From: Halomonas cerina
Lineage (GTDB): Bacteria > Pseudomonadota > Gammaproteobacteria > Pseudomonadales > Halomonadaceae
Direction of reading: 5' to 3'
Assembly: GCF_014192215.1 (NCBI RefSeq)
Contig: NZ_JACHXP010000003.1
Span: 119,744 to 151,743 of the forward strand
Length of the DNA: 32,000 nt
The notes beneath the pieces were generated by a model. The model searched no databases and was not told where the DNA came from. It saw nothing but the letters and a program-made list of their open reading frames with translations. How positions within the stretch are numbered: the first letter of the stretch is position 1; each line of letters begins with the position of its first letter. Both the position numbers and the translations under genes were made by a program. Positions 1 through 32,000 of this stretch are shown here, in pieces.

Positions 1-72
1 AGCTGACCGCTTCCATCACTGAGTTCCCATCTTTCCGAGTGCTCTCTCGACAGCCAGTCGCTGTCCTTTCCG

Positions 73-97
73 CCCGGCCGCAAGGCCGGGTTTTTTT
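73..97 (+). terminator. Rho-independent terminator of a plus-strand unit ending left of the window
   Basis: Stem CCCGGCC (73-79), loop GCAA, stem GGCCGGG (84-90), followed by T7 (91-97). Confidence 0.7.
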
Positions 98-102
98 GCC
101 GC

Positions 103-447
103 TCACAGCATTCCAAGTACACCGCGCAACGACTGCTCCACGGCGGCCATCTCCTCGGCGGTGAGAGTGGTCAGCGGGCCCTCGCCGAGTCGGGTCGGGT
201 CTAGCGCTCGCGGCTTGTCGATGACCACATAGGAGTCCACCAACAGGCGGTCGCGGGTGGGCAGGGGTACGCGAAATCGCTGCCATCCCGGCCGGAACTG
301 GGTGGTCAGCGGCAGCACGATCACCGTTTCGGCGCCAGCCTGCGTCAGCGCATCGGCCTGCATGACCAGGACCGGTCGAGCCTTGCCTACTTCGTTGCCC
401 CGGGTGGGATTCAGGTTGCCGACCCAGACCTCTCCGCGACGGATCAT
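103..447 (-). CDS. Type II toxin, MazF/PemK-family endoribonuclease
   Basis: N-terminus MIRRGEVWVGNLNPTRGNEVGKARPVLVMQ matches the PemK/MazF signature (RGxVWxxxxxPxxGxExxKxRPxLV). The ATG at 447 overlaps the antitoxin stop as ATGA. The track ORF start at 456 is a GTG 9 nt further upstream on the minus strand. Confidence 0.82.
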   Translation of the reverse strand: MIRRGEVWVGNLNPTRGNEVGKARPVLVMQADALTQAGAETVIVLPLTTQFRPGWQRFRVPLPTRDRLLVDSYVVIDKPRALDPTRLGEGPLTTLTAEEMAAVEQSLRGVLGML

Positions 448-746
448 TTCCACCACCGCGCGTTGGGGTCGACGCCGGCATCATGCTCCGTGCGGATCAG
501 GGCGTCCAGATCATCGTCTGGCATTTCGTCTGACAACTCGCCAGACACCTCCCGGCCAAGGGCATCATCCTGCCACTCGCGCATCTCCTGCACCATGTCC
601 TGGATGAACCGCTCCCTCTCACGGCGCAGCACGTATTCCTGTACTGCCTCCCGCACTAGCTCGGAACGCCCCTTATGGGCCAGACGGGCCTCCTCGGCAA
701 GCTTGCGTTCCAGGTCCTCGGGGAAGCGAATGCTCAGTGTTGACAT
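444..746 (-). CDS. Type II antitoxin, ribbon-helix-helix (CopG/MazE-like) with acidic C-terminal tail
   Basis: The N-terminus LSIRFPEDLERKLAEEARLAHKGRSELVREAVQEYV has an RHH pattern. It has a 4-nt ATGA overlap with the downstream toxin gene, and a GAGGTG SD precedes the ATG. Confidence 0.78.
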   Translation of the reverse strand: MSTLSIRFPEDLERKLAEEARLAHKGRSELVREAVQEYVLRRERERFIQDMVQEMREWQDDALGREVSGELSDEMPDDDLDALIRTEHDAGVDPNARWWK

Positions 747-770
747 TGCTACACCTCGCGCTGCGTTGGG

Positions 771-784
771 TATGACGAATCATA
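771..784. promoter_or_regulatory. Candidate TA operator (inverted repeat TATGA-N4-TCATA)
   Basis: A 5-4-5 inverted repeat lies 25-38 nt upstream of the antitoxin ATG, in the only available promoter region. Confidence 0.35.
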
Positions 785-851
785 AGACAATTTGCAGTGG
801 AAAATGCTCCGCGGGAGCAAGGGGGTCGCCCTGTCCAGTCATGGGCTTCCG

Positions 852-894
852 GGTGGCTGTATTCCAAGGCACTGTGCCTCGGAATACAGCCACC
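852..894. repeat. 43-bp near-perfect extragenic palindrome (REP-like element or factor-independent hairpin) downstream of the fructokinase gene
   Basis: GGTGGCTGTATTCC-a-AGGCAC-t-GTGCCT-c-GGAATACAGCCACC has a 14-bp outer stem plus a 6-bp inner stem. No U-tract follows on either strand. Confidence 0.6.
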
Positions 895-941
895 TGGGCG
901 ATGGCAGGCAACGCCCGGCGCCGGGCAGGAGGGTGGCGCGG

Positions 942-1898
942 TCAGGTCGTCAGGCGCTGCAGGTCTTCACGGGTCGGCAGGGCGTCATAGGCGCCGGGCC
1001 GGGTGACCGCATGGACGCCGCAACGGCAGGCGACGGTCACCGCCTCGGTCAGGAAGGTCTCGTCATCATGCCAGCCTTCCAGTCCGTGCCGGGCGAGCAT
1101 GGCCAGCAGGCCGCCGATGAAGGCATCACCGCCGGCGGTGGTGTCCACCGGCTCGACGGCGGGGGGCGTCACCACCAGCGACAGGCCGACGCCCGCCACG
1201 CGCACGTCGTCACCGCCATCGGTGATCACGATCAGCTTGACGCCGGCAGCCAGGCGCTCGGCCAGCCAGGCGTCCTCGGGATGGTCGGCGCGCAGGTAGT
1301 CGACTTCTTCACGGGAGAGCTTGAGCAGGCTCGCCGCGTCCAGCAGGCGGGTGACCAGGGCGATGTCGGCGGCGCCCTCTTCCCACAGATTATGGCGCAG
1401 GTTGGCGTCGACGCTGACCAGGCAGCCGGCCCGCGCGGCCATCTCGGCCATGGCCAGGGTGGTCTCGGCGATGGCTGGCTCGGTCAGGCTATTGCTGCAC
1501 AGGTGCAGGATGGCCGGCTCGGCGAAGATCCCCGCCGGCAGGTGTTCCACGCGGTAGAGCAGGTCGGCGGCGGGGGGGCGGTAGAAGTCGAAGGTGCGCT
1601 CTCCGGTCGCGTCCCGGGACACGAAGGCCAGGGCGGTGCGGGCCTCGCGGGTACGGACCACGCCCGAGATATCCACGCCGTGGGCGGCTAGCGCCTCGGC
1701 GATGAAGTCCCCGAAGTGATCATCGCCGAGCATGCCCAAAAAGCGGCTGGGCACCCCTAGCCGGGCGCAGGCCACGGCCACATTGGCGGGGGCGCCGCCG
1801 GCATAGGGGGTAAAGGTCTCCGGCCCGTCCTGGGTATCTCCCAGGCGGCTGGAGAGCATGTCGACGAGGGCCTCGCCGAAGGCGATAACGGGCGTCAT
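942..1898 (-). CDS. PfkB-family sugar kinase, probable fructokinase
   Basis: MTPVIAFGEALVDML, GGAPANVAVACARLG and the C-terminal TTAGGDAFIGGLL (PfkB signature 2) are present. The start is set at ATG 1898, which has a GAGGA SD 7 nt upstream. The longer track ORF (to 2015) would overlap the upstream gene. Confidence 0.75.
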   Translation of the reverse strand: MTPVIAFGEALVDMLSSRLGDTQDGPETFTPYAGGAPANVAVACARLGVPSRFLGMLGDDHFGDFIAEALAAHGVDISGVVRTREARTALAFVSRDATGERTFDFYRPPAADLLYRVEHLPAGIFAEPAILHLCSNSLTEPAIAETTLAMAEMAARAGCLVSVDANLRHNLWEEGAADIALVTRLLDAASLLKLSREEVDYLRADHPEDAWLAERLAAGVKLIVITDGGDDVRVAGVGLSLVVTPPAVEPVDTTAGGDAFIGGLLAMLARHGLEGWHDDETFLTEAVTVACRCGVHAVTRPGAYDALPTREDLQRLTT

Positions 1899-1938
1899 GG
1901 TGGTGTCCTCAATCATTGTCGTGGTCAGGCACGAGGTG

Positions 1939-2817
1939 TCAGGCCACCTCGTGACCGCGGGCCGCCTCGAGCAGCGCATACCAGCTGGCACGGTCGAGGG
2001 TCTGGGCGGCGTCACGCCGGAGTGTCGCGATACGTTCGGCCTTGAGGCTGCCGATCACCGGCAGGGGACGGCCGGGCAGGGCGCGTAGCCAGGCCAGCGC
2101 CAGGCCGGCGGGAGAGGCGTCACGCTCCTCGGCGAGGCGCGACAGCCGCTCGCCGGTCTCGCCCTGCAGGCAGGCGCCGCCGCCCAGCGGCGACCAGGCC
2201 ATGGGCACCTGGCCGTCGCCGACCACGGCGTCGAACAGGCCGTCAAACAGCGGGGTGGCATGAGCCAGCGAAAGCTGCAGCTGGTGGGCGACCAGGCGAT
2301 GCGACATGGCCGCCTGCAGTCGACGCCAAGCCTCGGGCAGGAAGTTCGAGACCCCGGCGGCGCCGATCTTGCCGGCGGCGATGGCCTCATCCAGTGCCCG
2401 GGCGGTGGCCTCGGCGTCCATCAACGGGTCGGGTCGGTGGAGCAGGAAGTGGTCCAGGTGCTCCACCCCGAGGCGGGCCAGGGCGGCGTCGATGGCTGCG
2501 GTCACGTAGTCCGCCGAGCTGTCGTAGTGCTTGACGGCGAAGGGCGAGGCGTCACGCGCGGGCACGACGATGCTGGCCTTGGTCACTATCCGGACCCGCT
2601 CCGCCAGGCCGGGGCGGGCGCCCAGGGCGTCGCCGAACCGCGTCTCGCCGGCCCGGTCGCCGTAGATGTCGGCATGGTCGAACCAGCACAGGCCCTCGTC
2701 GAGGCGGGCCTCGATCCAGTCGGCCAGGGCGGTGGGAGCCTGCAGGTCGCGGGCCTCATGCAGGGCCATCATGCCCAGGGCGAAGGGCACGTCGAAGATC
2801 GCGCGGGTGTCGCTCAT
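1939..2817 (-). CDS. Aldo/keto reductase family oxidoreductase (YdhF-like)
   Basis: The motifs FDHADIYGDRAGETRFGDAL, HRPDPLMD and GVSNF are typical of AKRs. The start overlaps the upstream stop as ATGA (2814-2817). Confidence 0.8.
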   Translation of the reverse strand: MSDTRAIFDVPFALGMMALHEARDLQAPTALADWIEARLDEGLCWFDHADIYGDRAGETRFGDALGARPGLAERVRIVTKASIVVPARDASPFAVKHYDSSADYVTAAIDAALARLGVEHLDHFLLHRPDPLMDAEATARALDEAIAAGKIGAAGVSNFLPEAWRRLQAAMSHRLVAHQLQLSLAHATPLFDGLFDAVVGDGQVPMAWSPLGGGACLQGETGERLSRLAEERDASPAGLALAWLRALPGRPLPVIGSLKAERIATLRRDAAQTLDRASWYALLEAARGHEVA

Positions 2818-3791
2818 GCGTCACTCGCCAGGGAAAGGGTGGTACCCAGCAGGTGCTGGGCGCCGGGGACCAGCCACACCGGGTCGAGCCGGGTGTTGGC
2901 CGACTCGACGCACAGGAAGTGGCGGCTGGCCTCGGCGGAGGTGTCGTCGGGCAGGGTGTCGCCGGGATGCCAGATCACCGCCGAGTCGCTGCCTTGGCGG
3001 GCGACGCGCAGCCGGCGCCCGCCGTCGTCGAGGACCAGCTCGGCATTGGTGTGGTAGAGGCGGTCCAGGCCGCCGCGCACCCCCAGCTCGCCCTGCTGCT
3101 CGCGCTCGGCGAAGTCGGCCAGCTTGTCCAGGTAGCGCGCGCCGGCCAGCCCCTCCACGCGGCAGGCATGGGCCTCGACCACCGCCAGGTAGCTGTGCAG
3201 GGCGCCGGTGATCTTCACCGGCGTCTCGCCGACGTGCTCGGTGATCAGCTCCACATGCAGGCGTTGGGCATTGGCCTGGACCACCGCCCGGGGGACTAAT
3301 TGGGAGTGCAGCCGCTCGACCGGGGTGAGGTGCAGCTCCAGCCCCTCCTCGTGCTCGTCCACAGCCTCGAGGCGCCAGTCGGCCTTGCGCGCCGGGCCGT
3401 GCAGGGGGCCGGAGCGGTCCGGGGACTCGTCGGCGGTGCGCTCGTCGGCGAACCAGGGCCAGCACAGCGGGATGCCGCCGCGAATCGCCCCGGGCAAGGC
3501 TTGGGGGGAGGGCGTGACCCATAGCCAGCCACCGGGGACCAAGGACTCCTCGGCGTCGTCTTGCGATGCCGAAGCGCCGGCAGCTTGCGCCTCGTCGGGC
3601 GCCGACGAGGCGCCTTCGGCGGTCGCGGCCTCCGGCGATGCCGGTAGAAAGTGAAGGACCTGGGCGCCCTGGAGCGATACGGCGAGCTCGCCCCAGGGTT
3701 CCCTGGCCAGCCAGACCTCGCGGCCGGCCCAGTCGACACGGCGCTGGCCGTCGGTGGCGTCCAGCAGGGCGCGCAGGGATGCGGGAATCAT
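2814..3791 (-). CDS. D-hexose-6-phosphate mutarotase (glucose-6-phosphate 1-epimerase, YeaD-like) with a low-complexity insertion
   Basis: IRGGIPLCWPWF and HGPARKADW match the YeaD/aldose-1-epimerase-like core. A strong GGAGGAGG SD precedes the ATG. Confidence 0.7.
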   Translation of the reverse strand: MIPASLRALLDATDGQRRVDWAGREVWLAREPWGELAVSLQGAQVLHFLPASPEAATAEGASSAPDEAQAAGASASQDDAEESLVPGGWLWVTPSPQALPGAIRGGIPLCWPWFADERTADESPDRSGPLHGPARKADWRLEAVDEHEEGLELHLTPVERLHSQLVPRAVVQANAQRLHVELITEHVGETPVKITGALHSYLAVVEAHACRVEGLAGARYLDKLADFAEREQQGELGVRGGLDRLYHTNAELVLDDGGRRLRVARQGSDSAVIWHPGDTLPDDTSAEASRHFLCVESANTRLDPVWLVPGAQHLLGTTLSLASDA

Positions 3792-3809
3792 TCATCCTCC
3801 TCCGTCGAG

Positions 3810-4778
3810 CTACTCGACCTCTTCGTTGTGCAGGGCCTCGGCGGCGCCCAGCAGGCCCGTCCAGGGGGCGGTCACCACCTGCACCGGGATATTGCCGGTG
3901 TAGGCGCTCATGCGGCCCTTGGCGGCGAAGGCCTCGAGGAAGCGGCTCTCCGGCAGCCAGTCGAGCAGGCGCGGCAGGATGCCGCCGCACAGGTAGACCC
4001 CGCCCCGGGCGCCGAGGGTGAGCGCGGCATCGCCGCTGACGTCGCCGAGGATCTTCAGGAAACGCAGCAGGGTATCACGGGCCACGCCGTCACCGCTGCC
4101 GGCCGCCTCGGTGACCTCGGCGGGAGTGGCGTAGCGGGGCGGGGCGCCCTTCAGCGAGCAGTGGGCCAGGTAGAGGTCGAGCAGGCCCTGGCCGCACAGC
4201 AGCCGCTCCACCGAGATCCGGCCGTAGCGGTTGCGGAAGTGGCGCAGCAGGTTCTGTTCGCGCTCGTCGGTAGGGGCGAAGGTCACGTGGCCGCCCTCGG
4301 TGGGCAGCGGGATCCAGGCATGCCGGCCGGGAAAGACCCCGGCGACGCCGAGGCCGGTGCCGGGGCCGATCACCAGGCGGGCGGCATGGGGCGCCGCCTC
4401 GCCGGCCTGGACGGTGACCAACTGGTCGGCGGTGACGTGAGGCACGCCCAGCGCCTGAGCCATGAAGTCGTTGATCACCTTGAACAGCGTAAGCCCCAGG
4501 GCCTCGCGCACCGCGGTCTTGGTGAAAGCCCAGTGATTGTTGGTCATCACCACTCGTTCGCCGTGCACCGGGCAGGCGAAGGCCAGGCAGGCCTCCCGTG
4601 GCGCGCGAGCACCGATGGCGCCGACCCGTGTCAGGTAGTCGCGGATGGCCGACACCGGGCCGTCGTAATCGGCACAGGGCAGACTCTGGATGTCGTGGGG
4701 GTCGACGGCGCCCGGCGTCACCAGGGCCAGGCGGGCGTTGGTGCCGCCGATGTCACCGATAAGAGCGGGTCGGGTCAT
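3810..4778 (-). CDS. glk: Glucokinase
   Basis: The N-terminal LIGDIGGTNARLALV ATP-binding motif and the overall Glk pattern are present, and the gene sits immediately downstream of edd. Confidence 0.9.
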   Translation of the reverse strand: MTRPALIGDIGGTNARLALVTPGAVDPHDIQSLPCADYDGPVSAIRDYLTRVGAIGARAPREACLAFACPVHGERVVMTNNHWAFTKTAVREALGLTLFKVINDFMAQALGVPHVTADQLVTVQAGEAAPHAARLVIGPGTGLGVAGVFPGRHAWIPLPTEGGHVTFAPTDEREQNLLRHFRNRYGRISVERLLCGQGLLDLYLAHCSLKGAPPRYATPAEVTEAAGSGDGVARDTLLRFLKILGDVSGDAALTLGARGGVYLCGGILPRLLDWLPESRFLEAFAAKGRMSAYTGNIPVQVVTAPWTGLLGAAEALHNEEVE

Positions 4779-4787
4779 GGCAGGGCC

Positions 4788-6674
<1,887 letters not shown>

Positions 6675-6696
6675 GGAGCACCTCGGCTATGTCTAT

Positions 6697-6712
6697 TTGG
6701 TAAGTTTACCAA
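6697..6712. promoter_or_regulatory. Candidate operator upstream of edd (perfect palindrome TTGGTAA-gt-TTACCAA)
   Basis: A 7-2-7 perfect inverted repeat lies 23-38 nt upstream of the edd start, in an AT-rich 100-bp intergenic region. The core TGGT-N6-ACCA resembles GntR-type operators. Confidence 0.4.
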
Positions 6713-6774
6713 TATCTATTGCGATATTCCGCCTATCCTAGTCGGTTTTCCGCCTGTTTTGTAGTTTTATTACC

Positions 6775-8172
6775 TTAAAGTCCAAGAAGCCGGATCAGCC
6801 ATCGGCGGTAGGGCGGGTTGAGCAGCCCGACGGCGCTGCGTCGCGACTGGAGGAAGACACCGCGTGCCAGGCTGAAGCGCAAAAAGCCTGCCTCCCCCCG
6901 GTAGGCCCCCATACCGCTCGCGCCGACACCGCCGAAGGGCAGAGCAGGCACGGCGTTGTGCCACAGAGTGTCATTGAACACCACGCCACCGGAGTGGGTC
7001 TCTTCCAGCAGGCGTCGGCGCAGATCGGCATCGTCGGTGAAGGCATACAGCGCCAGCGGGCGAGGACCCTCGGTGACCCGCGCCAGGGCGGTGTCCAGGT
7101 CACGAACGCCGATCACCGGCAGCCAGGGACCGAAGACCTCCTCGTGCATGATCGCCAGGCCTTCGTGCGGGTCGATCACCAGGGTGGGCGGCAACTTGGC
7201 GCCACCGTCGGGGAGAGCGACGTGCTCTCCCAGTTCGATCACCCGGCAGCCGTGGTCGCGGGCCTCGTCGAGCATGGCCGTGAGGCGCCGGCGCTGCGCC
7301 TCACCCGGCACGGCGCTGTAGTCCTCGCTGGCGCTGCCCCGGGGGTAGAACGTCGTCACCGTCCGCGTCATGGCATCGATGAACTCGACGAGCCGGGAGG
7401 CTTCGATCAGGACGTGGTCCGGGGCGATGCAGGTCTGGCCGGCGTTGAGCCACTTGCCGAAGGCGATGCGCTCGGCGGCCTTCTCCAGGTCGGCGTCGGT
7501 CCCGATGATGACCGGGGTCTTGCCCCCCAGTTCCAGGGTAACCGGGGTCAGGTTGGCAGCGGCGGCGCGGGCCACCTCGTGCCCGACACGCGCGCTGCCG
7601 GTGAACAGCAGGTGATCGAAGGGCAGGGCCGAGAAGGCGCGCGCCACGTCGGTGTCGCCGGTCACCACGCAGAGTTCGTCCGGCGCGAAGTAGCGCTCGG
7701 CCAGCCGTGCCATCAGGGCACTGGTGGCCGGCGTCTGTTCGCCGGGCTTGATCATCACCCGATTGCCGGCGGCGAGGGCATCCACCGCCGGCATCCAGGC
7801 CAGGTGCCAGGGATAGTTGGACGGCGCGATGATACCCACCACCCCCAGTGGCTGGCGGTACACTCGGGCCCGCCCGGGGAGCAGGCGCCAGGGCACCGTG
7901 GCGCGCTTCGGGCGCATCCAGCGCCTGAGGTGCCGCCTGGCGTAGTGAATGGCCATCCGCAGGGGCGTGATCTCCGCCAGCCGTGTCTCGGCGTCGGCGC
8001 GGTGGCCGAAGTCCTGGCGGATGGCCTGAATGATCTCGTCGCGGTGGCGTCGGGTCATGGCATCGAGGCGGGCGAGGCGGTCGTGGCGACGCCGGGCCGA
8101 GGGGAAGGGCTCCACGGCGAAGGCTCGGCGCTGGGCCTCCAGACGAGCCGACAGCGCTTGGGCGTCGGACAT
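6775..8172 (-). CDS. NAD(P)-dependent aldehyde dehydrogenase (coniferyl-aldehyde-dehydrogenase-like subfamily)
   Basis: ELGGKTP and the catalytic region NAGQTCIAPD are present. The N-terminus MSDAQALSARLEAQRRAF is typical for this subfamily. The start is set at ATG 8172 with a GGGAGA SD. The 93-aa upstream extension in the track is Arg/Gly-rich junk. Confidence 0.85.
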   Translation of the reverse strand: MSDAQALSARLEAQRRAFAVEPFPSARRRHDRLARLDAMTRRHRDEIIQAIRQDFGHRADAETRLAEITPLRMAIHYARRHLRRWMRPKRATVPWRLLPGRARVYRQPLGVVGIIAPSNYPWHLAWMPAVDALAAGNRVMIKPGEQTPATSALMARLAERYFAPDELCVVTGDTDVARAFSALPFDHLLFTGSARVGHEVARAAAANLTPVTLELGGKTPVIIGTDADLEKAAERIAFGKWLNAGQTCIAPDHVLIEASRLVEFIDAMTRTVTTFYPRGSASEDYSAVPGEAQRRRLTAMLDEARDHGCRVIELGEHVALPDGGAKLPPTLVIDPHEGLAIMHEEVFGPWLPVIGVRDLDTALARVTEGPRPLALYAFTDDADLRRRLLEETHSGGVVFNDTLWHNAVPALPFGGVGASGMGAYRGEAGFLRFSLARGVFLQSRRSAVGLLNPPYRRWLIRLLGL

Positions 8173-8286
8173 GCGCGTCTCCCATGAGCAGCGGGTTGGA
8201 AGGGACGGGAAGGTCTGCGCACAATGTAGGCGCTTTGCCGGTGCCTTGTCAGCCGGCCCTCCCCGCCGCCTGCCCCTGGAGCGTCC

Positions 8287-9423
8287 ATGCCTCGACTGGT
8301 CCTGACCGAGTTGCCTGCCATCGCCAGGGTCCCGGCCGCGGCCTGGAATACCTTGGTTGGTGATGACCATCCCTTCCTGCGCCATGAGTTTCTGCACGCC
8401 CTGGAGGCCAGCGGCGCCGTGAGTCGGGCCACCGGCTGGGCACCGCGCCACCTTACTCTATGGCGAGGCGAGACCCTGGTGGGTCTGTTGCCTTACTATC
8501 ACAAGTACCATTCCTTCGGCGAGTACGTCTTCGATTGGGCCTGGGCCGAGGCCTGGGAGCGTGCCGGGGGTCGCTACTATCCCAAGGGGCTAACCGCGAT
8601 TCCCTATACGCCGGCGCCCGGGCCTCGGCTGGCACTGGCGCCGGATCTCGATCCTCGCGAGGCCCGCGGGGTGCTGGCCAGGGCCTGGGAAGAGGATGAG
8701 TCACTCTCGAGCTGGCACCTGCTGTTCGCCGAGGAGGCCGAGGTGGCCGGCTGGCAGGCGGCCTGTCCCCACCTGATCGCCCGCCACGGCGTGCAGTTCC
8801 AGTGGCAGGATCGGGGCTACGGCGACTTCACAGGCTTTCTGTCTGCCCTCACCTCGAAGCGGCGCAAGGCGATCCGCCGCGAGCGACGCCTGGTGACGGA
8901 GCAGGGGCTTACCCTGCACCGGCTCGAGGGGGAAGCGATTGGCGTCGAGGACATGGCTCACTTCCATCGCTGCTATGAGCTCACCTACCTCGAGCGGGGA
9001 CGCCGGGGCTACCTCAACCGTGACTTCTTCGAGCGGCTGCGCCACACCCTGCCTGGGAGCCTGGTGCTGATTCAGGCCCGGCTCGAAGGTCGGCCGGTGG
9101 CCGCCGCGCTCTGCCTGCAGGGGCGCCATACCCTCTATGGCCGCTACTGGGGCAGTGAGGTGGTGGCCGACTGCCTGCACTTCGAGGCCTGCTACTACCA
9201 GGGCATCGAGCACTGCCTCGCACAGGGATTGACCCGCTTCGATCCGGGCACCCAGGGCGAGCACAAGCTCAGCCGGGGCTTCGCGCCGCGACGGCTGACC
9301 TCGCTGCACCACATCGTCGACCCCGGTCTGCGCGTGGCGGTGGCCCGCTTCTGCCGCGAGGAGGCCGAGCATGTCGAGGCCTACTGCCGGGAGGCGGAAA
9401 AAGTGCTGCCATTCCGGGTGTAA
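8287..9423 (+). CDS. FemAB-like/GNAT-fold protein of the DUF482 (peptidoglycan biosynthesis/recognition) family
   Basis: HPFLRHEFLHALEASGAV, YHKYHSFGEYVFDWAWA and YYPKGLTAIPYTP look like the conserved DUF482 N-terminal region as I recall it. A GGAG SD is present. Confidence 0.7.
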   Translation: MPRLVLTELPAIARVPAAAWNTLVGDDHPFLRHEFLHALEASGAVSRATGWAPRHLTLWRGETLVGLLPYYHKYHSFGEYVFDWAWAEAWERAGGRYYPKGLTAIPYTPAPGPRLALAPDLDPREARGVLARAWEEDESLSSWHLLFAEEAEVAGWQAACPHLIARHGVQFQWQDRGYGDFTGFLSALTSKRRKAIRRERRLVTEQGLTLHRLEGEAIGVEDMAHFHRCYELTYLERGRRGYLNRDFFERLRHTLPGSLVLIQARLEGRPVAAALCLQGRHTLYGRYWGSEVVADCLHFEACYYQGIEHCLAQGLTRFDPGTQGEHKLSRGFAPRRLTSLHHIVDPGLRVAVARFCREEAEHVEAYCREAEKVLPFRV

Positions 9424-9659
9424 TTCTCATCCCCTGCTATGCTGAAGTTTGCAGAATGTAACTGTAGTGTTTCTCAGTGTGTGTGATTGGACACTTCGGC
9501 GAAGTCAAGAGCCGGGCAGATGCCGGCCAACGAACGACGCGTCAGCGCGTGGTCCGAAGCGTGTCATTCCCGATGCCCTCGGCAGGGTCATGTAGCGCGG
9601 TGGTTCACGTGGGCGACGGGATCCGCGTTCGTTGCCAACAAGGGATGAGGTGAGTCGCG

Positions 9660-11048
9660 ATGGAAAGAGAGCAACGTTGCTGGCTGGTGGCCGAGGATGC
9701 GCTGGATATCAACCATCTGGAAGCGAAAGTGAGTGCCCTGGGCTGGGACGTGCAGCGCCTGCTGGCACCGCTGTCGGACTGTTGTCTGGAGACTGAGAGT
9801 GACGGTGGTGTCGGCCTGGTCCAACTCGAGGGCATGTCGGATGCTCAACTGGGTCAGCTGGAGCCGTTGATCCTGCGGAGTCACTGCCCGTGGCTGGCCA
9901 TTGCCGCGAGCGACACCCTGAGGGATGCCGACAGGCATCGCCTGGTAGCCACGCTGTGCGTCGGGTTCATGGAGCCCGATGTCGAGGTCGCCGAGCTCGA
10001 CTGCCTGATGCGGCGGGCACTCGCCCTGTCACGGCTCCAGCAGGATGGCCTGCGTGACGATGTCGCGACCGACAGGCGCTCCGACAGCGATGAGAGCGAG
10101 ATGGTCGGCACCACGCCAGCTATGTGGGAGCTCTTCCAGACCATCCGCAAGGTGGCGGCGGTGGAGGCACCGGTCCTCATTAGTGGCGAGTCCGGTACGG
10201 GGAAGGAGCTGACGGCACAGGCCATCCATGAGCGCTCGCCCCGTGCATCGGCCGGCTTTCATGCCATCAACTGTGGTGCACTGCCGGACCATCTGATCCA
10301 GTCGGAACTCTTTGGGCATGAGAAGGGGGCCTTCACCGGTGCGGTACACAAGAAGATCGGCCGTATCGAGGCCACGGATGGCGGTACCCTGTTTCTCGAC
10401 GAGATCGGCGACCTTCCCCTGGAGTTGCAGGTCAACCTGTTGCGCTTTCTCGAGACGCGATGTATCCAGCGCGTCGGCGGGTTGGAAGACATTCCCGTGG
10501 ATGTGCGCATCATTGCCGCCACCCACGTCGATCTAGAGAAGGCCGTCGAGGAGAGACGTTTTCGCGAGGATCTCTATCATCGTCTCAACGTGCTGCAGAT
10601 CAAGGTGCCGCCCCTGCGGGAGCGCCAGGAGGACATCGAGATCCTGGCCCGCTATTTCTTCGAGCGCTTCGCCAACGAGAAGTCCAGCCGCTTGAAGGGC
10701 TTCTCGCGTGAAGCCCTGCTGGTCATGCGCCAGTATCCCTGGCCCGGCAACGTCCGTGAGCTGATCAACCGCATTCGCCGCGCGATGGTCATGTGCGAAA
10801 ATCGGCTCATCCAGCCCGTGGATCTGGGCATCGACCGCCGCAAGGCCCCCCGCCATCTCATGACGCTCGATGAGGCGCGCGATCATGCCGAGCGTGAGGT
10901 GCTGGTCGCCGCTCTGGGACGCAACAAGCACAAGGTTCATCAGGCAGCCCGGGAACTGGGGGTGTCGCGCGTCACCATCTATCGCCTGATGGAGAAGCAC
11001 GGGTTGGCCCGCTCGCCGACGGCCGCACCGGCGACAGATTCAGATTAG
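9660..11048 (+). CDS. Sigma-54-dependent transcriptional activator (bEBP) with a receiver-like but degenerate N-terminal domain
   Basis: Present are Walker A GESGTGKE, the sigma-54 contact loop ELFGHEKGAFTGA, Walker B GGTLFLDEIGD and a C-terminal Fis-type HTH AARELGVSRVTIYRLMEKHGL. A GAGGTG SD is present. Confidence 0.9.
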   Translation: MEREQRCWLVAEDALDINHLEAKVSALGWDVQRLLAPLSDCCLETESDGGVGLVQLEGMSDAQLGQLEPLILRSHCPWLAIAASDTLRDADRHRLVATLCVGFMEPDVEVAELDCLMRRALALSRLQQDGLRDDVATDRRSDSDESEMVGTTPAMWELFQTIRKVAAVEAPVLISGESGTGKELTAQAIHERSPRASAGFHAINCGALPDHLIQSELFGHEKGAFTGAVHKKIGRIEATDGGTLFLDEIGDLPLELQVNLLRFLETRCIQRVGGLEDIPVDVRIIAATHVDLEKAVEERRFREDLYHRLNVLQIKVPPLRERQEDIEILARYFFERFANEKSSRLKGFSREALLVMRQYPWPGNVRELINRIRRAMVMCENRLIQPVDLGIDRRKAPRHLMTLDEARDHAEREVLVAALGRNKHKVHQAARELGVSRVTIYRLMEKHGLARSPTAAPATDSD

Positions 11049-11104
11049 CCACTGGCATGCCTGAACTCCTTCCTTCCTCAGCGCTGCCGATCCGTGTCTT
11101 CCTC

Positions 11105-11134
11105 AGGCCTGTCTGCTCCCTGACAGGCCTTTTT
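11105..11134 (+). terminator. Rho-independent terminator after the bEBP gene
   Basis: Stem AGGCCTGTC (11105-11113), an 8-nt loop and stem GACAGGCCT (11122-11130), followed by TTTT. Confidence 0.75.
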
Positions 11135-11267
11135 CGTGCTCGGGCCGAGGCCCTTCTGCCGCGCGCCTGACTCACGCCTGTGACACTTGGTCGATCATTT
11201 TCTAACTGTTTGATTTTTTTATATTTTACGGCGTATAACGCGTGCTGCACCCGTGGCAGGCGTGTTC

Positions 11268-11287
11268 ATGTAACAAAAGAGTTACAT
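11268..11287. promoter_or_regulatory. Candidate upstream activating sequence, perfect palindrome ATGTAAC-N6-GTTACAT
   Basis: This 7-6-7 perfect inverted repeat is centred about 62 bp upstream of the -24 GG, the position expected for a bEBP enhancer. Confidence 0.5.
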
Positions 11288-11292
11288 TCTAT

Positions 11293-11305
11293 TATCAGCA
11301 ATTTG
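11293..11305 (+). promoter_or_regulatory. IHF-like site between UAS and sigma-54 promoter
   Basis: TATCAGcaatTTG has one mismatch to WATCAA-N4-TTR. It is embedded in a very AT-rich stretch of an otherwise GC-rich genome. Confidence 0.35.
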
Positions 11306-11338
11306 ATTTTTCTTTAATAAAAACAATAACCTACAAGT

Positions 11339-11354
11339 TGGCACGCCTATTGCT
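11339..11354 (+). promoter_or_regulatory. Sigma-54 (-24/-12) promoter
   Basis: TGGCACG-CCTA-TTGCT is a perfect match to TGGCAC-N5-TTGCW. It lies 47 nt upstream of the first SD-preceded ATG (11401) and directly downstream of a bEBP gene. Confidence 0.85.
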
Positions 11355-11400
11355 CCTTAAATTGTAAAAAAGAGTGACTGAACGTTTTGGAGCTGCCGAC

Positions 11401-11781
11401 ATGCCCTTCCCCTCCTGCCCCATATGCCTTCATGCCAGCCCTCATCGGGCATGCCGCCTGTTCGGGCTGCTGCTGGGCCTCGCCATGGGGGTCGGGGGAG
11501 CGAGCGCCCAGGCACATGGCGTGGTCGGTGATACCGCAACCGGCGAGGGGGCGGCCGACGCGAGCGGGCTGGTGCGCCTGGATGATGAGAGGCTTGCAGC
11601 GATTCGCGGGCGCTACCTCGACGCTCGGAGCTTCACCGATCAGGACGGTGACTTCGTGATCCTCTGGGACGAGCGTCCCCCGGGAAACGCCGGCGGCAAA
11701 GGGCAGGGCAATGGCAAGTCGCTCTCCTCCGGGCTCGGCAATCAACAGCACACCCGCGTAACCAGCCATAGGGAGCAGTGA
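11401..11781 (+). CDS. Small secreted protein of unknown family (first gene of the sigma-54 operon)
   Basis: A GGAG SD lies 8 nt before ATG 11401. The signal-peptide-like N-terminus is RACRLFGLLLGLAMGVGGASAQA. Motifs LDDERLAAIRG and GDFVILWD are shared with the next ORF. The track start at 11374 would leave almost no 5' UTR after the predicted TSS. Confidence 0.55.
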   Translation: MPFPSCPICLHASPHRACRLFGLLLGLAMGVGGASAQAHGVVGDTATGEGAADASGLVRLDDERLAAIRGRYLDARSFTDQDGDFVILWDERPPGNAGGKGQGNGKSLSSGLGNQQHTRVTSHREQ

Positions 11782-11783
11782 AC

Positions 11784-12290
11784 ATGAGCGACCGCCATCT
11801 ACATTTCTCGCGTACCGCCCGCCGCTGGCTGCTGGTGGTGGCCCTGGCCACACCGGCCGCGGGCCTGCAGGCCGACGATGGCACCTCGGGGGCGCGGCTG
11901 AATCCCGGTGTCCTGCCCGGTGACATCGTCATCCTTCGCGATGTCGATTCGGCCGTATACGGCCAGGTCGAGCGCCATGCCGGGGAGATCACGTCGCGGG
12001 TCAATGCCCGCCATGGCGCCCTGGAGGCCCAGCAGCGGCTGATCGGCATCCAGGCTATCTCCCTCAGCGACGAACGGGCCGCCAGCATCCACGGCGGTGT
12101 GCAGGGATCGATACACCATCTACATCGGGCGCTGGGGACCCATCCGGGCATGGGCGCCCGCGCCACCGGCAGCGCCAGTCGGGCGCCATCCGTGCTCGGG
12201 GGAAGCGCTGGCGGCAGCGTTCGCTCGCTCACCTCGGGCATCGCCGACACCCTCGATGGGGCGCTGGCACCGCTGACAGGAGGGCGCTGA
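11784..12290 (+). CDS. Small secreted protein of unknown family (second gene)
   Basis: A GGGAG SD lies 8 nt before ATG 11784, and the start is 2 nt after the upstream stop. The signal peptide is RRWLLVVALATPAAGLQA. Motifs GDIVILRD and LSDERAASIHG are present, with a Gly/Ser/Ala-rich C-terminal tail. Confidence 0.6.
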   Translation: MSDRHLHFSRTARRWLLVVALATPAAGLQADDGTSGARLNPGVLPGDIVILRDVDSAVYGQVERHAGEITSRVNARHGALEAQQRLIGIQAISLSDERAASIHGGVQGSIHHLHRALGTHPGMGARATGSASRAPSVLGGSAGGSVRSLTSGIADTLDGALAPLTGGR

Positions 12291-12292
12291 GC

Positions 12293-12703
12293 ATGGATGA
12301 CGGGACGAGCACCATCCACACGTTGCTCCAGCTGGCAAGCCACCTAGAGGACCTCACGCCTCATCAGGTCAGCACCAAGATTCAGGACCACGCCTTTCGG
12401 CAGTCACAGGGCTGGCTGTCGGTCAATCAGACGGCGGGTCTCGGTAATGTACGGAGCCACCCCGAAGGGGGTGTTCTGAGCATCTCGGCCAGCCACCTCA
12501 ACGACACCATCCTGCAGCAGGTGCTGGCCGACAGGCAGGGGCTGAATGGTGACCGCGATGACCGAACGGATCTCTCGCGCAGGATCGAGGTCGACGAGTC
12601 GATCTTCGAGGGAGCCCGCGGCGTCATCCAGGTCAACCAGTCAGCCGGCACGGGGAACGCTACCCGCCACAGCTTTAGCATGTCCATACAGCTCGCGCGG
12701 TAG
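12293..12703 (+). CDS. Leaderless 136-aa protein with two degenerate copies of the amyloid-repeat core
   Basis: An AGGAGG SD is present and the ATG is 2 nt after the upstream stop. GWLSVNQTAGLGNVRSH (aa 40-56) and GVIQVNQSAGTGNATRH (aa 110-126) share G-x3-VN-x2-AG-x-GN with the repeats of the next gene. No N-terminal signal peptide is visible. Confidence 0.6.
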   Translation: MDDGTSTIHTLLQLASHLEDLTPHQVSTKIQDHAFRQSQGWLSVNQTAGLGNVRSHPEGGVLSISASHLNDTILQQVLADRQGLNGDRDDRTDLSRRIEVDESIFEGARGVIQVNQSAGTGNATRHSFSMSIQLAR

Positions 12704-12755
12704 GTAGCGACATCGCAATGCAACGAAACGCGTTGGTTCATTCAGGAGAAAGCTC

Positions 12756-13913
12756 ATGACCACCTTCAAGAAAGCACCGCTGGCCTTGGCCGTTACCGCA
12801 CTGATGGCCACCCCCTACGCCCTGGCCGATGGCGTCAACAACAGCTTCATCGGCAGCTACAACAAGTTCGACACCGACAGCACCATCGACTCCGATTTCG
12901 ACAATCGGATCGATGTGGAACTGCGCCACGACTCGGACACCTACAAGGACTTCTACGTCAATGTCTGGACCTTTGACCCGGCGCGCCACTACTCCGGGGC
13001 CACCGTGGACAGCAAGCAGCTGATCAACTACGCCGACGTGACCAACCGCATGGCCGAGAACAACGCCACCCTGAATGGCAATGCACTGGAAGGTGCCTCG
13101 GGCAACGTGGGCGTCAACGTGGCGGCCGGTGACAGCAACAGTCAGGCCAATGACGCTGCCCTGTCGGCCTCGGATGCCGAACGGGTATTCGGCCAGGCCG
13201 CGGCCTTCTCGGCCCAGTCCTCCTCCAACACCTATGTGGCAAGCACCGGTAGCCCCAACAACGCCACTCTCGCCGATTATGCCCTGCAGGGCGCCACCGG
13301 CAATATCGGCGTCAACGTGGCCGCCGGGGTCGGCAACGCCCAGCAGAACTCGCTGGCCGCCTCCTCCAATACCCGGTCCGGCTCTGCCGATGCCACCACC
13401 GGTGGCGTGCAGACCGCCTACTACAACTACAGCCGCAGCCAGGGCCACACCGAGACCTTCACCAACCGGGTCGGCGTCAGGGTGTCCGGGGTGATGGTGG
13501 GCGGCTACCTCGGCGGCGGCAGCGGCGGCTACGCGGGCACCTGGGAGCAGACCAACCAGGTCTACCCGGAGATCTGGCTGGGCGGCTCCGAGGCAAGCGG
13601 CCACCCGGGGGGCTCCACCTACGTGGGTCACCTGGACTTCGATGGCAACAGTGCCAACACCGACCAGTTCGCCGGCACGGAGCGAGGCCGCCTCGGCTTC
13701 CGCGAGGCGGGCCTGATGGCCATGGGCGGCACCCTGTCCGGCGGCGTGACCACCACCAACACCGTCTATATCGCCGCCGAGAACAACGCCACCCTGAGCG
13801 ACTACGCCCTGTTGGGCGCCAGTGGCAATATCGGCGTGAACGTGGCCGCGGGCAACAACAACCTGCAGCGCAACTCCCTGGCCATCGCCTCGGCCACGGG
13901 TGGAACGCAGTAA
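12756..13913 (+). CDS. Secreted FapC-like repeat protein (putative functional-amyloid or adhesin major subunit)
   Basis: An AGGAGA SD and the Sec signal peptide MTTFKKAPLALAVTALMATPYALA are present. There are three 37-aa repeats of the form NNATL-x3-AL-x-GA-x-GN[VI]GVNVAAG-x2-N-x-Q-x-N. The protein is Cys-free and rich in N/Q/G/A/S/T. Confidence 0.8.
   Translation: MTTFKKAPLALAVTALMATPYALADGVNNSFIGSYNKFDTDSTIDSDFDNRIDVELRHDSDTYKDFYVNVWTFDPARHYSGATVDSKQLINYADVTNRMAENNATLNGNALEGASGNVGVNVAAGDSNSQANDAALSASDAERVFGQAAAFSAQSSSNTYVASTGSPNNATLADYALQGATGNIGVNVAAGVGNAQQNSLAASSNTRSGSADATTGGVQTAYYNYSRSQGHTETFTNRVGVRVSGVMVGGYLGGGSGGYAGTWEQTNQVYPEIWLGGSEASGHPGGSTYVGHLDFDGNSANTDQFAGTERGRLGFREAGLMAMGGTLSGGVTTTNTVYIAAENNATLSDYALLGASGNIGVNVAAGNNNLQRNSLAIASATGGTQ
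13059..13169 (+). repeat. Amyloid-type imperfect repeat R1 (aa 102-138)
   Basis: The R1 sequence is NNATLNGNALEGASGNVGVNVAAGDSNSQANDAALSA. Confidence 0.85.
13257..13367 (+). repeat. Amyloid-type imperfect repeat R2 (aa 168-204)
   Basis: The R2 sequence is NNATLADYALQGATGNIGVNVAAGVGNAQQNSLAASS. Confidence 0.85.
13782..13892 (+). repeat. Amyloid-type imperfect repeat R3 (aa 343-379)
   Basis: The R3 sequence is NNATLSDYALLGASGNIGVNVAAGNNNLQRNSLAIAS. It is also similar to R2 at the DNA level. Confidence 0.85.
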
Positions 13914-13954
13914 ACCCTCGGCCGGGGCCTTCCCGGCCGACGGTGCCACATGCC

Positions 13955-13990
13955 ACCCGGCCTGCCGAGCAGGCCGGGTGTTTGTTGTGG
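13955..13990 (+). terminator. Hairpin terminator/attenuator after the repeat-protein gene
   Basis: A 10-bp stem ACCCGGCCTG / CAGGCCGGGT with a 5-nt loop is followed by GTTTGTTGT. A second GC hairpin (TCGGCCGG...CCGGCCGA) lies at about 13919-13939. Confidence 0.6.
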
Positions 13991-14157
13991 TGCGCCAGGC
14001 ATGGCGTGAGGCCTGTGACTGTAAGGACTGGTCAGGCACGCTGCGCTGACGACGACCAACGGAGGGGTGGTCTACACTTGGCTAGCTTAATACGCTAGTC
14101 ATCGGTAACCAGCAATATACACAGCCGAGGTCCGGCAGACAGTAGAGGCACAAGGAG

Positions 14158-15243
14158 ATGAGTGTGGAAAAAACAGATGTTTTCATGACGAAGCGGGTGC
14201 CACCCCTCTCCCTCTTCCTCATGGCGGCCTCCTTCGGAGGGGCCACGGCAGTGCAGGCGCAGATGACCGGTGACGACGGCGAGGTGGTGCGTCAGGCCCG
14301 ACCCAGCCAGAGCGTGGAGAATGTGCTGAGGGAGGAACACGCGCTCTTCTCGGACCGGCTGACCATCGAACCGGGCATCAACTACTCCTACTCCGATCGC
14401 TCCCAGCTGGCGCTGCGCGGTTTCCTGGCCTTGGATGCCATCTTCCTGGGCAATATCGATGTCGATACGGTCGAAAGCCACATCACTACCTTCGATATCA
14501 ATACCCGCTACGGCCTGACCGACCGGCTCGAGGTGGGCCTCAATCTCCCCTTCGTCTATCGCAGCAGCACCTACCAGTCGATCGGGGCCGATAATGATAC
14601 TGAGCAGAATGAAGAAACCTCGGTGGATGAGTCGGATGTAGGGGATATCAGCCTGACCTTCGCCTACCGGATGCTGCCGGAGACCGAGACCCGCCCCGAC
14701 CTGGTATGGAACTTCGCCGTCCGGGCGCCCACCGGTACAGACCCCTACGGCATTGCGACCAGAGAAGCGGGGGACAATCTATTTGTACCCACCGAACTAC
14801 CCACGGGCAATGGCGTCTGGGGGGTGAGCACGGGGATCTCGGCGCTCAAGACTCTGGACCCGGCGATCGTCTTCGCCAACCTGGGCTTCACCTACAACTT
14901 CGAGGAGAGCTTCGACGATATCTCGGCAACGGACGGCGACCAGCCGGGCGACGTCAAGCTGGGGGACAGCATCCGCGCCGGCTTCGGCACGGCCTTTGCT
15001 CTCAATGAACGCTTCAGCCTGTCGCTCTCCTATGCCCATGAGTACATCAAGAAGTCGGAAACGACGACCGAGGAAGGGGGGACCCGTGAGGTGATCGGCA
15101 GCGATGCCAATGTCGGGGTAATGAGCCTGGGCGGGACCTATGCCATGAGCGACAGTACCTCCCTCGTCACCAGCCTGGGGGTAGGGCTCACCGATGATGC
15201 CTCGGATGTCAGCCTGACCTTCCGCATGCCCTTCCAGATGTAA
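14158..15243 (+). CDS. Outer-membrane beta-barrel protein (transporter-like; occupies the position FapF has in fap operons)
   Basis: The signal peptide is KRVPPLSLFLMAASFGGATAVQAQ. Alternating amphipathic strands run throughout, with the motifs DVGDISLTFAYRML and VRAPTGTDPY, and the aromatic-rich C-terminus LTFRMPFQM. GTG 14164 (AGGAG SD 6 nt upstream) or ATG 14185 are alternative starts. Confidence 0.72.
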   Translation: MSVEKTDVFMTKRVPPLSLFLMAASFGGATAVQAQMTGDDGEVVRQARPSQSVENVLREEHALFSDRLTIEPGINYSYSDRSQLALRGFLALDAIFLGNIDVDTVESHITTFDINTRYGLTDRLEVGLNLPFVYRSSTYQSIGADNDTEQNEETSVDESDVGDISLTFAYRMLPETETRPDLVWNFAVRAPTGTDPYGIATREAGDNLFVPTELPTGNGVWGVSTGISALKTLDPAIVFANLGFTYNFEESFDDISATDGDQPGDVKLGDSIRAGFGTAFALNERFSLSLSYAHEYIKKSETTTEEGGTREVIGSDANVGVMSLGGTYAMSDSTSLVTSLGVGLTDDASDVSLTFRMPFQM

Positions 15244-15399
15244 GCCTTCCGGTACCCATGCGCGGCGGCGGGTCCTTCGGCCCGCCCTGCCAGCTACTTC
15301 TGATGTCCGCTTGCCTCGGGCCAGGCGTTGGCACCTCGCCGGCGCCCGGCACATGATGGCATAATGCCCGCCATTGAAACGTCATGGCGGAAGGCCCGG

Positions 15400-15738
15400 A
15401 TGCTGAAGTGGCTGTCCATCCTGCTTATCACCCTGCTTGTCCTGCTGCAGTATCGCCTGTGGCTGGGGGAAGGCGGGTTCAATGAGCTGACCGAGCTGCG
15501 CCAGCGGGTGGCGGCCATGGAGGCCGAGAACCGCCCCATGCGCGAGCGCAATGCGCGTCTCGCCGCCGAGGTGGTCGACCTCAAGACGGGGCTGGCGGCC
15601 ATCGAGGAGCGCGCCCGCAGCGACATCGGCATGGTGCGCCGCGACGAGCAGTTCTTCTGGGTGCCCGGCGTGGCGGCGCCGGCCGATAAGCCGGGCCACG
15701 GCGAACCGGCGGCCCAGCCGGGTAAGGGGGCGCCATGA
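15400..15738 (+). CDS. ftsB: Cell division protein FtsB
   Basis: MLKWLSILLITLLVLLQYRLWLGEGG forms a TM segment followed by a coiled coil, which is the typical FtsB layout. The gene lies immediately upstream of ispD, as in many gammaproteobacteria. Confidence 0.85.
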   Translation: MLKWLSILLITLLVLLQYRLWLGEGGFNELTELRQRVAAMEAENRPMRERNARLAAEVVDLKTGLAAIEERARSDIGMVRRDEQFFWVPGVAAPADKPGHGEPAAQPGKGAP

Positions 15739-16487
15739 GCGAGCGTCTCTGGCTGGTGGTGCCGGCAGCCGGCCGTGGCCGGCGCATGGGCGCTGCGCTG
15801 CCCAAGCAGTACCTGATGCTAACTGGGCGGCCCGTCCTGACTCATACGCTGGCGCGGCTGCATGCCGCCTTCCCCGAGGCCCGGCTCTGCCTCTGCCTGG
15901 ATCCCGACGATCACCACTTCGATCCTGCCTGGGTACCCTTTACCGACTGGCGTCGTGTCAACGGCGGGGCCGAGCGCGCCGACTCGGTGGCCAATGCCCT
16001 CGATGCCATCGCCTTGGAAGCCGACGCCAAGGACCTGGTGCTGGTCCACGACGTGGCCCGGCCCTGCGTGACTGTCGAGGACCTTGCCCGGTTGTACGCG
16101 GTCATCGCCGAGGATCCGGTAGGAGGACTCTTGGCCGCGCCGGTGGCCGATACCATGAAGCGTGACGATGGCGCCGGCCGGGTGGCCGCCACCGAATCCC
16201 GCGAGGGGCTCTGGCAGGCCCTGACACCCCAGGGATTTCGCTACGGGCTGCTGCGTCGCGCCCTGGCCATGGCGCCGGGCTGCGGTGTCCTGGTGACCGA
16301 CGAGGCCTCCGCCGTCGAGACCCTGGGCATGGCGCCCCGACTGGTGGCCGGGCGCCGCGATAACCTGAAGATCACTCACCCCGACGACCTGGCCCTGGCC
16401 GAGCGGGTGCTGGCCGCCCAGGTCGCCTCGGGGACAACACCGCCCGCTATCATCGGGCCGCCTGTCGAGAGGGAGAGAGACACATGA
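15735..16487 (+). CDS. ispD: 2-C-methyl-D-erythritol 4-phosphate cytidylyltransferase
   Basis: [20 protein letters not shown] is the N-terminal IspD motif. The start overlaps the ftsB stop as ATGA. Confidence 0.9.
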
Positions 16488-16975
16488 TGCGTATCGGTCA
16501 CGGCGTCGACGTGCACCGCTTCGGTGCGGGAGATCACCTGATGATCGGTGGCGTGGCCATTCCGTTCGACCAGGGGTTCGTCGCCCACTCCGACGGCGAC
16601 GTCCTGCTGCACGCGATCTGCGATGCCCTGCTGGGAGCCTGTGGGCTGGGCGACATCGGCCGTCATTTCCCGGATACCGACCCGGCCTGGGCCGGTGCCG
16701 ACAGCCGGGCCCTGCTGCGCCACGTGGTGGCGCTGGTGCACCGGGCGGGCTTCCGGCTCGGCAACCTGGATGCCACCGTGATCGCTCAAGCACCCAGAAT
16801 GGCGCCTCACCTCCCGGCCATGGCCGCCCACCTCGCCGAGGATCTTCAGGTCTCGAGCGCGGCGGTCAACGTCAAGGCCACCACTACCGAGCGGCTGGGC
16901 TTCATCGGCCGCGGTGAAGGCATCGCCGCCGAGGCCGTGGCCCTGCTGATTGCCACGGAGGCGGCCGGTGACTGA
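16484..16975 (+). CDS. ispF: 2-C-methyl-D-erythritol 2,4-cyclodiphosphate synthase
   Basis: [12 protein letters not shown] and [18 protein letters not shown] are the IspF signature. The start overlaps the ispD stop as ATGA. Confidence 0.93.
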
Positions 16976-18089
16976 TGCCATCGACTGGCCACCGGCCTGG
17001 CCCCGGGTGCTGGATGCACGCTTCGGCGCTCCGGCCGCCGGGGGCTATCGGGCCACACCAGAGGCGTTCCGGGTCGAGGAGTGCCTGGACTTCGCACCCG
17101 AGGGTCACGGCGAGCATCTCTGGCTGTGGATCGAGAAGCGCGACCTGACCACCGCCATGGGGGCCCGCCAGCTGGCCTGGGCCTGTGGGGTCTCCCCCCG
17201 GGATGTCGGCTATGCCGGCATGAAGGACCGCTCGGCGGTCACCCGGCAGTGGTTCTCGGTGCACCTGCCGGGGCGCGAGGCACCCGCTGACCTCGAAGCC
17301 GCACTCGCGAGCGCCTCGCTCACCTTGCTGGCCCAGACGCGGCACCCACGCAAGCTCAAGCGCGGCGTACACCGCGCCAATCGCTTCCGGCTGCGTCTCA
17401 CCGGCCCGGCGCTGGAGGATCCCGGCTTCGCCGAGCGCTGGGCCTGGCTCTGCCAGCATGGGGTGGCGAACTATTTCGGCCCCCAGCGCTTCGGGCCCGA
17501 AGGTCGTAACCTGCACCGTGCGGTCAGGGTGCTGGCCGGCGGCTGGCGCAAGCGGGATGACCGCGAGGGCATGCTGCTCTCGGCGGCGCGCAGCTTCCTG
17601 TTCAACACGCTGCTGGCCGAACGCGTCCGCGAGGGCAACTGGGCCACGCCGCTGCCGGGGGAGGTGGTGGTCCTCGATGGCAGTGCCAGCCAGTTCACCG
17701 CCGAGGCCGTCGATGCCTCGCTGCGCGAGCGTGCCGAGCGCCTCGACCTGCACCCCTCGGGGATCCTCTGGGGCATCGGTGGCTCGGTGGCCCAGGGCGA
17801 GGCGCTGGCTCGTGAGCGAGACCTGGCAGATCACTACCCGGCACTCTGTGCCGGCCTCGAGCGGGCCGGCGTACGGCTCGGTCGACGCCCCCTGCGCCTG
17901 CGGCTGGAGGCGCCGAGGTTCGAGGCCGGCGAGGGCGAGGCCTGGCTGTCCTTCACGCTGGCACGAGGCGGCTTCGCCACGGCCGTGCTGCGCGAGCTGA
18001 TCGCCCACCCCAGCCTGAGTTTTCGAACGCCCCCCGCGGGGCCCCTGCAAGGAGGCGAGGATGCGACGTCTGCTGCTGTCCAACGATGA
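16968..18089 (+). CDS. truD: tRNA pseudouridine(13) synthase TruD
   Basis: [22 protein letters not shown] and [17 protein letters not shown] are TruD motifs. The start is set at GTG 16968 because of a GGAGG SD 6 nt upstream. The track ORF starts at TTG 16950. Confidence 0.88.
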
Positions 18090-18807
18090 CGGAGTACATG
18101 CCCCGGGCCTGCGGGCGCTGCATGACGCCCTGATCGCCCATGCGCGCCTGCGCGTGGTGGCGCCGGACCGCGACAAGAGCGGCGCCAGCAACTCCTTGAC
18201 GCTGACCCGGCCCCTGGCCCTTACGGCCATGGAGAACGGCTTCTACAGTGTCGATGGTACCCCCGCCGACTGTGTCTATCTGGGCGTCAACGGGGTCTGG
18301 GACGAGCGTCCCGACCTGGTGATATCGGGCATCAACCACGGTGGCAACTTGGGCGACGACGTGCTCTATTCGGGCACGGTGGCGGCCGCCATGGAAGGGC
18401 GCAGCCTGGGCATGACGGCCATCGCCATGTCGCTGATGGGCAGTCGCCACTTCGACAGTGCGGGGCGCGTGGCGGCTAGCCTGGTGGGCGCGGCGGATCA
18501 GCTGTCGCTGCCGCCACGCAGCCTGCTTAATGTCAATGTGCCGGACCTGCCCTGGAGCGAGATCCGTGGCTTTCGCGTCACTCGCCTGGGGTTTCGCGGC
18601 CCGGCGTCGCAGCCGGTGGAGGTCCGCGACCCGCGGGGGCGTAAGCGTTACTGGATCGCCCCCGTAAGCGAGAATGCCGACGATGGGCCGGATACCGACT
18701 TCGCCGCCGTCGAGAACGGCTATGTCTCCATCACGCCGCTGCAGACCGACTTGACCCAACATGCAGCGTGCGACGACGTGCAGGACTGGCTGAATGCGTT
18801 CACCTGA
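18061..18807 (+). CDS. surE: 5'/3'-nucleotidase SurE
   Basis: [20 protein letters not shown] is the SurE N-terminal motif. An AAGGAGG SD is present. The gene overlaps the truD 3' end by 29 nt. Confidence 0.92.
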
Positions 18808-18838
18808 GCTGGAGCCCGATCGCCTCAGGGGCATCGGC

Positions 18839-19474
18839 ATGACCTCGCAACGAACCCGCGATCGCCTGGTGGCACGCCTGGCGAGACAGGGCATCCGCCA
18901 TCGGCGGGTGCTGGAGGTGCTGGCCACCGAGCCGCGCCACCTGTTCCTCGACGAGGCCCTGGCGCATCGTGCCTACGAGGATACCTCGCTGCCCATTGGC
19001 CACGGCCAGACCCTCTCCCAACCGTGGATGGTGGCCCGCATGACCGAACTGGTGGTGCAGGAGGTACCCGGGCGGGTCCTGGAGATCGGCACCGGCTCCG
19101 GCTATCAGACCCTGGTGCTCTCGCGTCTGGTGAAGGAACTCTGGTCGGTGGAGCGGATCAATGCCCTGCACCGGCGGGCCGGCCACCGGCTCGGCCAACT
19201 CGGCATCGACAACGTGCACCTGCGCCTGGCCGATGGCGGACATGGCTGGCCGGAGGCCGCCCCCTTCGATGTCATCCTGCTCACCGCCTGTGCCGGCGAG
19301 CTGCCCGAGCCCCTGTTGGCTCAGCTGGCGGAGCAGGGCGTGCTGATCGCGCCGCTGGCGGATCGCACCGGCTGCCAGTGGCTGACCCGGGTGCGTCGCC
19401 ATGGCGAGCGTTTCGAGCGGCAGCGCCTGGAATCGGTCCGCTTCGTGCCCTTGCTGGAAGGCGTCATTCGTTGA
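18839..19474 (+). CDS. pcm: Protein-L-isoaspartate O-methyltransferase
   Basis: MTSQRTRDRLV, LPIGHGQTLSQPWMVARMTEL and the SAM motif VLEIGTGSGYQT are present. The start is chosen to match the typical gammaproteobacterial Pcm N-terminus. Confidence 0.9.
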   Translation: MTSQRTRDRLVARLARQGIRHRRVLEVLATEPRHLFLDEALAHRAYEDTSLPIGHGQTLSQPWMVARMTELVVQEVPGRVLEIGTGSGYQTLVLSRLVKELWSVERINALHRRAGHRLGQLGIDNVHLRLADGGHGWPEAAPFDVILLTACAGELPEPLLAQLAEQGVLIAPLADRTGCQWLTRVRRHGERFERQRLESVRFVPLLEGVIR

Positions 19475-19487
19475 AAGGAGTCAGCTG

Positions 19488-20468
19488 TTGAAGCGTCATC
19501 TCGGTATCTTTCTGCGCGGAGCCGGCATGGGGGCCGCCGACGCCGTGCCCGGCGTCTCCGGCGGCACCATCGCCTTCGTCACCGGCATCTACGAGGAACT
19601 GATTCACACCATCCGACAGTTCGGGCCCTCTGCCATCGGGGCCTGGCGCCGATGGGGGCTGCGCGGGCTGGTCGCCCATCTCAATCTGTCCTTCGTGGTG
19701 CCGCTGCTGACCGGCATCCTGGCCAGCCTGGTCAGCGTCGCGCATCTGGTGGTGTGGCTGATGGACGACCATCCGCTGCTGCTCAACGGCTTCTTCTTCG
19801 GCCTGGTAGCCGCGTCGGTGCTGGTGGTCGGCCGTCATCCCACTGACTGGCGGTGGTGGCATCTGCTGCCCCTGGTGGTCGGGCTGCTGCTGGCTCAAGC
19901 CCTGCCATCGCTAATGCCGATGGTCGCCCGCCTCGGCAGCCCCGACCTGATCCTGGTGGTGGGGGGCGCCATCGCCATCAGCGCCTTGCTGCTGCCCGGC
20001 GTGTCGGGCAGCTTCCTGCTGCTGGCCATGGGGCTCTACGGCACCGTGATGGACGGCATCCGCAGCTTCGATGTGGGCCTGCTCGGCCTCTTCGGCCTCG
20101 GCTGTCTGGTTGGTCTGTTCGTCTTCTCGCGTCTGCTCTCCTGGCTGCTGGCGTATCACCATACCGCCACCCTGCAGTTGCTGGTGGGCTTCATCGTCGG
20201 CTCCCTGCCGGTACTCTGGCCCTGGCGTGAGCTGGTACGCTACCAACTGGGCCCGGAGGGCCAGATGATCCCGCTCGATTACCGTTATCTTACCCCGGGG
20301 GACTTCACCGTCCTGACCGGCGACCCTGCGCGACTGCCGGCGGTGGTGGCGCTGATGCTGGCCGGTGTCGCCCTGGTGTTGCTGATCAGCCGGGTGAACC
20401 GCCCGGCAGCGACGACACCCGCCGGAACACGACCTGGTGCTGACAAGGAGGAAGGCTCCAATGTATAG
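19488..20468 (+). CDS. DUF368-family polytopic membrane protein (family implicated in undecaprenyl-phosphate translocation)
   Basis: GAGMGAADAVPGVSGGTIAFVTGIYEEL and a second PGVSGSFLLLAMGLY repeat are characteristic of DUF368. The start is set at TTG 19488, which has an AGGAG SD 7 nt upstream. The track ORF start inside pcm is unlikely. Confidence 0.75.
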   Translation: MKRHLGIFLRGAGMGAADAVPGVSGGTIAFVTGIYEELIHTIRQFGPSAIGAWRRWGLRGLVAHLNLSFVVPLLTGILASLVSVAHLVVWLMDDHPLLLNGFFFGLVAASVLVVGRHPTDWRWWHLLPLVVGLLLAQALPSLMPMVARLGSPDLILVVGGAIAISALLLPGVSGSFLLLAMGLYGTVMDGIRSFDVGLLGLFGLGCLVGLFVFSRLLSWLLAYHHTATLQLLVGFIVGSLPVLWPWRELVRYQLGPEGQMIPLDYRYLTPGDFTVLTGDPARLPAVVALMLAGVALVLLISRVNRPAATTPAGTRPGADKEEGSNV

Positions 20469-21558
20469 GATATTGCTGATTTCGGGCCTGACCCTGGCCC
20501 TGTCCGGCTGCACCGTCAACCAGAGCAAGGCGCCGCCGGTCCAGGTGCGCGACCTCTCGATGAGCCGTTCGACCGCCACGCCCGGCGAGTACACCGTGAA
20601 GGCCGGTGACACCCTCTACGGCATCGCCTGGCGCCACAACATGGACTATCGTGACCTGGCCCGCCTGAACCGTATCGGTCCGCCCTACCGTATCCAGACA
20701 GGGCAGACCCTGGTGCTGGGAGGCAATGGGCCGGCGGAAAGCGACGCGGCCCCGGCGCGGGAGGCCGGCGGCGCCGTGGCCACGGCGCTTGGCGGCACGG
20801 CGGCCGTATCCGGGGGAGGGAACGAGTCCCTGGACTGGGTGCTGCCCGATGCGCCGCACGAATCGGACGAGCGTGCCGAGGCCGAGAAAGAGGACCCGGC
20901 CCCCGCGTCGGCGCAGACCGACGAGGCATCAGGCCCGGGGCCGGTAGTCAGCCTGGACAGCCCGGGGGCCGATGGTCGTCTGAGCGAGCGTGACCGGGCC
21001 GAGCGTGAGCGCCGTGAGGCCGGCGAGGCGTCCACCGGGAACAGGACGCGCTCGGCGGCCACCAATGATGCCCCGGCCTCGGCTGAGCCGCCTGCCGATA
21101 AACCCGCCAGGCCGGATGCCGGTGCCGCGGTAGCCGGGGAGGCGGACAGCGAGCGACCCCGCGAACGGCGTTACACGCCGGTCAAGGAAGTGGCCTGGCG
21201 GTGGCCCGCCGATGGCGACGTCGTGGGGGCCTTCGGTGAGGGCAGCACCATTACCGCCGGCATTGATATCGCCGGACAAAAGGGGCAACCTGTCAAGGCA
21301 GCGGGGCCGGGAATCGTCGTCTATGCGGGCAGTGGTGTACGAGGTTACGGCAACCTCATCCTGCTCAAGCACAACGACCAGTTCCTCAGCGCCTACGCAC
21401 ACAATGACTCCCTGCGCGTCAAGGAGAACGACGTGGTCGAGGCCGGTGACGTGATCGCCATCATGGGCGACAGCGATGCCGAAGATGTCAGGCTTCATTT
21501 CGAGGTCCGCAAGGATGGTCAGCCCCAGGATCCCCTGGAGTTTCTGCCCCCGCGCTGA
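20461..21558 (+). CDS. nlpD: Murein hydrolase activator NlpD (lipoprotein, LysM + degenerate M23 domain)
   Basis: The lipobox LALSGC, the LysM region YTVKAGDTLYGIAWRH...YRIQTGQTLVL and the C-terminal M23-like region GIDIAGQKGQPVKAAGPGIVVYAG...LHFEVR are present. An AGGAGG SD is present. Confidence 0.9.
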   Translation: MYRILLISGLTLALSGCTVNQSKAPPVQVRDLSMSRSTATPGEYTVKAGDTLYGIAWRHNMDYRDLARLNRIGPPYRIQTGQTLVLGGNGPAESDAAPAREAGGAVATALGGTAAVSGGGNESLDWVLPDAPHESDERAEAEKEDPAPASAQTDEASGPGPVVSLDSPGADGRLSERDRAERERREAGEASTGNRTRSAATNDAPASAEPPADKPARPDAGAAVAGEADSERPRERRYTPVKEVAWRWPADGDVVGAFGEGSTITAGIDIAGQKGQPVKAAGPGIVVYAGSGVRGYGNLILLKHNDQFLSAYAHNDSLRVKENDVVEAGDVIAIMGDSDAEDVRLHFEVRKDGQPQDPLEFLPPR

Positions 21559-21673
21559 CTCGGCTCGACATCCCGCCTCGGGAGGCGTTCGTCACACAAT
21601 AATAATCTTGTGCACCGATCCTGTTCCTGCCGGTGCAGGCGGTGAGCAGTCGCAACCGATGGGGTAGCAGTCG

Positions 21674-22660
21674 ATGAGCATGCTTGAACGGGACCTTCAG
21701 GATGTGAATCTCGAGACGGCCGACGAGGTGGATGACGACGCCGTCGAGAGCGAGGCTGACGAGGAGGAGGCCGTGGATGCCGCGGCCTTCGAGAAGGCGT
21801 TGAACCGGGAGGACAAGCACTATCACCACAGCCTCGATGCCACGCAGATCTATCTCAACGAGATCGGTTTCTCGCCGCTGCTGACGCCCGAGGAAGAAGT
21901 TCACTACGGCCGCCTGGCCCAGCAAGGAGACCCCGCCGGTCGTGCGCGGATGATCGAGTCCAATCTGCGCCTGGTGGTCAAGATCGCCCGGCGCTACCTC
22001 AACCGCGGCCTGACGCTGCTGGACCTGATCGAGGAAGGCAATCTGGGCCTGATCCGGGCGGTCGAGAAGTTCGATCCGGAGCGAGGCTTCCGTTTCTCCA
22101 CCTATGCCACCTGGTGGATCCGTCAGACCATCGAGCGGGCGCTGATGAACCAGACGCGCACCATTCGTCTGCCGATCCATGTGGTGAAGGAACTCAACAT
22201 CTACCTGCGGGCCGCCCGCGAGCTGACCCAGAAGCTGGATCACGAGGCGACCGCGGAGGAGATCGCCGACTACCTCGACAAGCCGGTGGAAACCGTCAAG
22301 AAGATGATGGGGCTCAACGAGCGCATCTCCTCCGTCGACTATCCGGTAGGTAGCGAGAGCGACAAGCCCCTTATCGAGACCCTGGCCGACGACAACGATC
22401 TGGGACCGGAATCCACGCTGGTGGACGGCGACGTCAAGCAGCATGTGGACGACTGGCTGGCCGAGCTCACCGAGAAGCAGTGCGAAGTGGTGGTCCGTCG
22501 CTTCGGCCTGCGGGGGCATGAGGCCGCTACCCTCGAGCAGGTTGGCGAGGAGATCGGCCTCACCCGGGAACGGGTCCGCCAGATCCAGGTGGAGGCGCTC
22601 AAGAAGCTACGCCGCCTGCTCGACAAACAGGGGCTCTCGCTGGACGCCATCTTCGAGTGA
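21674..22660 (+). CDS. rpoS: RNA polymerase sigma factor RpoS
   Basis: Region 2 is [17 protein letters not shown]...[30 protein letters not shown] and region 4 is [24 protein letters not shown]. Conserved nlpD-rpoS synteny supports the call. Confidence 0.93.
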
Positions 22661-22681
22661 CGGCGCGTGATACCGGTCATG

Positions 22682-22713
22682 GCAGACAGCCAGGATGCGT
22701 CCTGGCTGTCTGC
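22682..22713 (+). terminator. Hairpin terminator after rpoS
   Basis: A perfect 14-bp stem GCAGACAGCCAGGA / TCCTGGCTGTCTGC has a 4-nt loop. The downstream U-tract is weak (ATTGTGG). Confidence 0.6.
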
Positions 22714-22921
22714 ATTGTGGCGGCAGGCGTGGCGAGTAAACGGCCGCTACCACCGGGTCCTGTTGTGTGGTGATCGCTGAGGGTGGTGCTTATTTCTGCA
22801 TTCTTGCCTTTTAGCGAATGTTATTTTGGCATTCATGGTTTAGTTTGGTCTATAAGGCCATGATTTATCCGGTTTATTGGTAAATAATGAGGCTTTTACC
22901 TGCCGCTGTCCGGAGTGCATG

Positions 22922-24043
22922 ATGGCCCGCCCGCTGATTGCCGAGATCGACCTTGAGGCCCTGCGTCACAACTACCGCCTGGCCGCCGACCTGGCCCCCG
23001 CAAGCCAGTCGATGGCGGTGCTCAAGGCCGATGCCTATGGCCATGGGGCCGTAGCCTGTGCCCGGGCCCTGCAGGGCCGGGCGCCAGCCTTCGCCGTGGC
23101 CTGCCTCGAAGAGGCCGAGGCCCTGCGTCAGGACGGTATCACTACCCCTATCCTGCTGCTGGAAGGGATCTTCGAACCCGCCGAGCTCGAACGTGTCGAG
23201 GCACTGGACCTGTGGCTGGTGGTACACAGTGACTGGCAGCTGGAGGCTCTGCTGGCGTACCGGCCCAAGCGCGCCATCCCGACTTGGATCAAGGTGGACT
23301 CCGGCATGCATCGCCTGGGCTTTCCCCCGGCGCGAGCCGCCGAGGTGTGGTCGCGCCTGACCGAGGCACCGGCGCATGCCTGCGACCTGCATCTGATGAG
23401 TCATTTCGCCACCGCCGATGCCGTGAATACGGCCTACTTCCGACGCCAGTCCAGCTTGCTTCAGGAACTCGCCGAGCGGCTTGGGGCTCCCACTTGCCTG
23501 GCCAACTCCCCGGCGACCCTGGCGCGGCCCGAGAGTCACGGCGCCTGGAACCGCCCGGGGGTGATGCTCTACGGCAGCGATCCCCTGGAGGTGGCCAATG
23601 CGGCCAGCCGGCGGCTGGCACCGGTGATGACCCTGCGCTCCGCGATCATCGCCGTGCGCGAGCTGCCTGCGGGCGAACCGGTAGGCTACGGTGGGCGCTG
23701 GCACACCCCCCGGCCCTCGCGTATCGGCGTGGTGGCCTGCGGCTACGGAGACGGCTATGACCGCCATGCCGTGGACGGCACCCCGATGCTAGTGGCAGGC
23801 CGGCGTGCTGCCCTCGTCGGCAAGGTCTCCATGGACATGTTGACCGTCGACCTCACTGACCTGCCCGACGCCGATATCGGCAGCGAGGTGATCCTGTGGG
23901 GGCGGGCGTCGAATGGTGCAGTGCTGTCGGTGGACGAGGTGGCCCGACACTGCGATACCATCAGCTACACCCTGCTCACCGGGGTGCTGCCGCGGGTGCC
24001 CAGACGCTATCATGGTGGCCTGTCGGGGACAGACCCCCATTGA
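22922..24043 (+). CDS. alr: Alanine racemase
   Basis: MARPLIAEIDLEALRHNY, the PLP-lysine motif AVLKADAYGHGA and the C-terminal SYTLLTGV are present. The start is set at ATG 22922, which has GGAG 6 nt upstream. Confidence 0.9.
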   Translation: MARPLIAEIDLEALRHNYRLAADLAPASQSMAVLKADAYGHGAVACARALQGRAPAFAVACLEEAEALRQDGITTPILLLEGIFEPAELERVEALDLWLVVHSDWQLEALLAYRPKRAIPTWIKVDSGMHRLGFPPARAAEVWSRLTEAPAHACDLHLMSHFATADAVNTAYFRRQSSLLQELAERLGAPTCLANSPATLARPESHGAWNRPGVMLYGSDPLEVANAASRRLAPVMTLRSAIIAVRELPAGEPVGYGGRWHTPRPSRIGVVACGYGDGYDRHAVDGTPMLVAGRRAALVGKVSMDMLTVDLTDLPDADIGSEVILWGRASNGAVLSVDEVARHCDTISYTLLTGVLPRVPRRYHGGLSGTDPH

Positions 24044-24098
24044 GATCCCAATGAGCCAGCCGATTCAACTGGAGCCTTGCCATGGACAGGAGACGTCA

Positions 24099-25010
24099 AT
24101 GGGGGTCTGGCCCCCAATGAGCCACGCCCATCCCCGCTACTGGAACACCTGGCTGGCCATCGGCGCGATGCGCGCCGGGGCCTGGTTGCCATGGCGACTC
24201 AAGCTGTGGGTGGGCAAGGCGATCGGGCTGGCCGCCTGGCGCCTCGCCAAGCGGCGGCGACACATCACCGCGACCAATATCCGCCTGTGCTTTCCCGAAC
24301 TCGATGAGGCGCGGCAGCGTCGGCTGGTCAGGGAAACCTTCATCGCCAACGGGATCGGGCTGCTGGAAACAGCCACCGCCTGGTGCCGGGACCCCGAGCA
24401 CCTGCGCCACCGGGTCACCTTCAAGGGGCAGGAGCACATGGCGCGCGTCCAGGCGAAAGGGAAGGGGGCGCTGATCATCGGCATCCATTTTTCGACCCTG
24501 GACCTGGGCGGGGCGCTGCATTCGTTGTTCTTCCCTGCGGACGTGGTCTATCGGCCCCATGACAACCCGCTCTTCGAACGCTTCATGACCCGCGCTCGCA
24601 AGCGCATCTTCGGTACCGCCATCGACCGCCATGATCTGCGCGGCGTGGTGCGCCGGATCAAGTCGGGCCACAACGTCTGGTACTCGCCGGACCAGGACTT
24701 CGGCCGCGGCGCCAGCGTCTTCGCCCCCTTCTTCGGCGTCGAGGCGGCGACCATCAAGCTTACCGCCAAGATCGCCCGTATGACCGGGGCGCCGGTGATG
24801 CCGCTGATCTTCCATCGCAATCCCGACGACCGCACCTATACCCTCGAGTACCTGCCACCACTCGAGAACTTCCCCTCCGGCGACGAGGTGGCAGATGCCG
24901 CCCGTATCAACGCCGTCATCGAGGCCGCCATCCGGCGTCATCCCGAGCAGTACCTATGGCTGCATCGCCGCTTCAAGACCCGTCCCAGAGGGCAAGCCCG
25001 GCTCTACTGA
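24099..25010 (+). CDS. Lipid A biosynthesis late (lauroyl/myristoyl) acyltransferase, LpxL/HtrB family
   Basis: The N-terminal HPRYWNTWLAIG, NIRLCFPE and the HFSTLDLGG (HX4D-type) region are present. The start is set at ATG 24099 (AGGAGA SD 5 nt upstream). ATG 24051 and 24117 are alternatives. Confidence 0.8.
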   Translation: MGVWPPMSHAHPRYWNTWLAIGAMRAGAWLPWRLKLWVGKAIGLAAWRLAKRRRHITATNIRLCFPELDEARQRRLVRETFIANGIGLLETATAWCRDPEHLRHRVTFKGQEHMARVQAKGKGALIIGIHFSTLDLGGALHSLFFPADVVYRPHDNPLFERFMTRARKRIFGTAIDRHDLRGVVRRIKSGHNVWYSPDQDFGRGASVFAPFFGVEAATIKLTAKIARMTGAPVMPLIFHRNPDDRTYTLEYLPPLENFPSGDEVADAARINAVIEAAIRRHPEQYLWLHRRFKTRPRGQARLY

Positions 25011-26371
25011 GTCCGCTCCCCACCGCGGCCACGCGCCTGGCCCTCTGGGGTCGGCAGCTGGAGCGGTAGATCCAGGCGGTGGGTACCAGCGGTCAACCGT
25101 GAGGCGATGAAGCGTCGGTCGAGCGGGTGGTGGGCGGTACGGGCCAGCGTCTCGATGACCCGCTCGGCATGGGCCTGGAGGGTTTCGAGATCCTCGCCTT
25201 TGGCGAACAGCGACAGGGTCTTCAGGGCCTTGAGCAGGCCCAGGCCGATGCTCACGTCCTGCCGGCCGTAGTGCAGGATGGGATGAAAGAGTCGGTAGAG
25301 CAGGTCATCGAAGCGCTCCAGCGGCCAGGTCACCCGCCGTGTCCCGCTCTGGTCCAGCAGGGTGTTGCTGGGCTGCCATTGCAGCTGGCGGGCCAGCAAG
25401 TCGGTCAGCCGGTGGATGCACAGCCGTGCCGTGCCGGGGTCGTTGACGCCCGGCGACAGCGCCTTGATGGCAACTTCCATCAGCTGGGTCAGGCCGTACA
25501 CATGGTGCTCGGTGATCGACTCCCCCTCCACATAGGTGAGGGTGGCGCGAACCTCGTCGCACCACGTCTCTCCCGGCGGTGTCTCGGCTTCCAGCGACAG
25601 GATCGGCAGCCCCTCGACCACATAGTCCCCGAAGCGAAAGTGCAGGTGCACGATACCGTCGCCCTGTGCCGCCAGCTTGGCCAGGGCCGGGAGGTCGGCG
25701 TTCTGCAGGTAGCCGGCTCGCCGGGCGTGCACGACATGGCGGGGGTGACCCGTCGGCACCACGGTCGGCAGGAAGCGCCACGCCGCGTCCCGCTGGCGTT
25801 CCTGCAGGACGCGCAGGGCGGCCAGGGTGGTGCGGTGCAGGCCGGAGGCCACGGCGTCGATCTGGATCGACTCCGAGGCATTATGGATGAAATAGACGAA
25901 CAGCCCCAGGCAGTGGACGACCATGGCGCAGGCCAGGTAGATCGCCAGCGAGCGCCAGGCGGTCTCGCCGCTGGCGACATCCGGCACGATCAGCAGCATC
26001 AGGATGAACAGGATGGTGCCCAGGTAGTGGCCCAGCACCCACTGGTGGGGCCGCTCCGAGATCAGGCCGAACACCAGCTTGTGTGAGAACTGGCCACCGG
26101 CCTGGGACAGCACCGACATCACCATCGAGAAGCTGAATACCATCAGCGAGATCATGCCGCCGAGCAGGGCCGCCAGCAGTGAGCGAGTGTTGCCCGGGGC
26201 TTCCAGGCCAAGCGCGGTGACCGGGGTCGGCAGGTGCTCGTTGGAAATCGGCAGCAGCAGGGCCGAAAGGCCCAGCAACCCGTAAGCCACTGCCAGTACC
26301 GACGGCAGGTAGGCGATGCTTTGTCGGTAGGCCTTGAACAGACGGATAGGCCAGGAAAGCAGGACGCGCAT
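25004..26371 (-). CDS. DUF2254-family membrane protein
   Basis: An N-terminal polytopic region includes GGMISLMVFSFSMVMSVLSQAGGQFSHKL and HQWVLGHYLGTILF, followed by a soluble C-terminal half. The 3' end overlaps the convergent acyltransferase gene by 7 nt. Confidence 0.65.
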   Translation of the reverse strand: MRVLLSWPIRLFKAYRQSIAYLPSVLAVAYGLLGLSALLLPISNEHLPTPVTALGLEAPGNTRSLLAALLGGMISLMVFSFSMVMSVLSQAGGQFSHKLVFGLISERPHQWVLGHYLGTILFILMLLIVPDVASGETAWRSLAIYLACAMVVHCLGLFVYFIHNASESIQIDAVASGLHRTTLAALRVLQERQRDAAWRFLPTVVPTGHPRHVVHARRAGYLQNADLPALAKLAAQGDGIVHLHFRFGDYVVEGLPILSLEAETPPGETWCDEVRATLTYVEGESITEHHVYGLTQLMEVAIKALSPGVNDPGTARLCIHRLTDLLARQLQWQPSNTLLDQSGTRRVTWPLERFDDLLYRLFHPILHYGRQDVSIGLGLLKALKTLSLFAKGEDLETLQAHAERVIETLARTAHHPLDRRFIASRLTAGTHRLDLPLQLPTPEGQARGRGGERTQ

Positions 26372-26473
26372 GGGTGACTCCTCGCGGGAAGTGCCCCCCT
26401 TATGGCGCGTCTTGTCGTTCGGGGCAACCCCGCGCTATCCCCGGGAGCTGCAAGCGCTAAGCCGTAAAGCCAT

Positions 26474-26505
26474 AAGAAAACCCCACGAACCTTGCGGTGG
26501 TGGGG
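26474..26505 (-). terminator. Rho-independent terminator after ettA
   Basis: On the minus strand, CCCCAC...GTGGGG has an inner ACC-GCAA-GGT stem-loop and is followed by TTTTCTT. Confidence 0.55.
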
Positions 26506-26568
26506 TCTTCTTCCAGCTTCAAGCTTCAGCCCGCGAAGCGGGCGTTCTTACCGCTCCGGCGAAGCCGG

Positions 26569-28230
<1,662 letters not shown>

Positions 28231-28333
28231 GGAGTTCCACTTGGTTGGAGAATTTGACTGACCGGTGATGATAGAGCCCGAGACCCGCGAAGGCCAGCCG
28301 TGGACCGCGCCGGGTCTCGGACCTATCCTGCCT

Positions 28334-28410
28334 GGCGCTCGGCGCTCGGCGCTCGGCGCTCGGCGCTCGGCGCTCGGCGCTCGGCGCTCGGCGCTCGGCG
28401 CTCGGCGCTA
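28334..28410. repeat. Tandem heptanucleotide array (GGCGCTC)x10 plus one imperfect unit
   Basis: Direct count gives ten perfect GGCGCTC units (28334-28403) plus GGCGCTA (28404-28410). The last unit contains the stop codon of the minus-strand small ORF. The array lies 104-180 nt upstream of the ettA start. Confidence 0.95.
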
Positions 28411-28608
28411 CTCTTCTTCCTCCAGGTCCCAGGTGTCCTCGATGGCGCGTCTCAGGCGACGCTCCTCCAGCAGGCCCTCCAGGCGCCGCCGGGCGCGCAG
28501 CTGTTCGGCGCGGCTGGTCGGGCGGGCACGGCGATAGTCCTCGTCATTGACGGCATCGTCGTGGTCGTCCTCGTCGTAGAAGTCGTCGTGAAGGGAATCG
28601 GGGCGCAT
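28408..28608 (-). CDS. Small (66 aa) highly charged protein, acidic N- and C-termini with an Arg-rich helix (resembles PA3496-type small proteins as I recall them)
   Basis: A GGAGGA SD lies 6 nt upstream of ATG 28608. The sequence is MRPDSLHDDFYDEDDHDDAVNDEDYRRARPTSRAEQLRARRRLEGLLEERRLRRAIEDTWDLEEEE. Confidence 0.6.
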   Translation of the reverse strand: MRPDSLHDDFYDEDDHDDAVNDEDYRRARPTSRAEQLRARRRLEGLLEERRLRRAIEDTWDLEEEE

Positions 28609-28809
28609 GCGAAGTCCTCCCATGGCCAAGTACCGAGCGCGGCCCGGTGTCGTACACATCGCTTCTCGTCCGGAGGTGCTCGGAGCCCGAAGCGCCTGTC
28701 GGCAACGGTCGTTACCTGCTGGCTATATATCGGGACTGGGTGAGGAGTACAACCCCCTGGCGGCGACTTTTTACGACACACTTCGCGGAGGGAGCGAGCC
28801 AAGGATGGC

Positions 28810-29244
28810 TCACGAGAGGCCGTATTCCACCTTGAGGCGCTCGAGTTCCATCTGCGCCTCGACCCGCTCGCTGACGTCCTTCTGCACCCCGATGTAGTAG
28901 GTAAGGTTGTCATCCTCGTCATAGACCGGGGTGATCGACAACTCGTTATAGAAGAGGGTGCCGTCCTTCTTGTAGTTGCGCAGCACCTCGCGGCAGGGAC
29001 GCCCCTCGGCCAGCGCCTGGCGGATCACCTTGAGGGCCGGCTGGTCGCGGTCCTCGTTCTGCAGGAAGCGGCAGTCGCGGTAGAGGATCTCGTCGGCACT
29101 GTAACCGGTCAGGCGCTCGAATCCTCGGTTGACGTAGATCAGGATGTTCTCGTCGCCCTCCTGCTCGGCGACCACGATGCCATCCTCCGAGGCGTCGACG
29201 ATGCGCTCCAGCAGAGCCGGGCTGATCAGGGGAGATCGTTTCAT
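28810..29244 (-). CDS. Short LOV-domain blue-light photoreceptor (PAS/LOV core plus C-terminal J-alpha-like helix, no effector domain)
   Basis: The LOV signature ILIYVNRGFERLTGYSADEILYRDCRFLQ includes the adduct-forming Cys58, followed by GRPCREVLRNYKKDGTLFYNELSITPV and YYIGVQKDVSERV. At 144 aa it is nearly collinear with Pseudomonas putida short LOV proteins as I recall them. Confidence 0.88.
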   Translation of the reverse strand: MKRSPLISPALLERIVDASEDGIVVAEQEGDENILIYVNRGFERLTGYSADEILYRDCRFLQNEDRDQPALKVIRQALAEGRPCREVLRNYKKDGTLFYNELSITPVYDEDDNLTYYIGVQKDVSERVEAQMELERLKVEYGLS

Positions 29245-29349
29245 CAGGGCGTTCCTGTGGCGGGTCCTGTCCTGGTGGGGCCGGGCTGGCTCCGGGGGGA
29301 CGCGTTGCGAGACATCATGGCCAGCCGGGCGCCGGATTTCAACGCCGGG

Positions 29350-30663
29350 CTATTCCACTTCGGGCAGATGCCGGGCCCTGGCCGCCGCCGCCAGGGCGGT
29401 GGCGGCGAGGATCACCAGCAGGGCGCTGGCGCCGAGCCATTGGGCCAGGCCGCCTACCACGGCCCCCATCAGCAGCATCAGCACGCCGGTAATGGTGTTG
29501 GAGAGGGCCACGTAGAGCGCCCGGTTGTCGGCACCGGCCAGGTCGACGATATAGGTCTTGCGCCCCAGGCGCACCCCGGCATGCACGACCACCAGCAGAC
29601 CATAGACCAGCGCATAGGGCCAGATGGTGGCGGTCCATGCCACCGGCCACCAGGCGATGGCCGCCCCCAGCAGGCAGCAGGCCGCGGTGGTCAGCCCGCC
29701 ATCGCGCATCACGCGGCGGCTCGAGGCGTCGGCGCGCTTGCCCCAGACGGGGCTGGCCAGCATGCCGGCCACGCCGGAAACGACGATCAGCACGCCCAGG
29801 CCGCCGAGTGCGTCGCCGTCCTGCTGCTGGCCCAGCAGGGCTACATAGGGCAGGGCCAGGGCGCTCGAGAGCAACAGCGCGCGGGTGACATTGAAGTCTC
29901 GGAAGGCAGCGTCGTCGCGCATCAGACGCAGGCCGGTGCGTACGCTCTCCCAGGCGTTCTCACCGCCTTCCACGGCTCCCGGCGTTTCCGCGATGCGGGC
30001 CGCGCACAGGGCGTTGAAGGCCCAGCCCAGGGCGGCGATGGCCAGCAGCACGGCCAGTGCCAGCTCGCCGGGGCGGTCGTCGAACAGCATCAGCACGCCG
30101 CCGGCGGCGAGCGTTACTGCCCCGGCCACGCTGCCGCTCCAGCCCATCAGGGTGCCGCGACGCTGCTTGGCGATGGTCTTGCCCATCACGTCCTTGGTGG
30201 CAATCGACGACAGGCCGCGTGCCAGGGACAACGCCACCAACACGGCCAGGACCAGTCCACCGCCCAGGCCGCCGTGACCCACCAGGGCCAGCAGGGCAAG
30301 CGCCGCGGCGGCCAGGGCCTGGAGGACGCCGCCGGCTACCCAGACCCACTTGCGCTGTGGTTGATGGCGAATGAAGCCGGCCACGAACAGCTGGGGCAGC
30401 AGGGCGCCGGACTCGCGGATCGGCACCAGTAGACCGACCATCCACAGTGGGGCGCCGATCACCCCCAGCAGCCAGGGCAGTACCAGGCGAGCGCTGGCGA
30501 GCTCATCGGCCAGCTTGTTGCCCAGCGAGGCGACGAGGTGCAGGAAGAAGCTGCGGGGCTGCTCCTGGCAGGCCTCGTCGGGGATGTCCCGGCACATCCG
30601 GCTGTCCTCGTCGCCGGTGAGCCACTCGTAGAGGCGGGACTGGCTGATCTCGGGGGCGGCCAT
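29350..30663 (-). CDS. MFS-type transporter with a Cys-containing cytoplasmic N-terminal extension
   Basis: About 12 hydrophobic segments are rich in G/A/L. The N-terminal segment RMCRDIPDEACQEQPRSFFLH precedes the first TM. Confidence 0.72.
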   Translation of the reverse strand: MAAPEISQSRLYEWLTGDEDSRMCRDIPDEACQEQPRSFFLHLVASLGNKLADELASARLVLPWLLGVIGAPLWMVGLLVPIRESGALLPQLFVAGFIRHQPQRKWVWVAGGVLQALAAAALALLALVGHGGLGGGLVLAVLVALSLARGLSSIATKDVMGKTIAKQRRGTLMGWSGSVAGAVTLAAGGVLMLFDDRPGELALAVLLAIAALGWAFNALCAARIAETPGAVEGGENAWESVRTGLRLMRDDAAFRDFNVTRALLLSSALALPYVALLGQQQDGDALGGLGVLIVVSGVAGMLASPVWGKRADASSRRVMRDGGLTTAACCLLGAAIAWWPVAWTATIWPYALVYGLLVVVHAGVRLGRKTYIVDLAGADNRALYVALSNTITGVLMLLMGAVVGGLAQWLGASALLVILAATALAAAARARHLPEVE

Positions 30664-30717
30664 CGGGTTTCCCTGGCTGATAGGATAGGGCGTTCATTGT
30701 TGCGACGGTGAGGCCAG

Positions 30718-30987
30718 ATGTCACGTATTCGTATTCACTACTGTACCCAGTGCCAGTGGCTGCTGCGCAGCGCCTGGCTGGCCCAGGAGCTGCTCTCCTC
30801 GTTCGGCGAGGAACTGGAGGAGGTGGCCCTGGTGCCCTCCCATGGCGGCTATTTCGAGATCTTCTACGATGGGGAGTCGCTCTGGGAGCGCAAGCGCGAT
30901 GGCGGCTTTCCCGACAGCAAGATCCTCAAGCAGCGGGTCCGCGACCGGCTCGACCCCGGCCGCGACCTGGGGCATATCGATCGGTGA
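30718..30987 (+). CDS. SelW/SelT/SelH (Rdx) family thioredoxin-fold protein with CxxC motif
   Basis: IRIHYCTQCQWLLRSAWLAQELL...GGYFEIFYDGESLWERKRDGGFPDSKILKQRVRD fits the Rdx family pattern. Confidence 0.85.
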   Translation: MSRIRIHYCTQCQWLLRSAWLAQELLSSFGEELEEVALVPSHGGYFEIFYDGESLWERKRDGGFPDSKILKQRVRDRLDPGRDLGHIDR

Positions 30988-31130
30988 TGGCTTCTCGCCC
31001 GAAGGGACGGGCTTCTCGTGGGGGTAGGCGAGGCAGACCATGCCCGTCTCGCCTGGCAAAAGAGCATTGCTGCCATGGGAAAGCTGCCAGACTGGTAGCA
31101 CCTAGCGCAGCGAGGTAAGGAGGTCGTCCG

Positions 31131-32000
31131 ATGCCCTTTCTCCAGGGAAGCTTCATCTTCTTCATGCTGGTGTTTCTGCTGATCGGGTTCTCGTCGGTGC
31201 TGGTGCGGCGCAAGGAGAGCACCGATTACCTGCTGGCGGGGCGCAGCCTGCCGCCCTCCCTGGCGGGATTGTCAGCCGTGGCGACCAACAACAGCGGCTA
31301 CATGTTCATCGGTGTCATCGGCTATACCTATTCGGCGGGGCTGGCGGCGATCTGGCTGATGATCGGCTGGATCATCGGTGACTTCCTGATCTCGCTGGTG
31401 GTGCACCGGCGATTACGGCGGGCGACCGGCACCTCCGACTCACTCACCTACCCGACCCTGCTGGGCAATTGGTTTGGGCAGAACCAGGTGGGGGTGCGGG
31501 TGGTGGCGGCGCTGATCGCCGTGGTGTTCCTGGGCATCTACGCCGCGGCGCAGTTCAGCGCCGGCAGCAAGGCGCTGAACGTGCTCTTCGGCTGGCAGCA
31601 GGGGCTTGGCGCGATCATCGGTGCCACCATGGTGCTGTTCTACTGCTTCTCCGGTGGCCTGCGGGCATCGGTCTGGACGGACGCGGCCCAGTCCAGCGTC
31701 ATGCTGCTGGGCATGGGGATGATGGTCTGGATCACCGTCACCGAGCAGGGGGGGATCCAGCCGAGCTGGGAGGCGCTCGACGCGGTGTCCGCCACCTACA
31801 TGAACTGGTTCCCGACCGACCTGGCCTTCGGCTGGCTGGGGCCGCTGCTGTTCGTGGTCGGCTGGCTGTTCGCCGGTTTCGGTGTGATCGGCCAGCCGCA
31901 GATCATGGTGCGTTTCATGTCGCTGGACAGCGAGGAGAGCATGCGCCGTGCGCGGTTCTACTATTACGGGTGGTTCACGGCCTTCTATAGTCTCGCCATG
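31131..32000 (+). CDS. Sodium:solute symporter family transporter (PutP-like), 3'-truncated by the window end
   Basis: This ORF is absent from the track because no stop is reached. I translated it by hand as MPFLQGSFIFFMLVFLLIGFSSVLVRRKESTDYLLAGRSLPPSLAGLSAVATNNSGYMFIGVIGYTY..., and YLLAGRSL with the following region are typical of SSS transporters. An AAGGAGG SD lies 7 nt upstream. The frame stays open for 290 codons to the end. Confidence 0.85.
   Translation, partial: MPFLQGSFIFFMLVFLLIGFSSVLVRRKESTDYLLAGRSLPPSLAGLSAVATNNSGYMFIGVIGYTYSAGLAAIWLMIGWIIGDFLISLVVHRRLRRATGTSDSLTYPTLLGNWFGQNQVGVRVVAALIAVVFLGIYAAAQFSAGSKALNVLFGWQQGLGAIIGATMVLFYCFSGGLRASVWTDAAQSSVMLLGMGMMVWITVTEQGGIQPSWEALDAVSATYMNWFPTDLAFGWLGPLLFVVGWLFAGFGVIGQPQIMVRFMSLDSEESMRRARFYYYGWFTAFYSLAM

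Follow-up and report, generated by a model that had tools for sequence, protein, structure and literature searches.

A Fap-type functional-amyloid locus that encodes a FapC-like subunit and an outer-membrane pore, with neither FapD nor FapE beside them, raises the question of whether amyloid export can dispense with these components or whether they lie elsewhere. Such a locus occurs in a 32,000-nucleotide stretch of Halomonas cerina DNA (GCF_014192215.1, NZ_JACHXP010000003.1:119744-151743), which we analysed as a whole and call the window. The original prediction took it for an exporter that had been reduced or re-wired and had acquired new accessory proteins; the Fap identity stands, and the re-wiring does not, as the gene loss is a species-specific deletion and the genes are kept elsewhere in the genome. 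We put at roughly 0.78 the probability that the window holds a split, partly deleted Fap operon whose missing genes occupy a second site, that is, a rearranged form of a known system.

The region is the chromosomal Fap operon of H. cerina at its usual Halomonadaceae position, flanked by a FemAB-like gene on one side and by ftsB-ispD-ispF on the other, a setting among housekeeping genes that had been recognised from the start. The five co-oriented genes predicted downstream of the promoter are all present (Table 1), and the products of the window genes match exactly the H. cerina proteins MBB3189574-79. The co-occurrence mapping of these gene families and the activator that had been proposed was run over 23 Halomonadaceae loci found through FapF and over 10 Pseudomonas fap loci. 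Most of the related Halomonadaceae loci lie at the same chromosomal position, with both flanks syntenic with the window in 16 of the 23. The NCBIfam equivalog cutoffs, built on Pseudomonas, are reached by none of the Halomonas Fap proteins.

Table 1. Features of the H. cerina fap locus in the window and composition of the second locus.
Feature	Position	Strand	Evidence or remark
bEBP, sigma-54-dependent activator	9660..11048	+	Pfam Sigma54_activat E 1e-69, AAA_lid_14, HTH_8
Terminator-like hairpin at end of activator gene	11105..11130	+	9-bp stem, 6 GC pairs, then TTTTTCGTGCT
Sigma-54 (-24/-12) promoter TGGCACgcctaTTGCT	11339..11354	+	sole match in window, 0.06 expected by chance
P2, first fap-operon gene, secreted 126-aa protein	11401..11781	+	Halomonadaceae-specific, conserved
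P3, FapA-like, 168 aa from ATG 11784 (170 aa from GTG 11778)	11784..12290	+	fapA position
fapB 5' deletion junction	12291..12295	+	~273 bp missing relative to related locus L002
P4, 5'-truncated fapB lacking signal peptide and repeat 1	12293..12703	+	NCBIfam FapB E 4e-17
Stretch shared with second fap locus, fapB 3' end to almost all of fapC	12634..13873		Logan break points
fapC1, major amyloid subunit, signal peptide and three imperfect repeats	12756..13913	+	NCBIfam FapC E 2e-50
GC-rich hairpin after fapC, terminator or attenuator-like	13954..13980	+	12-bp stem, 10 GC pairs, then TTTGTTGTGG
fapE 3' remnant, last ~55 nt (weak candidate)	13989..14050	+	alignment to related locus L001
fapF, outer-membrane amyloid secretion barrel with plug helix	14158..15243	+	NCBIfam FapF E 7.5e-108
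Second locus			FapE MBB3188827, FapD MBB3188828, FapC2 MBB3188829, FapB2 (full length) MBB3188830

To judge by its sequence, the operon would be transcribed from the sigma-54 promoter and activated by the adjacent BrfA-type enhancer-binding protein; a regulator of this type would be expected to bind c-di-GMP and to activate transcription of fapA. The activator gene carries its own terminator, as predicted, and its product is 58-78% identical to the fap-adjoining bEBPs of Halomonadaceae loci and 43-47% identical to those of Pseudomonas, which are present in 9 of the 10 loci. It is probably a BrfA-type regulator of fap, and a weak N-terminal match to the VpsR domain, below the Pfam cutoff (E 5e-4), is the sole lead to c-di-GMP. 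The perfect -24/-12 promoter that had been noticed (TGGCAC-N5-TTGCT) is unique within the 32-kb window and lies in an AT-rich spacer; with ATG 11401 as the most probable start of the first gene, this spacer measures 352 bp, not 325 bp. The exact pattern recurs in 15 related Halomonadaceae loci, where it precedes the first fap gene by ~45-70 nt. Activator and promoter agree with the dedicated sigma-54 control that had been proposed. Such control of fap is not new: an RpoN-dependent -24/-12 promoter of fapA-E with the adjacent activator BrfA has been published for Pseudomonas fluorescens PF07 (Guo et al. 2022, PMC9207406), and RpoN/BrfA control of fap is also attributed to Guo et al. 2024 (Microbiol Res 287:127864), as cited in PMC13101488. 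The likeness to PF07 consists in an adjacent sigma-54-dependent activator of Fis type and a -24/-12 promoter before the first fap gene, the identity of the window bEBP having been measured against those of the 9 Pseudomonas fap loci. The activator is placed differently in the two groups. In PF07 and in the 9 Pseudomonas loci it is downstream of fapF in reverse orientation, the position described for brfA (PMC9207406), whereas in most Halomonas it is upstream and on the same strand.

The 385-aa product of the fourth gene, predicted to be a secreted FapC-like repeat protein, is FapC. The NCBIfam match spans profile positions 8-317 of 321 and scores 172 bits, the equivalog cutoff being 195; the translation contains three repeats of the form NNATL..GASGN[VI]GVNVAAG..N.Q.N, where FapC is characterised by three imperfect GN..GVN.AAG..NQQ.N repeats, and the protein matches the FapC cryo-EM fibril chains 9NQD (E 2e-18) and 9U4U (E 3e-14) in the PDB. 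The predicted outer-membrane barrel is likewise FapF: it covers profile positions 85-418 of 420, and its residues 47-359 match PDB entry 5O65 with an E-value of 8e-83; an alternative start at ATG 14185, as in the NCBI record, is possible. This FapF lacks the N-terminal trimeric coiled coil reported to be critical for secretion in Pseudomonas and has ~20 residues between signal peptide and plug helix. The short N-terminus is common to 23 of 23 Halomonadaceae FapFs, including those accompanied by FapD and FapE. The mechanism in this family is therefore already somewhat different from that of the model system, and the Pseudomonas sp. UK4 model may not be general.

P2, whose 126-aa length agrees with the NCBI record, has no family match in Pfam or NCBIfam and is rare (26 representatives at E<=1e-3 among 1.84 billion). 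By family HMM it precedes fapA or fapB in every one of the 22 Halomonadaceae loci that include this region, whereas the 10 Pseudomonas fap loci gave no match. It shares with FapE a 23-column motif, L.D..L..IRGR[YF]V (hhalign probability 93%, E 3e-7), resembling the N-terminal part of FapE that is removed during secretion in Pseudomonas; its AlphaFold model is poor (pLDDT 57). P2 is none of FapA, FapB and FapE, and, since it stands alongside FapD and FapE in every relative, it is no substitute for them. More speculatively, it could act as a new accessory factor of the Fap system, resembling the FapE N-terminal motif in stand-alone form, and in Halomonadaceae it might recruit substrates in place of the coiled coil that FapF lacks there. 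That Halomonadaceae Fap systems begin with a conserved gene so far undescribed, whose product has a motif like the FapE N-terminus, should be of use to the Fap field. The second gene occupies the position of fapA, which encodes a small periplasmic chaperone and lies upstream of fapB. The best and sole NCBIfam match of its product, P3, is chaperone_FapA, and it is weak (E 3.9e-5; 24 bits, where the cutoff is 110); the orthologue in related locus L002 reaches E 2.7e-6, and P3 itself scores E 5e-63 against a family HMM of the Halomonas type. We regard P3 as FapA-like, its gene position being consistent with fapA. Both had been described as small signal-peptide proteins of no recognised family, which holds for P2.

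FapB, the secreted minor subunit or nucleator, carries a signal peptide and three repeats and is full length in all 22 Halomonadaceae loci holding its region. In the window it is represented by P4, whose FapB match is confined to profile positions 79-189 of 190 and which aligns with residues 77-212 of FapB2, the H. cerina FapB of the second locus, at 72% identity. P4 is by far the shortest among the 120 FapB matches listed, the others having 153-263 aa. Its beginning marks a deletion junction, at which the stop codon of fapA is directly followed by an ATG aligning to an internal FapB position; the protein has 136 aa and no leader because this ~0.27-kb deletion took the signal peptide and the first repeat (~90 codons). 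The two degenerate repeat cores that had been seen in it are FapB repeats 2 and 3. Of 49 FapB columns that are invariant or nearly so, 7 are altered in P4 and 1 in FapB2; P4 is probably a decaying remnant, and the truncated fapB would be non-functional. The view that none of the three genes upstream of fapC is obviously FapA or FapB survives for P2; P3 is FapA-like and P4 a truncated FapB.

The second deletion accounts for the absence of FapE and of FapD, the periplasmic cysteine peptidase (C39) that Fap operons encode. Neither had been visible in the window, and neither was found in its 32 kb by tblastn with Halomonas FapD and FapE (E<1e-3) or by family HMMs run on six-frame ORFs (E<1e-2). 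Both genes lie between fapC and fapF in 23 of 23 related Halomonadaceae loci, so that the arrangement without them occurs in this genome only, among 24 loci. The fapC-fapF gap is 244 bp as against ~1.8 kb in the relatives, a deletion of ~1.5 kb having taken fapD and nearly all of fapE. Its left edge is the hairpin that follows fapC, which is conserved after fapC in four relatives (L001, L002, L004 and L009). To the right of the hairpin, a possible remnant of the fapE end aligns to the fapE 3' end and fapE-fapF spacer of L001 (GAPG versus ..GAPGVR..) with a score of 45 against a shuffle mean of 20.5 (s.d. 3.2); the score for L003 is similar, with one shuffle higher, and those for the other relatives are non-significant.

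The lost genes are found on another contig of the same genome (459,077 bp), where the consecutive accessions MBB3188827-MBB3188830 match the NCBIfam families FapE (E 8e-31), FapD (E 1e-78), FapC (E 2e-50) and FapB (E 2e-28). In Logan contig L036, fapE of this locus is followed by leuB-leuD-leuC on the opposite strand and not by fapF. As an intact fapB-C-D-E set thus adjoins leuB without fapF, the machinery appears split between two complementary loci. The second-locus proteins are about as near to the syntenic-locus proteins of other species (FapD 63-81%, FapE 37-64%, FapB 41-62% identity) as expected of orthologues, and more distant from the second-locus proteins of H. saccharevitans (62.5% and 49%). 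According to the original prediction, the locus would be an ordinary split fap locus if the three upstream ORFs were Fap orthologues and a fapD/fapE pair sat elsewhere in a conserved linked position. The pair is present elsewhere in the genome, P3 is FapA-like and P4 is a FapB; the locus therefore largely answers to the description of a split fap locus. The exceptions are P2, which is none of the three proteins named, and the conservation of the second site, which is documented here for H. cerina.

We propose that the ancestral operon had the order activator, P2, fapA, fapB, fapC, fapD, fapE, fapF. Two deletions occurred in this lineage, one beginning immediately behind the hairpin that follows fapC and reaching almost to the end of fapE, and the other removing the first ~90 codons of fapB with signal peptide and repeat 1. 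The window locus would then contribute the activator, P2, FapA and one FapC, along with the sole FapF pore observed, and the second locus the FapB nucleator, the periplasmic C39 protease FapD, FapE and a second FapC. The two loci would cooperate, and the H. cerina system may, by analogy, work like that of Pseudomonas, with Sec export of the subunits, FapD-dependent secretion via FapF, nucleation by FapB and polymerisation of FapC; the fibrils expected of a Fap system are insoluble in SDS, soluble in formic acid and stained by Congo red or ThT. In Pseudomonas, FapC is no longer secreted when FapD is knocked out or carries the C38A mutation, and FapE and FapB are likewise described as essential (PMC5557850).

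The two deletions, together with the altered conserved positions of the truncated fapB, could also mean that the whole window locus is a non-functional, decaying remnant and that amyloid production, if there is any, depends entirely on the second locus and on a fapF elsewhere. Other Halomonas carry several fap loci per genome, two FapD genes being present in H. saccharevitans and likewise in Halomonas sp. NO4, which fits this explanation. We nevertheless consider it unlikely. Apart from fapB, what the locus retains is intact (fapC1, fapF, fapA, P2, activator and promoter); FapC1 is still 94% identical to the second FapC, MBB3188829, and free of frameshifts and stops; fapE at the second locus has no fapF after it; and the two B-C-D-E modules of Halomonas sp. 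NO4 are served by a single fapF.

These intact components behind a conserved sigma-54 promoter, with a FapF devoid of the coiled coil that Pseudomonas requires, might conversely be taken for a self-sufficient, reduced exporter, independent of FapD and FapE and employing P2, P3 and P4 as new accessories. Considering that (i) P3 is FapA-like and P4 a FapB fragment with no signal peptide, (ii) P2 is found with FapD and FapE in every relative, (iii) the fapD/fapE-less arrangement occurs in 1 of 24 loci, (iv) the genome retains fapB, fapD and fapE elsewhere, and (v) FapC secretion in Pseudomonas needs FapD, FapE and FapB (PMC5557850), this explanation is highly improbable. The apparent minimal amyloid secretion system is a species-specific deletion derivative of the standard operon.

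The Logan assembly of SRR10053986 breaks within the locus, contig L035 ending at 12633 and L034 starting at 13874, as would be expected if the genome contained another, nearly identical copy of the stretch between them. The assembly is independent but the data are not, as the run is, or is presumed to be, the one behind the deposited genome; the 1.24-kb stretch between the two contigs is a repeat, and how its two exits pair is taken from the NCBI assembly and from conserved synteny. The fapB junction lies inside L035, which is 100% identical to window positions 1784-12633. That the deletions or the join across the repeat are errors of the deposited draft is the least credible explanation of all: the ~94%-identical copies of the fapB 3' end and fapC, at both ends of which Logan breaks, and the ~120 consecutive residues identical between FapC1 and FapC2 could confuse a short-read assembler, but each junction falls in a unique part of a Logan contig that is 100% identical to the window, and synteny is kept on both sides as in 16 relatives, which argues against a swapped join, as such a join would break it.

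Returning to the split operon, a more far-reaching version is that the two loci form a working, interdependent Fap system that arose by duplication and reciprocal loss; the role of P2 as a new accessory factor is a separate suggestion. These propositions are tentative and rather doubtful. The fapB-C-D-E module could have been duplicated first and the losses have followed. If so, the pore, FapA and one FapC would be under BrfA/sigma-54 control and the nucleator, the protease and FapE under a different promoter, and such split promoters would mean two-input control of amyloid assembly. Whether or not this version holds, H. cerina offers a natural "fapDE in trans, single fapF" arrangement, useful for determining which components need co-expression.

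Among known systems, the closest comparison is with fapABCDEF of Pseudomonas (sp. UK4, P. aeruginosa PAO1, P. fluorescens). The window shares with it the three-repeat FapC, the plugged-barrel FapF (5O65), FapA-like and FapB-like genes and, save for the missing genes, the gene order, and the relatives of the window carry the full A-B-C-D-E-F set. It differs in that fapD and fapE are absent and fapB is truncated, these functions being encoded at the second site; the Halomonadaceae in general differ by the added first gene P2 and by the missing FapF coiled coil. A fapF detached from the rest has been described in the Fap systems of 4 of 16 genera (Dueholm et al. 2013, PMC3792158). As there, the H. 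cerina genes are at two chromosomal sites with fapF apart from fapD and fapE, but here fapF stays at the ancestral site with the regulator, P2, fapA and a fapC copy, and it is a fapB-C-D-E module that lies elsewhere, fapC being duplicated and the ancestral site deleted in part. In Halomonas sp. NO4 (L003) a P2-fapB-fapC-fapD-fapE module is duplicated, giving two modules on one fapF; there the modules are in tandem and both intact, whereas H. cerina has its second module at a different site and has lost part of the resident one. The putative Fil pilus of Acinetobacter, with the C39 peptidase FilB and the barrel FilC, was also considered but is not the family of this locus; its secondary NCBIfam matches to FapD (FilB, E 6e-32) and FapF (FilC, E 3e-22) are far weaker than the Fap ones, and Fil is a related family.

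Scanning species-representative genomes for FapF yielded 23 Halomonadaceae loci, spanning Halomonas, Bisbaumannia, Billgrantia and Vreelandella, and 10 Pseudomonas loci. By tblastn and ORF reading, FapD (a C39 peptidase) and FapE lie between FapC and FapF in 23/23 of the Halomonadaceae loci, and in each of the 22 loci that include the fapB region, FapB is full length, with a signal peptide and about 190–230 aa. The fapC–fapF distance is 244 bp in the window compared to about 1.8 kb in the relatives, and both flanks (FemAB-like upstream, ftsB-ispD-ispF downstream) are common to the window and 16 of the loci. The intact fapD, fapE and fapB of the relatives, together with the common flanks, thus argue that the window carries the ancestral fap locus minus pieces, not another kind of system.

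The features on which the original prediction was built are all present in the ORF listing and family scans, and its statement that FapD and FapE are missing was upheld over all 32 kb, neither tblastn nor the family HMMs giving a signal for either. Its reading of the locus as a re-wired export system with new accessory proteins did not survive: judged by their sequences, P3 is FapA-like and P4 is a truncated FapB, while P2, the first gene after the promoter, is not peculiar to the window locus. The six genes match H. cerina MBB3189574 to MBB3189579 exactly in sequence, on a 301,788-bp contig. No Rfam family matched the window at gathering thresholds.

Features of the window fap locus, from the ORF listing and family scans
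Feature	Position	Strand	Evidence
Sigma-54 activator	9660-11048	+	Sigma54_activat E 1e-69, AAA lid, HTH_8, weak VpsR-like N-terminus
Terminator-like hairpin	11105-11130	+	
−24/−12 site TGGCACgcctaTTGCT in AT-rich spacer	11339-11354	+	sole match in window vs 0.06 expected
P2, 126 aa, signal peptide	11401-11781	+	matches no Pfam or NCBIfam family
P3	11784-12290	+	top match FapA, weak, E 3.9e-5
P4, 136 aa	12293-12703	+	NCBIfam FapB E 4e-17, profile positions 79-189 of 190 only
FapC	12756-13913	+	NCBIfam E 2e-50; cryo-EM FapC 9NQD E 2e-18
GC-rich hairpin	13954-13980	+	
FapF	14158-15243	+	NCBIfam E 7.5e-108; PDB 5O65 E 8e-83

The downstream flank (15328–25243) is a conserved housekeeping cluster, ftsB-ispD-ispF-truD-surE-pcm-(VCA0040-like)-nlpD-rpoS, beyond which lie genes for an alanine racemase and a lipid A acyltransferase. 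The activator gene is preceded by a FemAB-like gene, an aldehyde dehydrogenase gene, edd, glk, and genes for an aldose epimerase and an aldo-keto reductase.

Two deletions account for the missing pieces. Over its whole length, P4 can be aligned with residues 77–212 of full-length FapB; about 273 bp, which comprise the signal peptide and repeat 1, are gone, and an internal fapB position that now reads ATG directly follows the fapA stop codon. P4 is by far the shortest of 120 FapB homologues, the remaining ones being 153–263 aa long. As 7/49 invariant or near-invariant FapB columns are changed in P4, compared to 1/49 in the other H. cerina FapB, the substitutions suggest that P4 is under relaxed constraint. 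The left edge of the fapD-fapE deletion is immediately 3′ of the post-fapC hairpin, which is kept in four relatives' loci (L001, L002, L004 and L009). The last ~55 nt of fapE may persist as a remnant at window positions 13989–14050; this is weak evidence, as the match is significant relative to shuffles (z about 7.6) for L001 only, borderline for L003 (Halomonas sp. NO4) and not significant for the other relatives. Each deletion junction is internal to a contig of an independent Logan assembly (run SRR10053986): contig L035 corresponds to window 1784–12633 and contig L034 to window 13874–25243, each at 100% identity, and the gap between them (12634–13873) is the stretch that is duplicated elsewhere in the H. 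cerina genome.

The post-fapC hairpin is strong and GC-rich with a weak T-tract, and several species have an equivalent. It may attenuate transcription and so yield FapC in excess over the products of the downstream genes. In P. fluorescens PF07, fapA–E are induced without co-induction of fapF.

The missing genes are found elsewhere in the genome. A 459,077-bp contig encodes a paralogue of FapC, MBB3188829, with 94% identity, and the FapD, FapE and FapB of H. saccharevitans, used as queries, led to H. cerina proteins on the same contig: FapD (MBB3188828), FapE (MBB3188827) and a full-length FapB of 212 aa (MBB3188830). NCBIfam confirms all four assignments at this second site, locus 2. Because the accession numbers are consecutive, the genes are implied to be adjacent in the order fapB2-fapC2-fapD-fapE, given the standard sequential numbering of WGS accessions. 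On Logan contig L036 (SRR10053986_260), the genes next to the 3′ end of fapE are leuB-leuD-leuC, on the other strand, and no fapF follows the locus-2 fapE on this contig. The locus-2 proteins resemble those of other species' syntenic loci at the level of orthologues; their similarity to the proteins of the second, divergent fap locus in H. saccharevitans is lower.

L036 begins only 15 bp before fapE and has no k-mer of at least 20 nt in common with the window; no contig encoding FapC2 was found, and the exact H. cerina FapD protein was not found among the Logan gene calls. P0317, a P2 homologue with an N-terminus like that of the window P2, was considered as a locus-2 copy of P2 and set aside, as its 567-bp metagenome contig is uninformative. 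The window copy, FapC1, differs from FapC2 at 23 positions. Many of these cluster within the few residues preceding the G[AS][ST]GN core, in all three repeats, and the two copies are identical over residues 226–347.

The most economical history begins with the duplication of a fapB–E module to the leuB site; the resident locus would then have lost fapD-fapE and the 5′ portion of fapB, with fapC either retained at both sites or homogenised by gene conversion. Halomonas sp. NO4, in which one fapF serves two modules by gene content, provides a precedent for module duplication; its locus (L003, 1140–11098) has P2′-B′-C′-D′-E′ in tandem ahead of P2-A-B-C-D-E-F. Two FapD proteins each are encoded by H. 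saccharevitans, on separate contigs, and by Halomonas sp. NO4, on one contig (P0007/P0121 and P0017/P0020), so that genomes of this genus can carry multiple fap loci or modules.

FapC is no longer secreted in Pseudomonas when FapD is knocked out or carries the catalytic C38A mutation, and essential roles are reported for FapE and FapB (PMC5557850). On these grounds, the window locus by itself should make no fibrils. It would contribute the regulator, P2, FapA, FapC1 and FapF, and locus 2 would contribute FapB, FapC2, FapD and FapE; judged by gene content, all Fap components are present between them, and we infer that the two loci cooperate.

Published departures from fapABCDEF are that fapA is missing or that fapF is detached (PMC3792158). 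In H. cerina, it is a B-C-D-E module that is found elsewhere, and the resident locus, which has undergone deletions, keeps fapF together with the regulator and a copy of fapC. The arrangement is a further variant of the known Fap system, and the analysis is chiefly of value for correcting an appealing but mistaken reading of the window locus.

The Halomonadaceae loci differ from the Pseudomonas model in the addition of P2 and in a FapF that lacks the coiled coil. P2 is a conserved small secreted protein whose gene comes first in Halomonadaceae fap operons, with orthologues in L001–L023 (for example, L002 5371–5793), and the literature consulted does not describe it. Its family is small (26 representatives among 1.84 billion). 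P2 and the N-terminal region of FapE, which is reported to be removed during secretion in Pseudomonas (PMC5557850), have a common motif (hhalign probability 93%), L.D..L..[IL]RG[RK][YF]V with a hydrophobic strand and W after it; hhalign gave no significant P2–FapA, FapA–FapE, P2–FapB or P2–FapD link. A low-confidence AlphaFold model of P2 from a 22-sequence alignment (pLDDT 57, pTM 0.20) has one short helix only, at the conserved motif.

The N-terminal coiled coil is absent from FapF in all Halomonadaceae loci (window 14158–14300; fapF at about 10001 in L001–L023), and the signal peptide leads almost straight into the plug helix (SVENVLREEHALF). In Pseudomonas, this coiled coil was reported to be critical for secretion (Rouse et al. 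2017). A connection between its loss and that of FapD and FapE was rejected, since all Halomonadaceae FapFs lack it and FapD and FapE are kept.

The dedicated sigma-54 control of the original prediction is real but already known for fap. The −24/−12 site upstream of P2 is kept in 15 relatives, and the window activator is 43–47% identical to the sigma-54 enhancer-binding proteins (bEBPs) adjoining Pseudomonas fap loci, which lie downstream of fapF and point the opposite way, as has been described for brfA of P. fluorescens PF07. In that strain, the −24/−12 promoter of fapA–E was shown by 5′-RACE, and fap expression is lost in rpoN and brfA deletion mutants (PMC9207406). BrfA was later reported to be a c-di-GMP-sensing bEBP, according to a citation in PMC13101488.

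A perfect palindrome, TGTAAC-N6-GTTACA (11269–11286), lies about 55–70 nt upstream of the −24 element; as a candidate activator binding site it was rejected, being kept in no relative. In L019–L021, the fap-linked bEBP gene is reversed and downstream of fapF, as in Pseudomonas. Just upstream of the fap operon of Billgrantia aerodenitrificans (L019, 1053–4943) is a second, distant set with genes like fapD (36% identity) and fapF (32%) plus one for a bEBP (42%), which may represent a neighbouring Fap- or Fil-like system.

Follow-up and report, generated by a model that had tools for sequence, protein, structure and literature searches.

A putative sigma-54, enhancer-dependent promoter and its BrfA-like activator gene at a fap operon of Halomonas cerina

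The stretch of Halomonas cerina DNA analysed here, 32,000 nucleotides long and called the window throughout, carries at positions 11179–11354 what is very probably the enhancer-dependent promoter of an operon for the functional amyloid Fap, with the enhancer-binding protein (bEBP) encoded next to it as the likely activator; we put the probability of this reading at about 0.85. Judging from the comparisons presented below, the promoter appears to be the Halomonas counterpart of a system already published for Pseudomonas and not a new mechanism; we count the module as a member of the BrfA-RpoN-fap kind because the homology of the bEBP, the promoter and the 18-bp frame of the enhancer site all match Pseudomonas. 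No paper on Fap regulation in Halomonas was found in the literature searched. Features are listed in Table 1.

Table 1. Features of the fap locus and of its paralogous operon (window positions unless a contig is named).
Feature	Position	Strand	Remarks
Putative sigma-70 extended −10 of the bEBP gene, TGCTATGCT	9435–9443	+	immediately follows the FemAB-like stop codon
Second-copy candidate operator, TGTAAC-TGTAGT-GTTTCT	9457–9474	+	about +7 to +24 of the putative sigma-70 start
BrfA-family bEBP, 462 aa	9660–11048	+	pseudo-receiver, AAA+ with GAFTGA, Fis-type HTH
Intrinsic-terminator-like hairpin and T run	11105–11140	+	after the bEBP gene; hairpin at 11105–11130, its 9-bp stem with 6 GC pairs, then TTTTTCGTGCT
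Distal UAS-like site, 18-bp frame, TGTGACACTTGGTCGATC	11179–11196	+	TGTGACA half-site; 90 bp upstream of the proximal UAS
Proximal UAS (candidate), ATGTAAC-AAAAGA-GTTACAT	11268–11287	+	perfect palindrome; 18-bp core TGT-N12-ACA at 11269–11286
First-noted IHF-like site, TATCAGCAATTTG	11293–11305	+	1 mismatch to WATCAA
A-rich block abutting −24, AAACAATAACCTA	11321–11333	+	2 mismatches to the IHF consensus WATCAANNNNTTR
Sigma-54 −24/−12 promoter (predicted), TGGCACGCCTATTGCT	11339–11354	+	0 mismatches to consensus; start predicted at about 11365
Target operon, orfX-fapA-fapB'-fapC-fapF	11401–15243	+	five co-oriented genes
orfX	11401–11781	+	126-aa secreted protein, no family
FapA-like	11778–12290	+	NCBIfam FapA, 4e-5 (weak)
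FapB, apparently 5'-truncated	12293–12703	+	NCBIfam FapB, 4e-17
FapC	12756–13913	+	NCBIfam FapC, 2e-50
FapF	14158–15243	+	NCBIfam FapF, 7.5e-108
Second fap operon (L155)	C1, about 51.8–55.3 kb	−	full-length FapB, FapC, FapD (C39 peptidase, 1e-78), FapE (8e-31)

Two fap operons and their sigma-54 promoters

Sites were assigned to the sigma-54 class when GG and GC stand 10 bp apart within TGGCAC-N5-TTGCW. TGGCACG-CCTA-TTGCT, read directly at 11339–11354, has the two dinucleotides at this distance, and the start given in Table 1 is predicted by the rule that places the C of GC at −12. The exact 16-mer TGGCACG-N4-TTGCW occurs twice in the 4.17-Mb genome, about one copy being expected from base composition; both copies are intergenic and lie just upstream of fap operons, the other one (C1:55308–55323, minus strand) heading the second fap operon. 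For comparison with other species, we gathered 23 further Halomonas loci with a bEBP 61–76% identical to that of the window, which, together with the window, makes a set of 24 orthologous loci. A match to TGGCAY-N5-TTGC with at most one mismatch is present 3' of the bEBP gene in all 24; the perfect −24/−12 element described in the initial annotation is thus confirmed both by its lack of mismatches and by its conservation at the orthologous position. RpoN itself is encoded in the genome (C15:89150–90517; TIGR02395, 483 bits, over the cut-off).

Between promoter and operon lies the leader 11355–11400 (GTAA..AGAGTGAC..ACGTT..GGAG), whose sequence is strongly conserved in the closest orthologs as well as in the C1 paralog; its GGAG is 7 nt from the ATG at 11401. 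We rejected the idea that this leader is structured, since RNAalifold gave only −2 kcal/mol, with no covariation. One further sigma-54-like sequence, CGGCACGGCCTTTGCT at 14985–15000, has a single mismatch and falls within the FapF coding sequence, probably by chance, 0.34 such sites being expected per window at one mismatch or fewer.

The operon behind this promoter is a cut-down version of a fap cluster: it has neither fapD nor fapE, all the fap genes of the window score below the NCBIfam equivalog cut-offs, and housekeeping genes (ftsB-ispD-ispF-truD-surE-pcm) follow it. The FapB-like ORF has no signal peptide and covers only positions 79–189 of the FapB profile; it seems to be a 5'-truncated duplicate, because it can be matched to the C1 copy from 12299 onwards. 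From there on, the fapB-fapC DNA is 91% identical between the two loci (window 12299–13924 versus C1). Taken together, the two operons supply all of FapA, B, C, D, E and F.

The two promoters are also built alike. In front of the C1 operon, AGTAAC-ACTACA-TTTACA starts 71 bp upstream of TGGCAC, the corresponding distance being 70 bp for the window site, and a genome-wide search found no bEBP gene on C1. From this likeness, one activator most likely drives both fap operons, and the promoter design that the cut-down operon shares with the C1 operon argues that both are still expressed together. In a related Halomonas, genome G007 (L072, G007:C78:1-16500), a tandem fap duplication lies between the bEBP gene and ftsB in the order FemAB, bEBP, P1, orfX', fapBCDE, P2, orfX, fapA, fapBCDEF, ftsB; to judge by its arrangement, the window may have arisen from such a cluster by deletion or relocation.

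A BrfA-family activator gene next to the promoter

The product of the gene that precedes the promoter matches the Pfam profiles Sigma54_activat (PF00158, 1e-69), AAA_lid_14 and HTH_8 and, weakly, a VpsR-like N-terminus; its GAFTGA loop is intact, GHEKGAFTGA being seen in the alignment. It is 46–48% identical to the bEBP encoded next to fapF in Pseudomonas, from residue 5 to about residue 450, the N-terminal domain included. Used as a query against three Pseudomonas genomes, it finds the fapF-adjacent gene as its best match (E = 3e-114, residues 5–449), the runner-up in these genomes (5e-78) being aligned over the AAA+ domain only. In the reverse direction, Pseudomonas BrfA scores 367 bits with the window gene and 363 bits with a paralog at C3:275851–277194, and because the two are nearly tied, we call the window bEBP a co-ortholog of BrfA. 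In the alignment, the window protein has Glu and BrfA has Gln in place of the phospho-acceptor Asp of receiver domains. The earlier suggestion that the adjacent bEBP is the activator of this promoter has therefore gained a good deal of weight, the protein being a BrfA homologue whose gene adjoins the fap promoter; adjacency and promoter are there to be read directly, and it is from them that we infer control of the fap operon by this bEBP.

The paralog at C3 (about 275.9–277.2 kb) is 58% identical to the window bEBP. The gene after it encodes a weak FapF-like outer-membrane barrel (1.5e-41; C3:275851–278468, L156), and the same pair of genes is found in many Halomonas (L006–L011). Neither a sigma-54 promoter nor a UAS was seen, by eye or by pattern, for the bEBP/outer-membrane protein pair at C3 (about 276–278 kb). 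The paralogous bEBP could share the window UAS or take it over.

The system to which all this has to be compared is that of P. fluorescens PF07, where the −24/−12 promoter of fapA-E was mapped by 5'-RACE and expression is down when either rpoN or brfA, the bEBP gene adjoining fapF, is mutated (Guo et al. 2022, PMC9207406). A passage of PMC13101488, citing Guo et al. 2024 (Microbiol Res 287:127864), presents BrfA as a bEBP that senses c-di-GMP, regulates fapA directly and is widespread in Pseudomonas. We took five Pseudomonadaceae fap loci, four of which were used to compare the DNA upstream of fapA; these four have CGGCACGCCTTCTGCT together with two TGTTTCA-N4-TGAWACA dyads. The dyads have the form TGT-N12-ACA and, from the Pseudomonas sequences, would be the BrfA binding sites.

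The likenesses are many: in both genera, a bEBP gene adjoins the fap cluster and a −24/−12 element precedes the first fap gene; the two regulators align over their full length, with a pseudo-receiver devoid of its Asp and with GAFTGA; and the candidate enhancer site is an 18-bp TGT-N12-ACA dyad whose left half, TGTTTCA, is common to Pseudomonas and to the Halomonas consensus presented below. There are differences as well. The regulator gene is upstream of the operon and co-oriented with it here, whereas it lies downstream of fapF on the opposite strand in Pseudomonas; the right half-site is GTTAACA in Halomonas (GTTACA in this genome) versus TGAWACA in Pseudomonas; the distance between the proximal site and the −24 element is about 84 bp in Pseudomonas and about 71 bp here; and the Fap system is split here over two sigma-54 operons, the window copy having neither fapD nor fapE.

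Position and helical phase of the candidate enhancer site

Measured from the T of TGGCAC, the centre of the perfect palindrome lies 61.5 bp upstream, at about −88 from the predicted start. Scanning the genome for TGTAAC-N6-GTTACA returned this single copy, 0.036 being expected, so that the palindrome is unique. When the 24 loci are anchored on the −24/−12 element, the orthologs have at this place an 18-bp dyad with the consensus TGTTWCA-N4-GTTAACA, then (C/G)TTT, and the window palindrome occupies exactly the same TGT-N12-ACA frame. The TGT-N12-ACA spacing is found in the window and in 21 of the 23 orthologs; the other two, L034 and L003, have the same 18-bp frame with degenerate outer triads. 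The dyad starts 69–73 bp upstream of TGGCAC in 21/24 loci and 82, 83 and 94 bp upstream in the remaining three, that is to say one or two helical turns farther away.

The arrangement extends beyond the genus. The BrfA-like genes of Pontibacterium sinense and of several uncultured gammaproteobacteria likewise precede a sigma-54 promoter that has TGT-N12-ACA at 81–83 bp, and one of these non-Halomonas promoters has a perfect palindrome of its own, TGTAAT-N6-ATTACA. Offsets that differ between genera by whole helical turns are the signature of an enhancer site.

In order to score the window independently of its own palindrome, we built a weight matrix from the other 23 loci, leaving the window out, and ran it on both strands of the 32 kb. 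The palindrome comes first with a score of 14.2; the next two matches (7.9 and 7.6) overlap it, and the best unrelated one reaches 7.3. Applied to the 16.5 kb of G007, the same matrix finds only two matches, each of them 71 bp upstream of a fap sigma-54 promoter. The initial annotation had taken the palindrome for the activator site, and this reading is now backed by a position and a helical phase that are kept among the orthologs. The window site itself is organized as 6+6+6 versus 7+4+7 for the genus consensus, and both half-sites differ; it reads as a lineage-specific variant of the UAS, TGTAAC-N6-GTTACA, in which the two half-sites would have been changed symmetrically. Since both of them depart from the genus consensus, the affinity of the bEBP for the window site is something we assume.

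A weaker bEBP site is probably present farther upstream, near −178. In most of the 24 orthologs, a half-site that is of the TGTNNCA type or close to it precedes the proximal UAS by about 90 bp; full second sites, scoring 18–26, are found in L004, L044–L046, L049 and L005; and the paralogous C1 promoter has an identical CTGTGACACTTGG at the offset seen in the window, about 90 bp beyond its UAS.

An A+T-rich spacer and the possible place of IHF

Classical promoters of the UAS-IHF-sigma-54 type include nifH with NifA, whose UAS is TGT-N10-ACA, Pu with XylR, and glnHp2 with NtrC. The window promoter resembles them in having a dyad some 60–150 bp upstream, an A+T-rich spacer, a −24/−12 element and helical phasing. 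It differs from them in two respects: the best conserved IHF candidate abuts the −24 element, and the dyad is TGT-N12-ACA, a spacing on which a NifA-type UAS was rejected.

The 52-bp spacer between palindrome and promoter has an A+T content of 79%, the genome as a whole having 65.7% G+C, in agreement with the strong A+T richness noted at the outset. The IHF site proposed at the same time, at 11293–11305, found no support: shuffling the same spacer 500 times gave an equal or better match in 112 cases, which is the level of chance, and its position is not conserved. It is the A-rich block next to the −24 element that is conserved. In 14 of 25 promoters, the best IHF-like match starts 18–20 bp upstream of TGG, and four have the perfect consensus WATCAANNNNTTR, namely the C1 paralog, L003, L035 and L036; in the C1 promoter, this perfect match reads TATCAATAACTTA and likewise abuts −24. 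The genome encodes ihfA. Bending of the spacer is likely, be it by IHF or intrinsic.

The dyad upstream of the activator gene

A second copy of the palindrome had been noted upstream of the bEBP gene, at 9457–9474, together with the idea of autoregulation, and its status is more delicate. Within the genome, 15 sites have two mismatches to the palindrome, this element among them; alone, it is thus not above chance, and its support comes from conservation across species. TGTAAC-N6-GTTTCA is found exactly in L031 and L033, TGTAAT-N6-GTATCA in L002 and L032, and TGTAAT-N6-GTATCT in L034; L035–L037 have a TGT-N12-ACA version of the dyad, and the spacers vary in all of these loci. In six species, TGTAAY-N6-GTWTC is kept 10–13 bp after a conserved TGCTATRCT.

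This last motif may belong to the promoter of the bEBP gene. TGCTAYRNT occurs at the same place in 13/24 orthologous loci and stands out as one of two conserved islands when the intergenic DNA is aligned with MAFFT, the other being the dyad; we propose it as a sigma-70 extended −10. A simple sigma-70 scanner found no full −35/−10 promoter for the bEBP gene, so that the proposal rests on this conservation; no sigma-54 promoter was found upstream of the gene either. Placed immediately behind the FemAB-like stop codon, the extended −10 would give the bEBP mRNA a leader of about 210 nt. The dyad would then fall at about +7 to +24, which is where a repressor acts, and this is why negative autoregulation is a reasonable proposal; going by the sequence, we regard repression of the bEBP gene by its own product through 9457–9474 as close to an even bet, perhaps slightly under. 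A protein other than the bEBP could equally be responsible for the dyad.

It could also be argued that 9457–9474 is a functionless chance match and that there is no autoregulation at all, a view we find unlikely, if by no means far-fetched. The 15 two-mismatch matches in the genome fit with it, as do the missing sigma-54 promoter in front of the bEBP gene and the behaviour of the UAS matrix, which leaves the site outside its top six window matches with a score below 6.2. Chance does not readily explain, however, why such half-sites are kept while the spacers between them vary in L031, L033, L034, L002 and L032, or why these and the TGT-N12-ACA versions of L035–L037 all lie about 10–13 bp past the conserved TGCTATRCT. 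The initial proposal of autoregulation is thus supported in part, by the half-sites conserved in six species, and fares poorly with the UAS matrix.

Proposed mechanism and its reach

Returning to the fap promoter, the events can be pictured as follows. Sigma-54 RNA polymerase would bind TGGCACG-N4-TTGCT as a closed complex, and the BrfA-family bEBP would bind TGT-N12-ACA near −88 and probably also the weaker distal site near −178. The spacer, with its 79% A+T, would bend by means of IHF or intrinsically, so that the activator meets the polymerase; ATP hydrolysis would then open the promoter, and orfX, fapA, the truncated fapB, fapC and fapF would be transcribed from about 11365. The same activator would most likely drive fapB-C-D-E on C1 through the degenerate site found there at the same offset. 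If the bEBP behaves like BrfA, c-di-GMP may be its input signal.

A larger picture can be drawn by joining several of these proposals. TGT-N12-ACA would be the code of the whole BrfA family, from Pseudomonas via Halomonas and Pontibacterium to uncultured gammaproteobacteria, with one half-site switched from TGAWACA to GTTAACA to GTTACA and with strict phasing at about 71, 82 and 94 bp; one activator would co-ordinate a Fap system split or duplicated over two operons; and this activator would repress its own sigma-70 promoter via TGTAAC-N6-GTTTCW at 9457–9474. We offer this combination tentatively and would not wager on all of its parts holding at once. What the main reading of the locus brings is an extension of the control of the Fap biofilm amyloid by BrfA and RpoN past Pseudomonas, the one genus for which the literature consulted describes it, to Halomonadaceae and other marine gammaproteobacteria, and a definition, at the level of sequence, of the BrfA-family enhancer site and of its phased placement that can be used to predict Fap regulons.

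Other readings of the palindrome

The assignment of the palindrome to the bEBP is itself deduced from sequence, and one could imagine that it is the operator of an unrelated dimeric regulator, the bEBP binding elsewhere, for instance only at the distal TGTGACA. The departure of the perfect 6-6-6 palindrome from the genus consensus and the existence of a conserved distal half-site lend some colour to this idea, which we nevertheless hold to be quite improbable: in several genera, the dyad accompanies the bEBP gene and the sigma-54 promoter, its offsets differing by whole helical turns, and the bEBP gene is the only conserved regulator gene of the locus. Binding of the palindrome by the bEBP accordingly remains our preferred reading.

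Still less probable, to the point of being nearly negligible, is a GacA/UvrY-type box that would link the locus to a Gac/Rsm pathway instead of, or besides, being bound by the bEBP. GacA boxes sit upstream of the sigma-70 promoters of Rsm/Csr sRNA genes. The initial annotation had raised the possibility because TGTAAC-N6-GTTACA and the GacA box TGTAAG-N6-CTTACA are both 18-bp dyads of the 6-6-6 type that share five of six bases per half-site, and a regulator of the UvrY/SirA/GacA family is indeed encoded on C22 (NF007018, 4.7e-66); what speaks against the idea is that the inner base is C/G here versus G/C in the GacA box, that the likeness is confined to the variant of this genome (the orthologs having TGTTWCA-N4-GTTAACA and Pseudomonas TGTTTCA-N4-TGAWACA), that the palindrome is helically phased to the sigma-54 promoter of a protein-coding operon and not to an sRNA gene, and that the sole near-canonical GacA box of the genome, AGTAAG-CAATAA-CTTACA, is elsewhere (C10:61237–61254). 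Rfam found no sRNA in the window.

As for that C10 box, Rfam returned no Csr/Rsm sRNA beside it, either with the gathering threshold or with hits up to E = 1 admitted. The box (L154, 938–955) lies in A+T-rich intergenic DNA followed by a GGA-rich stretch, and it is possible that this region is a Csr/Rsm-type sRNA gene.

Follow-up and report, generated by a model that had tools for sequence, protein, structure and literature searches.

The open reading frame at positions 12293-12703 of a 32,000-nucleotide stretch of Halomonas cerina DNA (the whole stretch analysed here, hereafter the window) was identified by sequence comparison as a copy of fapB without the codons for residues 2-77; in the Fap amyloid system, fapB encodes the minor subunit or nucleator. 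Judging from alignments, 76 codons (228 bp) were lost in frame, and with them the Sec signal peptide and repeat 1 of the original three. The reading that we favor, with a probability of roughly 0.7, is that the gene is a non-exportable and redundant fapB relic drifting under relaxed constraint toward a pseudogene. The encoded protein is 100% identical to MBB3189577.1 / WP_183324326.1 of H. cerina, which carries the NCBI label hypothetical protein; on our analysis, it should be relabeled as fapB with a 5' deletion, within a fap locus that is both reduced and duplicated. The product is probably a degraded member of the FapB family and no new component of the amyloid system. The features of the locus are as follows, with positions referring to the window.

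9660-11048, forward strand: sigma-54-dependent transcriptional activator (Pfam Sigma54_activat, E = 1e-69), present at the same position in comparison loci L001-L018 and L030
11339-11354, forward strand: sigma-54 promoter consensus TGGCACGCCTATTGCT, located 20 nt before orf135 and probably driving orf135-fapA-fapB(del)-fapC
11374-11781, forward strand: orf135, a predicted small secreted protein with an N-terminal hydrophobic segment, which precedes fapA in Halomonas fap loci
11778-12290, forward strand: fapA-like gene of full length (weak NCBIfam FapA match, E = 4e-5; residues 1-168 align with the L002 homologue)
12278-12283, forward strand: Shine-Dalgarno sequence AGGAGG, read directly from the DNA, within the 3' end of fapA and 9 nt before the ATG
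12293-12703, forward strand: fapB(del2-77), with a predicted in-frame loss of codons 2-77 directly after the start and with repeats 2 and 3 kept (NCBIfam FapB; alignment to the paralogue P0003)
12410-12460, forward strand: repeat 2 core GWLSVNQTAGLGNVRSH, residues 40-56, degenerate
12620-12670, forward strand: repeat 3 core GVIQVNQSAGTGNATRH, residues 110-126, nearly intact
12633-13874, no strand assigned: repeat-like tract; one Logan contig breaks off exactly at 12633 and another starts exactly at 13874
12756-13913, forward strand: fapC-like major amyloid subunit (NCBIfam FapC, E = 2e-50), intact, with a signal peptide and three GN[VI]GVNVAAG repeats
13954-13980, forward strand: intrinsic terminator after fapC, with a 12-bp stem and a T-rich tail
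13990-14060, no strand assigned: approximate fapD-fapE deletion site, placed by flank alignment in the 244-bp fapC-fapF gap
14158-15243, forward strand: fapF-like outer-membrane amyloid transporter (NCBIfam FapF, E = 7.5e-108), intact

The frame opens with an ATG, as read from the window sequence, and encodes 136 aa. The fapA-like gene stops at 12288-12290 and the ATG follows 2 nt on (TGA-gc-ATG), so that the junction reads ...ggagggcgcTGAgcATG; this spacing and the AGGAGG motif bear out the translational coupling to the preceding gene that had been proposed from the sequence alone. The same sequence-only reading had described a leaderless small protein with no upstream start available, and both parts of this description held. 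The best 12-residue hydropathy in the product was 0.78, with no N-terminal hydrophobic segment, compared to 1.67-2.38 for the other four fap-locus proteins of the window, and no in-frame ATG, GTG, or TTG occurs across the open stretch of ~120 codons that reaches back to a stop at 11921-11923. The two repeat cores, of 17 residues each, are offset by 210 nt, which equals exactly the 70 residues reported earlier, and both contain the VNQ-x-AG-x-GN core. In repeat 2, the core is altered by Q54R and N56H and the residues just downstream by F58E, A61V, and G63S, and N126H is the sole replacement at an invariant residue in repeat 3. The product also contains the peptides IQDHAFR and IEVDESIFEGAR. Third-position GC content was 0.75 over the first 63 codons and 0.86 over the remainder (codons 64-136), a difference that is only suggestive.

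Comparison with profile models assigned the product to the FapB family. It matched NCBIfam FapB (NF058557) with 62 bits over profile positions 79-189 of 190; the cutoff of this Pseudomonas-trained model is 190 bits, and the intact FapBs of Halomonas, at 95-99 bits, also fall under it. The FapBC domain (PF27129) is precomputed for the product, and a search with a Pfam copy that predates this model gave no match. All 37 close homologues, mostly from Halomonas, carry PF27129, and they are 189-233 aa long, bar one 76-aa fragment; IQVNQSAG and AG-x-GN are invariant across them. In an alignment of 18 homologues, a signal peptide and an extra first repeat, GVSTTNMAAGDGNLQSN, were present in all aligned sequences save the window frame, in which only the second and third of the three FapB repeats are found. 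Against the 212-aa H. cerina paralogue P0003, the numbering is offset by 76 (residue n of the product pairs with n+76), and P0003 itself spans the whole length of the FapB profile (positions 8-188). When 1.84 billion representative proteins were searched exhaustively, 307 matched, and the best 150 of these were almost all 190-265 aa long, with the match beginning beyond residue 75. Given the E-value of 4e-17 for the FapB model and the conservation of both cores in the 37 homologues, the likeness of the repeats to those of amyloid subunits is judged to be no chance match, and the kinship to the subunit repeats first noticed in the letters is thereby upheld.

The gene also lies between fapA and fapC, as is canonical for fapB. 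The sequence-only reading knew of no described Fap component with such properties; this part has to be given up, since the frame is best explained as FapB without residues 2-77 in the canonical fapA-fapB-fapC slot. Homologues do extend upstream with a signal peptide, the finding that this reading had itself named as a refutation, but the start is not misjudged here, the extension being absent from the DNA. Relative to the FapB of the Pseudomonas fapABCDEF operon, the product is homologous over its full length to the C-terminal two thirds, and it shares the operon slot, the translational coupling, and the motif G-x3-(I/V)NQ-x-AG-x-GN; in contrast to that protein, it has neither Sec signal peptide nor repeat 1 and is altered at four family-invariant residues. 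FapB proteins with two repeats occur naturally in Acidithiobacillus and Aeromonas (PMC3792158). These proteins, and likewise the representatives P0254, P0289, and P0299, are 137-144 aa long and have a repeat spacing similar to that of the H. cerina product, but they keep the N-terminal signal peptide, whereas the window gene appears to have arisen recently, by deletion, from a gene with three repeats. A profile search of the PDB gave weak matches only, and the FapC fibril entries 9nqd and 9u4u were the sole solved relatives. The AlphaFold2 model of the product, built on a 31-sequence alignment, had a mean pLDDT of 36 and no confident fold; relatives have been reported as unfolded monomers (PMC12459412).

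The fap loci of other Halomonas species indicate how the truncation may have arisen. In ~14 of them, the fapB ATG lies exactly 2 nt after the fapA stop, with the same purine-rich Shine-Dalgarno motif and the same TGA-nn-ATG arrangement, and fapA ends in ...PLTG(G)R-x-TGA (for example, ...gggaggcgcTGAgcATG in L012). Because of this shared fapA-fapB spacing, the ATG at 12293 and its Shine-Dalgarno sequence are regarded as the ancestral initiation signals of fapB. Two other ways of supplying an N-terminus were considered and ruled out. An upstream extension or a frameshifted N-terminus is incompatible with the upstream DNA, which is occupied by a complete and conserved fapA in another frame, and a FapA-FapB fusion by readthrough or frameshifting would find neither an in-frame path nor a slippery site in the sequence.

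The surroundings were compared with 79 loci obtained from a genome-contig scan, among which H. cerina itself is not represented. In ~20 Halomonas species, the syntenic order is a FemAB-like gene, the sigma-54 activator, orf135, fapA-fapB-fapC-fapD (fapD encoding a C39 peptidase)-fapE-fapF, ftsB, and ispD. The promoter sequence at 11339-11354 was the single zero-mismatch match to TGGCAC-N5-TTGCW in the 32-kb window. This perfect sigma-54 promoter and the adjoining activator conserved across Halomonas imply that Fap expression in Halomonas would depend on sigma-54 and an enhancer-binding protein. No terminator was found between fapA, the remnant, and fapC, the first one lying after fapC, where L002 and L004 have a homologous hairpin. 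The promoter match and the uninterrupted stretch from fapA to fapC indicate that the remnant would still lie within a transcribed operon. A literature search on Fap in Halomonas returned nothing specific.

The fap genes around the remnant are intact. The C-terminus of FapA (...PLTGGR*) is conserved in relatives. FapC is 76% identical to its counterpart in H. saccharevitans and 94% identical to its H. cerina paralogue, and the fapC gene has a Shine-Dalgarno sequence of its own, 52 nt downstream of the remnant's stop. Over residues 1-361, FapF shares 79% identity with its orthologues in L002 and L004. The match of the Halomonas FapF-like protein to the Pseudomonas FapF model, which has 420 positions, is confined to positions 85-418, and from this alignment the protein appears to do without the N-terminal periplasmic coiled-coil region.

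The locus is also reduced downstream of fapC. The fapC-fapF gap measures 244 bp in the window compared to ~1.8 kb in relatives (L002-L018 and L030, with fapD and fapE confirmed in L002 and L004), and these 244 bp retain the hairpin that follows fapC and the sequence upstream of fapF. Queries with FapD and FapE by tblastn found no match anywhere in the 32-kb window, and no gene is annotated between FapC and FapF in the contig that carries the locus in H. cerina. In contrast to the complete fapABCDEF system, the window locus thus has neither the fapD protease gene nor fapE, and a FapD is encoded on another contig of the genome.

That contig, 459 kb long, holds a second H. cerina fap locus, whose FapB (P0003, MBB3188830), FapC (P0308, MBB3188829), and FapD (P0077, MBB3188828) have consecutive accessions. 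The window locus lies on a 302-kb contig of the same assembly (MBB3189574 for the activator and MBB3189577 to MBB3189579 for FapB(del), FapC, and FapF). The truncated fapB is redundant, since an intact full-length paralogue exists in the same genome. Divergence between the two FapB copies is uneven along the protein: residues 2-113 of the truncated product are ~69% identical to P0003, and residues 114-136 show only two differences. The bounds of the tract at 12633 and 13874 fall at the start of repeat 3 and the end of fapC, respectively, and we infer that the paralogous locus probably has a near-identical version of this tract, as a result of gene conversion or of a recent copying event.

The truncated copy has changed much faster than its paralogue. 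In a neighbor-joining tree, the product was sister to P0003 with a terminal branch ~7 times longer. Tajima-type tests with 34 outgroups assigned roughly 14-24 unique changes to it compared to 1-6 in P0003, and parsimony placed 30 replacements on its branch and 5 on that of P0003 (p = 2e-5). At the 56 columns that are at least 90% conserved in the other 36 sequences, it deviated at 9, compared to a median of 1 and a maximum of 5 for the others, and four of its replacements (Q54R, N56H, G63S, and N126H) hit columns invariant in 36 of 36 other homologues. Replacements occurred at 14% of conserved and 28% of variable columns (Fisher p = 0.06), a pattern close to site-blind. The adjacent FapC, used as a control, differs from its paralogue at 23 of 385 residues, split evenly between the two; since FapC shows no acceleration, the acceleration is specific to the truncated gene. 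The frame has stayed intact, with no stop or indel, through ~30 replacements. In simulations, ~50 neutral substitutions were needed to produce that many, and 17-24% of the trials ended with no stop. At a chance of 0.17-0.24, an open frame is weak evidence for retention; indels would lower this chance further, so that some retention pressure is possible.

Fast, nearly site-blind divergence and redundancy with an intact paralogue together argue for relaxed constraint, and they carry the preferred reading of a decaying relic. Under this reading, an in-frame deletion of 76 codons after the ATG would have taken the signal peptide and repeat 1 and left the ribosome-binding site, the ATG, and repeats 2 and 3 in place. 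The reduced locus would then consist of the sigma-54 activator, the sigma-54 promoter, orf135, fapA, fapB(del), fapC, the terminator, and fapF, with fapD and fapE lost, and the second locus elsewhere in the genome would keep full-length fapB, fapC, and fapD. Given the surviving native signals, fapB(del) is probably still transcribed and translated. In Pseudomonas, Fap proteins cross the inner membrane via Sec with type I signal peptides, reported for 104 of 108 Fap proteins, and FapB, FapC, and FapE leave through FapF (PMC3684753). Secretion of FapC requires FapD, and an essential part in it has been reported for FapB and FapE too (PMC5557850). By analogy, a FapB with no signal peptide would stay in the cytoplasm, outside the Sec-to-FapF route, and would be unable to nucleate or join surface fibrils. 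The window locus by itself would lack exported FapB, FapD, and FapE, and any output of its fapA, fapC, and fapF would rely on the second locus.

Such a history resembles that of other bacterial relics in duplicated operons, which likewise combine redundancy with an intact paralogue, a lost targeting element, accelerated near-neutral change, and loss of neighboring genes (here fapD and fapE). The gene differs from bacterial pseudogenes by its open frame and native translation signals and so would escape pseudogene flagging. Besides the open frame, some observations run counter to decay. The deletion is exactly in frame, with the native Shine-Dalgarno sequence and ATG preserved, and replacements are somewhat rarer at conserved columns, with repeat 3 nearly untouched. 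The preservation of repeat 3 could be due to gene conversion from the paralogue across 12633-13874. The charge-adding changes in repeat 2 (to R, H, and E) could equally reflect selection against cytoplasmic aggregation. If the gene is a relic, it represents a natural fapB with neither signal peptide nor first repeat, in which drift marks the residues that are dispensable once export is gone. It also points to Halomonas genomes with two fap loci, one of which can be reduced to fapA-fapC-fapF with fapC intact, and suggests satellite copies of the subunit and pore genes that are served in trans by a complete operon.

The foremost alternative is that the fragment acquired a function in the cytoplasm, binding pre-secretory FapC or FapB as a holdase, an anti-aggregation factor, or a regulator of subunit supply. 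It would agree with the intact native Shine-Dalgarno sequence and ATG within an apparently functional sigma-54 operon free of internal terminators, with a frame that stayed open despite ~30 replacements, and with charge-adding changes in repeat 2 that would reduce self-aggregation while repeat 3 was kept. We consider it unlikely, because the truncated form is found in a single genome (the 37 close relatives include no second confirmed leaderless homologue), and its replacements, near site-blind overall, strike the invariant Q/N core residues that would be needed for amyloid-repeat recognition. In addition, the tract shared with the paralogue would account for the preservation of repeat 3, and since fapD and fapE are gone as well, the locus seems to have been reduced in general. 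The proposal of a holdase, capping factor, or nucleator, made from the sequence alone, accordingly found no support: change ~6-fold faster than in the paralogue and the loss of invariant Q/N residues are what is expected of a redundant relic. A more specific version, in which a signal-less two-repeat FapB with a charge-damped repeat 2 was retained as a cytoplasmic holdase or titrator acting on newly made FapC or FapB, is very doubtful. If it were true, Fap or curli-type amyloid pathways would gain their first cytoplasmic component, the protein would exemplify a chaperone that arose from its own client by losing the signal peptide, and the biogenesis of functional amyloid would include a quality-control step in the cytoplasm.

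The proposed role has functional analogues in the curli system. CsgB, the curli nucleator, is a minor subunit that shares homology with the major subunit, and chaperones of the CsgC/CsgE/CsgH type block premature fibrillation. None of these has a sequence relationship to the truncated product; all are periplasmic or exported, and none is known to be a leaderless copy of the subunit.

The same drift in an open frame would also be accounted for if the product had no function and only its translation had been kept, for coupling, mRNA stability, or Rho protection ahead of fapC; fapA, fapC, and fapF would then form a satellite operon that receives FapB, FapD, and FapE in trans. The fapA, fapC, and fapF genes of the window are indeed intact, FapC evolves symmetrically with its paralogue, and the remnant keeps the ancestral coupling signal, with no terminator before the end of fapC. 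On the other hand, fapC has its own Shine-Dalgarno sequence, so that coupling is not obviously required, trans-complementation between fap loci has no direct evidence, and the same data fit a plain relic; we rate this explanation as quite improbable.

Although a draft assembly with two fap loci and 94%-identical fapC genes is a setting prone to misassembly, it is hardly credible that the true gene is a normal exported FapB obscured by a wrong start, a frameshift, or an assembly collapse of the paralogous loci, because no upstream frame encodes a signal peptide or repeat 1, a conserved full-length fapA fills the space, the junction region differs from the paralogue by ~30% in protein sequence and so is no chimera, and the Logan assembly, though probably made from the same reads, is identical across both junctions. 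Specifically, Logan contigs of SRR10053986 were identical to the window over 9660-12633 and from 13874 onwards. The fapA/fapB(del) junction with the first 113 codons of the frame was exact in this assembly, and so was the fapC-fapF junction. The Logan assembly is independent, but probably from the same read set as the deposited one; the two deletions are not an artefact of one assembler.

A second leaderless homologue was sought among the 37 close relatives and the best 150 of the 307 representatives; three short candidates were found and none was confirmed. P0243 was rejected as a contig-end fragment whose frame remains open to the contig edge. P0212 (326-700 of L080, an ENA metagenome contig of 826 bp) is a 124-aa FapB-like frame with two repeats and no signal peptide; an in-frame stop lies ~24 codons upstream on this very short contig, and P0212 may be a second leaderless or a frameshifted fapB.

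The gene orf135 matched nothing in Pfam or NCBIfam. The last 65 aa of its product are kept in most of L002-L017 and in L030, with the conserved pattern (F)VILWDERP...G-x-G...STGLGNxQ(S/H)T-x-VT. It shares 4 nt with the start of fapA, and most Halomonas fap loci at the syntenic site have it ahead of that gene. Unlike the Halomonas loci, the Pseudomonas fapABCDEF set does not include it, and orf135 may be an undescribed Fap accessory gene.

The differences between the two H. cerina FapC paralogues cluster at residues 107-112, 173-178, and 348-354, just before the repeat cores (NATL[NGN/SDH]AL, NATL[ADY/DRH]AL, and NATL[SDY/GGL]AL), and residues 226-347 are identical. This clustering could result from patchy gene conversion or from localized diversification. 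Multiple fap loci seem to be common in Halomonas. In Halomonas sp. NO4 (L001, 8001-16620), a tandem duplication has placed an extra fapB-fapC pair between the sigma-54 activator and orf135-fapA-fapB-fapC...fapF. The insert holds a further ~2 kb, probably fapD/fapE, and two FapD proteins of this genome are encoded on the same contig.

Follow-up and report, generated by a model that had tools for sequence, protein, structure and literature searches.

The gene at positions 12756..13913 (+) of a 32,000-nucleotide stretch of Halomonas cerina DNA, here called the window, raises the question whether its product is an unusual relative of the amyloid protein FapC or FapC itself, and what its surroundings imply for how such a protein would leave the cell. 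The first-pass annotation leaned toward the former answer and described a FapC-like subunit of unusual architecture, with three 37-residue repeats, very asymmetric linkers and no cysteines, as a possible distinct subfamily. The overall best explanation, to which we assign a probability of about 0.8, is that the gene encodes an orthologue of FapC, made up of three layers with an insertion, and that it stands in a reduced version of the ancestral fap locus. The real anomaly is the locus, where fapD and fapE are missing and fapB is truncated, a feature on which the earlier annotation was silent.

Results

A reading frame with three repeats

Positions 12756-13913 of the plus strand form one uninterrupted reading frame of 385 amino acids with an ATG start, and the encoded protein, the predicted major functional-amyloid subunit FapC, is exactly the H. 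cerina protein MBB3189578. Its three 37-residue repeats lie where they were first placed: R1 at residues 102-138 (13059..13169, +), R2 at residues 168-204 (13257..13367, +) and R3 at residues 343-379 (13782..13892, +). The repeats are identical to each other at 23, 23 and 28 of 37 positions in the three pairwise comparisons, while the best pair of 37-residue segments in shuffled versions of the protein agrees at 10-12 of 37 (20 shuffles); a recount gives 22 of 37 positions invariant in all three, rather than the 20 originally reported. All three bear the motif GN-x-G-x-N-x-AAG-x2-N-x-Q-x-N, and at the level of DNA they are 74-76% identical.

The remaining features of the chain were also described correctly at the outset: linkers of 29 residues (L1) and 138 residues (L2), the latter with the Gly-rich stretch GGYLGGGSGGYAG, an acidic and aromatic region ahead of R1, a complete lack of cysteine (0 counted), and a tail of six residues after R3, which reads ATGGTQ. 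The chain begins with a signal peptide at residues 1-24, MTTFKKAPLALAVTALMATPYALA, followed by DG, as read off the sequence by eye, and this signal peptide is retained in 26 of 26 aligned homologues. The N-terminal region that follows, residues 25-78, is poorly conserved and predicted with low confidence.

Membership in the FapC family

The NCBIfam model for FapC (NF058558) aligns with the protein over its full length at an E value of 2e-50, with a score of 172.3 bits that stays below the curated cutoff of 195. The Pfam family FapBC (PF27129) is a precomputed annotation on all 120 listed homologues, among them a 94% identical paralogue; a Pfam scan of the window protein returned only a sub-threshold match to PDGLE, and PF27129 was probably absent from the Pfam copy that was scanned. 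When a family profile is built from 26 homologues, it matches the FapC fibril chains 9nqd and 9u4u with E values of 2e-26 and 2e-24. The predicted structure points in the same direction. An AlphaFold2 (AF2) model, built on an alignment of 104 sequences, has a mean pLDDT of 67, with 70-84 in the core and less than 50 for residues 14-74, and the sole significant match of this model in a Foldseek search of the PDB is 9u4u_A, again FapC (E 6e-6, TM-score 0.40 on the target).

The designation as FapC-like stands on the NCBIfam match, on PF27129 among the homologues and on the match to the fibril chains. It is also the repeats, and not a linker, that are the best conserved parts of the protein: the majority fractions across the family are 0.74-0.81 for the repeats, 0.41-0.56 for L2 and 0.34 for the N-terminal region. 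Neither of the grounds for refutation named in the first-pass annotation therefore applies. As judged from its sequence, the gene is the H. cerina version of fapC, which specifies the principal subunit of the Fap functional amyloid.

Three layers and an insertion

The asymmetry of the linkers finds an explanation when the chain is divided in another way. Among 104 homologues the residues Q88, Q154 and Q219 are invariant, and N93, N159 and N224 are nearly so. Successive glutamines are 65-66 residues apart, and Q88 and Q154 are found 14 residues ahead of R1 and R2, respectively. These Q-x4-N elements ahead of the repeats are the pre-repeats described by Dueholm (PMC3684753). The AF2 model contains three equivalent five-strand units, consisting of residues 79-139, 145-205, and 211-229 together with 343-380, and the alignment with UK4 FapC is collinear except for residues ~231-340 of the window protein, which are placed between UK4 residues 198 and 199. 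From the equal spacing of the glutamines, the three modelled units and the collinear alignment it follows that FapC is best described, at the level of sequence and model, as three layers of ~66 residues with an insertion of ~110 residues in the third.

Each unit of ~66 residues would then consist of a Q-x4-N pre-repeat strand and, after it, a 37-residue repeat of the form NNATL...GNxGVNVAAGxxNxQxN. The asymmetry arises from the naming of repeats and linkers: the layers take in the whole of L1 and ~26 residues at the start of L2, and what is left of L2, ~110 residues, is the insertion. By homology to the UK4 FapC fibril, the three units may be expected to stack as three layers of a cross-beta solenoid, with the insertion and the N-terminal region placed outside the fibril core.

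The third Q-x4-N pre-repeat and R3 flank the insertion (residues 231-340; 13446..13775, +). AF2 predicts for it, with moderate confidence (pLDDT ~65-84), a long beta-hairpin with strands of 34 residues each, 231-264 and 306-339, which probably projects as an arm from the core of the fibril. Across the 104 homologues its invariant or near-invariant residues are Q265, Y270, W274, H283, G291, H292, D294, D296 and F315, and it contains the motifs GHxDxD and YPxxW. The insertion is kept throughout a clade that comprises Halomonadaceae, Guyparkeria and Halothiobacillus. Searched exhaustively with phmmer, residues 225-345 matched 17 representative proteins, of which 15 are FapC-like in length and match at the corresponding position, and the insertion matches no family in Pfam or NCBIfam. 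Because it is confined to FapC-like proteins, it would be an elaboration specific to this clade and not a known portable domain.

Spacing and cysteines among the relatives

Neither the spacing of the repeats nor the lack of cysteine sets the protein apart from its relatives. In 80 homologues in which a motif scan detected three repeats, the distance from R1 to R2 has a median of 66 residues, which is also the minimum, and from R2 to R3 a median of 174; the corresponding values for the window protein are 66 and 175, so that a comparison of L2 among homologues, which had been proposed from the start, places its length as typical of the clade. Cysteine is absent in 101 of the 120 listed homologues, including every named Halomonas protein. 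Spacing and zero cysteine content being common to the FapC clade of Halomonadaceae, the description of the architecture as unusual does not hold. Nor does that of a distinct subfamily: Table S1 of Dueholm et al. 2013 catalogues six consecutive genes of H. elongata DSM 2581 as FapA-F, and the orthologue of the window protein is the FapC among them.

Pseudomonas UK4 FapC ends with a CXXC motif, CTVCAAGTGSKLAF, and a C-terminal Cys-X-X-Cys is absent from the window protein, which has no cysteine. The motif is retained directly after R3 in Guyparkeria and Halothiobacillus, distant relatives of the same architecture. Since CxxC is present in these two and in UK4, it has been lost in the Halomonadaceae, and the cysteine-free FapC reflects, on the sequence record, a loss of the CxxC after R3 that is lineage-wide in this family. 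FapE of H. elongata likewise has no cysteine, and the occurrence together of a cysteine-free FapC and a cysteine-free FapE in Halomonas fits the idea, published for Pseudomonas, that FapC and FapE pair through cysteines in a disulfide.

Both features that had been singled out as oddities have published precedents. FapC of P. putida and of P. entomophila is without CXXC, and P. putida F1 FapC combines this absence with an L2 of ~260 residues, compared with ~100 in other strains (PMC3684753). The length of FapC is 377 +/- 143 residues and varies chiefly through the linkers (PMC3792158).

The fap locus

The gene stands in a recognizable fap locus, and the elements placed below by coordinate are on the plus strand. 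A sigma-54-dependent transcriptional activator (bEBP), whose N-terminal domain weakly resembles VpsR, is encoded at 9660..11048 and is exactly MBB3189574; its Pfam matches are Sigma54_activat (E 1e-69), AAA_lid_14, HTH_8 and, weakly, VpsR. This gene is kept 5' of the fap loci of Halomonas, with the same position in H. elongata. Next comes a sigma-54 promoter, TTGGCACGCCTATTGCT (TGGCAC-N5-TTGC), at 11338..11354, and the same TGGCAC-N5-TTGC is found on the plus strand just 5' of orfX or fapA in most of the related Halomonas loci.

The promoter is followed by orfX (11374..11781), a small protein with an N-terminus like a signal peptide and with an uncertain start (a Logan contig gives 126 residues). 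Its position between promoter and fapA is conserved in Halomonas fap loci, its identity to orfX of H. elongata is 31% (tblastn), and it matches no family in Pfam or NCBIfam. A motif scan finds LDDERLAAIRGRYLD in orfX; a BLASTP comparison with FapE is not significant, and the two proteins have only a motif of 12-15 residues in common.

Then follow a FapA-like protein, a putative periplasmic chaperone (11778..12290), and a truncated FapB of 136 residues (12293..12703), exactly MBB3189577, in which R2 and R3 are kept. The FapA-like protein is 44% identical to the protein at the FapA position in H. elongata and matches the NCBIfam model chaperone_FapA at E 3.9e-5 with 24 bits, far below the cutoff of 110. 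Downstream of fapC a hairpin resembling an intrinsic terminator, with a T-run, lies at 13954..13990; it has a stem of 12 bp, 10 of them GC pairs, followed by TTTGTTGTGG. The outer-membrane amyloid transporter FapF is encoded at 14158..15243 (exactly MBB3189579). It matches NCBIfam FapF at E 7.5e-108 over profile positions 85-418 of 420, below the equivalog cutoff, and is 69-79% identical to FapF of its Halomonas relatives, with 79% for H. saccharevitans. Nothing in it corresponds to the first 84 positions of the profile, which probably hold the signal peptide and an N-terminal coiled-coil.

The locus is syntenic with fapABCDEF of H. elongata, where the order is a femAB-like gene, the sigma-54 activator, orfX, FapA, FapB, FapC, a C39 FapD, FapE, FapF, ftsB and ispD. 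The ancestral, sigma-54-controlled order is activator, orfX, fapA, fapB, fapC, (fapD, fapE), fapF and ftsB-ispD.

Two deletions

An alignment-based scan of genome contigs, which did not return H. cerina itself, gave 33 related loci, and these were searched by tblastn with the Fap proteins of H. elongata. Each of the 33 encodes FapD, placed between FapC and FapF, and 26 of them, those from Halomonadaceae or Methylohalomonas, also encode FapE. With the same queries there is no similarity to FapD or FapE anywhere in the 32-kb window. Where relatives have ~1.7 kb with fapD and fapE, the window has a spacer of 244 bp (13914..14157, +), and the 3' half of this spacer aligns with the spacer between fapE and fapF in H. 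saccharevitans; the difference amounts to a clean deletion of ~1.7 kb that removed fapD and fapE.

The second deletion is in fapB. The window FapB matches NCBIfam FapB at E 4e-17 over profile positions 79-189 of 190 only, and alignment to fapB of H. elongata, H. saccharevitans and H. daqiaonensis maps what has been lost: the start codon is kept, and an in-frame deletion just after it has taken out ~85 codons, the 5' third of the gene, and with them the signal peptide and R1. The loss of fapD and fapE and the truncation of fapB are each unique among 34 loci.

Logan contigs of SRR10053986 cover positions 3660-12633 and 13874-25243 of the window. Misassembly as a cause of the deletions is rejected, for both junctions lie inside these contigs, which are 100% identical to the window and probably derive from the same reads.

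A second copy of fapC

The Logan contigs break around the stretch from the 3' end of fapB to the 3' end of fapC, as is expected where that stretch is repeated in the genome, and the breaks predict a duplicated or converted tract at roughly 12633-13874. A second FapC of H. cerina, MBB3188829, is 94% identical to the window protein, and MBB3188828, with the consecutive accession and on the same 459-kb contig, is a C39 FapD. The two FapC copies differ at 23 residues, which spare the conserved core and cluster in variable turns within each of the three repeats, such that residues 107-112, 173-178 and 348-354 distinguish the copies. Compared with H. saccharevitans, FapD and both copies of FapC are ~76% identical, and FapF, the activator and IspD 74-79%; this equal divergence argues that the duplication or relocation of fapC-fapD is recent and specific to the lineage.

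A search for FapE homologues returned no H. cerina protein, a result that carries no information, as the same search missed species in which FapE is detected by tblastn. A tblastn search of the plasmids in PLSDB found no fap match and thus no sign of cassettes borne on plasmids. An additional fapBCDE cassette without a fapF of its own occurs in Halomonas sp. NO4, and Dueholm 2013 notes that in some cases fapF lies apart from the operon.

Discussion

Possible export of FapC from a reduced locus

In Pseudomonas, secretion of FapC needs the activity of FapD, and FapB and FapE are reported to be essential (PMC5557850). From this it follows that the window locus on its own is predicted to be non-functional. 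The signal peptide of the window FapC would direct it to Sec export, and by homology the protein may still be produced and pass through the adjacent FapF. As a second fapC adjoins fapD elsewhere in the genome, the helper proteins would plausibly be supplied in trans, and for the proposal that FapD and presumably also FapB and FapE act from this second locus we see about even chances. The cassette without fapF in strain NO4 and the occasional separation of fapF from the operon are precedents for such sharing of components in trans.

Alternative readings

The rival readings concern the nature of the protein, the role of its long linker and the fate of the locus. That the gene encodes a non-amyloid repeat adhesin or another surface protein, with a likeness to FapC that is compositional only, might be suggested by the UniRef name "Adhesin" on homologues and by the NCBIfam FapC score under its cutoff. 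A compositional likeness would hardly yield a profile match that runs collinear with solved FapC (E 2e-26) or the fold match to 9u4u, on which an identity other than FapC is rejected, and the gene has neighbours like FapA, FapB and FapF, with FapD and FapE in addition in relatives; we regard this reading as very improbable. The version put forward initially, a distinct FapC-like subfamily that displays its long L2 as a functional domain, with adhesion or the binding of ligand or metal as conceivable roles, has more in its favour. The insertion is conserved across 104 homologues, its hairpin is predicted outside the repeat layers with the pLDDT values given above, Dueholm 2013 proposes that linkers are exposed and tune the properties of the fibril, and several homologues carry the adhesin label. 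Yet the insertion belongs to no Pfam or NCBIfam family and is found at one position, in FapC-like proteins only, among the 17 representatives, and the group is not outside FapC, its H. elongata member having been catalogued under that name since 2013. A displayed domain that defines a separate subfamily is for these reasons unlikely.

With the protein taken as FapC, the locus itself may be a decaying remnant, in which fapC is intact but redundant or not exportable and is turning into a pseudogene. Two independent deletions within one operon, both without parallel in the other loci, a FapB stub without signal peptide, the Pseudomonas requirement for FapB, FapD and FapE, and the near-identical paralogue beside fapD would all fit such decay. 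Against it, no damage is seen in fapC, fapA, orfX, fapF, the activator or the sigma-54 promoter, the deletion in fapB preserves the reading frame, and FapF is, as far as seen, present only at the window locus. Nor do the 23 residues that separate the FapC copies, clustered in variable turns, look like the outcome of random decay. We consider decay possible but not the likelier outcome, and we are equally tentative about the course of events it would imply, in which fapC-fapD, perhaps with fapE, was duplicated or moved, with fapD, fapE and the 5' end of fapB disappearing afterwards from the ancestral locus. That locus, driven by sigma-54, is now reduced to orfX-fapA-fapC-fapF and a FapB stub devoid of a signal peptide, and a recently duplicated fapC-fapD module resides elsewhere; the more far-reaching view of H. 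cerina as a natural experiment in Fap biogenesis is, in our estimate, quite improbable. If the window FapC is nevertheless secreted without FapB, FapD and FapE in cis, Fap components may work fully in trans or, more radically, a Halomonas FapF devoid of the coiled-coil may have no need of FapD and FapE to export FapC. The 110-residue beta-arm, with its GHxDxD and YPxxW motifs, would in that event decorate the fibril as a module on display.

Significance

The FapC orthologue of H. cerina is an ordinary member of a known family, to which Halomonas proteins have been assigned since 2013. What the analysis contributes is a structural account of the asymmetry of the linkers, in terms of three layers of 66 residues with a conserved insertion in the third, and the observation that loss of the CXXC in Halomonas FapC accompanies a cysteine-free FapE. 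With its naturally stripped fap locus, H. cerina lends itself to testing whether FapB, FapD and FapE have to be encoded in cis, are required in trans, or can be dispensed with. Amyloids of the Fap type are relevant for the mechanics of biofilms and as engineerable nanomaterials, and a FapC from a halophile with an insertion that is predicted to be exposed on the surface could be a useful scaffold.

Comparison with known systems

The closest structural reference is FapC of UK4 and P. aeruginosa (9NQD, 9U4U), with which the window protein shares a signal peptide, three imperfect GNxGxNxAAGxxNxQxN repeats, each with a Q/N pre-repeat, a collinear profile alignment and a fold match, and the position of its gene after fapA and fapB and ahead of fapF. 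It differs in lacking the C-terminal CXXC and in having an extra N-terminal region of ~50 residues besides the layer-3 insertion of ~110 residues; the window locus differs in having a sigma-54 promoter and a dedicated activator, and its FapF lacks the first 84 profile positions, where the coiled-coil would be expected. P. putida F1 FapC resembles the window protein in the absence of CXXC and in the length of L2, ~260 residues in that strain (PMC3684753), and differs in that it belongs to another genus and that its operon is complete. FapC of H. elongata DSM 2581 is an orthologue, 62-63% identical, with the same architecture and 0 cysteines, and its gene occupies the same chromosomal site, between a femAB-like gene with the sigma-54 activator on one side and ftsB-ispD on the other. 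The difference is that a full-length fapB (221 residues), fapD and fapE are kept in H. elongata and are missing at the H. cerina site. CsgA, of the curli system of E. coli, is a member of an unrelated sequence family, with five contiguous repeats without linkers and with other accessory proteins. The likeness between CsgA and FapC is that of a secreted, Q/N-rich beta-solenoid amyloid with imperfect repeats and a dedicated outer-membrane exporter (PMC5557850).

Control of the Halomonas fap Genes

A perfect match to the sigma-54 promoter consensus (TTGGCACGCCTATTGCT) lies at 11338–11354 in the window, upstream of orfX and fapA. The gene at 9660–11048 encodes its own sigma-54 activator, whose N-terminal domain weakly resembles VpsR. 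The promoter is conserved, in that TGGCAC-N5-TTGC is found at the equivalent site in most Halomonas fap loci, for example at 6311–6325 in the related locus L001. From a promoter that is both perfect and conserved, together with a dedicated activator, it follows that the Halomonas fap genes appear to be RpoN-dependent. The housekeeping genes on either side have a G+C content of about 0.70, which falls to 0.58–0.65 across the fap locus (11000–15000), and a very AT-rich stretch is located at about 11200–11340, upstream of the promoter.

OrfX and a Motif Common to OrfX, FapA, and FapE

The gene orfX (11374–11781), which is absent from the published fapABCDEF scheme, is kept between the promoter and fapA across Halomonas fap loci. 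Its product is small, has an N-terminus resembling a signal peptide, and matches no family in Pfam or NCBIfam. The short motif L-[SDT]-D-x2-[LA]-x2-[IML]-[RHQ]-G-[RGS], exemplified by LDDERLAAIRGRYLD and LSDDELSIMRGRFVD, is present in OrfX, in FapA, and toward the N-terminus of FapE. It occurs in the window at 11578 (orfX) and 12063 (FapA), and in FapE of other fap loci, e.g., at 10268 in L002 and 9594 in L003. When six-frame translations of 28 loci were searched with the regular expression, all matches fell in orfX, fapA, and fapE genes; whole-protein BLASTP of OrfX against FapE gave no significant similarity. One possibility is that FapF or FapD recognizes these proteins, or that they are targeted to it, through this shared element.

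A Second fapC Copy and the FapF Transporter

The Logan assembly of run SRR10053986 breaks at both ends of the interval 12634–13873, which spans the 3′ end of fapB to the 3′ end of fapC (12756–13913). Such breaks would be expected if some 1.2 kb, through duplication or gene conversion, also occurs at the second H. cerina fapC locus. More than one fap cassette per genome occurs in Halomonas: in Halomonas sp. NO4 (locus L011, 1525–4865) an additional fapB-fapC-fapD-fapE cassette, without fapA or fapF of its own, immediately precedes a complete fapA-F operon. The window FapC differs from its H. cerina paralogue (MBB3188829) at 23 residues, which are clustered at codons 107–112, 173–178, and 348–354, i.e., at equivalent variable positions (NNATLxxxALx) in all three repeats. 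A single exposed turn may be under diversifying selection, or the constraint on it may be relaxed.

Of the 420 positions in the NCBIfam FapF profile, those before position 85 have no counterpart in the Halomonas FapF (361 aa; 14158–15243), and we infer from this alignment that the protein lacks the N-terminal coiled-coil, which in Pseudomonas has been reported to be critical for FapC secretion.
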